Positions 1 through 62,840 of a DNA stretch of 62,840 nt are shown one piece after another. Every line of letters starts with the position of its first letter. Positions within the stretch are counted from its first letter, which is position 1. Both the position numbers and the translations under genes were made by a program. The notes under the pieces are model-generated. The model ran no database searches and was not told the DNA's origin. It worked only from the letters and a program-made list of their open reading frames with translations. Source of the DNA: Pseudomonadota bacterium (lineage in GTDB: Bacteria > Bdellovibrionota > Bdellovibrionia > Bdellovibrionales > SG-bin7). The DNA lies in assembly GCA_034439715.1 (NCBI GenBank), contig JAWXAY010000007.1:1-62840 (forward strand), in the 5' to 3' direction.

Positions 1-1082
1 ATCTTACTTAAATCAGGCATCGGAATAGGCGCCAAAGAGTTAATGGCATTAGAGGCTGGGAGGGCAACCGCCTGAGACAGGAAGCTATACTCCATTTTAA
101 TCAAAGTCTGGAGACTTAATTTATCTTTTTCAAATGGAGCAATGCTGCTAGCAAAATAATCTGATGTTCCGGTAGGAAGCGAGCCCGTAGTTTCTTTAAC
201 AGCCATTCCTTTCTGAAGAGTTTTCAGCCAATCAATCTGTTTAGAAAGTTTATCTAAGACAACTTGGTCGCGTAAAATTACAAAATAAAGACCTTCGACA
301 AAATTCATTTCGTTTCCACGTAAAGAAGCAAATGACAGTCTTTCAGCCTGAAACATTTCTTTAGATTCAAGCCACTTAAACCAATTACTAGGAAATAAAA
401 ACGGCAAAGCGCTGCCGACTGCGGACATAAAATCACCAGTAAAAACGCCAACCACGGCTCTGACGTTAAGCTTTGGTAAAAGATTTCCACGGGCAACTGC
501 AATACCTTGTCTTGCTTGAAATACTTTTTCGGCATCCTGAGATACTTTATAATTTAAAAACTTTGCTCGTCCCATTAGTTCATCAAGAGTGTATTCTCGG
601 CTTAAAATATCTTTGGCAGGGGGTAAATTATCATCTCGTTTTAATTTTAACGAGATTACCACTGAGCCTTGCTCGGCAATCTCAACTTCAATTTGGTCCC
701 TGTCCCAACATGCTTTTATTTTTTGTAGATTGCTGTCACCAAAAGCGCAGTTTTCATTTCTTTTCAAAATTACTGGTTGAAGCACATAGCCGCTTTGTAA
801 TTCAATTTTGGTTTCATCAAAAATACTAATTTTGTAGGAAATCCCTCTGGAGCTCCCTAGCGTAGGATAAACTTTAAAGTTAACTGTTTTAGATTCTCCG
901 ACACTCACATAATCTGGAACCTCGGCGATGACTTGGTATTTATTGCCTCGATAGTCTTCAAAGCCTTGATAGCGACCCTTTAATTGGGGCAAGTCGCTTT
1001 CTCGGCAGCCGGTTACCGAAAATATTACACTTATGACACTACCTAGATATAAGAATGATTTTAAACAGATATTCTTTTTCAC
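1..1082 (-). CDS. TolC-like outer membrane lipoprotein, 3'-truncated by window edge (not in ORF track)
   Basis: Manual translation from GTG at 1082 is open to the window edge; lipobox-like VTGC; YTLDELMGRAKF, GNLLP, FPSNW, SFASLRGNEM and PDLSK match the paralog at 12954-14576. Confidence 0.8.
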   Translation of the reverse strand, partial: MKKNICLKSFLYLGSVISVIFSVTGCRESDLPQLKGRYQGFEDYRGNKYQVIAEVPDYVSVGESKTVNFKVYPTLGSSRGISYKISIFDETKIELQSGYVLQPVILKRNENCAFGDSNLQKIKACWDRDQIEVEIAEQGSVVISLKLKRDDNLPPAKDILSREYTLDELMGRAKFLNYKVSQDAEKVFQARQGIAVARGNLLPKLNVRAVVGVFTGDFMSAVGSALPFLFPSNWFKWLESKEMFQAERLSFASLRGNEMNFVEGLYFVILRDQVVLDKLSKQIDWLKTLQKGMAVKETTGSLPTGTSDYFASSIAPFEKDKLSLQTLIKMEYSFLSQAVALPASNAINSLAPIPMPDLSK

Positions 1083-1117
1083 TTTCGCCCCCTCAGACCA
1101 GAAACTATATTTCTGTG

Positions 1118-1150
1118 TTGACCAATATACCCATACCGGGTATTAGTCAA
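1118..1150. promoter_or_regulatory. CsoR-type operator in divergent promoter
   Basis: TTGAC..ATACCC-atacc-GGGTAT..GTCAA palindrome upstream of csoR; TAC-C/G-tract-GTA form typical of CsoR/RcnR operators. Confidence 0.7.
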
Positions 1151-1185
1151 CTTGAGAGCTTAATCTTAATTATTTTGAGGTAAAA

Positions 1186-1551
1186 ATGTTACATCGACAA
1201 ATTGAGGAACCTGGTAGAGCTTCTAACGAAAAAAAAACAATTAAAAGCCGTAAAGCCAAATCTTCTGAGGAAAGCCCTAAGCCTCACGCCACTCATATCG
1301 AGACGATTACTCGATTAAATAGAATTAAGGGTCAGATCACTGGCATTGAAAAAATGATTCGAGATGAGCGCTATTGTGTGGATATTTTAGTTCAGTTTCG
1401 GGCGGTTTCTTCTGCCATTGTTGCCGCAGAATTAGAAATTTTGAAACGTCACTTAGAGCATTGTGTTCGTGGCGCTCTTAGCTCGAAAAACGCTGCTAAT
1501 TCCAATAAAAAAATAAATGAGCTGATGCAACTAATCAGTCAAAGATTATAG
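1186..1551 (+). CDS. csoR: CsoR/RcnR family metal-sensing repressor
   Basis: RLNRIKGQITGIEKMI..RYCVDIL..HLEHCV, with the Cys-His-Cys Cu(I) ligand pattern. Confidence 0.85.
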   Translation: MLHRQIEEPGRASNEKKTIKSRKAKSSEESPKPHATHIETITRLNRIKGQITGIEKMIRDERYCVDILVQFRAVSSAIVAAELEILKRHLEHCVRGALSSKNAANSNKKINELMQLISQRL

Positions 1552-1559
1552 GTGAATTG

Positions 1560-2144
1560 ATGATGACAAAGGTGTTTTTTCTGTTGATGGTCTTTAATGG
1601 CGCATGGGCGAGCACTCCTGACGAAACTGTTTATCGCCAGTTAGCACTCAATGTTCGCAAAGAAGCCAATTTTAAAGTTCCGCTACCGAACGGTCAGAAT
1701 CTCATGTTTTCGTATGCCATGCAGATAGGTAAAGCCATGTGGTTGGATCCAATTAGTTATACCTTCCCACTCGATTTTGAAAATAAAAAATTCTATCGAC
1801 ACTTTTGGGATAAAATATTTCTTGAGGATGGTTCAGCTATAAAGATTGGTAACGAAAATGTTCCTTTGACATGTTTGTACCTAGAGGGGCAAGACAATCG
1901 TAGTAGCAAAGACACTCCACTAACACCTGATTTTGTGTTAAAAATATACCTGGTGGCTAACGACTTTCCGTGTACTGGTCCAGTTAACCCGGGGTGGCCT
2001 GCCAACGGCGGTAAAAAAGAAATTTGGGATACGTATATCTACTATGAAATTCGAGATCCGACGATCATGCTACCGATGGAAATAAAAATCCGTCATCGTT
2101 GGGTAGAGTTTTCGGCGACATTAGAGTTATCGAGGGAACAATGA
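1560..2144 (+). CDS. Secreted hypothetical protein
   Basis: Signal peptide; directly follows csoR and overlaps the next start. Confidence 0.7.
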   Translation: MMTKVFFLLMVFNGAWASTPDETVYRQLALNVRKEANFKVPLPNGQNLMFSYAMQIGKAMWLDPISYTFPLDFENKKFYRHFWDKIFLEDGSAIKIGNENVPLTCLYLEGQDNRSSKDTPLTPDFVLKIYLVANDFPCTGPVNPGWPANGGKKEIWDTYIYYEIRDPTIMLPMEIKIRHRWVEFSATLELSREQ

Positions 2145-3061
2145 AAAATATTTTTGCTATCTTTTCACTTGTTGGGATGTTAGCTCACAGCCAGGCCTTG
2201 CACGCAGAAATAGTGTGGTATCCGTTGCCACCTGAGGCTTATAGTTTTGGAAAAAAATATCCTGATGCACAGCGGCTTCTTTTTGCTTTTGACTATGGTC
2301 ATGCGCTTGTCTACGAACGGCTTCTTGCTGATCGTGGCAATATTAAAGACCCTGCTAAGTTAGAAAAAGAAATCCTATCGCAAATTATGGTCATCCTAAA
2401 AAATCCGCCAAATATAAAAGTAGATGAGTCTGATATTGCGCCAAACTACGTCTTTACTTTTCCGTTAACTGTTAGTCTTTTTGATTGGTCACACATGTTG
2501 CATCAGTTTGTCTTAGATGTAATGGCGACGACTAAAGATAGAAGGACGGTTCCTAAAAGAATTGAAGAACTTCTTGAAAAATATCATAGCAACACCCGGG
2601 TCGCTATTACGGGGGCCTGCAAGACCATGGATTTTATGGATGGTCACTATTTTTCTAAAACATTTAGACAAACATTTCCCAGTTTTAATCTGCTAATCTG
2701 GAGTTATCATTGGTTTCAAATCAAGCTCTATGAGGCACTAATGGAGCAGACCGAAGAAGATCGAGATGATGAAGTTAAAAAAGTTGTTGCTCAGTTTTGG
2801 AAACTCCTTTCTGATCTTCCTAAATCAGCTCCTTTTGAAATGATGCCGATGACGGCAATGGAAGCGCCAATGTTTGCAATAGCTTTTCCAAATATACCGG
2901 GAGCTTTTGATAACAACCACATGCTGCATGATATAGTTTCTGACATTTTGGTTTCTGATAAAGTTGCAAGCGATAAAATTCGAGGCGAAGGATTTCGTAT
3001 GGCGCGCGTGGCGCAAGATCCAGAGGCCTATAAAAGCGAAATGTGTGGTCGTCACCATTAA
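2141..3061 (+). CDS. Secreted His-motif helical protein, putative metal-binding
   Basis: Signal peptide; motifs FDYGH, FDWSHMLH, YHWFQ, FDNNHMLHD. Confidence 0.7.
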   Translation: MKNIFAIFSLVGMLAHSQALHAEIVWYPLPPEAYSFGKKYPDAQRLLFAFDYGHALVYERLLADRGNIKDPAKLEKEILSQIMVILKNPPNIKVDESDIAPNYVFTFPLTVSLFDWSHMLHQFVLDVMATTKDRRTVPKRIEELLEKYHSNTRVAITGACKTMDFMDGHYFSKTFRQTFPSFNLLIWSYHWFQIKLYEALMEQTEEDRDDEVKKVVAQFWKLLSDLPKSAPFEMMPMTAMEAPMFAIAFPNIPGAFDNNHMLHDIVSDILVSDKVASDKIRGEGFRMARVAQDPEAYKSEMCGRHH

Positions 3062-3082
3062 TTTTTTTTAGATAGGCGGTCA

Positions 3083-3574
3083 GTGATTAAAATCATAATT
3101 ATTTCATTGATGGTTTGTAGTGTCAGTTGTGGTCCTGCTTATCACGATGTTGATAATGGTGATTGGATACAGGTAACGCCCAAGTATAAATCAATATCAG
3201 GCACCATATTCGCAGCTAAATGCGTACTCTGCCATGGTGGAAAAAAGAAGGAAAAGAATATAGATCTCACTTCTTATGAAAAGATTTTTTCTCGGGACAT
3301 TTTTCCACCTCTGGTAATTCCTGGAAATCCAGAGAAAAGCAGTCTTTATCAAAGCGTTGCAACTGGGCGTATGCCTAAAGGCGGACCCGGCCTTACGAGA
3401 AAAGAGCTAAGGGTTATCTACGAATGGATTAAGGGTGGGGGCAAAAAAGAAGACGAGGATATTCCTCCCACAAACCCAGGTGAACCTGGAGGTACAGAAC
3501 CAGGCGGTAATGAGCCTGGAGCAGGAGGCGGGACATGCAAAGGGGAGCCAGGATGTGGGAAACCAAGGCAATAG
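3083..3574 (+). CDS. Cytochrome c lipoprotein (planctomycete cytochrome c-like)
   Basis: CVLCH heme motif, PGNPEKSSL, MPKGG axial Met, WIKGG; EPG-repeat tail. Confidence 0.75.
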   Translation: MIKIIIISLMVCSVSCGPAYHDVDNGDWIQVTPKYKSISGTIFAAKCVLCHGGKKKEKNIDLTSYEKIFSRDIFPPLVIPGNPEKSSLYQSVATGRMPKGGPGLTRKELRVIYEWIKGGGKKEDEDIPPTNPGEPGGTEPGGNEPGAGGGTCKGEPGCGKPRQ

Positions 3575-3663
3575 TTGGGGTCGAAATGTTTCTGAAGCTA
3601 TGGCTTAAAGTTTGCAGTAAAGAGTTAGGATAAGAAATTTAAACAACCTTAAGGGGGTTCTAT

Positions 3664-3954
3664 ATGATACGAACACTAAGTTTTCTGGCGATTGTTTTTC
3701 CAGTAGTAGCTTTTGGACACGGCAACACTATTGACGCAACAAATGACAGTGTTGTGCAAGCGCTAAAAGTATTTAAAGAAACTGAAAGTGATCAAACTAA
3801 AACCAATTTTACAGGGTTAAAGGCATGGCCGAACGGAGACATGATCATGGTAAAAGTTTATGTCACTACTAGTGGAACTGAATCATCTGTCAACTACATG
3901 TGTATGATGGATCATCAGGGCGGTAGCGAAAAAATTAATTGTACGAAGCAGTAA
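3664..3954 (+). CDS. Small secreted protein
   Basis: Signal peptide ending AFG-H; MCMMDH motif. Confidence 0.7.
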   Translation: MIRTLSFLAIVFPVVAFGHGNTIDATNDSVVQALKVFKETESDQTKTNFTGLKAWPNGDMIMVKVYVTTSGTESSVNYMCMMDHQGGSEKINCTKQ

Positions 3955-3974
3955 TAGCTATGAGGAGAAAAACA

Positions 3975-4319
3975 ATGAAATTAAATATAACGATCTTATT
4001 TTTAGCGGTATTCGCTCTTGCTGGGTGTGTGACGGGTGGCCCAGATAGAGGACATATAGTCATGAAAACATCAGACGACACTGCTCACGTCGCGCTGGGT
4101 TCGGGTGCAGTTAAAGTAGGAGATCACGTCGAACTTTATCACAACGAGTGTGCGGGCGGGGGCGGAATAAAATCAGATGGTGAGCTTCGGCATTGCAAAA
4201 AGGTAAGCACGGGACATGGCGATGTCATTGAACTTTATGACGCAGATTATTCGGTAGTGAAATTTCCAAAAGGGACCAAGTTTTCTGAAGGTGATACCAT
4301 TGAAAAGCACCGTCACTAA
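3975..4319 (+). CDS. Lipoprotein, small beta-rich domain
   Basis: RBS GAGGAG, lipobox LAGC; similar to 4734-5069. Confidence 0.7.
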   Translation: MKLNITILFLAVFALAGCVTGGPDRGHIVMKTSDDTAHVALGSGAVKVGDHVELYHNECAGGGGIKSDGELRHCKKVSTGHGDVIELYDADYSVVKFPKGTKFSEGDTIEKHRH

Positions 4320-4369
4320 ATGTAGAAGTTTGGACTTGATCTGACAGTTAGCAGTCACTCTTTTTACGT

Positions 4370-4603
4370 TCAGCTTCGCCTTATGAGAAAAACAGCCAGG
4401 ACGGAAACAATGGTCAGAACGACGATCCCAGATAGAATCATAATTCCCGGTCCCATTCCAAATAAGGACATTGCGCTAGATTGCCCCATCATATTGTTAC
4501 CCATGTTCTGAGCTTGAGAAATATTTGAAAAAAAAGAAACACTTACTCCAATAAGCAATTCATAAAGGAAACTTGCAGTTGACGTTAGCACCAGGTGCCT
4601 CAT
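4370..4603 (-). CDS. Small Met-rich membrane protein
   Basis: NMGNNMMG..MSLFGMG followed by a C-terminal TM helix; start uncertain. Confidence 0.4.
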   Translation of the reverse strand: MRHLVLTSTASFLYELLIGVSVSFFSNISQAQNMGNNMMGQSSAMSLFGMGPGIMILSGIVVLTIVSVLAVFLIRRS

Positions 4604-4733
4604 GTCGACGCCACCTGAGTTGGTAAAACAATGGATCTTTTTCATACAGCCTCCGTTTTTTTTGAAATATAAAATGTGACTGGATTGATGAGCACCCCTC
4701 AAGGAACATTACCACCCAGAAAACCCACCAAAA

Positions 4734-5069
4734 CTATTTTACTAAAATATCCCCTTCTTCAAAATTAACGTCATCTGCGAATCTCACGATCGAGGATTTT
4801 CGGTGAACTGAAATGACTTCCCCTTGACCCAGTTGGTTATCTTTGCACTCAGGGAGAGTTCCCTTTAAGCGAGGTTTTGATTCACACACTCTTTGAACCA
4901 CTGCTATTCGGTCTCCAACCTGAATTTTGTCCTTACCCAGATTCACGACAGCCTCGTTCTTATTTATTCTCGTTATGATTTCACCAGAAACCTCTGGGAT
5001 ACTAGCATAAGAAATAATACAGGTGCCAAAAACCAAGGTAAACGTTAATACTTTGCTTAATTGTTTCAT
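4734..5069 (-). CDS. Secreted protein, paralog of 3975-4319
   Basis: Shared pattern A.V.LG...VGD......C...C....G.G.VI....S.V.F.....F.EGD. Confidence 0.7.
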   Translation of the reverse strand: MKQLSKVLTFTLVFGTCIISYASIPEVSGEIITRINKNEAVVNLGKDKIQVGDRIAVVQRVCESKPRLKGTLPECKDNQLGQGEVISVHRKSSIVRFADDVNFEEGDILVK

Positions 5070-5112
5070 AACTCCACTCCAATCTTGGAACATTAATTCC
5101 AGTAATGGTTAT

Positions 5113-5128
5113 TGCAACGTCTGTGCCA
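5113..5128 (-). promoter_or_regulatory. Sigma54 -24/-12 promoter
   Basis: Minus strand TGGCACAGACGTTGCA, canonical GG-N10-GC spacing, ~45 bp upstream of the 5069 start. Confidence 0.7.
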
Positions 5129-5303
5129 CTACTACCTGCAAATAGCTTGGAGATATTGAACTACTGATTTACCTTTTTAACGCTTGAATCACCCTTCTCT
5201 GCATTTTTATCGCCTCTAGCGATTAGGTTGTACGCTGCCGCAATCTTAAGTCCCACCTTTGAATTTGAATGAGGCAAAGTGCCCGGGGACTTCTCCTCAG
5301 GGG

Positions 5304-5413
5304 TGTAGATCGTTATTGTTATTTTTTTAGAAACAGGGCTGTGCTTGTAGAGCGTGGCTATCGGGTTCTAGCCCGACACCCTGTTTCTAAAAAAATAACA
5401 ATAACGATCTACA
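5304..5413. repeat. Perfect 35-bp inverted repeat with structured 40-nt loop
   Basis: 5304-5338 TGTAGATCGTTATTGTTATTTTTTTAGAAACAGGG is the exact reverse complement of 5379-5413. Confidence 0.95.
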
Positions 5414-5431
5414 AACCTTAAGGAGGTATTT

Positions 5432-5602
5432 ATGGGACTCGAAAAACTCATCTCATTAGCAGCGGCTCTTGCCATTTTGGCGGCATCAACTGGTCAGCTT
5501 CCAAAGATAATCTATGCCGTTCACATGGCGCAGCTTCATCTTATCAAAGAATCACAGGCATCGAATTGGGGCCAAGCTATGTTGTTACCACCATCGAAAT
5601 AG
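5432..5602 (+). CDS. 56-aa small hydrophobic protein (not in ORF track)
   Basis: Strong RBS AAGGAGG; MGLEKLISLAAALAILAASTGQLPKIIYAVHMAQLHLIKESQASNWGQAMLLPPSK; a second copy of its 3' end at 7268-7312 differs mostly synonymously. Confidence 0.7.
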   Translation: MGLEKLISLAAALAILAASTGQLPKIIYAVHMAQLHLIKESQASNWGQAMLLPPSK

Positions 5603-5664
5603 ATCGAAGCCGAAGTTCTATGCTTCCCCAATTTCCCTGATTACTCCAAATAACAAAGAGGGCT

Positions 5665-6036
5665 TCAAGTGCAGCAATGCGCTGGGCTTTCCGAGTCTGA
5701 GGGTTCTCCCATGTCTTTGAAGGCTTTATAAGCTTTCAAAGCCCACATTTCACCAACACAGCCACCCATTGTCGAAGCAATAGCGAGGAATTCTCCAAGC
5801 TCTGCTTCATTTGCACCATACTTAATAGCTTGATGAATATAGTATTTGAAGCAAGGTTCACAGCGTGCAGAGATCGCCCATATCATGGCCGTCAGTACCT
5901 TGAATTTTTTGGGCACTGTACCTTCGGAAAAAATCGCCTTTTGTCTCATCTGCTCGATGAGCGCCGGCATTCCGTTTGTGATTTTGCCAAATTCTTTCAT
6001 GAGCTCTAAGGCTGGATCGATTTTTTTATAGTCCAT
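5665..6036 (-). CDS. Carboxymuconolactone decarboxylase/AhpD family protein
   Basis: VPKKFKVL..AISARCEPC..HQAIKYGANEAEL.E; C-terminal HCCT. Confidence 0.75.
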   Translation of the reverse strand: MDYKKIDPALELMKEFGKITNGMPALIEQMRQKAIFSEGTVPKKFKVLTAMIWAISARCEPCFKYYIHQAIKYGANEAELGEFLAIASTMGGCVGEMWALKAYKAFKDMGEPSDSESPAHCCT

Positions 6037-6039
6037 AAT

Positions 6040-6342
6040 TTACCCCTTATCTTTTATTTTTTTGCACTCTTGAGGAATGGCCTTATAGCCGACGTCATCA
6101 ATAGCTTTTTTGATTTGAGCTGTATTGGTTTTCTGTGAATCAAATTCAACCACAGCATTTTTTTCTTCAAGGGAGGCTTTTATGTCATTTATACCCTTTA
6201 ATTTCTTAACTGCGGCCCTGACCGTAATGGGACAGGTGGCGCAAGTCATTCCTTGAACTTCAAAACAAGCCTTCTCGGCCCAAGCCAAGTTGAAATATCC
6301 AAAGCCGATGAATATTAGTGACACAAAAATTATTTTCTTCAT
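6040..6342 (-). CDS. merP: Periplasmic Hg-binding HMA protein
   Basis: Signal peptide plus GMTCATCPITV motif. Confidence 0.8.
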   Translation of the reverse strand: MKKIIFVSLIFIGFGYFNLAWAEKACFEVQGMTCATCPITVRAAVKKLKGINDIKASLEEKNAVVEFDSQKTNTAQIKKAIDDVGYKAIPQECKKIKDKG

Positions 6343-6357
6343 TCTATCTTTCTCCTT

Positions 6358-6714
6358 TTATGAAAAAAGCCAAGCAACCCACTGGGGCGACGTAATGCCA
6401 AGAAGCGCGATCACAAGTCCTGCCCAATAAAAAATAACCATTTTTTTAAATTTTTTTGGATCAGCACAAATTGATCCTGGCTCGCAACTATTCCTCTTTC
6501 GATACAGTGTAAATCCGGCGACACCGAAAAAAATGAATACCAATAGAATCATGGGGCCGCGCACTGTTTCAAATTTGGAAAGCGCCGCCGCGCCCGATAC
6601 GCCGAGAACGGTTAGAACAAGCGGCCCTACACAACAAAGAGAAGCGATGATAGAAGCAAATATTCCGCCACCAACGAGCCAGCCTGATTTATTCTCGATT
6701 TTATTTGCTCCCAT
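6358..6714 (-). CDS. merT: Mercuric transport protein
   Basis: ASLCCVGPLVL, three TM helices, CEPGSIC loop. Confidence 0.85.
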   Translation of the reverse strand: MGANKIENKSGWLVGGGIFASIIASLCCVGPLVLTVLGVSGAAALSKFETVRGPMILLVFIFFGVAGFTLYRKRNSCEPGSICADPKKFKKMVIFYWAGLVIALLGITSPQWVAWLFS

Positions 6715-6718
6715 GTTC

Positions 6719-7135
6719 TTACATCCTCTCTTCAAAGCAATCTAGTATGGGGCAACTATCGCTAGTTTTCTTAGATCGACATTGCCGAATCAATTTTGAA
6801 AGCACAGTCCGAATGCTTTCCAGTTTTTCAATTTTACTTTCGACACCTTGAAGGTGTTTTGAAGCTTTCACCCGCACATCTTCACATCGTGATTCTTTAT
6901 TTGCTCTCAGCTTTAAGAGGTCCTTGATTTCTGCAAGAGAAAAACCCAGCTCCTGAGCATGCTTTAGGAATCGGAGGGTTTTAAATGAATCGTTATTGAA
7001 AACCCGATAACCCGAAGTCTTACGTCCAACCGGAGTCAGCAGTCCAAGACGTTCGTAATATCGAATCGTTTCGATACCAATCCCTGATTGCCTTGAAAGA
7101 ACGCCGATCGACATAGTATTTTCAGCCTTTCCCAT
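6719..7135 (-). CDS. merR: Hg(II)-type MerR regulator
   Basis: ETIRYYERLGLL HTH; Cys in RCEDV plus C-x8-C (CRSKKTSDSC); start could be 7114. Confidence 0.85.
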   Translation of the reverse strand: MGKAENTMSIGVLSRQSGIGIETIRYYERLGLLTPVGRKTSGYRVFNNDSFKTLRFLKHAQELGFSLAEIKDLLKLRANKESRCEDVRVKASKHLQGVESKIEKLESIRTVLSKLIRQCRSKKTSDSCPILDCFEERM

Positions 7136-7144
7136 ATTTCCTCC

Positions 7145-7176
7145 ATTATACAGTCTGTAGTGTACTACAGACTCAA
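7145..7176 (-). promoter_or_regulatory. MerR-type promoter/operator
   Basis: -35 TTGAGT, 20-bp spacer, -10 TATAAT; palindrome AGTCTGTAGT-gt-ACTACAGACT at 7152-7173. Confidence 0.85.
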
Positions 7177-7267
7177 GTGTTTTATTAGATTTTTGGCACA
7201 AGACCGGCAATGTCATTGAAAAGGCACTTCATCTAATTTGACGGAGGCTCGGCGTATTACTTCGAAA

Positions 7268-7321
7268 GCATCAAATTGGGGCCGAGCTATGCTGTTGCCA
7301 CCCTCCAAATAGATCGAGGCC
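7268..7321 (+). repeat. Diverged direct repeat of 5558-5611 (3' relic of the 56-aa gene)
   Basis: 47/54 identical by manual alignment; encodes ASNWGRAMLLPPSK-stop. Confidence 0.85.
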
Positions 7322-7412
7322 AATGCATTTTTTCTAGCAGCCTTACAATCGAGGGCGAGCAAAGCGAAGCAGATAATATGTGCCTCTCCGAGTTTTCATT
7401 TTTGCAAAAAAG

Positions 7413-8021
7413 TTAATTTTTATGCAAATGAATCTCAGCATACGCTAGATGTAAAATCCTAGTTGCTGCAGTTAAATTAAGAGTACTCATCAATACCGCC
7501 ACAATTAGGTCCGGTAGATTTGAATTGAAATAAAGAACTCCGAAGCCTGCGGCAATAACTGCGATATTTCCAATGGCGTCGTTTCGTGAACAAAGCCAAA
7601 CGGACTTAATGTTACTGTCGCCTTTGCGAAAGCGATACAAAAGTAGCGCGACACCGACGTTGACAATTAGAGCTATCAATCCAATTGTTGAAATTGTGGT
7701 GGCGTGAGGTGAGGAGCCTACAAAAAAGTTAATTGTCGAATTAACGATAATCCCAACTCCAAAGATCGCCATAGTTAATGCTTTAAAAATGGAAGCTCTG
7801 GCCCTGATTTTAAGAGCCGAACCAAGCACAAATAAACTTAGTCCATAGTTAATGCTATCACCTAAAAAATCAACTGCGTCGGCTTTAAGGGATGCGGACT
7901 CCGCGTACCAACCATAAGCTAACTCCACAAAAAACATAAGAGCGTTTAAGAACAAGGCAATCCATAAGACTTTTTTTAAGTTTGGATTCGCTATAGGAAC
8001 TTCACAACACGCCTCAGACAA
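7413..8021 (-). CDS. Cation diffusion facilitator (CzcD-like, short form)
   Basis: SASLKADAVDFLGD and SVWLCSRNDAIGN motifs; probable TTG start overlapping the czcA stop. Confidence 0.8.
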   Translation of the reverse strand: MSEACCEVPIANPNLKKVLWIALFLNALMFFVELAYGWYAESASLKADAVDFLGDSINYGLSLFVLGSALKIRARASIFKALTMAIFGVGIIVNSTINFFVGSSPHATTISTIGLIALIVNVGVALLLYRFRKGDSNIKSVWLCSRNDAIGNIAVIAAGFGVLYFNSNLPDLIVAVLMSTLNLTAATRILHLAYAEIHLHKN

Positions 8022-11000
8022 TTTTAGCCCCTGGATTAGGAGCACGCATATTTTTTTCAAACATAATATAAAGAGTCGGGAGCACAATCATAGTTAGCAG
8101 CGTCGAAGAAATAACTCCGCCGATGACTACGGCTGCCAATGGTCTTTGTACTTCGGCTCCAACGCCAGTTGACATTACCATAGGTAAAAAACCAAACACG
8201 TCTACAAGTGCAGTCATTAATACTGGTCGCAGACGAATTAGTGTTCCCTTTGTTACTAAATCATTCCCACTTAAGCCTTCTTTTCGAAGTTGATTGAAAT
8301 AATTAACTAATACGATGCCATTTAGGACCGCGATCCCTGACAACGCAATAAACCCGACTCCAGCTGAAATACTAAATGGCATTCGATAAGCCATTAATCC
8401 AAGGACACCACCAACAAGTGCCAATGGCACGCATGAAAAGATCAAGACGGTTTGCGCGATACTTCCAAAGGCTGCATAAATCATCATTAGCACTAGTATG
8501 AGAGCCGCAGGTGTTAGAACTAAAAGTCTGCTCCGAGCTTCTTGTAAGTTTTTGAAATTTCCACCCCAATGTATATAATAGCCTTCAGGAAGTTTTATCG
8601 CCTTCTCGACGGTAGATTTGGCTTCGTTTACAAAACTCTCGGTATCGCGGCCCCGGAGGTTTATGAGAACGGCAGATCGGCGATTTGAGTCTTCACGGTT
8701 AATTACACTAAAAGTTTCTGCAAAAGTTAATTCTGCTAGCTCGTGGAGCGCAACTGTAGCATTTCCGCCAACGCCTACTGGTAAATTTTTAATCGCATCC
8801 AGATCAGTTCTCTCATCTTCATCAAGTCTAACTAAGATTGGATAGCGTTTGTCACCTTCGTAGAGGTTTCCAACCTCCTCTCCTCCTAAGGCAACTGAGA
8901 TGGTTTCTAAAACTTCGCTTTTTCTTACTCCATATCGATTTAGTACTTCATCCTTTGCTTCAATCTTTAAAACAGGAGAAGTTCCTGCGATATCGACCTC
9001 AACATCCCCAGCTCCCGGAACTTTAGAAATAATTGTCTGTAATTTCTGTCCTAAATCAACGAGCGTTTTTAAATCAGGGCCAAAAATTTTAACGGTCACG
9101 TCAGCGCGGGTACCTTCAAGTAACTCGTTAAAGCGCATTTGAATTGGCTGAGAAGCCAAATAGCGCATGCCTGGCAGTTCTTTCTCTAATTTTTCTATGA
9201 TACTTGAAACCAGTTCCTCGCTGGAGCGTCGATGCCCTTTAATCCTGGGCCATTTCGCGCGGTCTCTAAGCATGATGTAACTATCGGCGACGTTGACGCC
9301 CATTGGGTCGGTCGCAACTTCACTGGTGCCGATTCGCGAAAAAGTATGGCTGACTTCCGGAAAAGAAGTCACAATTTTGTCGGCTTTTTTCTGAAATTCG
9401 ACAGAATTAGTAATACCGACATTCACGGGCCGAATCATGTGAAAGGCGTATGACCCCTCACTAAGCTGCGGTAAAAACTCCCCGCCAAGCATGGCAAATA
9501 ATATTATTCCTAAAACGACTGAACCGGCTGCGATTCCTGCGGTGAGAGATTTTCTTGCTAAGGCGCCACGTAATATAGGTTTGTATAGCTCTCTAATCCA
9601 TTGCATGAGCTTCGGTTCTTTATCCTTAATATTTCCGGAAAGTAATAAGCTCGCTAGAGCTGGTGCTACGGTAAATGAAATTATTAGTGCGCCAAAAACT
9701 GCGATGGCAAAAGTCGCAGCCATGGGCTTAAACATTTTGCCTTCTATGCCAACAAGGCCAAATATTGGAAGGAATACAATAACGATTATAAGCTGACCAA
9801 AGCCAGCCGCTTGCCTAATTTCAACAGTGGCATCTTTGATTAGCTCCTTGGTTTCTGAAGGAGTTAACGACCTTTTTATTTCATGAACCTTCTCTTCAAG
9901 ACGTCTGACACAATTGTCGATGACGATCACCACACCATCTACGATGATTCCGAAGTCAAGGGCGCCGAGGCTCATGAGATTTCCTGAAATACCTAGAGGC
10001 TTCATAATTAAAAAAGTAAATAACAAAGTTAAAGGAATGGTGACAGCGGTGATTAATGCCGCACGCACATTTCCTACCAAAACTAACAGCACAACTAATA
10101 CGAGGATTGCCCCCATCAATAAGTTGTGTTCAACTGTTCCAAGTGTAGCATTGACAAGGTCCGAGCGATTGTAAACGGTTGATAGTTTGACGCCTTCAGG
10201 TAGATTTTTTGAGATCTCTTTAATTTTGTCAGCTACCCTTTGCGCGACCGTCCTACTGTTTTCTCCAAGTAACATCATCACCGTTCCCAACACGGCTTCA
10301 TTTCCATTATAAGTTGCGGCTCCAGTTCGTAGTTCACGACCCAGGCCAACTTGCGCAATATCGCCAATTGTCACGGTTTTAAATGTTTCAAGTGATTTTA
10401 CTGGGACTCTTGCAATATCTTCAGTGTTTTGAAAAATTCCAACACCTTGAACTAAAAATTGTTCGGCTGTTTGTTCAACGTATCCACCACCGACATTCTG
10501 GTTAGCTTTTTCGAGGGCCTCGATGATGTCACCAAAATGTAGGCCAAACTGCGCCATTTTCTCTGGATCTGGTTTAACATGATACTGTTTTTCGAAGCCA
10601 CCCGAAGAATTAATTTCTGCAACGCCTTCGACGGTCAAAAGACGCGGCTTAATGAACCAATCCTGGATAGCTCTTAGTTCCATAAGCTGCTTTAGTCTTT
10701 CGCCATCGTTCTCGGCTATTTTTTTATAATCGATTACGTATTGAAAAATTTCACCAAGACCAGTTGAAATTGGGCCCAGTTCAGGACTGGCTTTCTTGGG
10801 AAGACGTGAGGAAACGCCTTGTAGACGCTCGGCCACCATTTGTCTGGCTCGGTAAATATCAACATCATCTTTAAAGACCACAGTGACCTGAGAAAGGCCA
10901 AAGCGAGTGATCGAACGAACTTGAGTTACTCCCGCCATTCCCCGCATAGAGGCTTCAACCGGAAAGGTAATTGTGCGCTCAATTTCTTCGGGAGCTAGGC

Positions 11001-11163
11001 CTTCGACAGTAGTATTAATCTGAACTTGATTGTTTGTAATGTCAGGCACAGCATCAATTGGCAGGTTTAAAAAAGCATAAAACCCGCAAGCTGCTAAAAA
11101 AAAAGTTACTAAGAGTACCGTTCCGCGATTGTATACCGAAAAGTGAATTATTTGATTGATCAT
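8014..11163 (-). CDS. czcA: CzcA/CusA family heavy-metal RND permease
   Basis: LPIDAVPDITNNQV, GALDFGIIVDG, RLRPVLMTALV, QRPLA; 1049 aa. Confidence 0.92.
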   Translation of the reverse strand: MINQIIHFSVYNRGTVLLVTFFLAACGFYAFLNLPIDAVPDITNNQVQINTTVEGLAPEEIERTITFPVEASMRGMAGVTQVRSITRFGLSQVTVVFKDDVDIYRARQMVAERLQGVSSRLPKKASPELGPISTGLGEIFQYVIDYKKIAENDGERLKQLMELRAIQDWFIKPRLLTVEGVAEINSSGGFEKQYHVKPDPEKMAQFGLHFGDIIEALEKANQNVGGGYVEQTAEQFLVQGVGIFQNTEDIARVPVKSLETFKTVTIGDIAQVGLGRELRTGAATYNGNEAVLGTVMMLLGENSRTVAQRVADKIKEISKNLPEGVKLSTVYNRSDLVNATLGTVEHNLLMGAILVLVVLLVLVGNVRAALITAVTIPLTLLFTFLIMKPLGISGNLMSLGALDFGIIVDGVVIVIDNCVRRLEEKVHEIKRSLTPSETKELIKDATVEIRQAAGFGQLIIVIVFLPIFGLVGIEGKMFKPMAATFAIAVFGALIISFTVAPALASLLLSGNIKDKEPKLMQWIRELYKPILRGALARKSLTAGIAAGSVVLGIILFAMLGGEFLPQLSEGSYAFHMIRPVNVGITNSVEFQKKADKIVTSFPEVSHTFSRIGTSEVATDPMGVNVADSYIMLRDRAKWPRIKGHRRSSEELVSSIIEKLEKELPGMRYLASQPIQMRFNELLEGTRADVTVKIFGPDLKTLVDLGQKLQTIISKVPGAGDVEVDIAGTSPVLKIEAKDEVLNRYGVRKSEVLETISVALGGEEVGNLYEGDKRYPILVRLDEDERTDLDAIKNLPVGVGGNATVALHELAELTFAETFSVINREDSNRRSAVLINLRGRDTESFVNEAKSTVEKAIKLPEGYYIHWGGNFKNLQEARSRLLVLTPAALILVLMMIYAAFGSIAQTVLIFSCVPLALVGGVLGLMAYRMPFSISAGVGFIALSGIAVLNGIVLVNYFNQLRKEGLSGNDLVTKGTLIRLRPVLMTALVDVFGFLPMVMSTGVGAEVQRPLAAVVIGGVISSTLLTMIVLPTLYIMFEKNMRAPNPGAKIV

Positions 11164-11172
11164 TTGCTGCCT

Positions 11173-11703
11173 CTAATGATGATGACCGGAGTCGCCGCTG
11201 GTTAAATCTATTTCTGCAGTTCTAATATAACTTATGCCTGTAACGACAATCTGATCCCCACTTGCGAGTTTATTAGAATTAATCGTAGCTTGAGTTTTAC
11301 TTTTTTTACTTATTGAAATATCAATTCGTTTCAATGCCCCTTTGTTCAAGCGATAAACACTTTTCTCACTACCAGTTTGTAGTATTGCGCTAATAGGCAA
11401 GTCCCATGGCGCTGAGCCAGAAAGTTCAACCGTGGTAATTCCAAATGTTTTTGTGGCTTCAGCTGAGAGCGTAAATCCTTCTTTCTCACTGTAAGACGTA
11501 ACCCCCTTATTGGGGCCCACACTTTCAGGAGTTTCTTCCTCGCCATGCTCATCACCGGCACTAGCATCGTCTTCACCTTCATGGTGGTCTTGCTCAGCCT
11601 CCTCGTGATCATGAGCAGAGGATTTTTTTTCTTCAGCAAAACCATAAATCGAAAAGATTGAGCACGAAATTAACAATAAAAGTCTTATGCCAATAGTGAT
11701 CAT
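11173..11703 (-). CDS. Very short CzcB-like adaptor with His/acidic tract
   Basis: HDHEEAEQDHHE tract; LPISAI...GDQIVVTG resembles the MFP membrane-proximal domain; lies between tolC and czcA. Confidence 0.6.
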   Translation of the reverse strand: MITIGIRLLLLISCSIFSIYGFAEEKKSSAHDHEEAEQDHHEGEDDASAGDEHGEEETPESVGPNKGVTSYSEKEGFTLSAEATKTFGITTVELSGSAPWDLPISAILQTGSEKSVYRLNKGALKRIDISISKKSKTQATINSNKLASGDQIVVTGISYIRTAEIDLTSGDSGHHH

Positions 11704-12941
11704 AATGGTGTCTCCAAAAGTCTTCCTTCGAGTGCTTTGACTTTCCAAAAAGTTTCTAAAGCGTCTAGTTCTTGCTCGTTTTGGCTTCGCGTGAAATCCA
11801 CTAACTGACGGTGAGCTTCGATAACTAAAGAACTCGCGATAATTCCTCGCTGAAATAACGATTCAATATTTTTGTGCTTCTTTTCTAACTCTGAATGCGA
11901 AACGGATTCGTTTAACGCTTTGAGAGACCTTTTGTAGCGATCAAATAAGACTTGTTTTTCTTTTTTCAGTTCAATTTTTTTTGCCTCGTGGCTCTTTTCG
12001 GCGATACTGATAGATTGGGATGCAAATGTCCTGCCCGCTCCATTCAGATGAAATAGGGGCAGAGTCATCGTTAGACTTAACCCATAAGTTTGAAAGGAAG
12101 TAGTTCCCTCGGTTTCAATTTGTACGGTAGGTCCGATTTTTAGGTCGGGCCACGACGTTCCCTTTGCGGCTAACGCTTCAGCCTGCGCAAGTTTCAAGCT
12201 AGTTTCGCTTAATTTCCAATCCGACGAAAAAGAAAGATCAGAACTTTCGTCTGAAAGTTTTGGCCAGGTCTGTTTTTTTGGTGGCAGAATTTTTTCTGTA
12301 ATCTTTAAGGTTTCTCCTATAGCCATCTCCAAATGTCTTTCAAGATCGTTTACTTCTGACTCAATTAAAGCCTTTCGCAATCTATAGTCTCCTTCGGCAA
12401 GTTGAAAAATACTGGTTGTGACTTGTTGCTCAGGATTTAACCTAGGTCTTGATTGATACTGCCTGTGAATTTTTGAAAAGGTATACAGAGCTTCATCAAG
12501 AATTTTAATTTCAGAATAGAGCTGCCTAACTCGGTATAGAGTGCGCGCCGTAGAAACGTAAACCTCCTCTTTGGATTTCTGAAATTGTGAAGAAATTTGA
12601 GTTTTCTCGGCGATGGCACGCTCAATTCGAGCACTTCTTTTTCCTCCAAGTTCAAAATTTTGCATTAAACTAATCTCGGTGCTACCAACTCTGGTGCCAA
12701 AGTTATCGCCATAAACGGCCTTTGAATTTAGCTCTGGATTTGGTAATTGTCGAGCAACCGATTCAATAGTATCACCTTGATCATTGAGGCCTTTTCCCCG
12801 AACGGCGTCGGGATGCTTTTCTAGCGCACAGTCTAATACAGCTTGGGGACTGTTCAACTCCGCACAGCTATTAGCTTTCGCGTAATTAAATGAATATAAA
12901 ACCAAGGTAGTCGATATTCCTAAAAAGATGATTTTCAACAT
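11700..12941 (-). CDS. TolC/CzcC family outer membrane factor
   Basis: LPNPEL, FELGGKRSARI, WPDLKIG, LPLF motifs. Confidence 0.85.
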   Translation of the reverse strand: MLKIIFLGISTTLVLYSFNYAKANSCAELNSPQAVLDCALEKHPDAVRGKGLNDQGDTIESVARQLPNPELNSKAVYGDNFGTRVGSTEISLMQNFELGGKRSARIERAIAEKTQISSQFQKSKEEVYVSTARTLYRVRQLYSEIKILDEALYTFSKIHRQYQSRPRLNPEQQVTTSIFQLAEGDYRLRKALIESEVNDLERHLEMAIGETLKITEKILPPKKQTWPKLSDESSDLSFSSDWKLSETSLKLAQAEALAAKGTSWPDLKIGPTVQIETEGTTSFQTYGLSLTMTLPLFHLNGAGRTFASQSISIAEKSHEAKKIELKKEKQVLFDRYKRSLKALNESVSHSELEKKHKNIESLFQRGIIASSLVIEAHRQLVDFTRSQNEQELDALETFWKVKALEGRLLETPL

Positions 12942-12953
12942 ATCGCCTTTTCC

Positions 12954-14576
12954 TTACTTTCCTTCTTCGTTAAAAAGTTCCAAGTCATTATAGTAACCCT
13001 CTTGAATGAGTCTATTAATTTTCGAAAGTGAAATTAAATAAGTATGAATTGCAGTTACTCTATTAGCTGAAAATTTTAATAATGACTGAGATGCCTCTAC
13101 CATTTCTTGTACAAAGTAGTCATCGTCGACTTTTTCATCGCCTGAGTGGAGACGTCTCGCTAATCTTTCCAGTCGTGCCTGCGCGGTTTTAATGCCAGAT
13201 TCTGAGAGTCCAAAAGAAGCAAGACTAGCATTATACTCCGAGGCGCTAACAAAGACCCTTTGCTCGATCATAGAAAGTGTTTCATCACGTTTTGATGACA
13301 GCTCTCTTGTATTTGAATCACCAATTCGCAGGGTGCTTGCGTATCCGAAGCCGATGGAGTCATCTGAGTTCGGATCTAGAAATCCCCATGCGTGGGTCTT
13401 TTTATTAAGACGGCTAGCCTCAATTAAGTAGTTGAGGGTTGCAACCTCATAAGATTTCTTCTGCGCGGTCTCAATTAACTTTTTATGGTCAATCGGTGAA
13501 ATTTTTGAAAGATCAGGATAGACAACCGTCTCTAGTTTCGAGATTCCGCTTGCTGGGGGAACAGCCACGGCGTGTGCAAGAGAGCCTAATTCAAAATTAA
13601 TTAGAGAGCGTAACTGGGTAAGGTCTTGCTCTACTAGCAGAATATTTGTGTAGTACTTATCGGCACTCTTGGGAGGAAGCAATCCGTGACGTTCTTTTTG
13701 CACGATGATTCGGTGTATTTCTCTCTGTTTTGTAAGTTCCTTTTCCATGAGATCAAATATTCCGATATCCCGCCCTACTAAGTAAAAGAAGTTTTCCACA
13801 AACTGCATTTCGTTTCCACGTAAAGAGGCGAAAGATTTTCTTTGAGCCTGCTCCAACTCCTCAGCCTCATCCCATTTGTACCAGTTACTCGGAAAAATAA
13901 ATGGAATAAGATTCCCGATAGCCTCGATGCCTCCCAATGGTCCGCCAGCAAAAGAAAGTAAATCGCGCATGTTAAAATGAGGTAAGAGATTTCCGAGAGC
14001 AACTTTAACTCTCTGTCTCGACTGAAATACTTTCTCGGCTTCTTGGGCAACAGGGTAACTGCTAAACTTTGCTCGTCCCACCAATTCGTCAAGGGTGTAT
14101 AAACCACTACTAGCGTTGGCAGTAGGTGGAATCGGTAAGTCATTATTTCTGACAAGGTTTAAATTAATTAGTAGCGCCCCAGAGGATTTATCTTTTAGAC
14201 GAAAGTCAATTAGTCCGGGCTCTATACATAGTGTGGCTGTCGTTTGACTATTCTCACCCGTACCACATCTACCACTTTCGACTTTTAGTCGATAGTCCTC
14301 GCTCCCCAAAAAAGTGCTTTTTAGAACTAAAATATCATCGTTTAATTGCACGATTATTCTTTGTGGTTTAGCCGATGCGATAGTTTCGTAAAGAGTGAAT
14401 TCCAAAGTCTCGTATTCGCCGCTGTCTTTTAAATCTGGGATCTCAGTCACAACCTGTTGAACTTTAGAATCTATTTTTAGTATTCCGTGATATCTGCCTT
14501 TTATGTCTTCGATACTTTTGCAAGAAACAATGTTTAAGAAAAGTAAGCCTGTGACTAATAGTTTAAGATTAGACAT
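12954..14576 (-). CDS. TolC-like lipoprotein with extra N-terminal beta domain
   Basis: Lipobox IVSC; ~150-aa beta-rich region then OEP-like helices (TLDELV..A, GNLLP); paralog at 1-1082. Confidence 0.65.
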   Translation of the reverse strand: MSNLKLLVTGLLFLNIVSCKSIEDIKGRYHGILKIDSKVQQVVTEIPDLKDSGEYETLEFTLYETIASAKPQRIIVQLNDDILVLKSTFLGSEDYRLKVESGRCGTGENSQTTATLCIEPGLIDFRLKDKSSGALLINLNLVRNNDLPIPPTANASSGLYTLDELVGRAKFSSYPVAQEAEKVFQSRQRVKVALGNLLPHFNMRDLLSFAGGPLGGIEAIGNLIPFIFPSNWYKWDEAEELEQAQRKSFASLRGNEMQFVENFFYLVGRDIGIFDLMEKELTKQREIHRIIVQKERHGLLPPKSADKYYTNILLVEQDLTQLRSLINFELGSLAHAVAVPPASGISKLETVVYPDLSKISPIDHKKLIETAQKKSYEVATLNYLIEASRLNKKTHAWGFLDPNSDDSIGFGYASTLRIGDSNTRELSSKRDETLSMIEQRVFVSASEYNASLASFGLSESGIKTAQARLERLARRLHSGDEKVDDDYFVQEMVEASQSLLKFSANRVTAIHTYLISLSKINRLIQEGYYNDLELFNEEGK

Positions 14577-14589
14577 TTTATCTCCTATT

Positions 14590-15258
14590 TTATTTTTTCT
14601 TTACTTTAAGATTTAAAGTAGAAACTGTTTTGACCGACTGCCTTACACCTATGAGCTCAGGAATACTGCCTCGTTGTGCCGTCAAAACTTCTTGCGAAAT
14701 CTTGCCACTGATGGCATCTATTTCTAGCTCACTAGGCGCCGGCTTAGCAGGATCAGTCTCAAAAACCCGCAAATTAAATAAACTCTGGCAATCAGCTTGG
14801 GCAAGGTTGATGACACCTTTAGTAAGGTCGGGCCGAACCTTCTCATACGTGCATCCAAAGACAATTGATTCTGTGTCAACTGGGTCCCACTGAAGAACCT
14901 GAACGGTTAAGAATAGGTTATTTATGTCAGCGATGACTTCATCCATCGCACGAACTCTATCGGACTTGTAAGGGGGAAGACTCGGTACAAAGGTTAAACG
15001 AACATTAAGTTTAATTGGCCGACCAGATGAATCGACGCCACTTAAATCGCCTTCATAAATACCTGACAACGCCTGATAAAAACTTTGCCTAATAGCTAAA
15101 TCTTTTTCCATTGCTGCCGCACGCTCGCCTTCGGCGCGCTGCTGCCCTTTGGTTTGGCCTTCGCCCTCGAGATCAGCTTTTTCTTTCAGTTTGTCTGGAT
15201 TTTGACTACAGCCAACAATAACGGCTGACACTATCAACAAATAAAATAACGATTTCAT
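14590..15258 (-). CDS. Hypothetical lipoprotein
   Basis: Lipobox IVGC; RBS AAGGAG. Confidence 0.75.
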   Translation of the reverse strand: MKSLFYLLIVSAVIVGCSQNPDKLKEKADLEGEGQTKGQQRAEGERAAAMEKDLAIRQSFYQALSGIYEGDLSGVDSSGRPIKLNVRLTFVPSLPPYKSDRVRAMDEVIADINNLFLTVQVLQWDPVDTESIVFGCTYEKVRPDLTKGVINLAQADCQSLFNLRVFETDPAKPAPSELEIDAISGKISQEVLTAQRGSIPELIGVRQSVKTVSTLNLKVKKK

Positions 15259-15341
15259 ACACTCTCCTTAAAATTAAACCTTAATTCTTGTGAACGCAGG
15301 TTTGACCTGTAAGTTCAAAAAATGATACAGAAATATAGTTT

Positions 15342-15719
15342 TTAGGAAAAGCGAGGCGGGCGTTTGAGTCCTGAAATCACGGGCGTCGGGGGAATCGACA
15401 AGCTACCCATGTCATACTCTAGAAAAAAAGCATTGAAATTTAAGGAAAAAACTGGGGCGGGAGGATAAGCACAATGGCCAAAGTGGCAGTTTCCGACATG
15501 GCAAGGGTCACTACAATGTTGTTGTGTTTCATTTTCTTGAGACGATTTTGTTAGAGCGTCTGAAACTGTGTTGCTTTCATGATCTTCTACAAACGTAGTT
15601 GTGTGGGAATCCTTAAAAGCGGGTTTTACTATTCCCATGTCGAAAGCAAGATTTAACCCAAACAAAAGCAACAGGAATGTTGTTACTATTTTTGTTAATT
15701 TGATTTCTAATACGATCAT
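15342..15719 (-). CDS. CzcI/DUF2946-like His/Cys-rich leader protein
   Basis: Signal-like N-terminus, HCSDPCHVGNCHFGHC, C-terminal KRPPRFS. Confidence 0.6.
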   Translation of the reverse strand: MIVLEIKLTKIVTTFLLLLFGLNLAFDMGIVKPAFKDSHTTTFVEDHESNTVSDALTKSSQENETQQHCSDPCHVGNCHFGHCAYPPAPVFSLNFNAFFLEYDMGSLSIPPTPVISGLKRPPRFS

Positions 15720-15830
15720 AAAACAATATCCTTATTTGCTTAAGCCTAACCTAAATCTGTAACCCTTCTTTGGACAACTTTCAATCCCTCAAAATCAACC
15801 GGGGAGTTTTTTCAACAAATATCATGTAAG

Positions 15831-15868
15831 CAAACCAGGCAAAGCTCGCTAAAGCTATGCCTGGTTTG
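15831..15868 (-). terminator. Hairpin downstream of 15878-16330
   Basis: CAAACCAGGCA ... TGCCTGGTTTG, 11-bp arms. Confidence 0.55.
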
Positions 15869-15877
15869 AAAAAGGAC

Positions 15878-16330
15878 CTAAATTCTATCCATCAATCGAA
15901 TTCCCTCACGTAGCGGAGATTCGTTCGAATTTACATGAGGAACTGCCTCTAACTCCTCCAATACCCTAAAGCTCCTTACCTTAAGATCATTTCCCCAAAA
16001 TAGAAATCTTGGGGTTTTAACAGCTACAATTTCCACAAGGTAATTTTTTTCAGTATCATGATGTAAGTTAGTAAGACCTTCACTATCTAGATCAAAAGAC
16101 CTTCCATCATCTTTCTTTGAGAACTTCAGATCATGCTGATGTTGGTTATGCCTTGCGTTTTTGTCATCGATTCTGCCAACCCAGACAACCATTTCATTGT
16201 CTTCGGTGGGGCTTTCGGTCACTGCTTTACCTCTAAAGAGTAAAGACTCACGATCAAAATCAATTCTGGCCGCCGCCAAGAGGGGGCTACAAAGTGCAAC
16301 ACTTAAAAATATTAAGCTAAAGTGTTTCAT
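15878..16330 (-). CDS. Secreted hypothetical protein with His cluster
   Basis: Signal peptide; HNQHQHD; RBS AAGGAG. Confidence 0.7.
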   Translation of the reverse strand: MKHFSLIFLSVALCSPLLAAARIDFDRESLLFRGKAVTESPTEDNEMVVWVGRIDDKNARHNQHQHDLKFSKKDDGRSFDLDSEGLTNLHHDTEKNYLVEIVAVKTPRFLFWGNDLKVRSFRVLEELEAVPHVNSNESPLREGIRLMDRI

Positions 16331-16425
16331 TTAATTCTCCTTCTTAAAGTGTTCCGACTCAAACTTATAGAGATTGAGTCAAAACGTGAATACGTTTCTT
16401 GCAAAAATGTATATAGGTATAAGAA

Positions 16426-16761
16426 CTAAATGATTGGTGGCCGAAACAAATCGGCAGAGAATGCAGTCAAGATAAATGTGCATTCAGCGAGGTTGTGTTT
16501 TGTAGGAGCAAAAACATTCACCATATCTGATTCTACCGCTAACAGAAAAGCACAATGACCAAAATGGCATTGGTGGGTATGGGATGTGCTGTTTTCAGCC
16601 GGCACTTGATGAGATGAGCGCGAATTACAATCAGTATCAATTTGCAACAAAACTTGTTCATGTAAAGTAGTTAAAGGCTCGGTACCATGACTAACAGTAC
16701 TGACGTTTAGAAACCCTATAAGTACTAACGAAAATAAAACTAAGTTACGCATATATTTCAC
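16426..16761 (-). CDS. CzcI/DUF2946-like His/Cys-rich leader protein
   Basis: Signal-like N-terminus, HTHQCHFGHC, C-terminal FRPPII. Confidence 0.6.
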   Translation of the reverse strand: MKYMRNLVLFSLVLIGFLNVSTVSHGTEPLTTLHEQVLLQIDTDCNSRSSHQVPAENSTSHTHQCHFGHCAFLLAVESDMVNVFAPTKHNLAECTFILTAFSADLFRPPII

Positions 16762-16947
16762 TTCTCGGAATTAAGCCCCAAATTCTTGAGTTACTGCGCT
16801 AACAACCTAAACCAATCCTACCTCAAAGGTGCGATATTAGCAAGTTTAAGACATATTTTTGACGGCAGCCGAGTTTTTCGTCTACGCACAACTTCCGGAT
16901 ATCGCTTAATAATAATGTGAAAAATCCAATGGTTGATGCTAGCGGGT

Positions 16948-17493
16948 CTAATGTAACGTTCGTTCGGATAAGAACCTGTTTTCCCATCGCATGCGCATCA
17001 TGTATAGACATGCAGAAAGTGCAAATAAGAGAAAATTCCAGGGATTCAACAACACCATCCCAATTTCGGCAACCATGTACCCTGTATACATTGGGTGTTT
17101 CAGATATTTGTAAATTCCTGTTTTACAAACACCCCCACGAACTGCGGGCGCGATGCCAAGACTATTGCCTAAATCGATTGTCGCAATGGTAGAAATTAAA
17201 AATCCAAGAATAGCTAAACCACGAGTAATTAGCATTAGCTCTATGCTTGAGTCAGAGCCACCCAAGTAACACAACGGAAGCATAGCCGAACCGTAGGCGA
17301 CCACTTTGAGCGTTAAGTGTGATACCTCACGAGCTGGCAAACGAACCCAAAAATAAACGGCCGCAAGAACATCTCTGAATACCAATAAGATAAAAAACAT
17401 TTCTTTGCTTTCTAGCCAGCGCTGGAAAGCAATGGCAGCAAACAACAGCATCATCAGCGATGCTATTCTTCCGCTCCAGTCCTTTGGTACCAT
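16948..17493 (-). CDS. ICMT/Ste14/PEMT family membrane methyltransferase
   Basis: LGNSLGIAPAVR, TGIYKYLKHPMYTGY, R..WE.RFL; several TM helices. Confidence 0.75.
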   Translation of the reverse strand: MVPKDWSGRIASLMMLLFAAIAFQRWLESKEMFFILLVFRDVLAAVYFWVRLPAREVSHLTLKVVAYGSAMLPLCYLGGSDSSIELMLITRGLAILGFLISTIATIDLGNSLGIAPAVRGGVCKTGIYKYLKHPMYTGYMVAEIGMVLLNPWNFLLFALSACLYMMRMRWENRFLSERTLH

Positions 17494-17509
17494 TGGCGAA
17501 GGCGTGTTA

Positions 17510-17836
17510 TTAAATTCCTGGTTCCGCAGATTCCTTAACACCCATTACTTCCTTTCCTCTCAATAGCTCATTTGAAAACCGCATTTGCTCCCTAGTTTGA
17601 CGAATGTATTTTGTAAGTGTTTGTGCCAACTGACTTTCATCTTCATCGGTAAAAAGAATCGCCCCGTTTGACTGTCTTGACTGGAGCCTTTGACTTAGAA
17701 GGTCAATCAAAATAACTTCGTCCTCCGTCATTGAAGCCTCTAAATATTGACCCCCGCTATCAGTAGCTCTGACAACAGTTTGAAAACTTGCCCCGAGTGC
17801 AATTGAAATTGCTATCACCTTTAGTATTGATTTCAT
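17510..17836 (-). CDS. 108-aa secreted protein (candidate signal precursor)
   Basis: Sec signal peptide ending VRA; ATGA-coupled to the upstream hydrolase. Confidence 0.7.
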   Translation of the reverse strand: MKSILKVIAISIALGASFQTVVRATDSGGQYLEASMTEDEVILIDLLSQRLQSRQSNGAILFTDEDESQLAQTLTKYIRQTREQMRFSNELLRGKEVMGVKESAEPGI

Positions 17837-18621
17837 GTTTTTTCTCCCTCTCCCTTTAAAAAATTAATAATTTTACTTGTTATTTCATTTGGCTGTTCGA
17901 ATTGTACAAAGTGTGAAGCGTTTGGAACTTCAAAATACGAAAATCCTCCCAACATCGACTCGTGCTTGGCGATTTTAGGCAAAATTAATTTATCGTCAGC
18001 ACCATTTATAAAAAGTTTAGGTCTCTTGTCGACTTTTAGTGACGCCAATAAGGGTTCTGCCGCAGTGGCATCTACCTTGGTGTTAAGAAACGCTGCGGCC
18101 GATACGTTATCATTTAGAATCAATGTCCGTCCACGAGCATGATTGGCAATGCTAAAGTAGAGATCGCCATACGAGGCCAACCACTTGCGAAAAGTCTCGT
18201 TGTCTGGTTGAGCGTCGAACACTTGCGAAGTCTCAGCCAACTCGGGAGTCTGAAATTTAGTATACTGAGTGCTTACACTCTTAAAGGCATCGCTTGAAAA
18301 TGGCGTGCTTAGACAAATCAACGCAGTGACGCGAAATTTTTCTTTTAAAAAAAGTTCTGCCCCGACAATTCCTCCAAAAGAGTGACCACAAAGAATAATA
18401 TCGCCTTTTAGACCGTTTAGCATTTGAGTTAAGTCTTCGAGAATACCTTTATAATCATTTAGTCGGGGTTCTTTGCGGCCGCCAGTGCCAGGTGGATCAA
18501 AATAGGTAACCTCGAAGTCTTTTTCGAGAATATTTAAGCTTCTCATGGTCTCGCCACTCAAGCCGGGACCGCCTGGGATCAACACTAGGTTTGGTTTCGA
18601 ATCAATTTGTCGAGTAGTCAT
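17833..18621 (-). CDS. Alpha/beta hydrolase, prolyl aminopeptidase-like
   Basis: LIPGGPG, GHSFGG nucleophile elbow, GADD, ASHF..EQP. Confidence 0.8.
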   Translation of the reverse strand: MTTRQIDSKPNLVLIPGGPGLSGETMRSLNILEKDFEVTYFDPPGTGGRKEPRLNDYKGILEDLTQMLNGLKGDIILCGHSFGGIVGAELFLKEKFRVTALICLSTPFSSDAFKSVSTQYTKFQTPELAETSQVFDAQPDNETFRKWLASYGDLYFSIANHARGRTLILNDNVSAAAFLNTKVDATAAEPLLASLKVDKRPKLFINGADDKLILPKIAKHESMLGGFSYFEVPNASHFVQFEQPNEITSKIINFLKGEGEKT

Positions 18622-19988
18622 AAAATGCCTCTGACTACACTTTGGTTTTCCAACACAATGTCGAAATCTCTAATCCACCTATAGATAGTTCTGTCACTTA
18701 CGCCTAGCGACTGAGCTACTAATCTGCGATTCCCCGCAAATTCAGCTAACGCCTTTTCAAGTTCTTCTTTTTTGATGGTCTCATTTAATACATGCATGCG
18801 AGAAAACACAACTGGTGCCTGAGGTGCACCAAGAGAAGAATTTGCGCCCAAATTAACCGCTGCGATAACGCTTTGACCGTCAATTACTCGTCTGTCTGAA
18901 AGTATAACAATTCTTTGGATGACATTTCGTAATTCGCGAATATTTCCGGGCCAACTATGAGAAAGCAGGGCCTTCACGCCATCAGCTGCGAGCGTAAACC
19001 GTTCCACCATACAACTAAACTCTTCAAGAAATAAATTAGCATAAAAAACAATATCCTCGGGACGCTCACGAAGTGAAGGCAAGGTAAATACAAATGTATT
19101 GAGGCGTTGTAATAAATCAAGCCTGAAGGACCCTTCGGAAACCATTCGGCCCAAATCACAATTTGTGGCTGCGATAAATCGCACCTTTATTTTTCTGGGA
19201 CGAGTCGAGCCTAGCGGCTGCACTTCTTTTTCTTGCAATACACGTAATAGTTTTGCCTGTAGTGGCAGTGAACACTCGCCAAGCTCATCAAGAAAAAAGA
19301 TTCCATCGTTGGCCTGCTCAAAAAGTCCTATTTTGTTTGATACAGCTCCCGTAAACGCTCCCTTTTCATGACCGAAAAGCTCCGACTCAGCCGTTTCCTT
19401 TGGAATACTTGCCATGTTGGCTGCAACTATTTTCTTTTTAAGCTTCATAGCAATATGTTGAGCCAAAAATTCTTTACCTGTGCCCGTGTCACCAAGAATG
19501 AGAATAGAGGCGTCTGATTTACTTTTTAGGATTCGATCAGCTTGCTGTAGTACCAACTTCACTTGTTTAGAATCGGTTAAATATTTGCGAACAGCGTTTT
19601 CGTCGTTTGCTGCCTTAATTTGACAAACACGTTTGATCGCAATACTTAACTTCTCGAAAAAGTCTTCTTCTTTAAGAATCAGATCGAAGAGGCGCCGTCT
19701 TGTTGCCTCGATAACTCTTCTGACGGATTTATCTCCACTAAGCACTATCAAATATATTTGGGGGAAATTGCAGCTTAGGTAATCTATAAGCGCGATTCCG
19801 TCTTTTTCTTGGCCTTCAAAATTCAAATCAATTATTGCCACGTCAGTTCTGAATTGCCCTACTAACGATTGCCCGCGTTTAACCGTGTCAGCAGTAAATA
19901 CATTGTACTGGTGCTTAAAGCTTAATTCTAAACTTTGAAGCATTTCTGGATCATCATCGCAAATAAGAATTGAAGGCTTTATATTCAT
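18618..19988 (-). CDS. Sigma54-dependent response regulator (NtrC family)
   Basis: Receiver domain, GDTGTGKE, ESELFGHEKGAFTGA, FLDE, WPGNIREL, C-terminal HTH. Confidence 0.92.
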   Translation of the reverse strand: MNIKPSILICDDDPEMLQSLELSFKHQYNVFTADTVKRGQSLVGQFRTDVAIIDLNFEGQEKDGIALIDYLSCNFPQIYLIVLSGDKSVRRVIEATRRRLFDLILKEEDFFEKLSIAIKRVCQIKAANDENAVRKYLTDSKQVKLVLQQADRILKSKSDASILILGDTGTGKEFLAQHIAMKLKKKIVAANMASIPKETAESELFGHEKGAFTGAVSNKIGLFEQANDGIFFLDELGECSLPLQAKLLRVLQEKEVQPLGSTRPRKIKVRFIAATNCDLGRMVSEGSFRLDLLQRLNTFVFTLPSLRERPEDIVFYANLFLEEFSCMVERFTLAADGVKALLSHSWPGNIRELRNVIQRIVILSDRRVIDGQSVIAAVNLGANSSLGAPQAPVVFSRMHVLNETIKKEELEKALAEFAGNRRLVAQSLGVSDRTIYRWIRDFDIVLENQSVVRGIL

Positions 19989-21358
19989 ATATGGCCTAAC
20001 CTGATTTCAAAGCAGGCTCCGCCCAAGGCACTTTGGCGATAAATTAATTTCCCACCGTGTGAGCGGACAATGTGATTGGCTGACGCCAACCCGAAGGCCT
20101 GTCGGTCTGCCTTGCTTGATTTTCCGCGCCCCTGTAAAAAGAGAGTGACTTCAGAATTTTTTAATCCCTGACCATCGTCAGACACCGTTATTGATGCGGC
20201 ACCATCTTTCACGTTCAGTGCTAACTCGACTCTCTCATTACAAGCGCGAAGGCCATTTTCTAAAAGATTCTTAACCGCTCTTTCAAGAAAATCAGGATCA
20301 TGAGCAACAAGAACGGGTAGATCCGGAAGGGTTACTCGAATCCTATCAGTTTCCAGAGGCATCGCGCTCTTAATTTGCTGAACAGAATTTTCTAAGCATA
20401 TTCGAATATCCATTTCTCTTAAGCTTACGGGATCGTTTTCTAAATTATATTTAGCAGCCGTTACTTGATTCAACATCTGATCGGCAATTCTGGGTACGGC
20501 ACGAATGGCTTCTTGTCTTGAGGCTTCATCTGTTGATTGATCTGTCACAAGCCTAAGCATTTGGCGAAGGGCCGCGACCGGGTTATGGAGATCATGAATG
20601 AGCCGCTTGTAGGACTCAGCGCTTAGTTGTTTTGCCCTTTCGTTGGCCAGATTCTCTTTGGTGTTTTCGAGTTCTGTATGAGTATTCATAATGGTTTTTC
20701 GAATTGACTCAAGTTCCTCAATAAGAATCGGGGTCAACCGCAATTCCTTATTCTCTGCGATGGACCTTATCGCATTATCAAGATCTCGAAGAGGCGTCAG
20801 CGCTTGCGCCAGCGAGGCCTTCATTCGGTAGGCTGAAAGGCCGGATATGATAAGCCCAATGAAGAACGTGAACAAAGCCACAAAAATCGTTTGCGTCATG
20901 ATTGGACGAATGGGTGAATACGCAACCACGAATGCTTTGGTCCCCTGGGCGCCTGCTCTTTGAATGGGTGCTTCAAAAATTAAGCTATGTTCGCCAAAAG
21001 TAATACCAAAAATGTTTGTTACCACAGGCTCAGGATTATACGGCTGATCCATTTCTGAAATATTTTTGGTGGAGCCAATAACCAAGCCGTCATGAACAAC
21101 CACTAAATCAATTTCTTTTGTTTCAGTTACGCTCTCAATGACTCTCAAAATCTCTGGCCGATCCTGTGACTCCACCAATGTTGAAAGATAGGGTGAAAGG
21201 GCGCCCAAAAGCTGTGCTCCTGATTTCGACTGATAGAAAAGTGCCATTGTGGCAAACCCTACCGACACCAAAATCGTAATCAGAAACGACATGGCCGTGC
21301 GATAGTTACTCAATTGGTTGTGAACATGCATCGCAAGACTTACAGTTTTGGCTTTCAT
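19985..21358 (-). CDS. Membrane sensor histidine kinase
   Basis: Two TM helices, H-box HDLHNP, NLLEN, DDGQG, GLASA. Confidence 0.88.
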   Translation of the reverse strand: MKAKTVSLAMHVHNQLSNYRTAMSFLITILVSVGFATMALFYQSKSGAQLLGALSPYLSTLVESQDRPEILRVIESVTETKEIDLVVVHDGLVIGSTKNISEMDQPYNPEPVVTNIFGITFGEHSLIFEAPIQRAGAQGTKAFVVAYSPIRPIMTQTIFVALFTFFIGLIISGLSAYRMKASLAQALTPLRDLDNAIRSIAENKELRLTPILIEELESIRKTIMNTHTELENTKENLANERAKQLSAESYKRLIHDLHNPVAALRQMLRLVTDQSTDEASRQEAIRAVPRIADQMLNQVTAAKYNLENDPVSLREMDIRICLENSVQQIKSAMPLETDRIRVTLPDLPVLVAHDPDFLERAVKNLLENGLRACNERVELALNVKDGAASITVSDDGQGLKNSEVTLFLQGRGKSSKADRQAFGLASANHIVRSHGGKLIYRQSALGGACFEIRLGHI

Positions 21359-22911
21359 TGTTTTGCCTTCGCCAGTTTGCTTGAGCAACCTTCGTCGAAC
21401 GTAACCATCGAATAATCTATATATGCATCGGTCAGTATGTTTGGCGTAAAATTAGTCACACAATTTGAGATCCAATAATTCGCGCGCGGATGAAACAGAT
21501 TTATGACTACCGCAGAATCCTCGATGATCTTGAGGCCCCTATGATAAAAGCCTTCTCTAACTTTACGATCTCGGGCGGAGCGCGCCTGTTTAAGAATGGC
21601 ATCAAGCTCAGGATTCTTTAGCCCACTAAAGTTATCAGGGTTAGACGATTCAAAATTGCGCAATAAAAATTCGGTGTCTGGGTAATCCAAGTTCATTGAC
21701 ACCAAAAAAGCCTGATGTGTTTTGTTAGTATAGCCTGCCATCAGTTCATCCCAGGCCATAGGTACCACCTCAATGTTCCATCCCTTGTCTTGCAAAGCCT
21801 TTTCAAAAAAAGTTTTCATCTCTTGATGGCGAGATAATTCAATAGGAATTGCCATTTTTATTTTTTCATTACTCGGACTAGTAGCTGATTTTTGAACTTT
21901 CTCGCTCAAAGCAAGGTCATACCCAGGAATCCCAGGTGGTATATAGCCCTTGGCTGGGAACGCGTCCGGATAAAATTGCTTCCGAAAAGTCTCAGTGTTA
22001 ATTGAATCACGAAACAGTTTGCGAGTAGCTAAAGATTTAAAGGGCCCCTTTGTCGTATTAATTCCAACAATCCAAGTCGCGGCGACAGGACTGGTGATTT
22101 TCTTTCCAGATTCAAAGACTTCGTTTTCATTTGTGAGTGGCCAATTGGCTAAATCATCAATGAGGCCAGCTTTTGCCATATTTATCGCTTCAGTTTCTGG
22201 CACCTCTTTGAGAATTATCTTGTTAAGCTTCGGTAGGCCTAAATGATGTTTTTCGAATCGCACTAATGACAATTCTTTTTTAGCATCGTCGCGAGCAACA
22301 AACCTAAAGGGTCCAGAGCCTATTGGGTTTGCAAAAAAAGTGTCTTTAGAAAGAAGTTTCATCGGCAAAATTTTTGCCGTAGCTCCAGCTAACACTGACA
22401 GAAATGGCGGAAAAGGATATTTCAAATGAACTTCAAGCATATGTCGGCTTGAGTCTTTTAAACCAGTGACTGTTTTAGATTTTCCACTAATAAATTGTTC
22501 CGCGCCCTCAATGCAGTCATAGTATTTTTCTACACGGCTACCGGTTGCGATCGCTCTAGTTAATGAGCCGACAACATCGTTAGCTGTAACCAAGGTACCG
22601 TCATGAAAAACAGCATTTTTACGCAGATAAAAGCGAAGAGTTTTTCCATCAGCGGAAGTTTCCCACTTTTCGGCTAGATCGCCTAAAAGTTTCAAAGTTG
22701 GTGAGAACTTAAGTAAGCCAGAGTAAATCATGTTACCGGCAACGATAGAAGCCGTGTCATTCATTTTCACAGGATCAAGTGTTAACGGCAACGAATAGAC
22801 GGCTTTCACGTAAGCGTGATCATCGCTTCGTAGTGCTCCTAGTACAGAGATATGAAATCCGAGGATTAAGGCAAAAAATAAATAAAATGGCGATACTTCA
22901 AACTGCTTCAT
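21355..22911 (-). CDS. Family 5 (OppA/DppA-like) solute-binding protein with no permease nearby
   Basis: TLDP, LAEKWETSADGKT..FYLRK...FHDG...TANDV, PIGSGPF; RBS GAGGAG before 22911. Confidence 0.85.
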   Translation of the reverse strand: MKQFEVSPFYLFFALILGFHISVLGALRSDDHAYVKAVYSLPLTLDPVKMNDTASIVAGNMIYSGLLKFSPTLKLLGDLAEKWETSADGKTLRFYLRKNAVFHDGTLVTANDVVGSLTRAIATGSRVEKYYDCIEGAEQFISGKSKTVTGLKDSSRHMLEVHLKYPFPPFLSVLAGATAKILPMKLLSKDTFFANPIGSGPFRFVARDDAKKELSLVRFEKHHLGLPKLNKIILKEVPETEAINMAKAGLIDDLANWPLTNENEVFESGKKITSPVAATWIVGINTTKGPFKSLATRKLFRDSINTETFRKQFYPDAFPAKGYIPPGIPGYDLALSEKVQKSATSPSNEKIKMAIPIELSRHQEMKTFFEKALQDKGWNIEVVPMAWDELMAGYTNKTHQAFLVSMNLDYPDTEFLLRNFESSNPDNFSGLKNPELDAILKQARSARDRKVREGFYHRGLKIIEDSAVVINLFHPRANYWISNCVTNFTPNILTDAYIDYSMVTFDEGCSSKLAKAKQ

Positions 22912-23107
22912 GTTCTCCTCAGTCCTGCCAAATGCGAGAATCGAGCCCAATGGTGCCTATTTTTAGCGCAACTATTTGCGGACGACAAAGAAATAGTAAA
23001 TAATCAATGTTTATATAAATTTAGGCTACATATAGAGGTGTATTTATTGCAGAAAAACTCTTAGATCAGTCTCTCATGGGGTCACAAAAGCATTACATTT
23101 TTACATG

Positions 23108-23130
23108 GTAGGTACTGACACGGATGTCAG
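23108..23130. promoter_or_regulatory. Palindromic site CTGACA-N4-TGTCAG (candidate activator binding site)
   Basis: GTAGGTACTGACAcggaTGTCAG; recurs at 31118-31140. Confidence 0.6.
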
Positions 23131-23843
23131 GTCGATGAAAACCTGAGACGAAATAAAATCCTCTTTCAACAGCAGTTCTCTAAACGTAATTTCATCATTT
23201 TTTCTGACCAACCTAAAATATCCCGTTGGTACCTGGTAAAGACTTTCCAATCAATACAGTAGCGAGAACGAGGGCCGTCTGTCGAAACTGAGATATTTAA
23301 ATTTTCTTGCCGTTTTGATCTAGCAGTGCCGAATTTAGGTCTTATTAGTAAGTATAAAGAACTTACTTTGTTCGGAGTCTGCTCAAAACGGACAGTAAAA
23401 ACATTTTGGAATTATGATTTAAACACCTTTTTAAACCAGGCCAACATTTTGGCCCTTAATCCCAGGACGATTATTCTTGTACACCTTACTTGTAAATCTT
23501 ATGGTCGTAGTCGCCTTGTTTTCAGGTGCTGGATCTGCCGAATACATAGTCCCAGTTCTTCGCCAACTTCGTCAAAAATCGCTATTTATCCCCCTTGATT
23601 GCTTCCCCCTGTGGAGTACCTCTTTTATGTGGAAAACTAGTGGAAACGTGGGGAAAAATAGCGATTTTCTAATACAATTCTAACACTATAATCGCGATGC
23701 ATGGCATGGGGACTGTAGCCAGGACACTAACTAGTAAAATTTATTCACAAACGCAAGACCTAACCAAATCAAAACTTTTGTGCGCATTATTTTTACTGTA
23801 TGCTCCGCTGAGAATAACTAAACAACTTTTAAGGAGCTTGAAT

Positions 23844-24206
23844 ATGAAATCTGCACTTATCACTTTGACCGGATTTTTTTTATCAACAATTGCACACGCT
23901 GAAATTTCCAACTCAAATTATGCCTCAAGACACCAGGCTTTAATTGAAAAGGCCGTTTTCGATTCCTGTGCTGTTGGGCTTGGCCGAATGACCCAGCTTT
24001 CCAGTGTTGAAACTGAACGCAATGTTGATCAAGGAGTGATTGATTTATACTTCACGACTGAACTTGAATTAACGGTTAAAGTGGATCAGGGAGTATTTGA
24101 TACCTATAGTGTTAAGATTCAATCCGCAAGGTTTTCTGCCTATGACCATGAGGCAAAAGACTGGGGTATTTACGCCATTGAATCTGTAGCTTGTGAGCTG
24201 CAGTAA
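23844..24206 (+). CDS. Secreted hypothetical protein
   Basis: RBS AAGGAG, signal peptide AHA, two Cys. Confidence 0.7.
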   Translation: MKSALITLTGFFLSTIAHAEISNSNYASRHQALIEKAVFDSCAVGLGRMTQLSSVETERNVDQGVIDLYFTTELELTVKVDQGVFDTYSVKIQSARFSAYDHEAKDWGIYAIESVACELQ

Positions 24207-24309
24207 CTCGCTATTTTTGTTTTTAACTTATGTGCCTCTGGTTGCTAAATGGCACCTTAAAAAATAGTAAAGACTCGGGCGATGGCCCGCAGTATTTATC
24301 TTCCTCGTG

Positions 24310-24645
24310 CTATCGACAAGGCAATAAAAGTTGAAAGTTATCTAATAAAACAGTCTCGTCATATTGGTCATGAAGTACTACTAATTCCATATCGTAGTCT
24401 GGATCGCCTGCGCCGTATCCACGACCCGAAATTTTAACATGATATTCAAATTTTTCGTTACCGAGGTAACGATAAAAATGCTTAGTTACAGACAGAGTTT
24501 CGGTGCCATAGAGCACGGGGCATTTTTGACTAACCGTTTTATTAATCTCGCCTTGAACTTGCTTCGGCAAACTAGTCTCATCATAAATAATCGAAGCTGA
24601 CGCCGCCTGTGATAATAATAGTAACGCTGACAATAAAAATCTCAT
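24310..24645 (-). CDS. Secreted hypothetical protein
   Basis: Signal peptide ASA, two Cys. Confidence 0.65.
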   Translation of the reverse strand: MRFLLSALLLLSQAASASIIYDETSLPKQVQGEINKTVSQKCPVLYGTETLSVTKHFYRYLGNEKFEYHVKISGRGYGAGDPDYDMELVVLHDQYDETVLLDNFQLLLPCR

Positions 24646-24739
24646 ATATGACCTCACTTAAAATGTTAAGAACCACTGCGCCTAAGTAGTAACTTGGGAA
24701 AAGAAAGGTTACAAGTTAGGATCGTATTAGAAATTTTTT

Positions 24740-25900
24740 TTAAGAAGCGATACGACGCAGCCATTCTAGGCTTGAATTACGGCGGTATTTAGAGACAAGT
24801 CTACCACCGTAACGCAAGTAAAGCGTATGTCCGCGCCAATGCACCTTATTGCTGACCAATCCACCAATCCAGATAATTGGTGCTAAAACATCTTTAATAA
24901 TAAACCATGAAAATGACTTCCAAGCGCCGCTATCTCTTAGTTTAAATTGATGTAGGGCTGCATTCGATGCAATTTGAAAAATTAAACAAGCCTCTGCAAC
25001 CAAAATGGAGTTTGAAGTCGGATTTAACAAAATTAACAATGGTGGCCAAAAAGTTTCAAATAACAATGGCTCAGACGCATAAGCTAATGGCACATGGCAT
25101 TTTCTTAGGCGCGCCCAACGCACATGACGCTTCCAGTAGCCGCTAAAACTAGTGATCACTGAAGTTTGTCGAAGCAATTGGGGCGCAATTTTTATTTCAT
25201 AACCCGCCTCGCGCATACGATCTCCACTAACCAGGTCCTCGGCCAAATAATTTCGAACACTACGCAAGCCGCCCAACTCTTCGAAATGCCCACGAGAAAG
25301 AAGCATACATTTACCTAAAACGTTGTGGTAACCAAAAATTTCAAGAAACCCTGTCGCCTTAAGATAAAAAGTGTTGAGATGAATGACGTCTAGATGCCCC
25401 CCGAATCCCCTTCCGTCAGCGCCATAAACAGCTTGAGTAACTAGATCGGCGCCCCTAATTCTCTCGGCTAAAAGTAGATCAAGATAGTCAGGTGGCACTC
25501 TTACATTGGAGTCCGAAATTAAGGCGAGGTCATAAATGGCCTCGCGCCAGGCAACATGCATATTACTGACTTTGGGATTCTTACCGAAAGGCTTCGCATT
25601 TGTAAAAAGGCGTGCGTTTACATTTGAGTGCATCTCAAGGAGTTTATTAATGACCTCTATTGCAGGATCATTTGGGTCCTGAATACAAAGTAACAGTTCA
25701 AAGGGAATTTTAGTTTGCAGATTAAAGAAGGAATGTAGATTGGTCTCTAAATCTGGCTCCAAACCGCGAATAGGTTTAATTATACTGACGCCAATCTTGC
25801 ATCCGCTCTTATTAGGAGTAATTGCCCGCCACTGAAAAAGGCGTAACGTAGCCAAAACGCCGATTGTTGTGGAGAGAATCGTCAACACAACGAGGATCAT
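24740..25900 (-). CDS. Ceramide glucosyltransferase/HpnI-like glycosyltransferase (GT21)
   Basis: SIIKPIRG, NPKVSN, ISDSNV, YLAED, RHVRW. Confidence 0.85.
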   Translation of the reverse strand: MILVVLTILSTTIGVLATLRLFQWRAITPNKSGCKIGVSIIKPIRGLEPDLETNLHSFFNLQTKIPFELLLCIQDPNDPAIEVINKLLEMHSNVNARLFTNAKPFGKNPKVSNMHVAWREAIYDLALISDSNVRVPPDYLDLLLAERIRGADLVTQAVYGADGRGFGGHLDVIHLNTFYLKATGFLEIFGYHNVLGKCMLLSRGHFEELGGLRSVRNYLAEDLVSGDRMREAGYEIKIAPQLLRQTSVITSFSGYWKRHVRWARLRKCHVPLAYASEPLLFETFWPPLLILLNPTSNSILVAEACLIFQIASNAALHQFKLRDSGAWKSFSWFIIKDVLAPIIWIGGLVSNKVHWRGHTLYLRYGGRLVSKYRRNSSLEWLRRIAS

Positions 25901-26648
25901 TCGGACCTCCTTTGTTGGACACCATGTGAAAAATTTCTTGCGAAACCTGTGAACAGTGTCCGTTAATATATACAAAAGATCTGTTTTGCTGTGGATTTTT
26001 AATTGATTCTAAAATTGCTTGGGGGTCCTTTTCACATTCAATTTGAGTGCGCCACCCTTCCCACTTAATCTTGTGATGGAAATCACTCGCTGCCGAAAGA
26101 GCGTAGGGCGTATTTAACATTTCTGGCCAAAAAGTCCGCCCATTGGCAACTTCCCAGACGTCTATTAGTGGCGCAAACTGAGCCTGATTTTTTAATAAAT
26201 AATATGTTTGCGTAGAGCAATCGAGAACTTTCATAGGATGCGCGGCCACTGTGACGGCGCCTTGTTGCCGGGCCTCAATTAGCCACTTTTCTTCAGACTG
26301 GTTTGGAGAAACAAACTCTTTAAGATCAATTGCCAGCAGATGCGCATTTCGCCCGTGAAAAAATGTATTTCGCGTAAATTCTACTCCTGTATACACGAGC
26401 ATTTTATATTCTCGCCACGCCCTATTTCGCTCTTTCTCAATGGCGCCGATGTAATCGTTCCAGTTTTTTTCGCTTAGGGTAAGATTAAGATACTTGGCTA
26501 CCTTACCGGGAAGACCATCTGTGGCGCAGAGATGATCTGTAATAGCAATGGCGTCTAACCCTGACTCTCCACAGAGATCAATGAGTTTGGAAAGTGGTAG
26601 GCTTCCGTCGCTATAATTTGTGTGAAGATGTAAATCTACTGTAATCAT
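25812..26648 (-). CDS. PHP-domain phosphoesterase
   Basis: DLHLHTNYSDG, AITDH, AHP, SDFH. Confidence 0.85.
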   Translation of the reverse strand: MITVDLHLHTNYSDGSLPLSKLIDLCGESGLDAIAITDHLCATDGLPGKVAKYLNLTLSEKNWNDYIGAIEKERNRAWREYKMLVYTGVEFTRNTFFHGRNAHLLAIDLKEFVSPNQSEEKWLIEARQQGAVTVAAHPMKVLDCSTQTYYLLKNQAQFAPLIDVWEVANGRTFWPEMLNTPYALSAASDFHHKIKWEGWRTQIECEKDPQAILESIKNPQQNRSFVYINGHCSQVSQEIFHMVSNKGGPNDPRCVDDSLHNNRRFGYVTPFSVAGNYS

Positions 26649-26702
26649 GCTTACATTATCGGTGATAATTGTTAAAAGTATTTTTTGATCACATCAGATC
26701 TG

Positions 26703-26730
26703 TGTTAGCACAAGGTTAGGGTGCCGTTAG
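26703..26730 (-). promoter_or_regulatory. Pho-box-like CTAAC repeats, 11-bp period
   Basis: GTTAG on + strand at 26704, 26715 and 26726, upstream of the PHP gene. Confidence 0.5.
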
Positions 26731-28008
26731 GGTTCGCCGCTCACCGAGCCCTTTAAAATAAAAGGCACTTGGGCGGGGCCGTCGCTCGAGTGTGTTGTAG
26801 TCGACCTCAAAAAGACCGAACTTCGGCCCAAAACCATCGATCCACTCGAAATTATCAAAGGGCGCCCAATGAAGATAGCCCATGGGCTTAAGACCATATT
26901 CCTTCACGCCCTCTAAAAAGTACTTCATATGAGAAAAGATGAATTGAGAACGCAGCTGATCGCCTGCATCGGCGATGCCGTTTTCGGTTATAAGTAGTGG
27001 GTAGCGCTGCAAGCCGTGCCCCTTGATTTTTTTGAGAATTACTTTAATTCCCTCAGGATAAATCTCCCACCCCATATCGGTTTTTGGCGCCGAAGGTGGA
27101 GTGGAGGCAAATATTTTTTGCACTGTAAACGGTCTTAGAGAAATATGGTCTCGGCCGTAATAATTAAACCCGAGATAATCCATCGCTCCCAAAGCTGCCG
27201 GACACTCTTCATAGAATTTAAGTACAGTCGGCACGTGGATCTGAATTTTACCGGATTGTATGGTTTGATACCATGACCAGTTAAATATCTCATCGGCAAT
27301 TTTAGTACCAAATAAATCCAACGGATTCATTTTATTTTTTGGAGAAAACACTCTCAAATGATGGGCAAATGAAACTTGAGAATTCGGTTGCAAGGCTTTT
27401 ATCGTGTGATAGGCCGAGCCATGGGCCTTCATCAAATTTATTAACACGTGCAAAAATTTTTTAAGATCCTTTAATCCCGGCGGCATTAGTCCAGCGCCAT
27501 AACCTCCCAAAGCGTACACCGCAGGCTCATTCATAGTCAGCCAATTTTCGACGAGATCTCCAAGGTTGTCGACCACCATTTTAGTGAAGTCATCAAACGC
27601 CAATATACTTTTTGGGTTCTCAAAGCCACCCATTTTCTCGAGCCATAGAGGTAAGGTAAAGTGAAACAGGCAGACAATGGGTTTAATGTTTCGATCCCTC
27701 AGGGACTGAATCATTTTTCGATAATGTTGAATGGATTTTTTGTTCCAACAATTTTGATCTGGTTCTAATCGTGACCACTCGACACTCAACCTGTGGGTGT
27801 TCACGTTAAGCCACGAAAGCAACTCATAGTCTTGATCAAAAAGTTCCCAATGATTAATTGCCGATCCAGAGTGATGATTTTCTTTGATTCTGCCAGGCTG
27901 GCGCTCCCACTCGGTCCAAGAATTTAGGTTATTACCTTCTGCTTGGTGAGCAGAAAGAGACGTTCCCCAAAGAAAATCGGCTGGAAAAGCCATTTCTATA
28001 TTACCCAT
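26716..28008 (-). CDS. Glycoside hydrolase family 1
   Basis: FLWGTSLSAHQAEG, TMNEP, ITENG, DNFEW. Confidence 0.92.
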   Translation of the reverse strand: MGNIEMAFPADFLWGTSLSAHQAEGNNLNSWTEWERQPGRIKENHHSGSAINHWELFDQDYELLSWLNVNTHRLSVEWSRLEPDQNCWNKKSIQHYRKMIQSLRDRNIKPIVCLFHFTLPLWLEKMGGFENPKSILAFDDFTKMVVDNLGDLVENWLTMNEPAVYALGGYGAGLMPPGLKDLKKFLHVLINLMKAHGSAYHTIKALQPNSQVSFAHHLRVFSPKNKMNPLDLFGTKIADEIFNWSWYQTIQSGKIQIHVPTVLKFYEECPAALGAMDYLGFNYYGRDHISLRPFTVQKIFASTPPSAPKTDMGWEIYPEGIKVILKKIKGHGLQRYPLLITENGIADAGDQLRSQFIFSHMKYFLEGVKEYGLKPMGYLHWAPFDNFEWIDGFGPKFGLFEVDYNTLERRPRPSAFYFKGLGERRTLTAP

Positions 28009-28070
28009 GTGCTCTACCTTAACCGCCTATTAGACTAATGTGAAATCAGTATCTTAGTTCTCGCAAACAG

Positions 28071-28098
28071 CTAACAAAATCCTAACAAGAACCTAACT
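28071..28098 (+). promoter_or_regulatory. Pho-box-like CTAAC repeats, 11-bp period
   Basis: CTAACA at 28071, CTAACA at 28082, CTAACT at 28093, upstream of the response regulator. Confidence 0.6.
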
Positions 28099-28131
28099 TT
28101 CTTCTCGCAAAATGGCCGTACAATTAACATA

Positions 28132-28839
28132 ATGAGTATGCCTAACCCGGCCGAAAAAAATATTTTTGTTGTAGAAGATGAAAAGGACGTGAAAAATCTA
28201 ATCACACTTCATTTGAAGCGCGAGGGATTAAACGTTGATGGCGCAGAGAACGGCGATGCGGCCCTAATAAAATTAAGTACAAACAAATTTGATTTAATTA
28301 TCCTGGACTGGATGTTGCCCGGAATTTCTGGTCTCGAAATTTGTAAAACAGTTCGCGCGCATAACGCGAATCCCAATCACGAAATCCCGATTCTTATGGT
28401 GACCGCAAGGGCTGATACTGCAGACATTGTATTGGGAATTGAAATGGGGGCCGACGACTACATTACTAAGCCATTTGAGATTCCCATTTTCATCGCTCGG
28501 GTTCGCGCACTCCTTCGGCGAGTTAGGACTATTAAAACAAAAGCAGGACAGGTCATGGAATTGGGAGCGCTACGATTGGATATTGGCGCCCATGCTGTCA
28601 CCTGTGGCCAAGATAAAATCGAACTCACACTTTCAGAATTTAAATTATTATCTTCTCTTTTAGAGAATCGCGGACGCGTGTTGTCACGAGAACGACTGAT
28701 TGCGCTAATACAGGGTTACGGCGTTGCCGTGACTGATCGCACTGTTGATACCCACGTGTTTGGCTTGCGAAAAAAATTAGGTGCCTGCTCCGAAATCATA
28801 GAAACAATTCGTGGAATTGGCTATCGCATCGGAACCTAA
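28132..28839 (+). CDS. PhoB/OmpR family response regulator
   Basis: LDWMLPG, GADDYITKPF, RTVDTHV..LRKKL, TIRGIGY. Confidence 0.9.
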   Translation: MSMPNPAEKNIFVVEDEKDVKNLITLHLKREGLNVDGAENGDAALIKLSTNKFDLIILDWMLPGISGLEICKTVRAHNANPNHEIPILMVTARADTADIVLGIEMGADDYITKPFEIPIFIARVRALLRRVRTIKTKAGQVMELGALRLDIGAHAVTCGQDKIELTLSEFKLLSSLLENRGRVLSRERLIALIQGYGVAVTDRTVDTHVFGLRKKLGACSEIIETIRGIGYRIGT

Positions 28840-29652
28840 ATGCTAAGCTTCATTTTTCGCTTTCGCCAATTGTTTTTTCCAAAAGAGACTGACGCTTCGA
28901 TCGAAGATTTAAAGCGCGATATTCAGAATAAATCAGAAAGTCTTCTGAGAGAACGAGAAGACCTTTTTAAACGAGCCGAACAGCTTCGCATTGATTTCGT
29001 GGCCAATGTTTCGCACGAACTTCGCACTCCACTGACCTCTATAAAGGGTTACACTGATACGCTTATGGAAGATCTAAGACTCGGTCGCCCCGTAGAAATC
29101 GAATACTTGGATGCAATTTCTAGAAATGCCAATCGCCTGATGAGTCTTATTTCTGATCTACTTGATTTGTCTTCGCTCGAATCGACAGAGGTATTGCAAA
29201 AAACAATTGTTGCTACGCCAGAAATATCCAGCCGGGCGATAAAAAGCCTGCAGACAAACTTTGATGCCAAAAAACAAACGATCGAAATTAAATTCGGTGT
29301 TGACACTATTAGTGCCGATGTCAGACGGCTTGAACAAGTTCTGATAAACCTACTTGATAACGCTAATAAATACACGCCCGTGAATGGCCAAATTGAAGTC
29401 ATTTGGGATCAAGATGAATCAAACTATTATTTAAAAATAAAAGACAACGGTCCCGGCATCCCGACCGAACACCAGTCCCGGCTGTTTGAGAGGTTCTATC
29501 GCGTCGATAAGGCTCGCTCAAGAGAGGTGGGCGGAACAGGCCTAGGTCTAGCTATTGTAAAACACATTATGCAATGCCATGAGGGATCGATAAGCGTAGA
29601 AAACAACCCGACCAAGGGTTCGATGTTTATCTGCCAATTTCCAAAGAAGTAA
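28840..29652 (+). CDS. PhoR-like histidine kinase lacking TM/sensor domains
   Basis: DFVANVSHELRTPLT, FERFYRVDKARSREVGGTGLGLAIVKH; only 270 aa. Confidence 0.85.
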   Translation: MLSFIFRFRQLFFPKETDASIEDLKRDIQNKSESLLREREDLFKRAEQLRIDFVANVSHELRTPLTSIKGYTDTLMEDLRLGRPVEIEYLDAISRNANRLMSLISDLLDLSSLESTEVLQKTIVATPEISSRAIKSLQTNFDAKKQTIEIKFGVDTISADVRRLEQVLINLLDNANKYTPVNGQIEVIWDQDESNYYLKIKDNGPGIPTEHQSRLFERFYRVDKARSREVGGTGLGLAIVKHIMQCHEGSISVENNPTKGSMFICQFPKK

Positions 29653-29872
29653 CCGCAGACAACCTAAAAGACAAAAACCTTAGTTTAGTTATTTGATGGC
29701 TCACAGTCGTTTGTGCAAGAGGTAGAGCCAGAACTAAATTTCCGCAGAGACACTCGCGCCTCTCAGCCAGCACCTTCAATATTGCAATGCGCGCTAGATG
29801 GGACAACGTCTTTGCGAAGTCCGCGATTTTTAGATCTCGGGCATGAAATGCATTTATTCTTGGCAACGCCAT
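29627..29872 (-). pseudogene. arsR: ArsR/SmtB repressor, C-terminally degenerate
   Basis: FAKTLSHLARIAIL..ECLCG.L...LAQTTVSH, then similarity is lost; overlaps the kinase 3' end; palindrome ATCGT-N6-ACGAT at 29886-29901. Confidence 0.6.
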
Positions 29873-29969
29873 AAATTCATTATATATCGTAATCACACGA
29901 TTAAAGACAAGGGTCTTAAATGAATGTATTTTTAATTGCGATTTTTGGCGCTGTCCTCGGTAAAACAAT

Positions 29970-30398
29970 ATGGGGCCACCAGTGAACATACTTTTCATGT
30001 GTGTGGCGAACTCTGCTCGTAGCCAACTAGCTGAGGGATTAGCACGCCAAATTTACCCCGGTGACGAAATCCAGAGCGCAGGCTCGCATCCTGGAAAACT
30101 CAATTCATTTGCTATTCGGGTAATGAAGGAAGTCGGACTCGACATTTCAAAACATTTCTCAAAATCCATTAACGACCTCAGTCCAAGCTTTCTCGCGGGC
30201 CTTGATTATGTAATCACGCTTTGTGCTGAAGAAGCGTGTCCAATCCTTATATCCAAAGCTAAAAAAATCCATTGGCCACTTCCCGATCCTGCGACGAACG
30301 AACCAACATCAGAAGAGGAATCATTAAAACGTTTTCGTACCGCCAGAGATACAATCCATTCACGATTGAATGAATTTAAAAAGGAAATAGGGCGATGA
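29970..30398 (+). CDS. arsC: Arsenate reductase, LMWPTP fold
   Basis: FMCVANSARSQLAEG, TLCAEEACP, HWPLPDP. Confidence 0.88.
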   Translation: MGPPVNILFMCVANSARSQLAEGLARQIYPGDEIQSAGSHPGKLNSFAIRVMKEVGLDISKHFSKSINDLSPSFLAGLDYVITLCAEEACPILISKAKKIHWPLPDPATNEPTSEEESLKRFRTARDTIHSRLNEFKKEIGR

Positions 30399-31051
30399 GT
30401 TTGTCTAAAAGAGTTTTTTCTGAATTTTTAGGAACGTGCGGCTTACTCATTGTGATCGTTGGTTCAGGAATTATGGGGGAAACGCTTTCACAAGGAAACT
30501 TAGCAATGACACTTTTAGCGAACTCTCTTGCGACGGGAGCAGGACTTTATGCACTCATTCAAATCTTCGGGCCAATTTCAGGGGCTCACTTTAATCCGAC
30601 AGTAAGTTTCGTTGAATTACTTTGGAAAAAACTCTCCATAAGTGACTTTGTTAGATATTCTCTTGCTCAAATTTCAGGTGCAATTCTTGGAGTCTTGATT
30701 ACTCATATAATGTTTGGCAAAAAAATTTTCCAATTATCGAGTCATGACAGAGGCGATTTTCGATTTTTACTTTCAGAAGTGATCGCCACTTTTGGACTTA
30801 TCTCAGTCATTTCGCTTTCAGGAAAAAGAAGTGTTGAGTCGACTCCACTCGCAGTCGCTCTTTATATTACGTCTGCCTATTGGTGTACGTCGTCTACTTC
30901 ATTTGCTAATCCAGCAGTAACAATCGCAAGAGGCATGACCGATACATTTTCAGGGATTCTATGGACGGGTATACCCGGATTTATCGTGGCTCAGTTTGCT
31001 GGAGCGATGCTCGCTTATTTGGTTTGTGGGCTGCTTTCGCAGAAATCCTAA
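30395..31051 (+). CDS. MIP/aquaporin family arsenite channel
   Basis: SGAHFNPT and SFANPAVT motifs; next to arsC. Confidence 0.85.
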   Translation: MSLSKRVFSEFLGTCGLLIVIVGSGIMGETLSQGNLAMTLLANSLATGAGLYALIQIFGPISGAHFNPTVSFVELLWKKLSISDFVRYSLAQISGAILGVLITHIMFGKKIFQLSSHDRGDFRFLLSEVIATFGLISVISLSGKRSVESTPLAVALYITSAYWCTSSTSFANPAVTIARGMTDTFSGILWTGIPGFIVAQFAGAMLAYLVCGLLSQKS

Positions 31052-31087
31052 TAACTTAATTTTATCTTGTGGCCCCAGTCACTCAAC

Positions 31088-31148
31088 AACCTGACACGCA
31101 TGTCAGGTTTTGTGTCAGTAGGTACTGACATCTATGTCAGAATGTCAG
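31088..31148. promoter_or_regulatory. Cluster of CTGACA/TGTCAG palindromes (candidate enhancer)
   Basis: AACCTGACA-cgca-TGTCAGGTT at 31088-31109; CTGACA-tcta-TGTCAG at 31125-31140; extra half-sites. Confidence 0.65.
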
Positions 31149-31240
31149 TGGCAGCGCGCCATACCTAAAAACGTCAGATAAAACAGAAGTTCCAAATAGT
31201 TAATGAAAATCATGTCAACGGGCCAGTCGTAAAAAAGCGT

Positions 31241-31255
31241 TGGCACGCCATTGCT
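31241..31255 (+). promoter_or_regulatory. Sigma54-like promoter with non-canonical spacing
   Basis: TGGCACGCCATTGCT has both consensus elements but GG-N9-GC rather than N10. Confidence 0.4.
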
Positions 31256-31299
31256 CTTAGATTCTCCCGAGACGTTGACGTCTCAAAAAAGGAGGAACG

Positions 31300-31581
31300 A
31301 TGAAAGAACGTAAAATAAAGAAAAAGCTGACACGCTTAGGAGACTACTGGGTTGACAGCGAATTGCTCAAGGAGGGCTACGGTCTTGGAGACATAATTGA
31401 GTTCTCAAGACTGGAACTCCCAGAGCTTATAGATCCTAGTAAGCGAATTCATGTCGGCTGGCTGATTTGTCCAGAATGTTGTGAGTACACACAGATCGAT
31501 CGCCGTAATCCAACTTGTACTCACTGCGGTTGGAATGAAGATGAAGGTTTTTTTCCAGAGCCAGTCAAATGCGCTGCCTAG
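31300..31581 (+). CDS. Small zinc-ribbon protein
   Basis: RBS AAGGAGG; CPEC..CTHCG. Confidence 0.65.
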   Translation: MKERKIKKKLTRLGDYWVDSELLKEGYGLGDIIEFSRLELPELIDPSKRIHVGWLICPECCEYTQIDRRNPTCTHCGWNEDEGFFPEPVKCAA

Positions 31582-31737
31582 AATTTTTCAGAAAAATTAA
31601 ATTTGTAGTTTTTGAATATTGTCGTGTTGAAACATTTTATCAGGTTCGAGAGAGAAACCAAACAAAGTGGATTAGCGCGAGCGATTGGATTTACGAGCAA
31701 AAACAAAATCATTATTTTTTTAACCAGGGAGTTTTTC

Positions 31738-32175
31738 ATGAACACAGAACAAAAAGAACCATTATTGCAATCGAAAAAAAATGAGTATTACCGTTTTAAA
31801 CTAATGCAAGGCCAGACTGCTGAGGACGGCACATTTCAGCGAACCAAAACCGTGGGTATGGCATATCTCGTCGACGGGAAGCACACCTACTCATTGCGGC
31901 TATGGACTCTTCTCAAAGATAAGTTCTATCTTGTCCCAAGAAAGAACGATCAAGCCCTATTCTTGTTAGTGACGCGCGACTGGAATAAAAATCCATCCGC
32001 AAAAAATAAAACATTTTCGAACATCGTCGGAAATGGAAAAGCTGATGCTGCTCTTGGAGTCGTCAAGATCGAATTCGATCTTCTGGATAAGCCCATCTAC
32101 ATGAGCATCCATCCAGAATCGTTTGCGCAGTCGACACGCCTTCCAGTACCGGAGGTGCTCGATGAAGCCGCCTAA
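31738..32175 (+). CDS. Hypothetical beta-rich protein leading the tra operon
   Basis: GGAG upstream of ATG at 31738; no family recognised. Confidence 0.6.
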   Translation: MNTEQKEPLLQSKKNEYYRFKLMQGQTAEDGTFQRTKTVGMAYLVDGKHTYSLRLWTLLKDKFYLVPRKNDQALFLLVTRDWNKNPSAKNKTFSNIVGNGKADAALGVVKIEFDLLDKPIYMSIHPESFAQSTRLPVPEVLDEAA

Positions 32176-32212
32176 CGATTCAAAAATAAAAAACACAAAC
32201 AAAGGAGAACTT

Positions 32213-32500
32213 ATGAAACGTCATAAAATTATTATTACGCTTGGCCTAGTACTGATGATTGGTCTTCTCACTCCTGATCTTGCACACGCGGGACTCGAAT
32301 CGAGCCTCTTGGGACTCAAGATGAAACTCACAGGTGTGATTCTTCCGCTCTTGTCGGTGATCGGAATTGCGTTTGCGGCAATTTCGTTTTTCACCGGAAA
32401 TCCAAATGCAAAACAGCACATCGGCTACGCGGTGTTGGGTTGTATTTTTGGATTCGGGGCGCAGGCCATCGTGGACTTCATTGCTCAAACAGTTCGCTAG
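32213..32500 (+). CDS. virB2: VirB2/TrbC-like pilin
   Basis: Signal peptide PDLAHA plus two hydrophobic helices; first in the VirB2-B3-B4 order. Confidence 0.75.
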   Translation: MKRHKIIITLGLVLMIGLLTPDLAHAGLESSLLGLKMKLTGVILPLLSVIGIAFAAISFFTGNPNAKQHIGYAVLGCIFGFGAQAIVDFIAQTVR

Positions 32501-32515
32501 GAAAGAGAGGCGAAT

Positions 32516-32842
32516 ATGGATGAGCAAGGACTATCTACAACAAAGGTTCCACGGGCTTTAGAAATGAAGACAAAGCTGCTCGGCTTTGAACTGCCCGATT
32601 TGCTTTTGATCTTCATGAATTTAGCTCTGACGAATCTTATTTTTGGGACGACGTCCTTTCGCTATCCGCTGGTATGGGGAACAACGCTAGGGCTGGCGTT
32701 GTTTCTTTTCTTTGCGAAGCGTGGACGACCCGACAACTACCTTCAACACTTGGGCGAGTTCATTGCGCTACCCGCATACAAGGCGGCGGGTGCTCCTGAT
32801 CGCAAATATAGAAAATTTAGAAAGGAAAAGAAAAATGCTTGA
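32516..32842 (+). CDS. VirB3-like membrane protein
   Basis: VPRAL...LLGFE, two TM helices, precedes VirB4. Confidence 0.65.
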   Translation: MDEQGLSTTKVPRALEMKTKLLGFELPDLLLIFMNLALTNLIFGTTSFRYPLVWGTTLGLALFLFFAKRGRPDNYLQHLGEFIALPAYKAAGAPDRKYRKFRKEKKNA

Positions 32843-35348
32843 ATCAAAACAAAAAGATGAATCTTTAGCACACGAACTTCCGTATTGGGATTTCGTCGAT
32901 GCCCCGCAAGCACACGCGATTCTCTTTGATGGCTCCTTAGTAGGCGGCCTTAAAGTATCTCTTATGGACATTGAGTGCTTGAACGATGACGAGGTGAATA
33001 GTTTTACAACGGGACTACGATCAGCACTCAATTCGATAGCTGAAGGCACGACTCTTCAGTTTGTTTTAAGTGTTGGGTCGGATTTTTCTGAAATGATTAA
33101 AAATCATAAGGCGGGATTTGCAGAAAAAATTCACCCTTTGGTGAAGACAATTGCCGATTATCGTGAGCAAAAAATCAAAGATGCCGTGGATTCCAAAGAA
33201 CTCTATAAACCAGAACTTTTTATTTATTTGCGCACTCCTATGATCGAGCAAAAGAAATCTGGTTTTCTGAAAAGAAAAGAACAGTTTTCAGAAAACGCGT
33301 CCAAGGCATATCAGGATACACTTGAAGTATTAGGCCAAAATATTGACACGTTAGTTTCATCACTTGAGTCGATTGGACTGGAATCTAAATCACTTACAAA
33401 ACTAGAAATTATTTCGAATATTTATAAATTTCTAAACCCGAAGCGATCAGATGAGGAGCCAACTCCAAAAGTTATCACTTTCAAAGAACACGATCTTGAA
33501 AAAGAAGTGGTTGAAGAGATTGAATGGTTGGCGGCGCAGTCTCCACGAGAGCAACTTGTATTTGGTGATCTACTTCTGGGTTTTGGCCAGTTCACCTTGG
33601 ATTCTTACTATCATCGCGTAGTTACTCTTAAAACATTGCCAGAGATGACCTTTGCGGGTCAGTTTGCAAAATTTCTGAGACTGCCGTTTCACTACGACTT
33701 GATTCTATCGCTTGAGGTGCCTCCGCAGGCGAGCGAGATGGCAAAGCTTCAACAGAAACGCAAGATGGCTCACTCTATGGCCTTAACCCAAGGGAATAAA
33801 GCCAGCGATCTTGAGAGCGAGTCAAAGCTTACATCTACAGAAGAATTAATACGTGAGCTTCTGAATACTGGGCAGCGAATCTACGCAGCCCAGATGAGTA
33901 TTGTGCTTCGAGCGCCCGCTACACCTGATGGCACAAAAAGGCTCAACCGTGAAGTGCGAGAAGTTCTTTCGCGCTTTCGATCTTTACAGGGAGCAGAGGG
34001 CCTAGAAGAAACCGTTGGCTCCTGGAAGATTATCAAGGGGAATTTCCCAGCCGCTCCAATTAGCTTGGAGCGAGCTAGGAAAATGAAAACCAATAACCTA
34101 GCAGATTTTCTTCCTGTGTTTGGACCGCGTGAAGGAGACAAAGACCCTGCCGTTATTTTTAGAAATCGCTTGAACGGTCTTGTTAGCTACAATGGGTTTG
34201 ACCCAGGGCTTCCGAATTACAATTGCTTGGTTACCGGCTCATCAGGAGCAGGAAAAAGTTTCTTGAACAATTGCATCTTGCTTCAGGAGCTTGCTCGTGG
34301 TCTTCGCGTATTCATAATCGACATTGGCGGGTCGTATAAAAAACTCACTGAGAGTTTAGGCGGCCAATATCTTGAAATGAATTTATCGGATAACTATCGA
34401 ATCAATCCCTTTGATATTCCAAACCCAAAAGAAGCCCCGAGTAACCAAAAATTAAAATCACTCCTAGCAATTATCGAAAGTATGGTCGCAGAAGATGACA
34501 AGGCAAAGCTTGCCAAACTTGATCGCGCACTTTTAGAACGCGCAGTGATTGAACTCTACAAATCACGAAGAGCCAAAGGCGAAGTCCCAACGCTCACTGA
34601 TCTTGCAAAATATCTTTCAGTTTTTGAAGAAGACTCCATGCGAGCCATTTCAAAGATGCTTTATCTTTGGACTGGTGAGCGTCCCTATGGGCGACTTCTT
34701 GATGGGCCAGGAGGTTTAAGAACAGACGCCCCGATTTGTACTTTTGATCTTAAAGGTCTTTCAAGTTATCCCGATCTTCAGAGCGTGATGATCCTGATCT
34801 TGACGGATTTTATTCTCACCCAAGTCGAGCAGGATAAGACGAATAAAAAAAGAATTATTCTCGATGAAGCATGGGAGTTACTTAAATCCAATGCCGCTGC
34901 AAACTTTATGGAGTATTGCGCTCGAACTTTGAGAAAAAGCGGAAGTGGAATCACCTTTATCACCCAAGGTGTGGAAGAAATTGTCGCAAGCCCCATTGGG
35001 CCAGCGATTCTTAATAATACCGCAACGAAATTTGTGATGCTTCAACGTGGTGACTCAGAAATTTTGGCAAATGCGCTCAAGCTCAACAGCCGAGAGATAA
35101 ATCTCATTCATTCGCTTCAGCAGAGAAAAGGCGAATTCTCTGAGGGCTTCATGATCGAAGGCGATCACCGCCAGGTCGTTCGTATTTTCCCAAGCCCATT
35201 TGAGTATTGGCTATCCACTTCGGATGCCGGTGACAATAAATACCTTTCAGATTTGAAAGATCAGGGACTCACTCTGGTGCAAGCAATTGAAAAAGCAGCA
35301 CTGACTTTTCCAAAAGGGATATCTCAAGGACAAAGGGAGGCTCTGTGA
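32835..35348 (+). CDS. virB4: VirB4/TraC conjugation ATPase
   Basis: GSSGAGKS, IDIGGSY, INPF, ILDEAW, ARTLRK, TQ. Confidence 0.9.
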   Translation: MLESKQKDESLAHELPYWDFVDAPQAHAILFDGSLVGGLKVSLMDIECLNDDEVNSFTTGLRSALNSIAEGTTLQFVLSVGSDFSEMIKNHKAGFAEKIHPLVKTIADYREQKIKDAVDSKELYKPELFIYLRTPMIEQKKSGFLKRKEQFSENASKAYQDTLEVLGQNIDTLVSSLESIGLESKSLTKLEIISNIYKFLNPKRSDEEPTPKVITFKEHDLEKEVVEEIEWLAAQSPREQLVFGDLLLGFGQFTLDSYYHRVVTLKTLPEMTFAGQFAKFLRLPFHYDLILSLEVPPQASEMAKLQQKRKMAHSMALTQGNKASDLESESKLTSTEELIRELLNTGQRIYAAQMSIVLRAPATPDGTKRLNREVREVLSRFRSLQGAEGLEETVGSWKIIKGNFPAAPISLERARKMKTNNLADFLPVFGPREGDKDPAVIFRNRLNGLVSYNGFDPGLPNYNCLVTGSSGAGKSFLNNCILLQELARGLRVFIIDIGGSYKKLTESLGGQYLEMNLSDNYRINPFDIPNPKEAPSNQKLKSLLAIIESMVAEDDKAKLAKLDRALLERAVIELYKSRRAKGEVPTLTDLAKYLSVFEEDSMRAISKMLYLWTGERPYGRLLDGPGGLRTDAPICTFDLKGLSSYPDLQSVMILILTDFILTQVEQDKTNKKRIILDEAWELLKSNAAANFMEYCARTLRKSGSGITFITQGVEEIVASPIGPAILNNTATKFVMLQRGDSEILANALKLNSREINLIHSLQQRKGEFSEGFMIEGDHRQVVRIFPSPFEYWLSTSDAGDNKYLSDLKDQGLTLVQAIEKAALTFPKGISQGQREAL

Positions 35349-36064
35349 AGACTCTTAAGAAGAACATTAAGAATACTCTCATGGCAGGGATCATGAGCAT
35401 TCTGCTCCTTGTTCCACAGCCGAGCCGTGCTGATATATTCGGTGGTGACATTGCCGTTCTTGTGCAGATTCTAGCCAATGCACTCCAGCAGCTTGCGCAA
35501 CTAAGGCAAATTCTTGGCACTGGTGCGGATTCGCTCAATCTCATGCGAGACATTAATCGAGGAATCAGAGACGGCCTTGCGGTTATTCAAATCTTAAATC
35601 CAAAGTTCAATCCTGGGCTTTACGGAGATTTAGATACCGCTGACCGAGTGCTTTCTGCCATTCAAGACCTCTATGGTCGAATCCCGCAAACCGGAGAGGC
35701 TAGGCTTCAGCAAGCACAAGACCGCTCGGTTTCTGAGAGCATTGCCATGAATGGCACGCTCTTTCGTTTTGCGGACGAAGCAGATGGCGAAAGTAAAAGA
35801 ATTATTGCGCACGCTCAAGTGGTTAGCCCACAGGGGGCGGCAAAACTTACTGCGCAATCACTAGCAGTTTTAATTGGAGTGACAACCCAAGTTCTTCGTA
35901 CCAATTCCATGATGCTCAAAATGATGGGCGAGAACATGGCTCTACAAAATCGAAAAGAAAAAGTTCAGTCAGCACAGTTTCGCTCCCAATACGACGGATT
36001 GACTAGCGCTTTGGGTGGCCTGCCAAAAACAACGAACCTTAAACCTTTAGACGGAGGGAATTAA
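35345..36064 (+). CDS. VirB5/TrbJ-like secreted T4SS protein
   Basis: Signal peptide, helical and Gln-rich; between VirB4 and VirB6. Confidence 0.55.
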   Translation: MKTLKKNIKNTLMAGIMSILLLVPQPSRADIFGGDIAVLVQILANALQQLAQLRQILGTGADSLNLMRDINRGIRDGLAVIQILNPKFNPGLYGDLDTADRVLSAIQDLYGRIPQTGEARLQQAQDRSVSESIAMNGTLFRFADEADGESKRIIAHAQVVSPQGAAKLTAQSLAVLIGVTTQVLRTNSMMLKMMGENMALQNRKEKVQSAQFRSQYDGLTSALGGLPKTTNLKPLDGGN

Positions 36065-36065
36065 T

Positions 36066-36944
36066 ATGCCGCAATTTGATCTTCTCGGCACTCTCATGCG
36101 CGACCTCCATCAGGAGTTTGTGAGGATTTACTACCTCATGCTTCCGGTGTTTTTCGCACTGTCAGTCGCCGTTGCGTGGTTCCGCACCCCACAAGGGGGC
36201 GTTGAGTTCATTGATACGTTAAAACGTGCCTTGATCGCAACGATTCTTCTGGTTGCGTTTCCTGATATTAGCCGAGCCATTATTTTTATTGCAGACGGAA
36301 TTGCAGAAAGAATTGATAGTCTCAACAGTATCGACACGATTATCCGAATGGCTCAGGAGAAATCCCAAGGGTATTCGCTTTCGCTAACAAGTATTTTGCT
36401 GCAATTTGATGATCTCATTATCGCGGTACTGTCATTTGCAAGTTATCTTGTTCTCTATATTGCAAGATATCTAACGATAGCCATGTATCACTTCTTTTGG
36501 GTGTTCTACATGGTGTCGGCCCCGCTCCTACTGCTCTTCAATCTATTCCCCGGTACTAGCCAAATCACAACGAATCTTTTCAAAGGCATGATCGAAGTTG
36601 CTTGTTGGAAAATAGTCTGGGCGATTTTGGGAGCAATGCTTGCCTCCCTCAGTTTTGGAGAGTTGTACCGAAGCGAGGGAAGCTACGTTGCACTCATCGT
36701 CATGAATTTCATCATTGCGATAGCAATGCTCGCAACTCCGATGGTTGTGCGGTCACTTGTAAGTTCTGGCTTTCAGTCCATGTCTTCAACAATCGGACCA
36801 GCGGCAGTTGCGACAATGGTGGCGGCTCCTACAAGAGCTGCTTTTGTAATGAAAACAGCAAAGGACATCGGGCCACATACGGCGTCCTATGTGCGAAGTA
36901 AATTCAGAAACTCAAACTCATTTAATTCAACGAAGGGAAACTAA
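36066..36944 (+). CDS. VirB6/TrbL-like polytopic membrane protein
   Basis: Multiple TM helices; operon position. Confidence 0.7.
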   Translation: MPQFDLLGTLMRDLHQEFVRIYYLMLPVFFALSVAVAWFRTPQGGVEFIDTLKRALIATILLVAFPDISRAIIFIADGIAERIDSLNSIDTIIRMAQEKSQGYSLSLTSILLQFDDLIIAVLSFASYLVLYIARYLTIAMYHFFWVFYMVSAPLLLLFNLFPGTSQITTNLFKGMIEVACWKIVWAILGAMLASLSFGELYRSEGSYVALIVMNFIIAIAMLATPMVVRSLVSSGFQSMSSTIGPAAVATMVAAPTRAAFVMKTAKDIGPHTASYVRSKFRNSNSFNSTKGN

Positions 36945-36947
36945 ATT

Positions 36948-37535
36948 ATGAATCAATCAATAAAACTACAGGCAGCGAGACTGCCAAAAATGCTAAGCGA
37001 TCTTTCGCACTCAAACCAGTTCTTGAAAGTATTTTCCGCGTCAGCTCTTGGTGTCGCGGTACTCACTCTCATTTTGGTGTTTGTTTTAGCAAGCAAAGCT
37101 CCAGTGGTATTAACACTTGCGCCAACAGGAGAAAATCTTGAAAAAGTGGAACTCCCAAAACCAGAAGATCAAATCAAGGCAGCAGTAAATCGCTACCTTG
37201 AAAAACGCTATAAGTGGGAACCAGAAAGCGTAAAGCAAAAGCTTTTTGATGCGCAAGCCTTTGTACTCCCATCAAGCATGAAAGCATACCTTGGGGCAGC
37301 CGCTAATGTTGCCAGGTTCTCTATAGAAAAGCTCGTCTCGCAGCGAGTGTACCCAGACAAAATAGAAGTAAGCCTTGAGAAGAAAACAGTATTTATTACC
37401 GGAGACAGGGTGACTTCGATCCAAGGTCTAAACGCTGCTGGAAACTTGCGACTTGAACTCAGTTTTGAAAGTGGCCCACGCACTAGAAATAATCCCTGGG
37501 GTCTTTATATCACCAAAGAAAGAGAGGAGCTGTAA
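36948..37535 (+). CDS. VirB8/TraK-like protein
   Basis: Single TM and C-terminal RTRNNPWGLYIT motif. Confidence 0.75.
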   Translation: MNQSIKLQAARLPKMLSDLSHSNQFLKVFSASALGVAVLTLILVFVLASKAPVVLTLAPTGENLEKVELPKPEDQIKAAVNRYLEKRYKWEPESVKQKLFDAQAFVLPSSMKAYLGAAANVARFSIEKLVSQRVYPDKIEVSLEKKTVFITGDRVTSIQGLNAAGNLRLELSFESGPRTRNNPWGLYITKEREEL

Positions 37536-38254
37536 TGAGATTTGTCATATCAGTGATTCTTTTATTTTCGTGCCCAAGTGACCTTTGGGCAGAAACACGA
37601 GTAAGGCGTATTGCTGTGCAAACGGATCAAATCGTAACTGTAAGAACGGCTTTGGGAATTGCAACGATCATCCAAGTACCGGATCGCCCCAACAGCGTTG
37701 TTGTGGGCGATCAAGAAGCGTTCAAAGTCGAATACTTAGACCAAGCAATTACGATTAAGCCGCTTCACGGCGGTGCAAATAGTAATCTTTATGTTTACAC
37801 CGACTATCAGCGCTTCAACGTGGCACTGGCGACGGGGGCACAATCGATTGCTGACTATGTCGTGTACCTCGAAAATCTAAAAGAGAAAGTTAAGGAACCA
37901 AAGCCAACACTAGTTTGGATGAGGTTTAAAAATATTTTAAAAAACGAAGCGATCACTCTAGAAGTAAAGCGACTTGGTAGAGCAAAAGACGGCGTTTTGA
38001 TTGTTGAGTTTTTTCTGCGTGGCTTGAAAAAAGAAAGCATCAAACCAGAATGGATTTGGCTTACCCAAAGTGGTGCGACAAAGCCGATTCAAAATCTATT
38101 TCTCTCTGGTCTTGAGGTGCGCCCAGGAGAAAGCGTGCAAGGTCTAATGCAGATTTCAAAATCCGACATTGATGAAGAGGCACCTATTCGCATTGAGATG
38201 AGAAGAAAAAAGATGTCCTTTCTCAGTATTCCAAAGGTGGTTTCATGGAAGTAG
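37535..38254 (+). CDS. VirB9/TrbG-like outer core protein
   Basis: VRTALGIATII, VVVGD, IKP, SNLYVYTD. Confidence 0.75.
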   Translation: MRFVISVILLFSCPSDLWAETRVRRIAVQTDQIVTVRTALGIATIIQVPDRPNSVVVGDQEAFKVEYLDQAITIKPLHGGANSNLYVYTDYQRFNVALATGAQSIADYVVYLENLKEKVKEPKPTLVWMRFKNILKNEAITLEVKRLGRAKDGVLIVEFFLRGLKKESIKPEWIWLTQSGATKPIQNLFLSGLEVRPGESVQGLMQISKSDIDEEAPIRIEMRRKKMSFLSIPKVVSWK

Positions 38255-39213
38255 TAGCAATCAAAGAGCGTCTTTCAAAGATTCTTTTGAAAGAGGCGCT
38301 CCCTCTTACAAAAAAGCGCGATGTGAACTGGTCTGCGGTTAAGAAATTTGCAGGAATAGGTATCGGATCTGCGGTGCTTGTCTTGCTGGTAATGCCGACA
38401 CCAAAAGAAGAGCAGAAAACATTTCATGAGAAAACAGAAGGCGGAACTACAGCGCAATCATTTGCTCAAGAAAATAATCCAACCCAAGACGCCCTTGCGC
38501 AGCTTCAGGCCGCGAGAACCAATGTTGGAGCGGTGCCTAACTCCCTTGATTATCTGTATCAAGGGAGTAGCGGATCTGGTGCAGGTAAAAGCCAAGATCG
38601 AAATAGCTCGATGATTCTAACCCGTGGAGGACTCGACTCGAAGACGCAGCTTTCTTCAGGTTGCCGAATCAACGTTCGGCTACTTCAGACAGCCATCGTT
38701 GCTAATCAAGCGATGCCTGTCATTGGCCTGGTCGCAAATGATGTAATTCAAGAAGACAGCGTTGCCATTCCTCAAGGATCAAAACTCTTAGGTGATGTGT
38801 CTTTTGATGAAAGCACAGAGCGTGCACAAATCAGTTGGAAATCTATTCAGTTTCCTGACGGCAAAGAAAGGCAGATTGCTGCAATTGGCGTAAGCCCAGA
38901 CGGTCAAGTCGGTGTTGAAGGAAAAGTTCACTCCGAAGCACTGAAAAATATCGTAGGCCAAACACTCACTCGTTTCATTGGAGCCTATGCAGAAGGTTCG
39001 ATGCAAACAGGAGCCTTCGGTGCAAACCAAGGTGGCAGCGAAAATGGAATGAAAAAAGCCGTTGCTGATACAGCTAAGGATCGAGCCGAGGCATGGGGTG
39101 AGGACATGAAAAAGGAAAAAAAATGGATCGAACTTAAAGCGGGCTCGGAATTCTATGCCGTGATTACTCAGACGTTTGTATTTCGCGACCCAGGAGCAAC
39201 CAATGGCCGATAA
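38245..39213 (+). CDS. VirB10/TrbI/TraM-like core protein
   Basis: TM, linker, IPQGSKLLG, RAQISW..I.FPDG, DGQVGVEGKV. Confidence 0.8.
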   Translation: MEVVAIKERLSKILLKEALPLTKKRDVNWSAVKKFAGIGIGSAVLVLLVMPTPKEEQKTFHEKTEGGTTAQSFAQENNPTQDALAQLQAARTNVGAVPNSLDYLYQGSSGSGAGKSQDRNSSMILTRGGLDSKTQLSSGCRINVRLLQTAIVANQAMPVIGLVANDVIQEDSVAIPQGSKLLGDVSFDESTERAQISWKSIQFPDGKERQIAAIGVSPDGQVGVEGKVHSEALKNIVGQTLTRFIGAYAEGSMQTGAFGANQGGSENGMKKAVADTAKDRAEAWGEDMKKEKKWIELKAGSEFYAVITQTFVFRDPGATNGR

Positions 39214-40855
39214 AAAACAAGACAACCAAGGCAGCGATCACTTCGTTTTCTGTGCAGTCGGAATAGTGCTACTTCTAATTCTCCTCGATAAATTTGAAAA
39301 ATGGTTTCGAATGTGGATCACAACTGAAAATCACCAAATAGTTCTTGCCGGAACATTTGGCTCTTTCATTGCTGTTTTTTGTTATTGGGTGACAAAAAAA
39401 CATCAGGCAGTGACAGATCGGCGAAAGCGCGAGCGTGCTGTCATCGGAAAAGAGAAAGACGACGGCTCTGTCTATTGCGGTAAAACAGAGAAAAACGAAG
39501 GTGTTTACATCAAGCCTCGTCAGCGTGGAATGCACACACAAGTTGTCGGCACAACGAACGCTGGTAAAACAGAGTCCGTCATACTGCCTTGGGCAATCCA
39601 AGATATTGAGCAAGGTCGTGGTCTTCTTTTGATTGATGGAAAGGCAGACAGGAGCCTGCTCGATAAGCTCTGGGCTTATACTGTAAAAGCTGGTCGAAAA
39701 AAGGATTTTCGTCTATTTTCGCTTAGTAATACCAATGAATCACTTTCATTTAATCCACTTTTGGGAGGAACGGCAGAAGAAATTACCGAACGTGTTTTCA
39801 ACGCTTTTGAATTTGAGAATCCGTTTTACAGGAGTGTTCAGTACGAAGTTCTTGCTCAAGTGCTTCGTATTTTTGAAGCTGCAAAAGTAACGCCCACGTT
39901 TTTAAAACTCCATCAGGCGATATCTAATCCAGCTAAATTAGATAAGTTGGTTGAAAACTGTAACGATGTCGCTCTCCAGGATTGGGTTTTGTACTTTACC
40001 AATCTTGCTGGCAGTGAGCGGGATCAGCGAACTTCTGGCCTTACCTCGCAGTTGAGCCATTTTGCGTTTGGAAAAGCTTCGCTGCTTTTCAATCAGGACA
40101 AACCGCACATGACGATTGATGAGGCTCTAAAGAATAACAAGATCGTTTACTTTCAGCTACCGGCACTCTTATCCCCGTTCCTTGGCAAGGCGACAGGAAA
40201 GCTTGTATTGCAGTCACTTCAAGCAGCGGTAGCTAATCGGCATCGTTCAAAAGATAAAAATCAAAAATTCTTCTCCGTCTTTTTAGATGATTTTTCAGAA
40301 TACCTATACCCAGGATTTGTGACTGTTCTTAACAAATCCAGAAGTGCAAATGTGGGCATCGTATTTGCGCATCAGGCTCTTGGCGATATTGAAGCAATGG
40401 GCGACTCAGTCGCGAATGCAATCCTAACGAACTCCAACATAAAGGTATTCATGCGCGGTAATGATCCGAACTCAGCTGAGTATTTTTCAAAAGTAATCGG
40501 CACAAACGCCACTATGAAATTCACCGAAAAACAAAAAGTTGGAATTTTTAGAAATGAAAAAACTGGTGATGTGTCTGCGCGTGAAGCGGAAGAGTTTATC
40601 GTGCATCCGAATCACTTCAAGAGAGAGCTGGGCGTAGGGCAGGCCATCATGGTTGTGCCGCATGATGATGGGGCAAGGACGATTCGATTAAAGTTTGATC
40701 GATTTCCAGATTTGGAAGCTAAGGCAATTCCAAAAACTAAACACCCGACGCCAGTTGTTTTAGAGGCCTCTGAGAATTTTAAGAAAGACAAAATGAAAAA
40801 GGCAGAGCCCGCAATGTTGGACGTAATTAACCAAAACAAAAAGGAGGTTGCATGA
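39203..40855 (+). CDS. virD4: VirD4/TraD type IV coupling protein
   Basis: Two TM helices, GTTNAGKT, IDGKAD, FLDDF, SRSA, AHQ. Confidence 0.88.
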   Translation: MADKKQDNQGSDHFVFCAVGIVLLLILLDKFEKWFRMWITTENHQIVLAGTFGSFIAVFCYWVTKKHQAVTDRRKRERAVIGKEKDDGSVYCGKTEKNEGVYIKPRQRGMHTQVVGTTNAGKTESVILPWAIQDIEQGRGLLLIDGKADRSLLDKLWAYTVKAGRKKDFRLFSLSNTNESLSFNPLLGGTAEEITERVFNAFEFENPFYRSVQYEVLAQVLRIFEAAKVTPTFLKLHQAISNPAKLDKLVENCNDVALQDWVLYFTNLAGSERDQRTSGLTSQLSHFAFGKASLLFNQDKPHMTIDEALKNNKIVYFQLPALLSPFLGKATGKLVLQSLQAAVANRHRSKDKNQKFFSVFLDDFSEYLYPGFVTVLNKSRSANVGIVFAHQALGDIEAMGDSVANAILTNSNIKVFMRGNDPNSAEYFSKVIGTNATMKFTEKQKVGIFRNEKTGDVSAREAEEFIVHPNHFKRELGVGQAIMVVPHDDGARTIRLKFDRFPDLEAKAIPKTKHPTPVVLEASENFKKDKMKKAEPAMLDVINQNKKEVA

Positions 40856-41304
40856 ATAATAAGAAATGTAACTTTTATTATTTTGCACTCATTTACTTGA
40901 TCGCGTTTTCACTCGCTATTGTGGGGTGCGCGACACAGAGCAAAAGCATCGGCTTTGGGGGTGCCATTGGAGCAGGAGGCGGCGCGATGCTTGGAGGCAT
41001 AGCTGATCCTGGAAAAAACGGCGAATACAGAACTCGTAATGTCATAGTTGGAGCAGCCCTGGGTGGCATGGCGGGTATGGTCGCTGGCTCCGTTATCCAT
41101 GAAAATACTGAAAAGCAAAAACAGGAAGCCTTTGCGAAAGGCCAGGCTTCGGCTCCTAAAAAAAGCCAAGGCGAAATGCCGAGCCTAAAGAATCCGAAAG
41201 TTGAGGCTCGCTGGGTAGATGCCAAGAGTGCTGGAAATCGTTATATCGAGGGACATTGGGAATACATAATTATCGAACCCGCACGCTGGAACGGTGCCGA
41301 ATGA
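40852..41304 (+). CDS. Glycine-zipper lipoprotein
   Basis: Lipobox IVGC; GGAIGAGGGAMLGG...GAALGGMAG. Confidence 0.7.
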   Translation: MNNKKCNFYYFALIYLIAFSLAIVGCATQSKSIGFGGAIGAGGGAMLGGIADPGKNGEYRTRNVIVGAALGGMAGMVAGSVIHENTEKQKQEAFAKGQASAPKKSQGEMPSLKNPKVEARWVDAKSAGNRYIEGHWEYIIIEPARWNGAE

Positions 41305-42062
41305 AATACGAAAGCGGCCAAAACATACCCGATCATGTAGCTGATGCCCTAAGGTTAACTGGAAAAGTTGGCTTTCTAAGCCACGCCTTGTGGCGAGATT
41401 GTTTTGCCGAGAAGTACAATCTCCGTTGGCAAAGAAGGCAACTTAGAAATTTAGTAAAAGAGAAAATCCTGCGAGATTACGCAAAAACTTTAAACAACTG
41501 CTACTTCGTATTGAGCATTAAGGGACGTCGACTTCTGGAAGACGAAAATAGAAACGTCGTGAAGCCATCACCATTAAGCCAACTTCTACATGACGAAAAT
41601 GTCGCCCGCTCACTCATCAACTTAGATAAGTCTGGACTGCTTGTGGGCTGGAAAACAGAAAATGAACTCAAGAGCACTCAGGGTAAAGTATTTCAATTAA
41701 ATCGGGATGCCAGAAACAAGAAATATCCCGACGCTGTTCTTAAGATAAATACGCATGGAATCGAAAGAACGATTGCCATCGAATACGAGAGGACCAGGAA
41801 GTCTGCTGGGCGCTACAAGAAAATCCTGTGGCTATATTCTAGGTCGATGGATTTCGGCATGGTGGTTTTTATTTGTGAGAACAAATCCATTGAAACCGCA
41901 ATTAGAGAAAAGTTGAAATACATGCAGTTGCCAGATTTACTTAAACGAGTGGCGTTTGTTCAAAGTGCCAAGTGGCAGATTGACCCTGCGAACGCGCCAC
42001 TTGAACTGGGAAACAAGGTTTTTACTCTGAAAGAAATTTGTAGAAATAAAAAAGCCGTATAA
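41301..42062 (+). CDS. Replication-relaxation (Replic_Relax) family putative relaxase
   Basis: N-terminal wHTH-like region, LLHD, YPDAVL, IAIEYERTRKS..RY; next to VirD4. Confidence 0.7.
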   Translation: MKYESGQNIPDHVADALRLTGKVGFLSHALWRDCFAEKYNLRWQRRQLRNLVKEKILRDYAKTLNNCYFVLSIKGRRLLEDENRNVVKPSPLSQLLHDENVARSLINLDKSGLLVGWKTENELKSTQGKVFQLNRDARNKKYPDAVLKINTHGIERTIAIEYERTRKSAGRYKKILWLYSRSMDFGMVVFICENKSIETAIREKLKYMQLPDLLKRVAFVQSAKWQIDPANAPLELGNKVFTLKEICRNKKAV

Positions 42063-42065
42063 AGA

Positions 42066-42260
42066 AAAGGTGGCCCTCGGGGTGGCCCTAAGCAGGGCTA
42101 CCTTTGAGTGAAGTATAAGTAAGTCGTAACTACTGAAAGACAAACAGTAAAAACGGCCACCACCACCCTAAGTCCGCCCTGTATCTGCTGCTGACCCCTC
42201 CCACCCAACGAGTTGGTTGAAAGGGGTCAGCAGCAGAGGGATAGACAAGGGTGGTGGTGG
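42066..42260. other. Candidate oriT / structured GC-rich region
   Basis: IR 42066-42077/42094-42105; nested perfect IRs 42157-42169/42248-42260 and 42184-42199/42222-42237. Confidence 0.5.
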
Positions 42261-42276
42261 TAAATAAGGAGATATT

Positions 42277-42729
42277 ATGGATAGTAAAATTTTAAATAAA
42301 AAAAAAGAAAACGAAGAAAAGACAGACGAAATTAGGATCAGAAAAAAGCGGGTTCGTAATGAAGATCAGTTCCGGGTGTATGTGAATCAAGAGGCATGTG
42401 CGGTTCTAGAAACAATGGCTAAGCGTGCTAATGAGGGATTCGATGGCGGCGAGATCACCCGTCACGACGTTGCTACACATGTTGTAATCGCCAACAGTAA
42501 ATCATTCTCTGACTCTGATATCAAATCGCTCCGAAATTTGAATTTTAACGAGAGAAAGATGCTACATGCGCTCTTACGCAATTCTGGAGCCAAGGGAGAG
42601 CTTCCGGAGGAGATTAAGAAGGCACTTCGTGAACACTATGGCATTACTGAAAAAGAAAAAAAGCGCAGCTCCAAAAATCACATTGAGTTATCCACAGAAA
42701 AAATTGGGGATAACTCTACAGCTGCCTAA
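42277..42729 (+). CDS. Basic hypothetical protein (possible relaxosome accessory)
   Basis: RBS AAGGAG; FRVYVNQEA..LE strand-helix pattern reminiscent of RHH proteins. Confidence 0.65.
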   Translation: MDSKILNKKKENEEKTDEIRIRKKRVRNEDQFRVYVNQEACAVLETMAKRANEGFDGGEITRHDVATHVVIANSKSFSDSDIKSLRNLNFNERKMLHALLRNSGAKGELPEEIKKALREHYGITEKEKKRSSKNHIELSTEKIGDNSTAA

Positions 42730-42817
42730 AAAGTGAATTGATCGATGATATATTTATAAATAGCAGAGACATTTAACTTCCACACAAGCCTTGAATGGCG
42801 CAGCTTTTGGGAGTAAT

Positions 42818-43045
42818 ATGAGTCCTAGAAATAATGTTCTAGAGCTTAACAACTCTTCGTTCTTTGACAATCGAATAGACCGCGAGTGGCTTTCTACAAG
42901 AGAAGCAGCTCAATTTTTTTCAATCACCGAAAATGCTCTCAGAATCATGGTTCATCGTAACCAGATTCATGTGTACAAATTCGGAAGACGACTTCGTTTC
43001 AAGTTGAGTGACTGTCAGGCGCTTTTCCTTTTGAAAGGAGCCTGA
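42818..43045 (+). CDS. Excisionase-family HTH protein
   Basis: WLSTREAAQFF.I....LR......I..YKFGRRLRF. Confidence 0.8.
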   Translation: MSPRNNVLELNNSSFFDNRIDREWLSTREAAQFFSITENALRIMVHRNQIHVYKFGRRLRFKLSDCQALFLLKGA

Positions 43046-43046
43046 T

Positions 43047-44156
43047 ATGGCAATCAACCCTTATCTCGTAAATGGAAACAAGTACTTCGCAGTGTATGTA
43101 AATGGATTCGACTCTCGTGGGCAACGCATCCAGCGTCGCAAACGAGGTATCGACACTCTTAGAAAAGCAGAGACCATAGAGTTTGAACTCAAGCGTGAAC
43201 TTGCAAAACTCAAAGAAGAAGCAACTTCATACAGGTGGTCTGAATGGTTTGAAGAATGTCTCAAGCGAATGAAACTGACCCAACGGCCCTCTACAGTAGA
43301 GGGTTACGACAAGCAGTTAAGAAAGTGGGTCAGTTCAAGATGGGGACATTTCGAACTAAAAAAGATCACCAAGATGCAGGTTCACAAACTTGTGTATGAG
43401 GAAATAGATGCAAGTCTATCTCCCAACACAAGGAGAACAATACTCAAGATGGCTCGTCGGGTGTTTCAAATGGCAGTGGAAGAAGGCATTCTTGACCGCA
43501 ACCCCTGTGTGGGGATTCAAGTCAATGTGCCCGAGGTAGATGCAAAGGTGCTAACCAATGCAGAAGCCGAGACCTTCCTTCGAGAAGCACGACGAACTGG
43601 TCACAGATTTTTTCCGATGTGGTTTTTGGCCCTGGCGACAGGGTGCCGCTCGGGAGAGCTGATGGCTCTTCGCTGGAGTGACATCGACTTTGAAACTCGT
43701 ATTCTCTCTGTTTCTAAACAGTGGACGAACAAAACGGGATTTGCTCCTACCAAGACGCAGAGAAGCCGTGTGGTTCCGATTTCAGAAGACTTGTCTCGGT
43801 TTCTAAAAGAACTGAAGCTCAAGCGTGGATCGGAGAGCGAGTTTATCTTGCCGCACCTCCTCGAATGGGAGAACGGCGAGCAGGCACGCATCACAAGGGA
43901 GTTCTGTGTGGCTATCGGGATCACCTCCGTTAAGTTCCACGACCTACGTGCAACCTTCATAACCAACCTGTTGTCGCGTGGTGTGTCGCTAGCTCAAGTC
44001 ATGTCCGTCGTAGGACATAGCCAGCTAAAGACCACTAACAGCTATCTCAGGAAGGCAGGGGTAGAGGTTCGAGGAGTGACAGACAACCTCGGCTACAAAC
44101 TCCCTGATGAGGTTATAGAAACACAGGTGCTCTCTTTTACAAGAGAGGCCCAATGA
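43047..44156 (+). CDS. int: Tyrosine recombinase/integrase
   Basis: TGCRSGELMAL.W.DIDF, KT, HDLRAT, VGHS, YL catalytic residues. Confidence 0.92.
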   Translation: MAINPYLVNGNKYFAVYVNGFDSRGQRIQRRKRGIDTLRKAETIEFELKRELAKLKEEATSYRWSEWFEECLKRMKLTQRPSTVEGYDKQLRKWVSSRWGHFELKKITKMQVHKLVYEEIDASLSPNTRRTILKMARRVFQMAVEEGILDRNPCVGIQVNVPEVDAKVLTNAEAETFLREARRTGHRFFPMWFLALATGCRSGELMALRWSDIDFETRILSVSKQWTNKTGFAPTKTQRSRVVPISEDLSRFLKELKLKRGSESEFILPHLLEWENGEQARITREFCVAIGITSVKFHDLRATFITNLLSRGVSLAQVMSVVGHSQLKTTNSYLRKAGVEVRGVTDNLGYKLPDEVIETQVLSFTREAQ

Positions 44157-44231
44157 GTAAAATGACCAAAAAACGTATTGCTACTTCTTGCTACTCGCAG
44201 TATTCGATTAGTAGTTATAACAACTACTTAC

Positions 44232-44254
44232 GGTCGGGGCCGTCACCCCGACCA
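44232..44254 (+). other. Attachment site, tRNA-Pro 3'-end-like
   Basis: GTCACCCCGACCA resembles a tRNA-Pro acceptor end; GGTCGGGG-ccgtca-CCCCGACC symmetric core 75 bp after int. Confidence 0.65.
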
Positions 44255-44298
44255 ATTCTATCCTGTCGGATCTATGGACTTTTAGCCGATAGATAACT

Positions 44299-46507
44299 GT
44301 GAAACTTTATTCTTATCTACTAGTCTTAGGTATTGTCTGGGCTGATGCCGCTTTTGCTCAATTGAATCTGGCTCAGAAAATCTATGAAGATATTAAAGAA
44401 TTCGACTGTGGCGAAAGTTCTTGGGACGAAATCCGCGAGTTATATTCAATAAAAAAATAAAGGCTGTCCACCGCCCCAAATTGACCCACAAAAAAATGCG
44501 GATGCTATCTTTGACCAGGCCTTTTTCTCGATGGTGGCCAAACTCGAAAGCTCAAAATTACATTGTCTCGCAAATGAAATTGAACTCCTAATTGAAATGG
44601 AACCGCTAAGAAGTCAGCAAGTCGATCAAATGTGTAGCGTCCTACCACAGTTCATTGATTCGCAAAAAAACTTCAAGAGGAATGAAGAGTTACTAAAAGT
44701 CTATCGTAACGTCAACGACCACACTCTAAGGCCAATTTCTCAAAGTGAAAGTGAAAAGAACAAGGAAGCGATTAATTATTTAGAGAATAGACAAAACTAT
44801 TATGGCGCATTGGGATTAACAATTCAGGAAAACACGCAGCTGTTAACAAATCCGGTCATTAAACAGTTTGTTAACAGCTTGATAGCTAAAAATATTTCCG
44901 AGAAAGAAATATGTACGAAGTTAAAAAGTGAGACCACCAGCTTGCTGAAAGAATCCCTTGTAGAATTAAAAAAGTCACAAGAAGACTTATTGAAAATGGA
45001 AAAGGATGGGCCAACTGATGAGGTGAAATCTCTACTATGGAATTCAGCAAGTAGAGATGATTTCTTAACCCTACTTGCCCAAAAAGACGAAGCCCTCGCG
45101 AAAAAAACTTCCTGCCAAATGGAAGCCAGATACGATAGAGGACTTATACTTAAGAATAAACTAGTAACAGTGTTTAGTGTGGGTTCTGGCTTAAGTTTTA
45201 TTGGGCCTGGGCGAGTGGCTGCTGCGCTTTACGCTAGTCGAGCTAACTTAGTCGCCCGCACTCTAACTGTAGGGGTATTTTCTCTAAATGCTATGCAAAC
45301 TGCTGGTTATTTTACCGAAGCGATCGAAAACGCCTGCTACAAGGACAAGCCGAAAGCCACAGCTACAAGCTCGTGCGATCAGCTTTCTCAAAACCAAAAG
45401 ATTTCTTTGATGTATCAGAGGAACGAAGAAAGCAGTTGTGCACTTCAGACTGGATTAGCTTTATTCAATGGGGCAGCCGCAGCAGTAGGATTAAGCGGCA
45501 TTAATAAAATCTTTTCAGGAAGTTTAGCTCAAGAAATTGGAAGCGCTAATGGATTGACGGCACAATTGATCTCAAAATACGGTTTTAGGGATTTTATCCA
45601 GGTAGCTAAAATAGAAAGTACGCCCATTGGAAAACTAATAACTGTTAAGCGCAAGCCAAATGTTTCTGAATGGGCGGATAGCAAGATAAGAGGTCCTGAT
45701 CCTGTGTTTAATCCAAATATTACGGTCGACAATCTTGGACCTGCAGCAAATAAAATGGGATTTTCGAAGAACTCCGAAGAGGTTACGATGCCCTACACAG
45801 ATTACTATAACGCTAGGATTAAATCCTATAATTCAAAAGTAAGCAATAAGGATCGCCTATCGACTTCGTATTATGAAACCAACGTAAACCCTACGGATGG
45901 CAAATATTATGTAAAAAAATTCGTCAATGAAGGAGCGTTGCCCATTGGACGAATTAGAAAATCATCATTATTGAATACAGACCATTTGGCCTTACATGAT
46001 ATTACAGCTCATGGTACTGCTATCACTATTCCACGTGAATTCACAACTACCGCTCAAAAATCTTATTCAGCAATTCTCAAGTTCGAAGATTTCATTAAAG
46101 CTGAGAATCCAACTCTTTGGAGTAAGATAACCAGTGATAGGAGATTTGAAAGAGTCTACAAGTATATTGATAGTGAGATTGATGGTTCCACCGGTAATTG
46201 GACTCTTTTAATAGAAGCAATGAGAAATGGTGATAAAGCAAAGGCGGCTCGTTTCATCAATTTTCTTAGAGTGAGCTTTCTTAAAAATAAAACTGCCAGT
46301 GAACAATTCGACGAAATACTCACGCAGGGTCGAATTCACCTCGATCCCAATTTATTGAAATTGGCCAAAGAATATAAATTGACCTTCAATTCAACAATGC
46401 ACAAAAAACCAATGGGTAACGCCGAAGCCAACGACTCTGTCATTGTTGATTACTTATACAAAAGACATCTCGAGACATTAACAAAAATCGAGAAACAAAA
46501 CTTTTGA
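44299..46507 (+). pseudogene. Large secreted hypothetical protein split by a frameshift in an A7 run
   Basis: 44299-44460 encodes a signal peptide and joins the 658-aa ORF if one A is removed at 44451-44457. Confidence 0.55.
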
Positions 46508-46603
46508 ACCTTACAAAACAGGTTCAAACGGTAGTCAGAGAGTGCCCCACCAAAATATCGGGGGGATAACTTTGGCAGAAAAAACGTTAATCATTTAGTG
46601 GGG

Positions 46604-46969
46604 TTACTGTAAAGGCTCTCTTCTTAGCTCTTCTATTTCACCAACACGACTACCATTCTCATCATAGCGGACAAGAACAAAAACATACTCGGGGTCTTCT
46701 GTGTACCTAAGTTTAACCTCATTCAAGTAACCAAGTACTTTTGTTTTATTCCGAACAATAAATAGTTTGATCGACTCAACATCAAAATACCCGTCACCCA
46801 TTTCGAAGGCCACATCGACTTCCTCAAGAATACTATTTATGACACGCTTTTGGGTTTCGCCCTTGACGACATAAACTCCTTTGTCGTTCGGGTACTTACT
46901 CTCCAAATCATTAGCAAATACCGTGCTAGCAGTAAAAATGACCGATATAAATAATCCTACCGCTTTCAT
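46604..46969 (-). CDS. Secreted hypothetical protein
   Basis: Signal peptide VFA; acidic. Confidence 0.7.
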   Translation of the reverse strand: MKAVGLFISVIFTASTVFANDLESKYPNDKGVYVVKGETQKRVINSILEEVDVAFEMGDGYFDVESIKLFIVRNKTKVLGYLNEVKLRYTEDPEYVFVLVRYDENGSRVGEIEELRREPLQ

Positions 46970-47166
46970 AAAACCCCTTTTTATCTTGCTGAAGAGCTAC
47001 CACGATTCACTTATAGAGCAAAATCAGATTGCTGCATTGAAAAATGTTTAGCCTTTTTAACTTTCACTTAATTAATTTTTAGTTAAAAATTGCATATTTG
47101 TGGTTTTTTCTATAGGTTGGACAGAGTCAAAAGCAAGCAATTTGATACTTGAGGAGGGTTTATAAA

Positions 47167-47565
47167 ATGAAAATACCAAAATTAGTAATGTTACTTTTAT
47201 TTAGTACAGTAGCGGCATATGCGGAGACATCTATTCAATCTGATGCGAAAGCAAAGGCCAAGGCACTTTCATATGTTATTGAACATAGTTCTGAGTTAAC
47301 GCCGATTGGCGATGTGCGTGACAATGAAATTGTGAGTGACATAATTACTCACATTCTCCAAAAAGGTGAAAATAAACGTATTTCACAGAGCTGTTCTATA
47401 AGTAAAACCCTCAGGCATCAGGTCATGTCCTGTACTCTACTTGCTGAAACCCCGATATCTGAACAGGCTCTGTCTTACGAATTACGCGTTCGTTATGATG
47501 ACAGTACCCTTAATATTTATGGCTTTAACAAAACCGATGTAGAGATTACTCGCGGCGGCCCTTAA
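47167..47565 (+). CDS. Secreted hypothetical protein
   Basis: RBS GAGG, signal peptide AYA, two Cys. Confidence 0.65.
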   Translation: MKIPKLVMLLLFSTVAAYAETSIQSDAKAKAKALSYVIEHSSELTPIGDVRDNEIVSDIITHILQKGENKRISQSCSISKTLRHQVMSCTLLAETPISEQALSYELRVRYDDSTLNIYGFNKTDVEITRGGP

Positions 47566-47570
47566 CGCAA

Positions 47571-48416
47571 ATGGGATATATAGGTGGAATTTCTCTTATG
47601 GTCCTTAACTTCGCAACTGTTGCAAATGCTTACGACCTGAATGTTAAAGTTTCTGGACAGGGTCCTGCGATCGTTTTTCTTCACGGATTAATGGGGTCAC
47701 ATCGCTACTGGGAAAATATAATTTCGTCGATAGGCCCCAATCATATGTCGATCGCTCCTGATCTTCTTGGCTTTGGGAAATCTCCAAAACCCCAAACTGA
47801 TTACTCAGTTCAAGATCACTTACAGTCCATCGAAAAAACAATAAGTAAATACATTTCTAATGGGCAACAGATCTATTTGGTGGGCCACTCTATGGGAGCA
47901 ACTCTTGCGTTAAATTACGCTATTGAGCGCCCCACTTCAATACGAGGAATCGTTTTAATTAATCCCCCGGTCTTTAGCGATGAAAATGATTTAAAGGAGC
48001 ATCTGAAAAAATCTAGCGCTCCGCTATTAATGTCGCTGCTTGTGAACGGATGGATTGGCGAAGTAATTTGCAAAATTCACGAAATGTTTCCTAGTATATT
48101 AAAAGTTTTAGCCAAGCCATTTACGCGCAGCCTCCCCTCTGAAATTGGCGCAGACATGTTGAAACACACCTGGAAATCATACTCGGGTAGCATGAAAAAT
48201 GTTTTACTAAATCAGAATTTGTTGGAGCTCATTAAAAAAGTAGATGCCCCGATTCTCATTATTACTTCAGAAGACGACATGTATACCGATATTGTCCAAC
48301 TTAAGAAACTTTCACGACGAGGTAAGATTTCGCTTGAAATTATGTCGGGGGACCATCACATGGTTATCCGAAATCCCCAACAGGTATCGTTAGTGATAAA
48401 GAATTTCATAAACTAA
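47571..48416 (+). CDS. Alpha/beta hydrolase
   Basis: FLHG, PDLLGFGKS, GHSMG, GDHH. Confidence 0.85.
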   Translation: MGYIGGISLMVLNFATVANAYDLNVKVSGQGPAIVFLHGLMGSHRYWENIISSIGPNHMSIAPDLLGFGKSPKPQTDYSVQDHLQSIEKTISKYISNGQQIYLVGHSMGATLALNYAIERPTSIRGIVLINPPVFSDENDLKEHLKKSSAPLLMSLLVNGWIGEVICKIHEMFPSILKVLAKPFTRSLPSEIGADMLKHTWKSYSGSMKNVLLNQNLLELIKKVDAPILIITSEDDMYTDIVQLKKLSRRGKISLEIMSGDHHMVIRNPQQVSLVIKNFIN

Positions 48417-48546
48417 ACACACAGGTCAGAGCCAGCAGATACTAACTCAGATCTATTTTATCACTGGGCAAAAGCGCCCAGAGAAAATTGTACATAATCT
48501 CCGATAATATCAAGTCCTTAGTTAGTTTGACCGTTAAGTCTTAACT

Positions 48547-48987
48547 ATGAATGTAAATGACGTAAATATTCAATGCCCCTCTTTGGTTGCTTTAGTGGTA
48601 GACGATTTGCCAAGCATAAGATGGATCATTTCGCGCCGGCTTAAGGAAATGGGCTTTTGCAATGTCATTGAAGCACGCGATGGTGATAATGCAATTGAGA
48701 TACTTAGTGTTGCCGCTGAAAAGGGATTATTTGTAGGCCTAATAGTTTCGGATTTACATATGCCCAATATCGACGGCATTGAATTTTTGAGACTTATTAA
48801 ATCATTTCCTGAATTTCAAAATATCCCATTTGTACTAATGGGAAATTCCTCTCCCAAGTGGGTCTCAAATGGTCCCAGAGAATTAAATGAGATTTCGTTT
48901 GTATTAAAACCAATAAACACGGAATCCTTTAGAGACAAAGTCAATGAGGCCCTGCAAAAGTCGCCCACTGGTTCGCCCTCAGTATGA
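48547..48987 (+). CDS. Single-domain (CheY-like) response regulator
   Basis: VVDD, SDLHMPNIDG, LKP. Confidence 0.8.
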   Translation: MNVNDVNIQCPSLVALVVDDLPSIRWIISRRLKEMGFCNVIEARDGDNAIEILSVAAEKGLFVGLIVSDLHMPNIDGIEFLRLIKSFPEFQNIPFVLMGNSSPKWVSNGPRELNEISFVLKPINTESFRDKVNEALQKSPTGSPSV

Positions 48988-50055
48988 CGGGTAAAAAACC
49001 ACATTTTCCTCTTCAACCCAAGCGTTGGAGTTGTTCTCCCTAAAAACTAACTTAGAGTACTGCCTGAGGCAGTTATTCGGCAAAAATACCGTTTGAAACT
49101 GCAACTTCTGACGGATCCCGTTGTTTTCTACATAAAGGTCATTCTCAGAGCCGGGTCCAAAACCTGGTATACAGTCAGAGCTAAAAGGACTTAACCAGCA
49201 TTTCCTCCATCCAATGGTCTGAAGATAAATACTATAGGATGGCTGTTCGATCGAAAAAAACACACTACCTGTATTAGGTACAAGGACATAATCACCGCTC
49301 GCTAATAAGAATGCGTGACTAGAAATATCATTTTGAGCTGATAACACCCATTCGTTGCAACCGCTTATCATTGTGCAATGACGTGTTCGACTAGATAGAC
49401 GGTATTCTCCGGCTAATCGCAAGGACGACTGTGGTGGGTTTATTAGCGGCGAGTAGGCTTTGGTGTTCTTAACTTCAGATCTCTTGGAAAAAGAAAAAGG
49501 AGGAGAAGGAGAAGGAGAAGGAGAAGGAGAAGGACAGCTATCTGGGCTAAAGGGATCTATGACAGGACAATAGGTAGATGGGAGATTAGCTAACATAACT
49601 GCCTCGGATACACGGTCTGGGAAGCCGGCACTATCATCGTACCCTAAGTGATGAATAGTTTCGTGGAGAATCAACGCTGCAGCACTGTCGGTGTTGTAAA
49701 TACGTCCAATTCTACAGTCCTGAATAGAAAATTCGATAGTGGCATTGGGGATGGGGAGAGTCCATGCGCATTTGACTCGTGGAGACTTTTCAACCCACAC
49801 ATAGGTAGTCTGGTGAAGATCATCAAGTAGCTTTGCCTTGTTATTTATAACCCACTCTTTAATCGTCGGCGACGTACCTACTTGAAATGAACATCGATTG
49901 ATCCCTCTAATAAGGTTAATGGCTCGAGCCCTAGCAGTCACAAAAATTTGGGTTAATCCGTCGCCGCCATTTCCTACGCCATCTCCACCAAGGTCATTAG
50001 CTATGGCAAACAAACTTACAAAAATAAAAAATAAACAAGTAAAAATCGGTCTCAT
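48979..50055 (-). CDS. Secreted protein with HExxH motif and (SP)n linker
   Basis: GGDGVGNGGD, LILHETIHHLG, PSPSPSPSPSP. Confidence 0.7.
   Translation of the reverse strand: MRPIFTCLFFIFVSLFAIANDLGGDGVGNGGDGLTQIFVTARARAINLIRGINRCSFQVGTSPTIKEWVINNKAKLLDDLHQTTYVWVEKSPRVKCAWTLPIPNATIEFSIQDCRIGRIYNTDSAAALILHETIHHLGYDDSAGFPDRVSEAVMLANLPSTYCPVIDPFSPDSCPSPSPSPSPSPPFSFSKRSEVKNTKAYSPLINPPQSSLRLAGEYRLSSRTRHCTMISGCNEWVLSAQNDISSHAFLLASGDYVLVPNTGSVFFSIEQPSYSIYLQTIGWRKCWLSPFSSDCIPGFGPGSENDLYVENNGIRQKLQFQTVFLPNNCLRQYSKLVFRENNSNAWVEEENVVFYPSY
49502..49534. repeat. (GGAGAA)5.5 microsatellite encoding a Ser-Pro linker
   Basis: Direct read. Confidence 0.9.
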
Positions 50056-50936
50056 GCATTATCCCATCTTGTTAAAGGAAAAAGTTGCATTTGGAATTGA
50101 TAAACGCTGTTACACTCCTGATTAGGGGTCTCCGATAAAAGGCGGTCAAAGTCAGCCTTAAATTTTCTTAGTAATTTCTTGGCGTCTCCCACTCGGGAGA
50201 TTTTAATCGGAAATGTTAAAGACGTGAATTCGCGCAGATTGAGATCGACCTCAGCCAGTGCCAGTTTCGCGTTTTCAAGCATTTCAGTGTGGTGCATCTG
50301 TAAATGCAGATTTGGTTGATCGTCGGTTGTATGAATGGATTGTGGCGTTGCAGAAGCTGTTCCATCGTCATTTATTTTTAATAGGCCTAATTGAATTAAG
50401 TTTTTGAGCATATCTGAAATTTCCCTCTGTCCAACGGGAAATTGCAGTTTTCCGGAAATCCATTTTGGATTTACTTTGAAGCCTGGAATTTTGCTCAGCT
50501 GACGAATAGCTAAACCATACCAATGCGAAATGAGCGCGAATTCCCCTGAAGGAATTGCTTGCCTTGATGTCTGTGGCTCGGATTTACCTAGACTCTCTAA
50601 AATGCTTAAGCGCATTGACGACTCTTCTTTAATCTTTTCTAACTGAATCATGCTTCGGAAATACCTGGCATCTCCACTATCAAACTTAAAGTAGGAAATC
50701 ATTCGCTCAATGAGTTTTGGTCCCGGGTGTCTATGACCCTTTACAATCTTGGTTATCGTCGAAGTGTCCTTGGTGTTTAATTTTCTAGACCATGCCCCGT
50801 AACTAAAACGCGGATTTTTACTTTGAGCCTCAAAAAAGTAGGCACTTAAGTACGAACGATAGTCAGTATACTGAGTGACCTGTACATCAGCATTTCCGCC
50901 CGAGTCAAAATCATCTGTATTTTGGATTTCCTTCAC
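50052..50936 (-). CDS. TIGR02147/DUF4423-like protein
   Basis: YTDYRSYL, PRFSY, WY..AIR.L, REFTSLT, VYQFQMQLFPLT. Confidence 0.75.
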   Translation of the reverse strand: MKEIQNTDDFDSGGNADVQVTQYTDYRSYLSAYFFEAQSKNPRFSYGAWSRKLNTKDTSTITKIVKGHRHPGPKLIERMISYFKFDSGDARYFRSMIQLEKIKEESSMRLSILESLGKSEPQTSRQAIPSGEFALISHWYGLAIRQLSKIPGFKVNPKWISGKLQFPVGQREISDMLKNLIQLGLLKINDDGTASATPQSIHTTDDQPNLHLQMHHTEMLENAKLALAEVDLNLREFTSLTFPIKISRVGDAKKLLRKFKADFDRLLSETPNQECNSVYQFQMQLFPLTRWDNA

Positions 50937-51045
50937 CAGCGCGCACTATCGCAAATCATCAAGAGAATTCAATATGTTTGTCTAAATTTGAAAAAAATAT
51001 TGGGTAGATTCAGACTGTAAAAGGTACACCCGTCGCTGAAATCAT

Positions 51046-51576
51046 TTATCTGGTCTGTAAACGCCAGCGAAATATTATTTCGCTGGTAGACACTCCACCA
51101 ATTAAGGCGCCAATGAGCCAGAGAAGCGCAATACCAGCTGCGATCTCAGCGCCAAATAGCCAAAATCCCAATAGAGAAAGAAAACCGAGCCCCAAAGATT
51201 GAATAAGAGCACTCTTCCTTAATACGCGTAGTTCTTCAGGACGCATTAAAAATCCAGAAACAAAGAAACTCATTCCAACGAAAAGTACTCCGCAGAAAAC
51301 CATACATGTTGAATGTCCAAACTTCATAAAGTACTCAACTAACGAAAAACCTGAATTAAATGGATTCATACCGAACTGACTACAGACCGCAAGAGAGAGC
51401 GTGCCTGTAACAAGATGAACGGTAAGGATTTTAATAAATATAATATACCATGCCGGACTGAGAGCTTTATGCACATACTGTAAAATACTCTCTGACACAG
51501 CCGGAGGCACCGGCACGCCTTCTGCATTTACAAACTCCTGAAAGTCTTTCAACCATTCTTGTTCTTTAGAATTCAC
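51046..51576 (-). CDS. Membrane protein, putative anti-sigma factor
   Basis: Overlaps the ECF sigma stop; 4 TM helices with H, C (VCSQFG, HSTCMVFCG). Confidence 0.6.
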   Translation of the reverse strand: MNSKEQEWLKDFQEFVNAEGVPVPPAVSESILQYVHKALSPAWYIIFIKILTVHLVTGTLSLAVCSQFGMNPFNSGFSLVEYFMKFGHSTCMVFCGVLFVGMSFFVSGFLMRPEELRVLRKSALIQSLGLGFLSLLGFWLFGAEIAAGIALLWLIGALIGGVSTSEIIFRWRLQTR

Positions 51577-52126
51577 TACTTTCCTCCTTGTTACGAAAGA
51601 GGTTTCTTAAAGCCTTAACACCTCGGCTGGCCAATTGCCGGGCATTCTCAGGAGACGTTTTTAGTTTGGTCGCAATATCTTCAAAGGACCACTCTTCCAA
51701 ATAACGAAGAACGACGGCAGACTTTTGCATTTCAGGCAGGGAACTTGTGGCTGCAACAAGCGTAATACTTGGACCTTCAATAGCAATCGGTGCACTTATG
51801 TTTTCAAAGTCTTCGCGGCTCAGAAATCGTTTATTTTCAAGTGAGGTTTTTCTAGCCGAATCGAGCAGCGTGTTTTTAGCAATCGTAAAAAGCCATGGCA
51901 AAAAAGGATATTGCGAATTGTATTGATCACGGGAGCGATGAAGTTTAAAAAAGGTATCTTGTAAAAGATCTGAGGTAGAAAGTAAGGGGGCTTTCTTTTG
52001 CAAATAACCAAAAACCCTCTGCGAATGCCGAGAATAAAGGGTGTCAAAAGCGTTATTATCCCCCTTACAATAGAGAGTCATAAGCACCTCGTCTGTGAGT
52101 TCCTTTTCGAGTTTTTTTATCGGCAT
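51566..52126 (-). CDS. ECF sigma factor
   Basis: AFDTLYSRH, DLLQDTF, WLFTIAKN, LRYLEEWSFEDIA. Confidence 0.88.
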   Translation of the reverse strand: MPIKKLEKELTDEVLMTLYCKGDNNAFDTLYSRHSQRVFGYLQKKAPLLSTSDLLQDTFFKLHRSRDQYNSQYPFLPWLFTIAKNTLLDSARKTSLENKRFLSREDFENISAPIAIEGPSITLVAATSSLPEMQKSAVVLRYLEEWSFEDIATKLKTSPENARQLASRGVKALRNLFRNKEESSEF

Positions 52127-52138
52127 TCATACCCTTAT

Positions 52139-52227
52139 ATACGAATATTATTCTGAAATTGTGACATTTAACGAAAATTAAGTCAAAATCTCAATGACCT
52201 GTCACAAACGGCCCGGAGGTATCGTAT
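52139..52227. promoter_or_regulatory. Two divergent ECF promoters TGTCACA-N16-CGTAT
   Basis: Minus strand 52166-52139 and plus strand 52200-52227; identical elements and spacing. Confidence 0.75.
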
Positions 52228-52234
52228 CACTAGT

Positions 52235-53428
52235 ATGAAGCCAACTACTCACTTGCTGCTTTTGGTTTATCTTTTATCGCTTACCCACCCGGCTCAATCC
52301 CAAGAGCGCCTGACTCTCAGCGAATTTTTAGCTAAGGTACGAGCGCAGAATCTCCACTACAAGATAGAAACTGCCAAATCTCAAGCAGCTCAGTCGCGAT
52401 CGACTGGCCTAGCTATTCCTGCTCCCATGGTAGGCATCATTCAAATGAGCGACCAGTCCGGCAATAGCGGGCAAGGGTTTGAAGTCAATCAATCGCTTCC
52501 ATTTCCTGTAAAATTAGCGGCAGAGTCTTCAGCGAGAAAGTATGCGGCACTTTCTCAAAATGAGTCACGCCTGGCTCAAATAAATGAGATTTTATCACAG
52601 GCAAAAACGCTTTATTTTTCACTTTGGCAGGACCAAGAAAAATTGGCGCTGCTTTCAGAAAAACAGAATATCATAAAAAACCATATTAAGCTTTCCCGCT
52701 CATCGGCACGCTCTGACAGTTTTGCCGGCGTACATTTGTTAAAGGCGGAATACGATTTTGATTTTTTAGAAAGTGAGACTCTCGCTGCAGTTCAGAAAAT
52801 AAGAGAAGACCAGATTGAGCTGGCTCTATTTGTAAATGCAGATCCCACTCAATTTAAAATAACTGCTCTAGAGCCGCCGCTCTCGGCTATACCTAAGCTT
52901 GAATCAATAGGTAACAGCCACCAAATTCAAATGATAAAATACAGTTTGGAGAGTTATCGGGCTAAAGAGCGCGAGGCTAAATCCACTTGGTTCCCCGATT
53001 TAAATTTACGTTATAAAGAAATGGCTGAGACGAACATGGCGCCTCGCTCCAACGAAGTCATGGTCAGCATAACTTTACCTTTTGTATTCTTTTGGCAGCC
53101 CTATTCAACCTCTCAAGCTGCAGCCTCCGAACGAATGCAGGCAGAATTAGAGTATGAAGAACATAGACGAATTTTTGACGCGAAAAAATTAATACTAATT
53201 AGCAAAGTTGAGTCACTGAAGAAACAACTTGATACTTTAAAGCAAAAATTAATTCCCAAGGCCGAAAAACGCATGAAGCTGGCACACAACCTCGCCCCTA
53301 GAGATTTGGAGACTCTGCAAGATCATCGCGAGGCCATGGAGGCATTCCCGAACTTAAAATTAAAGGCGCTTGAACTGCGTTTAGAGTATGAGCAAGCAGT
53401 TTCAAATTTAGAAAAGTATTTACCCTAG
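52235..53428 (+). CDS. TolC family outer membrane factor
   Basis: QSLPFP.KL, WFPDL, ITLPF. Confidence 0.8.
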   Translation: MKPTTHLLLLVYLLSLTHPAQSQERLTLSEFLAKVRAQNLHYKIETAKSQAAQSRSTGLAIPAPMVGIIQMSDQSGNSGQGFEVNQSLPFPVKLAAESSARKYAALSQNESRLAQINEILSQAKTLYFSLWQDQEKLALLSEKQNIIKNHIKLSRSSARSDSFAGVHLLKAEYDFDFLESETLAAVQKIREDQIELALFVNADPTQFKITALEPPLSAIPKLESIGNSHQIQMIKYSLESYRAKEREAKSTWFPDLNLRYKEMAETNMAPRSNEVMVSITLPFVFFWQPYSTSQAAASERMQAELEYEEHRRIFDAKKLILISKVESLKKQLDTLKQKLIPKAEKRMKLAHNLAPRDLETLQDHREAMEAFPNLKLKALELRLEYEQAVSNLEKYLP

Positions 53429-53443
53429 CGAAGAGGCTATTTT

Positions 53444-54274
53444 ATGATTAAAAAATGGATTCTAATTATCCTAATATTGGGAGTGGTGGGACTCGTAACA
53501 ATACAAACTGTCAATAAAAAGACAAAATCAAAAAAGAAAACTTCTGTAGCGAATGTTGAACAAAAAATTTATTGGACCTGTCCGATGCATCCTCAAATTC
53601 ATTCAGATACTCCTGGTGAGTGCCCCATTTGTCATATGAAACTTGTCAAAGTTAAGGAGCCAGCGCCAGAGCAGAATGTTAAAGCGGGAGAAAAAAGAAG
53701 CGCAGTGCAAGCTGTAACATCACAACTAGAACTAATAGGTATCCAAAAACAAGAGGTCGAAAAAATGGCTCTTGTATCTACAATCCCCGTATCGGGTCGA
53801 GTGCTGTCACCTACTTCAATGGCGTTTCAAGCCTATGAAAGTGACGTAAGGTACCTTCGGCCCGGCCTCACCTTTAAAGGAGCGAGCAGTATTTATCCTG
53901 AAGAGGAGTTTAGTGGAAAAATTATTTCGGTAGACTCGATTGTCGATCCCAGCAGCCGCACAATTCGCGTGATCGGGTCTATTACGCAAGGGGCACCACA
54001 CTTGATTCCGGAGACCAGTTTTCGCGGAGAAGTTGAGATTAAACTTACCAATAGAATTGCTATTTCAGAAAGTTCGGTTTTACATACGGGCCAGGGTGAC
54101 CTTGTCTATGTGGTAACTGAGTTAAATAAGCTTGAGCCGCGATACATAAAAGTAGGCTTAAAAACTAATAGCTTTTATGAAGTTCTATCGGGGTTAAATG
54201 TTGGCGAGTTCATTAGTTCTGGTCCTAATTTTTTAATTGATTCCGAAGCCAAAATTCGAGGAGCCCATGATTAA
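53444..54274 (+). CDS. cusB: CusB-like adaptor with heavy-metal-binding domain (short)
   Basis: WTCPMHPQI..PGECPICHMKL; VDPSSRT; FLIDSEA. Confidence 0.8.
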   Translation: MIKKWILIILILGVVGLVTIQTVNKKTKSKKKTSVANVEQKIYWTCPMHPQIHSDTPGECPICHMKLVKVKEPAPEQNVKAGEKRSAVQAVTSQLELIGIQKQEVEKMALVSTIPVSGRVLSPTSMAFQAYESDVRYLRPGLTFKGASSIYPEEEFSGKIISVDSIVDPSSRTIRVIGSITQGAPHLIPETSFRGEVEIKLTNRIAISESSVLHTGQGDLVYVVTELNKLEPRYIKVGLKTNSFYEVLSGLNVGEFISSGPNFLIDSEAKIRGAHD

Positions 54275-57200
54275 GAGAATCATTGAATTCTCGGCTCACA
54301 ATCGCTTTTTTGTGTTAATAGGAACACTTGTACTAGTCATACTCGGTATTTTTTCCCTTCAAAAAATACCGCTCGATGCGATTCCAGACCTTTCTGATAC
54401 ACAAGTGATTATATATTCTCGATGGGATCGATCTCCTGATATTTTGGAAAACCAAGTGACCTACCCCATTGTTTCAGCGATGTTGGGTGCACCCAAAGTA
54501 AAATCTGTTCGCGGATTTTCTGATTATGGATTTTCTTATGTTTATATTATTTTTGAAGATGGAACTGATTTATATTGGGCCCGAAGCCGGGTCTTAGAAA
54601 GTCTTAATCGAATTGTTTCGCAACTTCCCACAGGTGTTAAAACAGAAATAGGTCCTGACGCCACAAGTGTGGGCTGGGTCTATCAATACGCTCTTAAAGA
54701 TGAGTCAGGTCGTTTCAATTCGGCCGATTTAAGATCTATGCAAGATTGGTTACTACGGTTTCAACTTCAATCAGTACCCGGCGTGGCCGAAGTGGCTGCT
54801 GTCGGTGGATTTGTAAAACAGTATCAAGTCAAAGTGGATCCGACTAAATTGCAGCTCTTTCAAGTGACAATGGAGCAGGTGATGGCGGCTGTGAGAAATT
54901 CAAATCAAGAAAGCGGTGGCCGCACGATTGAATTCTCAGGCGCTGAAGCCATGGTACGAAGTCGGGCTCTTGTTGAAAAGGTAACAGATATCGAAGAAGC
55001 TGTGGTCGATTATAATTCGAGAAGCCGCGCCCCGGTTTTAGTGAAACAAGTCGCAACTGTTTCGGTGGGCCCTGAGATGCGCCGTGGAATTACCGATTTT
55101 AATGGTTTTGGCGACACCGTTGGCGGAATTATTGTGATGAGGCAGGGGGAAGACGCGCCTCAAGTCATCAATCGCGTAAAAAATCGTTTAAAAGAAATTC
55201 AAAAAACGCTTCCTGAAGGGGTAAAAATAATCTCTGTCTACGATCGCTCAGATTTAATTAAGCGCGCTATTAATACACTGAAAACCACTCTCATAGAAGA
55301 GCTTATTATCGTCAGCCTTATAATTTTGCTTTTTCTCTGGCATATTCCGTCTGCGGTGGTTCCTATTATCACAATCCCAATTGCGGTACTTCTTTCTTTT
55401 ATTCCACTTTACTTAATTGGGCAAAGTTCTAATATTATGTCATTGGCCGGTATTGCGATTTCTATTGGAGTCCTCGTTGACGGTGCCATTGTAGAGGTAG
55501 AAAACGCTTACCGCAAAATTCAACAGTGGAATGAGAGCGGTCGGCGTGAAGATTTTTTTAAGGTGCGGTTAGAAGCTCTCCAAGAAGTTGGGCCGTCTGT
55601 TTTCTTTTCTCTTCTTGTCATTGCAGTCGCATTTATTCCTATATTTACTCTTGTAGACCAAGAAGGGCGATTGTTTAGGCCTTTAGCGCTTTCTAAAACA
55701 TTTGCCATGGCCATTGCGGCACTTCTTGCCATTACCCTTGATCCTGCTGTGCGGATGATGTTTGCGAGGCCGGATCCTTTCAAGACTCCCAACAAATGGC
55801 TTAATAAACTGGGCAATGCGTTTTTTGTGGGAACTTATTATTCCGAACACAAGCATCCCATCAGTAGAAGACTTTTTGCAATTTATGAGCCAGTGATTCA
55901 ATGGGTTTTGAAATACAAAAAAACCACTTTGAGCATTGCTTTAATGGGCATGGCTACAGTTATTCCGGGCTTTATGATGTTAGGCTCCGAATTTATGCCA
56001 ACTCTTCATGAAGGCAGCCTCTTGTATATGCCCACAGCACTGCCTGGAATCTCGGTTTCTGAAGTGCAAAAAATATTAACTATCCAAGATAGGATTTTAA
56101 AAACTTTTCCTGAAGTAGATACTGTTTTTGGCAAAGCGGGGCGAGCGGAAACTTCAACTGATACGGCCCCGCTCAGTATGGTTGAGACTACGATCACCCT
56201 AAAACCAAAGTCGAAATGGCGGAAAAACGAACGCTGGCACTCGGCCTTTCCAAATTTTCTAAAGGCCCCTTTAAGCCGCGTTTGGCCCGAAACAATTAGT
56301 GAAGAAGAACTCATTGAAGAATTAAATGATAAGTTAAACTTTTTAGGAATGCCCAACATCTGGACCATGCCCATAAAAAACCGCATTGACATGCTTTCAA
56401 CAGGCATCAGAAGTCCTATCGGCGTTAAAATTTTTGGTCCTGACCTTAAAACTATCCAGTCGATAGGTCAGAATATTGAAAAGGAACTCCAAACACTAGA
56501 TGGAACTCGTACAGTGATCGCCGAGCGCATTGCTAGCGGCTATTTTTTAGATATAGATTTTGACCGCGAAAAACTTAAGTCCTATGGCCTCTCTTTGAAA
56601 GACGCCCAAGATCAGGCTATGGTGGCGATAGGTGGAGAAAACGTTTCGCAAATTATTGCGACACGGGAACGCTATCCCATTCAAGTTAGGCAAGCACCAG
56701 CCTTTCGACAAGATATTGAAAGTATCAAACGCGTACTTATTACGGGGCCGATAGGAGCTCAGATACCGTTAAGTTCTATAGCAAAAGTGCACTTTAAAGA
56801 TGGACCCAGCATGATTCGAGATGAAAACGCTTCGCTCGTTGGCTACGTGTATATTGATATTGATTCCAATAAAACCGACATCGGAACTTACGTTGAAAAA
56901 GCGAAGACTCTTTTAAATCAAAAAATAGTCATTCCCGAAGGATATCTTATTTCTTGGAGTGGACAATTTGAAAATATGGCGAGAGTAAAGGAGCGCTTAA
57001 AAATTGTTATACCTCTGACGCTTTTGTTAATTGTCTTTCTTTTATATTTTAATACGAAGTCAGTGGTAAAGACGGCCATTGTACTATTAGCAGTCCCCTT
57101 TTCTTTAATCGGCGCAGTTTGGTTACTGGTCTTTCTCGGTTACAACCTTTCAATTGCTGCGTGGGTGGGGATGATTGCACTTTTGGGTCTTGACGCTGAA

Positions 57201-57527
57201 ACCGGGGTATTCATGCTTATGTATCTTGATTTTGCATATGATGACCGAGTAAAAAAGGGACAAATGAATTCTCTGTCAGATTTGAAAAGCTCGGTCATTG
57301 AAGGAGCCGTTCACCGAGTGCGGCCCAAACTTATGACTGTAGCCGCACTTTTTATGGGTTTAATTCCAATCATGTGGTCAGTTGGCGCTGGCGCCGATGT
57401 CATGAAGCGTATTGCCGCTCCCATGATTGGAGGTTTAATAACATCTTTCATTCTAGAGCTATTAATCTATCCCGTTGTTTTTTATATGTGGAAATCAAAA
57501 GCGTTTAAAAAAGAGACCCTTGCCTAG
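54267..57527 (+). CDS. cusA: CusA family Cu/Ag RND permease
   Basis: LDAIPDLSDTQV, GPDATSVGWVY, MPIKNRIDML, RPKLMT, MKRIAAPM. Confidence 0.92.
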   Translation: MIKRIIEFSAHNRFFVLIGTLVLVILGIFSLQKIPLDAIPDLSDTQVIIYSRWDRSPDILENQVTYPIVSAMLGAPKVKSVRGFSDYGFSYVYIIFEDGTDLYWARSRVLESLNRIVSQLPTGVKTEIGPDATSVGWVYQYALKDESGRFNSADLRSMQDWLLRFQLQSVPGVAEVAAVGGFVKQYQVKVDPTKLQLFQVTMEQVMAAVRNSNQESGGRTIEFSGAEAMVRSRALVEKVTDIEEAVVDYNSRSRAPVLVKQVATVSVGPEMRRGITDFNGFGDTVGGIIVMRQGEDAPQVINRVKNRLKEIQKTLPEGVKIISVYDRSDLIKRAINTLKTTLIEELIIVSLIILLFLWHIPSAVVPIITIPIAVLLSFIPLYLIGQSSNIMSLAGIAISIGVLVDGAIVEVENAYRKIQQWNESGRREDFFKVRLEALQEVGPSVFFSLLVIAVAFIPIFTLVDQEGRLFRPLALSKTFAMAIAALLAITLDPAVRMMFARPDPFKTPNKWLNKLGNAFFVGTYYSEHKHPISRRLFAIYEPVIQWVLKYKKTTLSIALMGMATVIPGFMMLGSEFMPTLHEGSLLYMPTALPGISVSEVQKILTIQDRILKTFPEVDTVFGKAGRAETSTDTAPLSMVETTITLKPKSKWRKNERWHSAFPNFLKAPLSRVWPETISEEELIEELNDKLNFLGMPNIWTMPIKNRIDMLSTGIRSPIGVKIFGPDLKTIQSIGQNIEKELQTLDGTRTVIAERIASGYFLDIDFDREKLKSYGLSLKDAQDQAMVAIGGENVSQIIATRERYPIQVRQAPAFRQDIESIKRVLITGPIGAQIPLSSIAKVHFKDGPSMIRDENASLVGYVYIDIDSNKTDIGTYVEKAKTLLNQKIVIPEGYLISWSGQFENMARVKERLKIVIPLTLLLIVFLLYFNTKSVVKTAIVLLAVPFSLIGAVWLLVFLGYNLSIAAWVGMIALLGLDAETGVFMLMYLDFAYDDRVKKGQMNSLSDLKSSVIEGAVHRVRPKLMTVAALFMGLIPIMWSVGAGADVMKRIAAPMIGGLITSFILELLIYPVVFYMWKSKAFKKETLA

Positions 57528-57555
57528 AACAAGATTTAGTGAGAGTATACCTGCT

Positions 57556-57957
57556 ATGAAAACACATCTACTTATTTTATCGTTATTTTTCTCCTTATTA
57601 ACTTTTGGCGCCCAGGCACTTGATTCGCATCCCCACGAAGTTCTTTTGGATTGTACGGTAAGCATGCAGAGAATGGGGTTTAACAAGCTCTCCGCAGATA
57701 GAGCGTGCTCAATTAGCGCTGGCCCGGAATGCACTCTTTTACAAAGTTTTGTAATCCAACGCTCGTATCCCAATTGCGTTGGAGATCTTATTTATTTAGA
57801 AGTCGAACCTATCGAGCAGGCTCTGCAATTTTGTATTTTAGCAGCTCGTCGAAAAACTCAGTGCGTACCACAGCATTATATATTAGATCGTGAAAAGTAT
57901 GTGGCTTGTGTCTCTGATGGAAATCCATTAATGCTTTGCTTAGATAAAGTCCTTTAA
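57556..57957 (+). CDS. Cys-rich secreted hypothetical protein
   Basis: Signal peptide AQA; eight Cys. Confidence 0.6.
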   Translation: MKTHLLILSLFFSLLTFGAQALDSHPHEVLLDCTVSMQRMGFNKLSADRACSISAGPECTLLQSFVIQRSYPNCVGDLIYLEVEPIEQALQFCILAARRKTQCVPQHYILDREKYVACVSDGNPLMLCLDKVL

Positions 57958-57968
57958 AAAGGACTAGC

Positions 57969-58442
57969 TTGAAATCCACTTACGACGAGATACTAGCCAA
58001 TAGGAAAACGGATCTCACCACCAACATTCATGGCCAGTTTTCAAATAGCAGTTTAGAAAACATTTTAGATTTAGCCAAAAATAAATTTGACGTATTAATT
58101 AAAACACACAATCCAAGTGATGAAGATGGCTTGCAAAAAATTTGGCACCAAGTTGTTGTCGATTTTCATACTAACAATTACTGGGGATTTAAAAAAAATA
58201 CCGAAAGCAATCTTGATCAGACAACTCGAAGCGATGTTAAGAAAGATCTGTCCCTTACCAGCTTTATTCCGGCATTTTTAATTCCGATCATTTTTACCAA
58301 AACCGCAATTTTGTACTTTGGAATTAACTGGGGCAACTACCCTGGCCAAGGTTATGGCTACGGTTTTTTTGCCGCCATCTTATTTGCGGTATGTAGTTTT
58401 ACTTTTTTCTTGTGGCGAAATCGAGGATATAGAGAAGACTAG
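57969..58442 (+). CDS. Hypothetical membrane protein
   Basis: Two C-terminal TM helices around YPGQGYGYG. Confidence 0.6.
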   Translation: MKSTYDEILANRKTDLTTNIHGQFSNSSLENILDLAKNKFDVLIKTHNPSDEDGLQKIWHQVVVDFHTNNYWGFKKNTESNLDQTTRSDVKKDLSLTSFIPAFLIPIIFTKTAILYFGINWGNYPGQGYGYGFFAAILFAVCSFTFFLWRNRGYRED

Positions 58443-58658
58443 GCTACGAAATCTTACTTTTTCATCTCATTCACTAGAAAATCCCAAACCTGGATCGTAA
58501 CCTCACCGCTCGAGGCCTCAGCCCCCAAAAGGACCGGGAAAAACAAATAAAATGGCTGGATTCGAACCGACATTGATCCAGTCTGATTTGATCGGTATTT
58601 CAAACTGCGCCATAGTAGACTAAAATTAATCTAGAAAAAAACTAGGAATAACAACCAG

Positions 58659-59804
58659 ATGGATTCAGAATTAAGCGAGCAAACAGGCGTAGTGTTATCA
58701 GGCGGTGGGGCTCGCGGTTCTTATCAAGCCGGGGCCATCAAAGCGTTGTTTGAAATTGCCTATAAAAATGGAATCCAGAAACCTTACCCCATAATCACTG
58801 GCACAAGCGCTGGCGCCATTAACGCGGCCTTTATGGCCTCAATGATTCACGATTTAAAAAATGGCAGTCAGGCTATACCCGAAGTGTGGTCAAAACTAAA
58901 AACGAATATGGTCATTCGCACTGACACGCTTTCTTTGGGCCGATTAGGCTTTAGACTTTTAAAGGAATTCACCATGGGCTCCTTGATAAAAAAAAAGAAG
59001 GCCATGTCACTACTCGACACGGCACCTTTAAGAGACCTGCTCAATCAAAATATTAACTACACTAACATCCAAAATAACATTCAAAATAAAAATCTGAGAG
59101 CTGTCGCGGTGACTGCAACTAACTATGCCAATTCTAATCGAGTTACTTTTATACAGGGGGTTCCACATTTACAGGGATGGCAAAAGGTGCGGCGCTTTTC
59201 GGATTTCTGTGAACTCAACACGGAACACATTATGGCCTCGTCGGCTATACCGGTGTTTTTTCCACCAATTCAGGTCGGTAACGGCTACTACGGCGATGGC
59301 TGCCTACGTAATTTTACGCCACTTAGTCCCGCCATCAAATTGGGTGCCAGCAAACTCATCGTGATTGGCGTTCAAAAAGAAATAAAACTCGAAGATCCTG
59401 GCTCGGTTAAAATGCCGATCATGCCCACGTTAGCGCGAGTTATTTCTGTCATCACCAATGCTCTACTCATGGATAACGTGTTTTTAGATATTGAACGTCT
59501 CGAACGTATCAATGAAACTGTCAGTTTGATCAAGGATCAAAATTCGGCCTCTGGAAATTTTAAGCCGTTGGAAATACTTCATATCAGGCCCTCTGAAGAC
59601 ATTGGCAAAATTGCTTTTGACGAAGCTGAAAATCTTCCGAGCACGCTTAAATTCTTGATTGATGGTTTAGGTTCGCGCCAAGAGGCTGCTGAACTCATCA
59701 GTTATCTATTATTCGAGACCGGCTTTTGTCGAAAACTAATTGCGATGGGTTACAAAGACACGATGGCCGTCGAGCAAAATGTTTTGAACATTATAAAAGA
59801 TTAA
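58659..59804 (+). CDS. Patatin-like phospholipase
   Basis: GGGARG, GTSAG, DGC. Confidence 0.88.
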   Translation: MDSELSEQTGVVLSGGGARGSYQAGAIKALFEIAYKNGIQKPYPIITGTSAGAINAAFMASMIHDLKNGSQAIPEVWSKLKTNMVIRTDTLSLGRLGFRLLKEFTMGSLIKKKKAMSLLDTAPLRDLLNQNINYTNIQNNIQNKNLRAVAVTATNYANSNRVTFIQGVPHLQGWQKVRRFSDFCELNTEHIMASSAIPVFFPPIQVGNGYYGDGCLRNFTPLSPAIKLGASKLIVIGVQKEIKLEDPGSVKMPIMPTLARVISVITNALLMDNVFLDIERLERINETVSLIKDQNSASGNFKPLEILHIRPSEDIGKIAFDEAENLPSTLKFLIDGLGSRQEAAELISYLLFETGFCRKLIAMGYKDTMAVEQNVLNIIKD

Positions 59805-59815
59805 ACTGATACAGA

Positions 59816-61192
59816 TTAATACCGGTAATGATCCGGTTTAAACGGCCCCATTTTACCAAGACCTAAATATTTCGATTGCTTGTCTGAAAGCTTTGTTAAC
59901 TTCACTCCAATTTTTTCTAAATGAAGAGCAGCCACTTTTTCATCGAGCTCTTTGGGCAAGCGGTAAACTTTTGTCTCTTTGTAAGCCTTGATATTCTGCC
60001 AAAGTTCTAACTGAGCCAACACTTGATTCGAAAATGAATTACTCATTACAAAAGAGGGATGTCCCGTAGCACATCCCAAATTAACTAAACGACCTTTAGC
60101 CAAGACAATAATTTCACGGCCATCGTCGAAAGTGTGAATATCCACCTGCGGTTTTATTTCGCGCATTTTGGTATTGTCATTAAGCCACGCCATATCGATT
60201 TCGATATCAAAGTGACCTATATTACAAACAATCGCTCCTGATTTCATTTTTTTAAAATGTCTTTCAGCAATAATGTCACAACAGCCGGTCGCTGTTACAA
60301 AAATATCACCTTGGGTGCAAGCTTCATCCATCGTGACCACTTGAAAGCCTTCCATGGCGGCCTGAAGCGCACAAATGGGATCAATCTCAGTCACGAGCAC
60401 GCGTGAACCATAGGACATCATCGAGCGGGCACAACCCTTACCCACGTCACCGTAGCCAGCGATGACTACTACTTTTCCAGCGAGCATAACATCAGTCGCG
60501 CGTTTAATTCCGTCAGCCAGCGACTCTCGGCAGCCATAGAGATTATCAAATTTTGACTTAGTCACTGAATCGTTAATATTAATTGCGGGAGCTTTTAATT
60601 TACCTTCTTTATGAAGTTTCTCAAGATTATGAACTCCGGTGGTAGTTTCTTCAGAAATACCAATAATATTTTTCATCAGTGTGGCATAGCGAGATTCATG
60701 CATCATATTAGTGAGATCGCCCCCGTCGTCTAATATGAGATCAAACCCTTTGCCGCCCCAACCATCTATTGTCTGCTCTATACACCACTTAAATTCGTCA
60801 TCAGTTTCGCCCTTCCAGGCAAATACAGGAATTCCTGCTGCGGCCATAGCCACGGCTGCATGATCTTGTGTTGAAAAAATATTGCAAGAGGACCAGCGAA
60901 TTTGTGCACCTAAATGAGTGAGAGTTTCAATCAAGACTGCCGTTTGAATTGTCATATGTAAGCAACCGGCAATTTTGGCGCCTTTGAATGGTTGAGACTT
61001 ACCAAACTCTTTACGGAGCGACATCAAACCCGGCATTTCAGTTTCAGCAATACGAATTTCTTCGCGACCCCAGCGCGCCAGTTCTTTGAAAACTTTGGGA
61101 TCTTCCATCGCGGCCCGACAGACTCGATAGTCGACACCCTTTTGAGTTTTTAGGTTTTTGGTTTTAGTTGGTGCGATAGTTTGCTTTTGCAT
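59816..61192 (-). CDS. ahcY: Adenosylhomocysteinase
   Basis: [40 protein letters not shown]. Confidence 0.96.
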
Positions 61193-61282
61193 GATTTTAC
61201 CCTTTGTTATTTTCATAATCGAACTTCGAGATTAGTTGATCCCAATCCCGCAGTCAAAAAAAAAAACTGTCAATGCTTTCGG

Positions 61283-62062
61283 CTAGTCAAGGAGGGTTAA
61301 AATTTGATGGCCAGTATCAGTAATTAGTACGGTATGTTCAAATTGGGCCGAAAGACTGCTATCCCCAGTTTTATAATATTTGATGGTTGAGTTGGGAATA
61401 CCTACTTCTTTGTAGGGTACACCAGTTTCATTTATCATCGGCTCTACCGTAATAGCACACCACGGAACTAAGCGGTCACCACGCCCCTTTTTGCCAAAAG
61501 ATGGTACAAAGGGATCCCCATGAAAGTTCCGTCCAATACCATGCCCGCCAATCTCTTTAACAGTATGGTAGCCTTTACCAGTAACATATTTATTGATGGC
61601 AAAACCGATGTCGCCAGTTGTTCCGCCGGGTTTGACTTCTTCGATTCCCTTATGCATAGCATTGCGGGCACACTCTGTGATCGCCTTAGCCTGACCGCTA
61701 ACGTCGCCCACAAATACAGTTGCCGAAGTATCCCCGTGAAAGCCAAATTTAAATACCGTCACGTCCACATTGATAATGTCGCCATCCTTGAGAATGGATT
61801 CGTCCGGAAGACCGTGACAGATCACGTCGTTAACAGAAGTACAAATCGATTTCGGAAAGCCGTGGTAATTTAATGGCGAGGGAACAGCTTCGTTACTTAA
61901 AATATAGTCGTGTACTATTTTATCTAATTCATTTGTTGATAGGCCAGACTTAACAAACTTAAGAGCGTACGACAAAGTCTGGGCCGCAAGTCTGCAGGAC
62001 TTTTCCATTTCTCTAATTTCACTCATCGACATTGGCGTCATAGGCCTCTGATTATAGGTCAC
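61283..62062 (-). CDS. map: Methionine aminopeptidase type I
   Basis: CTSVNDVICHG, GFHGDTS, GHGIG, EPMIN, AQFEHT. Confidence 0.95.
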   Translation of the reverse strand: MTYNQRPMTPMSMSEIREMEKSCRLAAQTLSYALKFVKSGLSTNELDKIVHDYILSNEAVPSPLNYHGFPKSICTSVNDVICHGLPDESILKDGDIINVDVTVFKFGFHGDTSATVFVGDVSGQAKAITECARNAMHKGIEEVKPGGTTGDIGFAINKYVTGKGYHTVKEIGGHGIGRNFHGDPFVPSFGKKGRGDRLVPWCAITVEPMINETGVPYKEVGIPNSTIKYYKTGDSSLSAQFEHTVLITDTGHQILTLLD

Positions 62063-62093
62063 AGTCCTATAAATTTCAAGACTACAAAAACAA

Positions 62094-62118
62094 AAAGCCC
62101 ACTGTTTAGGTGGGCTTT
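62094..62118 (-). terminator. Intrinsic terminator of the SWIB gene
   Basis: AAAGCCCAC..GTGGGCTTT with T-tract on the minus strand. Confidence 0.75.
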
Positions 62119-62154
62119 CTGAAATAGCATTTCTGCTAAAAAATTCTCGATCAA

Positions 62155-62454
62155 TTAGCTAAGATGTTTAGCTACGATTTTGTTCATTTCGAACATAGAG
62201 AAAGTTTTTTTACCGAACACAGCTTGCATTTTCATGTCAGGAACGATGTTTCTTCGGTTCTTTTTATCTTGGAGATCATTCTTTTTAATGTAAGCCCAAA
62301 GTTTTTTAACAACTTGTGTTCTTGGAAGTGGTGATGAACCAACTAGTTCTGCAAGAGCAGCCGAGGGTTTTAGGGGTCTCATGAAAGCTGCATTAGGTTT
62401 TCTTTTTGCAGTTTTCTTCTTAGTAGTCGTTTTCTTTTTAGTAGCTTTTGCCAT
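62155..62454 (-). CDS. SWIB/MDM2 domain protein with Lys-rich N-terminus
   Basis: PSAALAELVG...PRTQVVKKLWAYIKKNDLQD..NRRNI. Confidence 0.9.
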   Translation of the reverse strand: MAKATKKKTTTKKKTAKRKPNAAFMRPLKPSAALAELVGSSPLPRTQVVKKLWAYIKKNDLQDKKNRRNIVPDMKMQAVFGKKTFSMFEMNKIVAKHLS

Positions 62455-62840
62455 TACGATTATCCTCCGTATGGGTGTTGTTAATATAAGGTCTAGCACC
62501 TTCAATACGTACATCATATACACAATCGGTCGAAAGTCCAAAAGAATAATTCAAGTATACGAAGTTTTTTTCATTCTCCCGAAGAGTGGGAATGCCCAAA
62601 GAAACTAGTTTCGCTGAGATTTTAAGAGCTAAAATGACTGAAAGTAACTGTTTTACAGAGGGAAAAACCAAATCATGGAATCAAAGCACAGGACCATTTC
62701 CCTCTGAAAAAGGCACTTATCTTGACCTTGACATCCTGTCGTTCACTCTGAAAAGCGACGTTTTTCGCTCTATAAAACCTCCGATTAGAACAGATTTTAT
62801 ACTATACAAAAGTGAAAAAGCAAAGTACCCCGTCCCTCCC

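Follow-up and report, generated by a model that had tools for sequence, protein, structure and literature searches.

A block of six genes on the minus strand of an ICE (positions 16948 to 22911), encoding a family-5 binding protein, a kinase, a sigma54 activator, an alpha/beta hydrolase, a small secreted protein and an ICMT-like methyltransferase, is on balance probably the peptide-sensing regulatory module of a Bdellovibrionota ICE family, which would control both itself and the T4SS and would take its ligand from its own small protein. Sequence comparison gives good support to binding of the activator at lineage-specific palindromes upstream of two promoters, and likewise to control of the transfer genes by this activator. 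The small gene behaves like a precursor-peptide gene, and we infer a self-made peptide signal.

The element and the recurrence of the block

The window, that is, the whole stretch of 62,840 nucleotides that was analyzed, is an entire contig from the 3.26-Mb genome of a Bdellovibrio-like bacterium and carries a T4SS operon, an integrase and metal-resistance cargo (Table 1). The T4SS operon encodes, in order, a zinc-ribbon leader protein, a conserved protein of about 145 amino acids, a VirB2-like pilin, VirB3-like, TraC/VirB4, VirB6-like, TraE/VirB8-like, VirB9 and VirB10 proteins, a TraD-like coupling protein, a lipoprotein and a MobC/Replic_Relax-like protein. VirB4/TraC, the coupling protein, VirB2, VirB9, VirB10 and the integrase, recognized with Pfam and NCBIfam, are those expected of an ICE, which makes the element a probable one; the MobC/Replic_Relax-like protein is a relaxase candidate by a weak match (29.6 bits versus a cut-off of 200). 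A search for the ends of the element located none.

Table 1. Positions and supporting evidence of the features discussed, counted from the first letter of the window
Feature	Position	Strand	Evidence or description
Membrane ICMT/PEMT-family carboxyl methyltransferase-like protein	16948..17493	-	PF04191 6e-9, PF04140 1.5e-8
Small secreted protein, candidate precursor peptide, 108 aa	17510..17836	-	Signal peptide with AxA-type site, variable middle, C-terminus E-P-G-I
Cytoplasmic alpha/beta hydrolase, GGPG oxyanion motif, Ser-Asp-His triad	17833..18621	-	Abhydrolase_6/1
Sigma54-dependent response regulator (REC, AAA+ with GAFTGA, HTH_8)	18618..19988	-	Sigma54_activat 2e-54, Response_reg, HTH_8
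Sensor histidine kinase, two predicted membrane segments flanking a periplasmic domain of ~110 aa	19985..21358	-	HATPase_c 2e-14
Family-5 (OppA/DppA-like) periplasmic binding protein, N-terminal hydrophobic signal or anchor	21355..22911	-	PF00496 2.7e-52
Sigma54-type -24/-12 element, GG-N10-GC, ~20 nt upstream of the binding-protein ATG	22933..22948	-	9/12 consensus matches
Palindrome CTGACA-N4-TGTCAG, ~170 nt upstream of the operon -24/-12 element	23115..23130	.	Exact match
Two palindrome copies (31091-31106, 31125-31140), 100-150 nt upstream of the T4SS promoter-like motif	31091..31140	.	Exact matches
-24/-12-like motif TGGCAC-N4-TTGC before the first T4SS-operon gene	31241..31254	+	Spacer one nt below canonical
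T4SS/conjugation operon	31300..42062	+	Pfam, NCBIfam, orthologous operons in related loci
Tyrosine integrase of the element	43047..44156	+	Phage_integrase 1.8e-24

The preliminary description of this DNA had reported six co-oriented genes, the first five joined by 4-bp overlaps, and this was borne out: each of the four junctions, from the binding-protein stop overlapping the kinase start to the boundary between the hydrolase and small-protein genes, reads ATGA. The methyltransferase frame is open from 17541 (17541-16948), with a likely start at the ATG at 17493, the use of which would leave a gap of about 16 nt to the small open reading frame (ORF). Equally confirmed was the statement that the binding protein has no ABC permease or ATPase in the window, as a scan of 69 ORFs of 100 aa or more (79 listed) gave no match to either (ABC_tran, BPD_transp_1), and it is the kinase gene that adjoins.

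The same gene order, from binding protein to methyltransferase, was found in 27 of 38 related loci, nearly all from Bdellovibrionota, so that the arrangement is not due to chance; a further 8 of the 38 are truncated by contig ends. T4SS genes lie inside the fetched flanks at 18 of these 38 loci, and about half have no T4SS within those flanks; in the genome G002, a VirB4 gene is located 21 kb away on the same contig as the block. The T4SS is directly divergent from the binding-protein gene in some loci (L032, L033, L039, L041, L055, and L062) and lies downstream on the strand of the block in others (L024, L043, L046, L060, and L061). The link to conjugation had been said to fall if homologous blocks mostly occurred without conjugation genes or varied in make-up; the synteny comparison, which found related blocks holding their composition and often adjoining the same T4SS (the 18 loci and the one at 21 kb), leaves it standing. 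Variants without the activator occur in a chromosomal polysaccharide context (L064 to L066), and one variant is without both kinase and activator (L049), showing that the binding protein, hydrolase and methyltransferase can act outside the control of conjugation.

The downstream neighbors of the block change at almost every locus and include BREX, restriction-modification, CBASS, arsenic, chemotaxis and SOS genes. In the window, they are two His/Cys-rich small proteins and a CusA/CzcA-type RND pump; an RND pump is also found near the block in L043 and L053.

Activator, palindromes and promoters

The activator has the domains of the NtrC class (REC, Sigma54_activat, and HTH_8), with the GAFTGA motif read in its translation, and rpoN is present in the host genome. 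The promoter of the six-gene operon is a weak consensus match with canonical spacing. Across related loci, a -24/-12 element scoring at least 8/12 precedes the binding-protein gene in 26 of the 27 that bear the activator, versus 9% of random windows, and one scoring at least 10/12 does so in 14 of the 27, versus 0.7%. No such element was seen before this gene in the three loci without the activator (0/3). In the window, a search for a sigma70-like promoter upstream of the operon found none.

The 3.26-Mb genome contains just three exact copies of the 12-base palindrome CTGACA-N4-TGTCAG, one of them upstream of the six-gene operon and the other two upstream of the T4SS operon. The copy at 23115-23130 falls within a longer repeat of 23 nt, which recurs at 31118-31140. 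A different palindrome, CTCTCA-N4-TGAGAG, is present 230 to 270 nt upstream of the binding-protein start in 15 of 88 fetched loci (a count in which L004, L022 and L035 are one place in G002), with a second copy upstream of the T4SS leader gene in 6 of the 15; the copies are set apart by 2.4 to 3.9 kb of cargo in L037, L050, L051 and L052. The palindrome and the helix-turn-helix of the activator change together, as seen in the pairs S-E-A-T/CTCTCA, S-D-R-T/CTGACA, (S/N)-V-R-T/GCGACA, H-K-T-T/TAGCAA and H-T-V-T/CTGCAG, the last combining the leader-gene type of the window with another palindrome. With two promoters that have palindromes upstream, the activator therefore probably drives its own six-gene operon and the T4SS operon. 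The earlier proposal that the block gates conjugation gains support here, at the level of sequence, from the identity of the palindromes before both operons and from the way in which palindrome type tracks the activator across lineages.

A motif of the TGGCAC-N4-TTGC type was found upstream of the T4SS leader gene in all 11 loci examined. It has nine matches genome-wide, three of them intergenic, and all three precede ICE T4SS leaders. The separation is GG-N9-GC in the 11 leaders of this ICE type instead of 10 nt, and 8 nt (N3) on the T4SS side of YcaO-type elements. To our knowledge, canonical sigma54 promoters do not tolerate GG-N9-GC, and because of this spacing the sigma54 dependence of the T4SS operon is only putative.

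Binding protein and kinase

The binding protein belongs to family 5 (PF00496, 178.6 bits versus a curated cut-off of 32.4). Its closest solved relatives, DppE, OppA, MppA, PrgZ and HbpA, bind peptides; PrgZ is detectable as a homologue with an E value of 4e-14, and HbpA and DppE have their Asp at the position aligned with the Asp of its D-Y-P-D motif, "its" being the binding protein of the block. The named equivalogs OppA, DppA, NikA, GsiB and CntA of NCBIfam were rejected, the best being GsiB at 79.6 bits versus a cut-off of 594. Profile matches to peptide binders are stronger than that to NikA, which scored 64.9 versus 393 in NCBIfam. Orthologues in 37 loci are 43 to 59% identical, and 246 clusters match at E values of 1e-80 or below. 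The cognate ABC permease and ATPase with which this family works were not found among the ORFs scanned in the window, and the next gene is a kinase in 27 loci. Residues 196 to 464 of the kinase give RstB/PhoQ-type matches; the H-box and the hydrophobic segments were identified by reading the translated sequence.

Small secreted protein and tailoring enzymes

The small protein had no match in searches of profile families. An ORF with a signal peptide and a C-terminal P-x-[IV] is found in 33 of 34 loci, with a total length of 37 to 118 aa, and in the same 33 of 34 it lies between the two enzymes, so that the block is a candidate for a RiPP-type cluster of precursor and putative tailoring genes. 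Of the 30 genome_contigs loci, 29 have an ORF ending in P-[GTH]-[IV] between the hydrolase and methyltransferase genes, as have L024, L030 and L085. The conserved parts are the Sec signal peptide and the three C-terminal residues, and the middle varies greatly in length.

The hydrolase carries the motifs GGPG and GHSFGG, and G17, G18, P19, G79, H80, S81, G83, G84 and H237 are invariant in 26 orthologues, with D210 nearly so. The folds nearest to its model (pLDDT 93.3) are small esterases, an enol-lactonase, tricorn F1, VinJ and BioH (rank 38). Compared with S33 prolyl aminopeptidases, the best PDB sequence match is 3wmr and TIGR01250 scores 37.6 bits versus a cut-off of 167.65, with esterases as the top folds; the fold does not tell an esterase from an aminopeptidase. 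The methyltransferase belongs to the ICMT family (PF04140, 35.3 bits versus a cut-off of 24), matches Ma-ICMT (4a2n) with an E value of 3.5e-5, and has 25 invariant residues, including H149, P150, M151, Y152, R183 and E187 of the conserved C-terminal cofactor region. The classical ICMT/Ste14 substrate type was rejected, since the candidate substrates have no CaaX cysteine, nor any cysteine at the C-terminal end, and the equivalog NF040696 scores 27.7 bits versus a cut-off of 160. Both enzymes keep their catalytic residues across orthologues, and they may act on the peptide, as in the earlier claim of a modified and possibly degraded signal. A point against the mechanism proposed below is that neither enzyme has a signal peptide although the small protein would leave the cytoplasm, which makes the order of tailoring and export an assumption.

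Sister ICEs, in the same genome (contigs C14 and C36) and in 6 of 100 relatives, have at the same position beside the T4SS a cassette of YcaO, a small secreted Cys peptide, a family-5 binding protein, a kinase and a sigma54 activator. The two cassettes share the small secreted peptide, a tailoring enzyme, the transporter-less binding protein and the kinase, and differ in that YcaO and the Cys peptide of the sister elements replace the hydrolase, the ICMT-like enzyme and the P-G-I/V end. For the earlier claim that the operon makes its own signal, the signal peptide, the hypervariable length, the fixed P-x-I/V end and these sister cassettes are favorable, and the identity of peptide and ligand is a suggestion built on them.

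The regulators could instead control the T4SS in response to an outside cue, such as peptides that derive from prey, recipients, cell-wall turnover or nutrients, with the small protein and enzymes as accessories, for example, in modifying the envelope or mating surface. We regard this as rather unlikely, though it draws on several observations: the binding protein is related to general and murein-peptide binders; the tailoring enzymes are cytoplasmic and the sensor periplasmic; the ICMT/PEMT family also methylates lipids and small molecules, and the methyltransferase gave weak LmtA and MddA matches; and contig C38 of the same genome carries a periplasmic protein, kinase and activator beside a T4SS without tailoring genes. 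It leaves unaccounted for, however, why an ORF with a signal peptide, a fixed end and a free middle lies between the enzymes in 33 of 34 loci, and why YcaO and a Cys peptide share the operon in sister elements.

A lower probability attaches to the small protein being a periplasmic sensor partner in the manner of CpxP or ZraP, its tail docking on the binding protein or kinase, so that the circuit would report the state of the envelope and not density. ZraPSR, a sigma54 system with a small periplasmic modulator, is a precedent, and the long forms were modeled with low confidence (pLDDT 59.9) as two predicted helices with a loose tail. With about 85 mature residues, as in the window, such forms exceed the size at which a peptide could pass the outer membrane by itself or diffuse uncleaved, and the six-gene block encodes no protease. 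In many lineages, however, the mature part shrinks to roughly 8 to 25 residues with only the tail conserved (L054, L056, L059, L040, and L057), and therefore offers no room for a folded modulator.

Finally, regulation of the adjacent Czc-type efflux genes in response to metal, with the binding protein as a NikA-like metal binder and the ICMT-like protein as an analogue of CzcN/NccN, CzcN being ICMT-like, would fit the small His/Cys-rich proteins and pumps near the block but is very improbable given the changing downstream neighbors, the absence of palindromes near the efflux genes (0/3) and the better match to peptide binders than to NikA.

Proposed mechanism

In the peptide-sensing circuit that we favor, the activator, bound to the palindromes, would turn on its own six-gene operon, giving feedback, and the divergent T4SS operon. 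Its activity would be set by the kinase, whose periplasmic domain the transporter-less OppA-like protein would serve, and the ligand may be a peptide from the small secreted protein, in which selection would keep just the signal peptide and the extreme C-terminal P-G-I/V. Working from the cytoplasmic face, the ICMT-like membrane enzyme might convert the C-terminal carboxylate to a methyl ester ahead of export by Sec; the part that a prenyl anchor plays in classical ICMT substrates would fall to the hydrophobic signal peptide, and the cytoplasmic hydrolase would remove the ester or trim the proline-containing end. The peptide could then either activate the kinase, as a donor quorum with a bistable switch, or shut it off, as a PhrI-like self-recognition that blocks donor-donor transfer.

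More tentatively, ICEs of Bdellovibrionota may each possess a private peptide channel, here a C-terminally carboxyl-methylated, esterase-edited P-G-I/V peptide, with exchangeable tailoring cartridges. Swapping of these cartridges (ICMT and hydrolase versus YcaO), together with matched pairs of activator and palindrome, would prevent cross-talk between co-resident elements. If true, the modified peptide would represent a signal of a new class, and conjugation would for the first time be known to obey a peptide pheromone outside Gram-positive bacteria; no description of such control in Gram-negative ICEs was found in print.

Comparison with known systems

The preliminary description had placed the regulators in the LuxP/LuxQ/LuxO architecture, which holds as an analogy and not as a membership. 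In Vibrio LuxP-LuxQ-LuxU-LuxO, as in the circuit proposed for the block, a transporter-less periplasmic binding protein modulates a membrane kinase that feeds a sigma54 activator. LuxP, however, is of the ribose-binding type and binds AI-2, and LuxQ, a hybrid kinase, depends on LuxU, an HPt protein. The block has a binding protein of family 5, a kinase lacking a Response_reg domain, and no gene for an HPt protein, and its activator scores 220.7 bits versus a LuxO cut-off of 800. The same applies to a-factor, because the candidate peptides have no CaaX cysteine.

AioX-AioS-AioR, often found on islands, has the same architecture of binding protein, kinase and sigma54 activator but differs in the family of the binding protein, in its ligand, arsenite, and in its target, an oxidase operon instead of a T4SS. 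Bacillus ComQXPA resembles the proposed circuit in that one operon supplies the precursor of a peptide, the enzyme that tailors it, a membrane kinase and a response regulator, and in that the peptide part is highly polymorphic between lineages. There, ComQ prenylates ComX, which ComP then senses directly; the system uses neither a binding protein nor sigma54 and is not tied to conjugation. Carboxyl methylation and demethylation in ICMT/Ste14 with a-factor, BioC/BioH and LCMT-1/PME-1 resemble the proposed pairing of a methyltransferase for carboxyl methyl esters with an alpha/beta-hydrolase esterase, and the difference from ICMT/Ste14 is that the candidate peptide, a putative substrate, has neither a prenylcysteine nor a CaaX box.

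Among conjugative systems, enterococcal pCF10 (PrgZ, PrgX, and PrgQ/iCF10) is like the proposed circuit in using an OppA-family binding protein on a mobile element and a small element-encoded peptide to decide the expression of conjugation genes. With PrgZ, the peptide is handed over to the Opp permease of the host, which imports it, and an RRNPP receptor in the cytoplasm detects it, whereas the block has no permease, a binding-protein gene overlapping a kinase gene, a sigma54 output, a Gram-negative host, and candidate peptides that are not fragments of lipoprotein signal peptides. ICEBs1 RapI-PhrI differs in being Gram-positive, in importing an unmodified pentapeptide to a cytoplasmic Rap receptor and, as described in an ICE review, in having no two-component system, sigma54 or tailoring enzymes (PMC5812530). 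It resembles the proposed circuit in that a secreted and processed peptide encoded by the ICE signals how dense the cells with the element are and thereby determines when transfer begins (PMC5812530).

Organization of the gene block

ORF listing and Pfam/NCBIfam annotation of the window place six genes on the minus strand between 16948 and 22911, from a family 5 substrate-binding protein (SBP) to a methyltransferase-like membrane protein (table). The sequence ATGA is present at each of the four junctions from the SBP gene through the small-protein gene, confirming the preliminary description of six co-oriented genes with the first five joined by 4-bp overlaps. The SBP gene is taken to start at the ATG at 22911 and not at that of a longer TTG-initiated ORF, because the latter would overrun the promoter. 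Likewise, the proposal that this SBP lacks an ABC permease or ATPase in the window holds, as none was found among the 69 ORFs scanned.

The window is one entire contig of a 3.26-Mb draft genome and carries a T4SS operon divergent from the block, an integrase, and cargo consisting of mercury, Czc-type efflux, and arsenic genes. In a search for the ends of the putative ICE, no tRNA and no convincing flanking direct repeats were found. Two small secreted proteins with a common C-H-F-G-H-C-A motif, possible metal-binding accessory proteins, are encoded in the interval that separates the block from a CusA/CzcA-type efflux operon. The RND adaptor gene, flanked by those for the outer-membrane factor and the CzcA-type pump, is short both in the window and in the related locus L043 (7290-7835): its product has only 181 to 191 amino acids and aligns with the RND adaptor model at the C-terminal end alone. 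It is probably not truncated, since the short form was found again in three loci. Two paralogous lipoprotein genes of the window share 72 to 74% nucleotide identity over 111 to 130 nt, and contig C19 of the same genome carries one more LP540/LP222 lipoprotein pair.

Features of the window, with positions on the contig
Feature	Position	Strand	Details
SBP family 5		-	PF00496, 2.7e-52
Histidine kinase		-	HATPase_c; RstB/PhoQ-like across residues 196-464
Response regulator		-	Response_reg, Sigma54_activat, and HTH_8 domains
Alpha/beta hydrolase		-	Pfam/NCBIfam identification
Small protein, 108 aa	17510-17836	-	No family match in Pfam or NCBIfam
ICMT/PEMT-like membrane protein	16948-17493	-	PF04140, 35.3 bits versus cut-off of 24
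Operon -24/-12 element	22933-22948	-	9/12 matches
Palindrome copy	23115-23130		About 170 nt upstream of operon promoter
Palindrome copies (two)	31091-31106, 31125-31140		100-150 nt upstream of T4SS promoter-like motif
23-nt repeat containing palindrome copies	23108-23130, 31118-31140
T4SS-side -24/-12-like motif	31241-31254		TGGCAC-N4-TTGC; spacer short by one base
T4SS operon	31300-42062		Pilin, TraC/VirB4, VirB9, VirB10, TraD-like coupling protein, weak MobC/Replic_Relax-like protein
Integrase	43047-44156
C-H-F-G-H-C-A proteins	16426-16761, 15342-15719	-
Short RND adaptor	11173-11748	-
Paralogous lipoproteins	3-1082, 12954-14576	-
Further -24/-12 element	5113-5128	-	Canonical, 11/12
Small unannotated ORFs	4734-5093, 4370-4702

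Conservation of the block

Orthologues of the SBP (47 to 54% identical) are encoded by 6 of 100 related genomes, spread across six families, the other matches being paralogues with at most 29% identity. A scan of species-representative genomes retrieved 37 SBP loci (43 to 59% identity), all except two from Bdellovibrionota-type MAGs, the exceptions being labelled Saprospiraceae and Elusimicrobia (one each). With the locus of genome G013 added, the complete order of SBP, kinase, activator, hydrolase, and methyltransferase is kept in 27 of 38 loci, and eight more are interrupted by contig ends, so that the synteny comparison suggested in the preliminary description upholds the block as a unit. 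The activator is absent from two loci (L064 and L065), as it is from L066, one of the interrupted loci, and both kinase and activator are absent from one (L049). ICMT-like orthologues occur in 8 of the 100 relatives, five of which also have the SBP; the others are decayed remnants (G082 and G049) or lie on a contig too short to show much (G075). The G082 remnant (L085, C1:1968374-1971400) retains the activator, the hydrolase, a small ORF ending in EPGI, and the methyltransferase, has lost SBP and kinase, and adjoins the tail genes of a T4SS operon.

The activator-less form of L064 and L065 is set among chromosomal polysaccharide genes. At L049 (2601-5863, in the MAG labelled Elusimicrobia), SBP, hydrolase, and methyltransferase stand with no kinase or activator alongside; next come a 729-aa HATPase_c protein and a 354-aa Sigma54_DBD protein, as if the element supplied its own sigma54-like factor. 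The existence of the L064 to L066 and L049 forms implies that the SBP and the tailoring genes are able to function outside conjugation control.

Candidate sigma54 promoters

The 200 nt upstream of each SBP start were scored against the 12 positions of the sigma54 consensus, with GG-N10-GC required. An element with at least 8/12 matches is found in 26 of the 27 activator-bearing loci, and one with at least 10/12 in 14 of the 27, compared with 9% and 0.7%, respectively, of random 230-nt windows from the same loci. No -24/-12 element precedes the SBP gene in the three activator-less loci. Since these elements track the activator, no sigma70-like promoter was found upstream of the block, and rpoN is encoded in the genome, the block operon is most likely sigma54-dependent and autoregulated. 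Elsewhere in the window, two small unannotated ORFs are immediately preceded by a strong canonical -24/-12 element (table).

The spacing of sigma54 promoters is strict in classical work. The -24/-12-like motif preceding the T4SS operon has a spacer that is one base short, and this holds for 11 of 11 T4SS leaders (the first gene of the operon, which in the window encodes a zinc-ribbon protein) of the window's ICE type; the spacer is N3 in the YcaO-type sister elements and N5 in locus L043. In the whole genome, the canonical N5 spacer gives 32 hits (27 intergenic), N4 gives 9 (3 intergenic, all of them ICE T4SS leaders), N3 gives 18 (6 intergenic), and N2, N6, and N7 together give 23, none intergenic. 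This intergenic bias argues that the short-spacer motifs are real signals of some kind, and their systematic presence at T4SS operons raises a separate question about promoter recognition. Motifs of the form TGGCA[CT]-N3-TTGCA also occur outside ICEs, on contigs C67, C80, C85, and C100 of the same genome, where they are likewise intergenic, which may point to a distinct class of motif in this organism.

Palindromes shared by the two operons

The palindrome CTGACA-N4-TGTCAG is present in exactly three copies in the window and exactly three in the genome, against a chance expectation of about 0.2 per 3.26 Mb (genome length/4^12); no copy lies near the canonical element that precedes the two small ORFs. 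Different palindromes mark other lineages. One of them, CTCTCA-N4-TGAGAG, was retrieved from 15 of 88 fetched loci (one place in G002 accounts for three of the 15), always 230 to 270 nt upstream of the SBP start. Six loci have another copy upstream of the T4SS leader, and in L037, L050, L051, and L052, the two copies are separated by 2.4 to 3.9 kb of cargo. The half-site varies together with the HTH residues of the activator, as follows: S-E-A-T with CTCTCA (13 to 14 loci), S-D-R-T with CTGACA (window), S/N-V-R-T with GCGACA (L055 and L057), H-K-T-T with TAGCAA (L024 and L048), and H-T-V-T with CTGCAG (G015). G015 has the same T4SS leader gene type as the window and a different palindrome. The case for binding of the activator itself at both the block promoter and the T4SS regions rests most strongly on this covariation. 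Palindrome searches in L024 and in contig C38 of the window's genome retrieved a single copy each.

Link to conjugation genes

Among the 38 loci, 18 have T4SS genes inside the fetched flanks. In L032, L033, L039, L041, L055, and L062, the SBP gene and the T4SS operon are directly divergent; cargo is inserted between the two in L031, L037, L050, L051, L052, L057, and L059 and in the window, where the insertion spans 8.4 kb with glycosyl-transferase, OmpR-type two-component, and arsenic genes. In L024, L043, L046, L060, and L061, the T4SS is downstream of the methyltransferase gene on the same strand. In the closest relative, G002, the VirB4 gene (C48:9657-12263) lies 21 kb upstream of the block on the same contig and contains four in-frame stop codons, which suggests that this ICE is decaying. 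Most loci whose flanks show no T4SS sit amid typical island cargo, namely, type I restriction-modification, Abi, SIR2, CBASS, retron-type reverse transcriptase, UmuDC, chromate, mercury, and integrase genes. As to the earlier claim that the block gates conjugation, the T4SS genes near 18 loci and the palindromes at both promoter regions support it; the signal may turn transfer either on or off.

The first proteins of the T4SS operon (31300-31581 and 31738-32175 in the window, and homologues in L031 to L062) almost all end in -CAA, -AA, or -VA. They comprise the zinc-ribbon leader, a conserved protein of about 145 amino acids, and small sigma70-region-4-like proteins, and their ends look like a C-terminal degradation tag.

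Binding protein, small protein, and candidate tailoring enzymes

The closest solved relatives of the SBP are peptide binders, and within its invariant D-Y-P-D motif, the Asp aligns with that of HbpA and DppE; in DppA and OppA, this residue holds the amino terminus of the ligand. In 26 of 30 genome_contigs loci, a small ORF that ends in G/P-G-I/V lies between the hydrolase and methyltransferase genes, its signal peptide (basic start, hydrophobic core, AxA-type site) being judged by eye. Three of the remaining four have a small ORF ending in P-T-V or P-H-I, and L049 has none; four further small ORFs are those of the window, L024, L030, and L085. The small proteins range from 37 to 118 amino acids, with conservation confined to the signal peptide and the three C-terminal residues. 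In L056, L054, and L059, the predicted mature peptide has about 8 to 13 residues. The predicted structure of the small protein has low confidence (pLDDT 59.9, pTM 0.31) and therefore gives no fold argument, and a complex prediction that paired SBP residues 28-518 (alignment of 30 rows) with residues 26-108 of the small protein, its mature part (16 rows), scored 0.00, which speaks neither for nor against binding.

In the hydrolase, GGPG, GHSxGG, and His237 are kept in 26 of 26 orthologues and Asp210 in nearly all; no signal peptide was found. Its model (pLDDT 93.3) is nearest to small carboxylesterases, an enol-lactonase, the S33 peptidase tricorn factor F1, VinJ, and BioH, and because these matches mix esterases, lactonases, and S33 peptidases, its chemistry may be either ester hydrolysis or peptide trimming. 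The methyltransferase-like protein has 25 invariant residues, H-P-M-Y and R...E among them, and matches the archaeal ICMT structure 4a2n. Since the candidate substrate ends without a cysteine, the pathway is not that of CaaX proteins.

Sister elements in the same genome

The window's genome contains three more related T4SS copies, four in all. On contigs C14 (L069:704-6209) and C36 (L070:833-6342), whose VirB4 is 74 to 77% identical to that of the window, the divergent operon encodes YcaO, a small secreted protein, SBP_bac_5, a kinase, and a sigma54 activator, with YcaO in place of hydrolase and methyltransferase. Both operons have a canonical -24/-12 element and their own repeated palindromes, that of C14 being CCACAG-N5-CTGTGG in three copies. 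On C38, genes for a periplasmic protein, a kinase, and an activator are upstream of the T4SS. The YcaO form is found in 6 of the 100 relatives and adjoins a T4SS in L080, L081, L083, and L084. Of the seven YcaO places inspected, four (C14, L080, L082, and L083) have a small signal-peptide ORF with a cysteine close to its end; no such ORF was found in C36, L081, and L084.

It is mainly because the elements share this design, with exchangeable tailoring genes, that the small ORF of the block is read as a precursor. Under a rival reading, the input would be a peptide from outside, and the three downstream genes would serve accessory functions; under another, the small protein would be a periplasmic modulator. 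A role of the block as a metal regulator, by analogy with CzcN, is largely excluded, as its downstream neighbours vary and no activator site is found at the efflux genes.

A candidate peptide-gated switch and its relation to known systems

In the preferred reading, with the small ORF as precursor, SBP, kinase, and activator would form a switch for the transfer genes and for their own operon, and the input would be a peptide that derives from the small protein of the block itself and is tailored by the hydrolase and the methyltransferase-like enzyme. Comparison among loci supports a conserved unit, a link to the T4SS, an autoregulatory promoter, and shared, covarying palindromes; we infer the identity of the ligand, its C-terminal methyl ester, and the order of modification and export. 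Because the DNA sites and the candidate ligand are defined, and two enzymes are candidates for tailoring, the circuit can be tested directly. Should the proposed chemistry hold, ICMT-family enzymes would gain a bacterial role in modifying a ribosomal peptide, and the precursor would be of a new kind. Matched pairs of activator and palindrome, along with exchangeable tailoring genes, would explain how several related ICEs can share a genome, the present one having four T4SS copies. Counting only the binding protein family, at least 246 sequence clusters at E ≤ 1e-80, all generically named, are present in a large public protein collection.

To our knowledge, when and why conjugative elements transfer is understood for only a handful of models, and we know of peptide signalling of conjugation only in Gram-positive plasmids and ICEBs1. 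No description of the block architecture was found in the literature searched; the block would be a signal-gated conjugation switch whose components had not been seen together there. The quorum passages of an ICE review describe the ICEBs1 peptide system and the AHL/TraR system of ICEMlSymR7A, with AHL/TraR systems as its Gram-negative examples (PMC5812530). The block resembles in function the enterococcal pheromone plasmids, ICEBs1 RapI-PhrI, ComQXPA, and LuxPQ-LuxO, but it departs from the defining features of each of them in turn.

Follow-up and report, generated by a model that had tools for sequence, protein, structure and literature searches.

Naturally misregistered sigma-54-type promoters before the conjugation operons of Bdellovibrionota elements as a possible threshold on gene transfer

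Described systems and the element in the window

Signal-gated transfer is known from integrative conjugative elements (ICEs) and plasmids, for example ICEBs1 with RapI/PhrI, pCF10 with its pheromones, TraR/AHL and SetCD/AcaCD, all of which use sigma70-type promoters. The locus described here has in common with them an element-encoded sensing apparatus and dedicated activator boxes before the transfer genes; in contrast, its output stage appears to consist of a sigma-54 activator and promoter.

Engineered 1-bp deletions of the sigma-54 spacer reportedly go back to Buck in 1986. In the available text of two papers the spacer between the -24 and -12 boxes is described as strict and as imposed by the HTH-RpoN interface (PMC5505868, PMC9770992), and the closed complex has its HTH and RpoN domains about 31 Å apart, compared with 34 Å for adjacent grooves of B-DNA (PMC9770992). 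According to the accessible part of a Myxococcus study, mutating the boxes or deleting 1 bp of the spacer left some activity, which fell approximately 3- to 11-fold but not to zero (PMC7910581), while excerpts of two further papers mention a TGGCAC-N5-7 consensus, i.e., longer spacers (PMC12316311), and a motif search that permitted variable spacers (PMC11997794). As far as the available text goes, canonical NtrC-family sigma-54 promoters such as that of Myxococcus NmpR (PMC11841059) share with our locus boxes of the TGGCAC and TTGC type, a pair of palindromes located 100-170 bp upstream, and a GAFTGA-bearing activator of receiver-AAA+-HTH architecture whose own operon is probably among its targets. 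Our locus differs from these systems in its target, a conjugation operon, and in the number of nucleotides between the GG and GC of its boxes, which is 9 (N9) in the window and 8, 9 or 20 in most strong relatives instead of the strict 10 (PMC5505868, PMC9770992). The N9 geometry is that of the 1-bp deletions engineered into Myxococcus natural-product promoters; whereas those are, in the text available, laboratory loss-of-function alleles (PMC7910581), N9 occurs naturally, is conserved and has N8 and N20 counterparts. In the literature searched, which consisted of main texts available without subscription, we found neither a signal-gated sigma-54 transfer element from Bdellovibrionota nor a natural N8, N9 or N20 sigma-54 class.

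The window, by which we mean the whole 62,840-nt stretch analysed, belongs to contig JAWXAY010000007.1 of assembly GCA_034439715.1 (genome 3.26 Mb). Its relevant genes are:

16948..18621, minus strand: alpha/beta hydrolase, 108-aa protein and ICMT-like methyltransferase (Pfam)
18618..19988, minus strand: NtrC-type activator with receiver, AAA+ domain with intact GAFTGA and Fis-type HTH (helix SDRTIYRW)
19985..21388, minus strand: histidine kinase (Pfam)
21355..22911, minus strand: family-5 solute-binding protein (Pfam), leading the signalling operon
31300..31581, plus strand: first tra-operon gene, encoding a 93-aa four-cysteine zinc-ribbon protein, no Pfam match
31738..42062, plus strand: tra operon with a conserved 145-aa protein, VirB2-like pilin, VirB3-like protein, VirB4, VirB5/6/8/9/10-like proteins, VirD4 coupling protein and two unassigned genes
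42818-43045: excisionase-like HTH gene, 5' of the integrase
43047..44156, plus strand: tyrosine integrase

VirB4, a coupling protein and an integrase co-occur in the window, as expected of an integrative conjugative element. Pfam matches in the tra operon comprised TrbC, TraG/TraC, TraE, CagX, TrbI and T4SS coupling, and the VirB3, VirB5 and VirB6 labels were assigned from gene position alone. Pfam gave no relaxase match at 41256-42062, the 20 direct-repeat families listed (of 31) included no att repeat, and no tRNA was found. Nested inverted repeats at 42070-42270, between the genes for a 268-aa and a 150-aa protein, form a candidate origin of transfer. In an Atlas search the zinc-ribbon protein matched hypothetical proteins throughout. 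The signalling operon, with its binding protein, kinase and activator, lies 8 kb upstream of the tra region, and the genes at 16948..18621 are candidate signal makers. The activator combines the receiver, the AAA+ domain with GAFTGA (L1 loop) and the Fis-type HTH that define its class, and its closest named relatives come from Bdellovibrionales, Bacteriovorax and Oligoflexia. Elsewhere in the window, a sigma-54 element before a 119-aa exported protein of the metal-resistance cargo (5113-5128, minus strand) has the canonical N10 spacing that the original prediction had given it. A long imperfect inverted repeat at 5200-5430 (TTGTTATTTTTTTAGAAACAGG and its complement) is intergenic and possibly a MITE or a small RNA; an Rfam search of the window returned no match.

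The genome holds three further related elements beside that of the window (at least four in total; contigs C14, C36 and C38, or L137-L139, and C3, or L140), and their cassettes and palindromes differ. The sensing cassette contains hydrolase and ICMT genes in the window, YcaO in C14 and C36, and a lipocalin with a binding protein in C38, and the tra promoters of these elements are N9 or N8.

The tra promoter, its palindromes and its leader

The regulatory features of the two operons are as follows:

22933..22949, minus strand: probable signalling-operon promoter by homology, GG(22947-22946)-N10-GC(22935-22934), weak boxes
22944..22958, minus strand: overlapping N9 reading, AGGCAC..GGGCT
23115..23130: single palindrome upstream of the signalling operon
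31091..31106: distal palindrome, candidate enhancer, centred 144.5 bp from the -24 G
31113..31118, plus strand: TGTCAG half-site between the palindromes
31125..31140: proximal palindrome, candidate enhancer, centred 110.5 bp from the -24 G
31143..31148, plus strand: TGTCAG half-site 3' of the proximal palindrome
31240..31255, plus strand: tra promoter element TTGGCACGCCATTGCT, GG(31242-31243)-N9-GC(31253-31254)
31262..31267, plus strand: CT-rich anti-Shine-Dalgarno stretch, predicted pairing partner of 31291-31296 in RNA that begins upstream
31269..31284, plus strand: predicted 5' leader hairpin
31291..31296, plus strand: Shine-Dalgarno (SD) sequence of the first tra-operon gene

The tra element has consensus -24 and -12 boxes that stand one base too close together. 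Its -24 side, TTGGCACG at 31240-31247, contains TGGCAC with the GG, and the N9 elements defined below average 10.1 of 11.1 bits there; its -12 side, TTGCT at 31251-31255, contains TTGC with the GC, as do 23 of 23 N9 elements. The GG-N9-GC reading of the original prediction is therefore correct, and with 9 nt in place of exactly 10 the element does not count as a canonical sigma-54 member. Contigs of two runs (X1 and X5), either of which is possibly the source of the window, cover 30900-31500 without a gap or an altered letter, which argues against a simple assembly slip.

Exact CTGACA-N4-TGTCAG palindromes lie at all three positions where they had been predicted, together with the half-sites, and the 3.26 Mb of the genome contain no further exact copy; at up to two mismatches there were 7 matches against 1.77 expected (0/100 shuffles). 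A single palindrome also precedes the signalling operon in the close relatives L016, L026, L142 and L145. Sister elements carry another palindrome in place of CTGACA-N4-TGTCAG, of the TCTCA-N4-TGAGA type, so that the conservation sought in related ICEs was found for the position of the palindrome, with a different sequence. The proximal palindrome of the sisters is centred 110.5-112.5 bp from the -24 G in 6 of 8 relatives (7 of 9 counting the window), and the distal one 143.5-144.5 bp away in 3 of 8 (L016, L025, L026). The tra promoter thus has paired dyads at conserved positions 80-170 bp upstream, as expected of an enhancer. The recognition helix reads SDRT in the window's activator versus SEA(T) in 79 of 120 homologues, and the palindrome differs likewise. 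Judged from sequence, CTGACA-N4-TGTCAG is most likely the enhancer, and a putative binding site, of the activator encoded at 18618-19988. Of the claim that this activator drives both operons, the part that stands is the palindrome as its putative enhancer at both, with a position conserved in sister elements; the driving itself stays a prediction. The only other element with the window's palindrome and half-sites is L128 (N9), which has them at the distal position and lacks an adjacent activator; in the genome of L128, G231, the closest activator (54%) had the helix AEKT and no such palindrome before its operon. A metagenome scan for the palindrome together with the promoter gave no tra genes in any locus among the matches listed.

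The signalling operon had been thought to share the spacing anomaly. The N9 sequence in question (22944..22958) is present and probably the wrong element: its -12 side lacks TT, relatives have nothing conserved that corresponds to it close to the start codon, and the N10 element that overlaps it resembles those of close relatives. An N10 element, TGGCS..TTTCGCT, lies near the start of the binding-protein gene in five of the seven close relatives examined (L015, L016, L026/L141, L142, L145) and was not found in L038 or L410; four sister-clade elements also have N10 signalling elements, and L015 has an additional, more distant N9 candidate. As the weight matrix favours the N9 reading (7.8 versus 3.3 for N10), the N10 assignment rests on homology, by which the signalling operon probably uses the N10 element. 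The anomaly is then probably not common to both promoters, the regulator-side promoters of relatives being canonical N10 and only the tra promoter off-register. In clade B the signalling operons (L139 upstream of 794; L096, L099, L029, L023) appear to have a TTGACA-type promoter with an overlapping activator half-site and no sigma-54 element, and the clade-B activator may act differently on its own operon.

Downstream of the boxes, a GTGAG-type leader begins 11 nt 3' of TTGC in N8, N9, N10 and N20 homologues alike, and this constant distance implies that the indels lie between the boxes and leave the spacing from the -12 box to the RNA unchanged. The computed leader and insulator geometry bracket +1 to +4 as the start (canonically about 12 nt after the -12 C), from which we predict transcription to begin at 31266-31269 in the window; such a start is predicted to leave a 5' hairpin and a free SD. 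Anti-SD insulators are described for sigma-54 promoters, e.g., E. coli glnKp, in the text available (10.1101/086108), and common to both cases is a pyrimidine tract with its centre at about -4, whose pairing with the downstream SD is confined to read-through RNA. By computed pairing, the window has such a CT tract, complementary to the SD and placed before the predicted start. In the N9 elements the tract at about -7..+3 pairs with the SD of the first gene at a peak of -8.3 kcal/mol, against mostly -2 to -4 kcal/mol elsewhere. Over the 23 N9 elements this segment gave -7.3 kcal/mol with its own SD versus -5.9 kcal/mol with the SDs of other elements, a preference reached in 1 of 5000 permutations, with kin among the elements being non-independent. 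The N9 SD is predicted to open (median unpaired 0.26 rising to 0.79-0.87) only when the transcript begins no earlier than +1. The signal was absent when sought in the N8, N10 and N20 classes. The putative insulator in the tra leader would be an already known mechanism; compared with the glnKp type as far as that is described in the accessible text, the tract of the window's family covaries with the SD over 23 elements and sits in an off-register promoter.

Spacer classes in related elements

In the phylum, 125 of 401 genomes contain VirB4 homologues. Of the 150 VirB4 matches listed (from a total of 181), we collected the upstream DNA for 120, and added that of the genome's own four elements; six loci were dropped for too little upstream DNA, which left 118 elements. 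The half-matrices used to score the boxes were derived from 44 host N10 sites, and the spacer was left free. At a score of at least 16.5 the tra strand gave 7 N8, 20 N9, 4 N10 and 12 N20 matches, with at most 2 at each other spacer from 5 to 35 and at most 0.7 each in shuffles; 39 of the 43 strong matches in the four classes thus have a spacer of 8, 9 or 20. The opposite strand, on which many regulator operons start, gave 6 N10 and 1 N9 at this threshold, and 19 N10, 1 N9, 0 N8 and 1 N20 at a score of at least 14. The plain pattern in 74 representatives at <70% marker identity gave 4 N8, 11 N9, 3 N10 and 12 N20. After removal of 11 matches that lay inside genes, were leaderless or had other spacers, the final labels were N9 for 23 elements, N8 for 7, N10 for 7, N20 for 12 and no clear box for 69; in-register tra promoters are undercounted here, since weak in-register candidates are visible by eye in several unlabelled elements.

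In the off-register classes the left box scores 10.1-10.8 out of 11.1 and the right box 7.5-8.4 out of 9.4, both close to the maximum; read in the N10 register, these sites score -10 to -16. The near-perfect boxes recur in 21 N9, 6 N8 and 12 N20 clusters at <90% identity, with a median marker identity of 32-47%. In the N20 class, TTGGCAC, often followed by an A-run, stands exactly 20 nt before the GC of CTTGCA, after which the common leader follows (L035, L070, L071, L075, L077, L080, L082, L083, L087, L097, L098, L125; newly found L420, L429-L432, L435, L437). One N11 and one N7 variant of the tra promoter are visible by eye in the leaders of L085 and L091, and the N11 one retains the common leader. 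L067 carries two -24 boxes (N10 and N19) and encodes a zinc ribbon fused to a sigma70-region-4-like tail (L067:13702-14145), a fusion which suggests joint action of the two small leader proteins found in other elements. Phase variation by slippage was considered and rejected, there being no repeat tract in the N9 spacers.

A held-out scan of 384 genomes of the order for the N20-type pattern with a free gap returned 40 matches, 16 of them at N20, and among the 30 loci fetched ICE leader genes lay downstream in 8 of 12 at N20 (7 new) versus 0 of 18 at other spacers. The strict N9 pattern had 14 matches in the held-out genomes, half of which (7, of which 4 new) were ICE leaders; the other 7 were not, and those examined had no common downstream gene. 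Four such N9 matches (L445, L446, L450, L453) are non-coding, outside recognisable ICEs and likewise unlinked to a common downstream gene. The conserved spacing, including the held-out scan, supports one of the two options of the original prediction, that the tra element belongs to a variant promoter class, and speaks against decay. Host upstream regions held 31 N10, 8 N8, 2 N9 (both ICE promoters) and 1 N20 sites, the N10 count being partly circular because the half-matrices were built from host N10 sites. The 8 strong N8 sites before host or ICE genes were rejected as a host class and are mostly chance: their conservation test failed, the only one of 30 orthologous loci with the dksA site being its own, and some others lying in signal-peptide codons.

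In a quick tree of 35 activators the four spacer labels need 7 changes, compared with 17 when shuffled, and over the tra tree the labels are scattered. Of the 29 off-register elements for which an activator was detected, 23 have a multi-gene sensing cassette, versus 0 of 6 N10 elements. Activator, enhancer, promoter and leader appear from these patterns to travel as a module. Because spacer class follows activator clades and the elements are not independent, correlations across elements show no causation, and co-inheritance alone could account for them.

A proposed threshold mechanism and its alternatives

The host has one copy of rpoN, encoding a canonical sigma-54 that aligns collinearly with its E. 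coli counterpart across the HTH and the RpoN box, so nothing in sigma-54 itself explains a tolerance of spacing; a variant host sigma-54 or a second rpoN was looked for and not found. Sigma-54 was found in 29 of 30 hosts checked.

We consider it likely that the palindromes are the activator's enhancer and that GG-N9-GC is a working, deliberately misregistered sigma-54 promoter that would fire conjugation only at high activator. A signal sensed by the binding protein and kinase would lead to phosphorylation of the activator, which would first drive its own operon from the in-register N10 promoter in a positive feedback. Higher activator levels would then fill the paired sites at the tra promoter, where host sigma-54 would be anchored on the -12 box, setting the start near 31266-31269, with the displaced -24 box held poorly or in a strained, undocked state. 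Poor hold on the -24 box would, on this proposal, keep basal and cross-activated firing low. The N9 promoter would be weakened but usable, its perfect boxes and paired enhancer sites compensating in part, and the outcome would be a two-tier switch, in-register feedback first and conjugation at high signal only. Read-through RNA from the upstream cargo genes would be silenced by the anti-SD stretch.

By simple arithmetic, at 10.5 bp per turn the -24 box misses its canonical phase by 17-69 degrees, always on the short side, with spacers of 8, 9 and 20 nt, a geometry that would suit an RpoN domain able to undock. Against the threshold model, the spacing is called strict in the structural papers, one sigma-54 cannot easily touch boxes 20 nt apart, 69 of 118 elements have no clear box, and misregistration is not required, as four elements have strong N10 tra promoters. 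The off-register spacing likely keeps gene transfer weak until the element's sensing circuit is strongly on. More tentatively, and with somewhat less than even confidence, we propose a natural sigma-54 class in which the -12 box fixes the start and the -24 box is read 1-2 bases closer or one helical turn further, through undocking of the RpoN domain or an element-encoded re-registering factor, the spacer being an evolved threshold dial for conjugation below interchangeable sensing cassettes.

One alternative, which we regard as unlikely, is that an element-encoded adaptor (a zinc ribbon or a small sigma70-region-4 protein) or the cognate activator remodels sigma-54, which would make this a private promoter class and not a weak one. 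A four-cysteine ORF is indeed present in the leader region of 38 of 42 off-register versus 26 of 69 box-less elements (a count that includes a few DksA/TraR-type fingers), zinc-ribbon subtypes track spacer class, and spacer class tracks activator clade. However, N10 and box-less elements have zinc ribbons too, three N9 elements (C38, L096, L099) have none, a region-4 protein is found in 0 of 23 N9 elements, no RpoN-box-like protein besides sigma-54 was found in the genome or the loci, and co-inheritance explains the pattern equally well.

It is slightly less probable still that only the -12 box initiates and that the displaced -24 box is a decoy, parking the holoenzyme non-productively and exerting a repression that ends once the activator moves the enzyme. 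The distance from the -12 box to the leader is constant and the -24 box is displaced by -2, -1 or +10, none of the 12 N20 elements has GG at the canonical -25/-24 position, and L067 and L026 have a second GGCAC box about one turn upstream, all of which would fit. The -24 box is, however, the main binding determinant of sigma-54, so that a promoter without productive -24 contact would be unusual, and a G is kept at the canonical -24 position in 23 of 23 N9 elements.

That another factor, sigma70-family or repressor, reads the boxes and that the activator works without sigma-54 seems improbable to us. The N20 boxes can also be read as TTGGCA-17 nt-TGCAAT, which fits a 17-nt -35/-10 spacer, the clade-B signalling promoters look sigma70-like with their overlapping half-site, and no sigma-54 DNA-binding domain was found in G144, a 99% complete genome that carries the N20 element L125 and its activator. 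But N8 and N9 cannot fit a -35/-10 geometry and yet have boxes and leader in common with N20; no sense-strand sigma70-type site was found at 30900-31800, the boxes match the host's own N10 consensus, and the activators mostly retain GAFTGA or GSFTGA. A decayed or chance look-alike is largely refuted and very improbable: 1-bp deletions have been used elsewhere, in the part of the source available, to cripple sigma-54 promoters, but near-perfect boxes persist across diverged N9, N8 and N20 clusters in a strand-specific manner confirmed by the held-out scan.

Taken at the strength given above, the threshold reading concerns dozens of natural, diverged promoters that keep both boxes and avoid the 10-nt spacing, one class being displaced by a helical turn. 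These off-register promoters are ready substrates for testing the rigidity of the spacing rule and how sigma-54 engages DNA, and promoter predictors with a fixed spacer would miss all of them. For the biology of the family, they point to a high-threshold setting on horizontal gene transfer in a widespread group of elements (VirB4 in 125 of 401 genomes).
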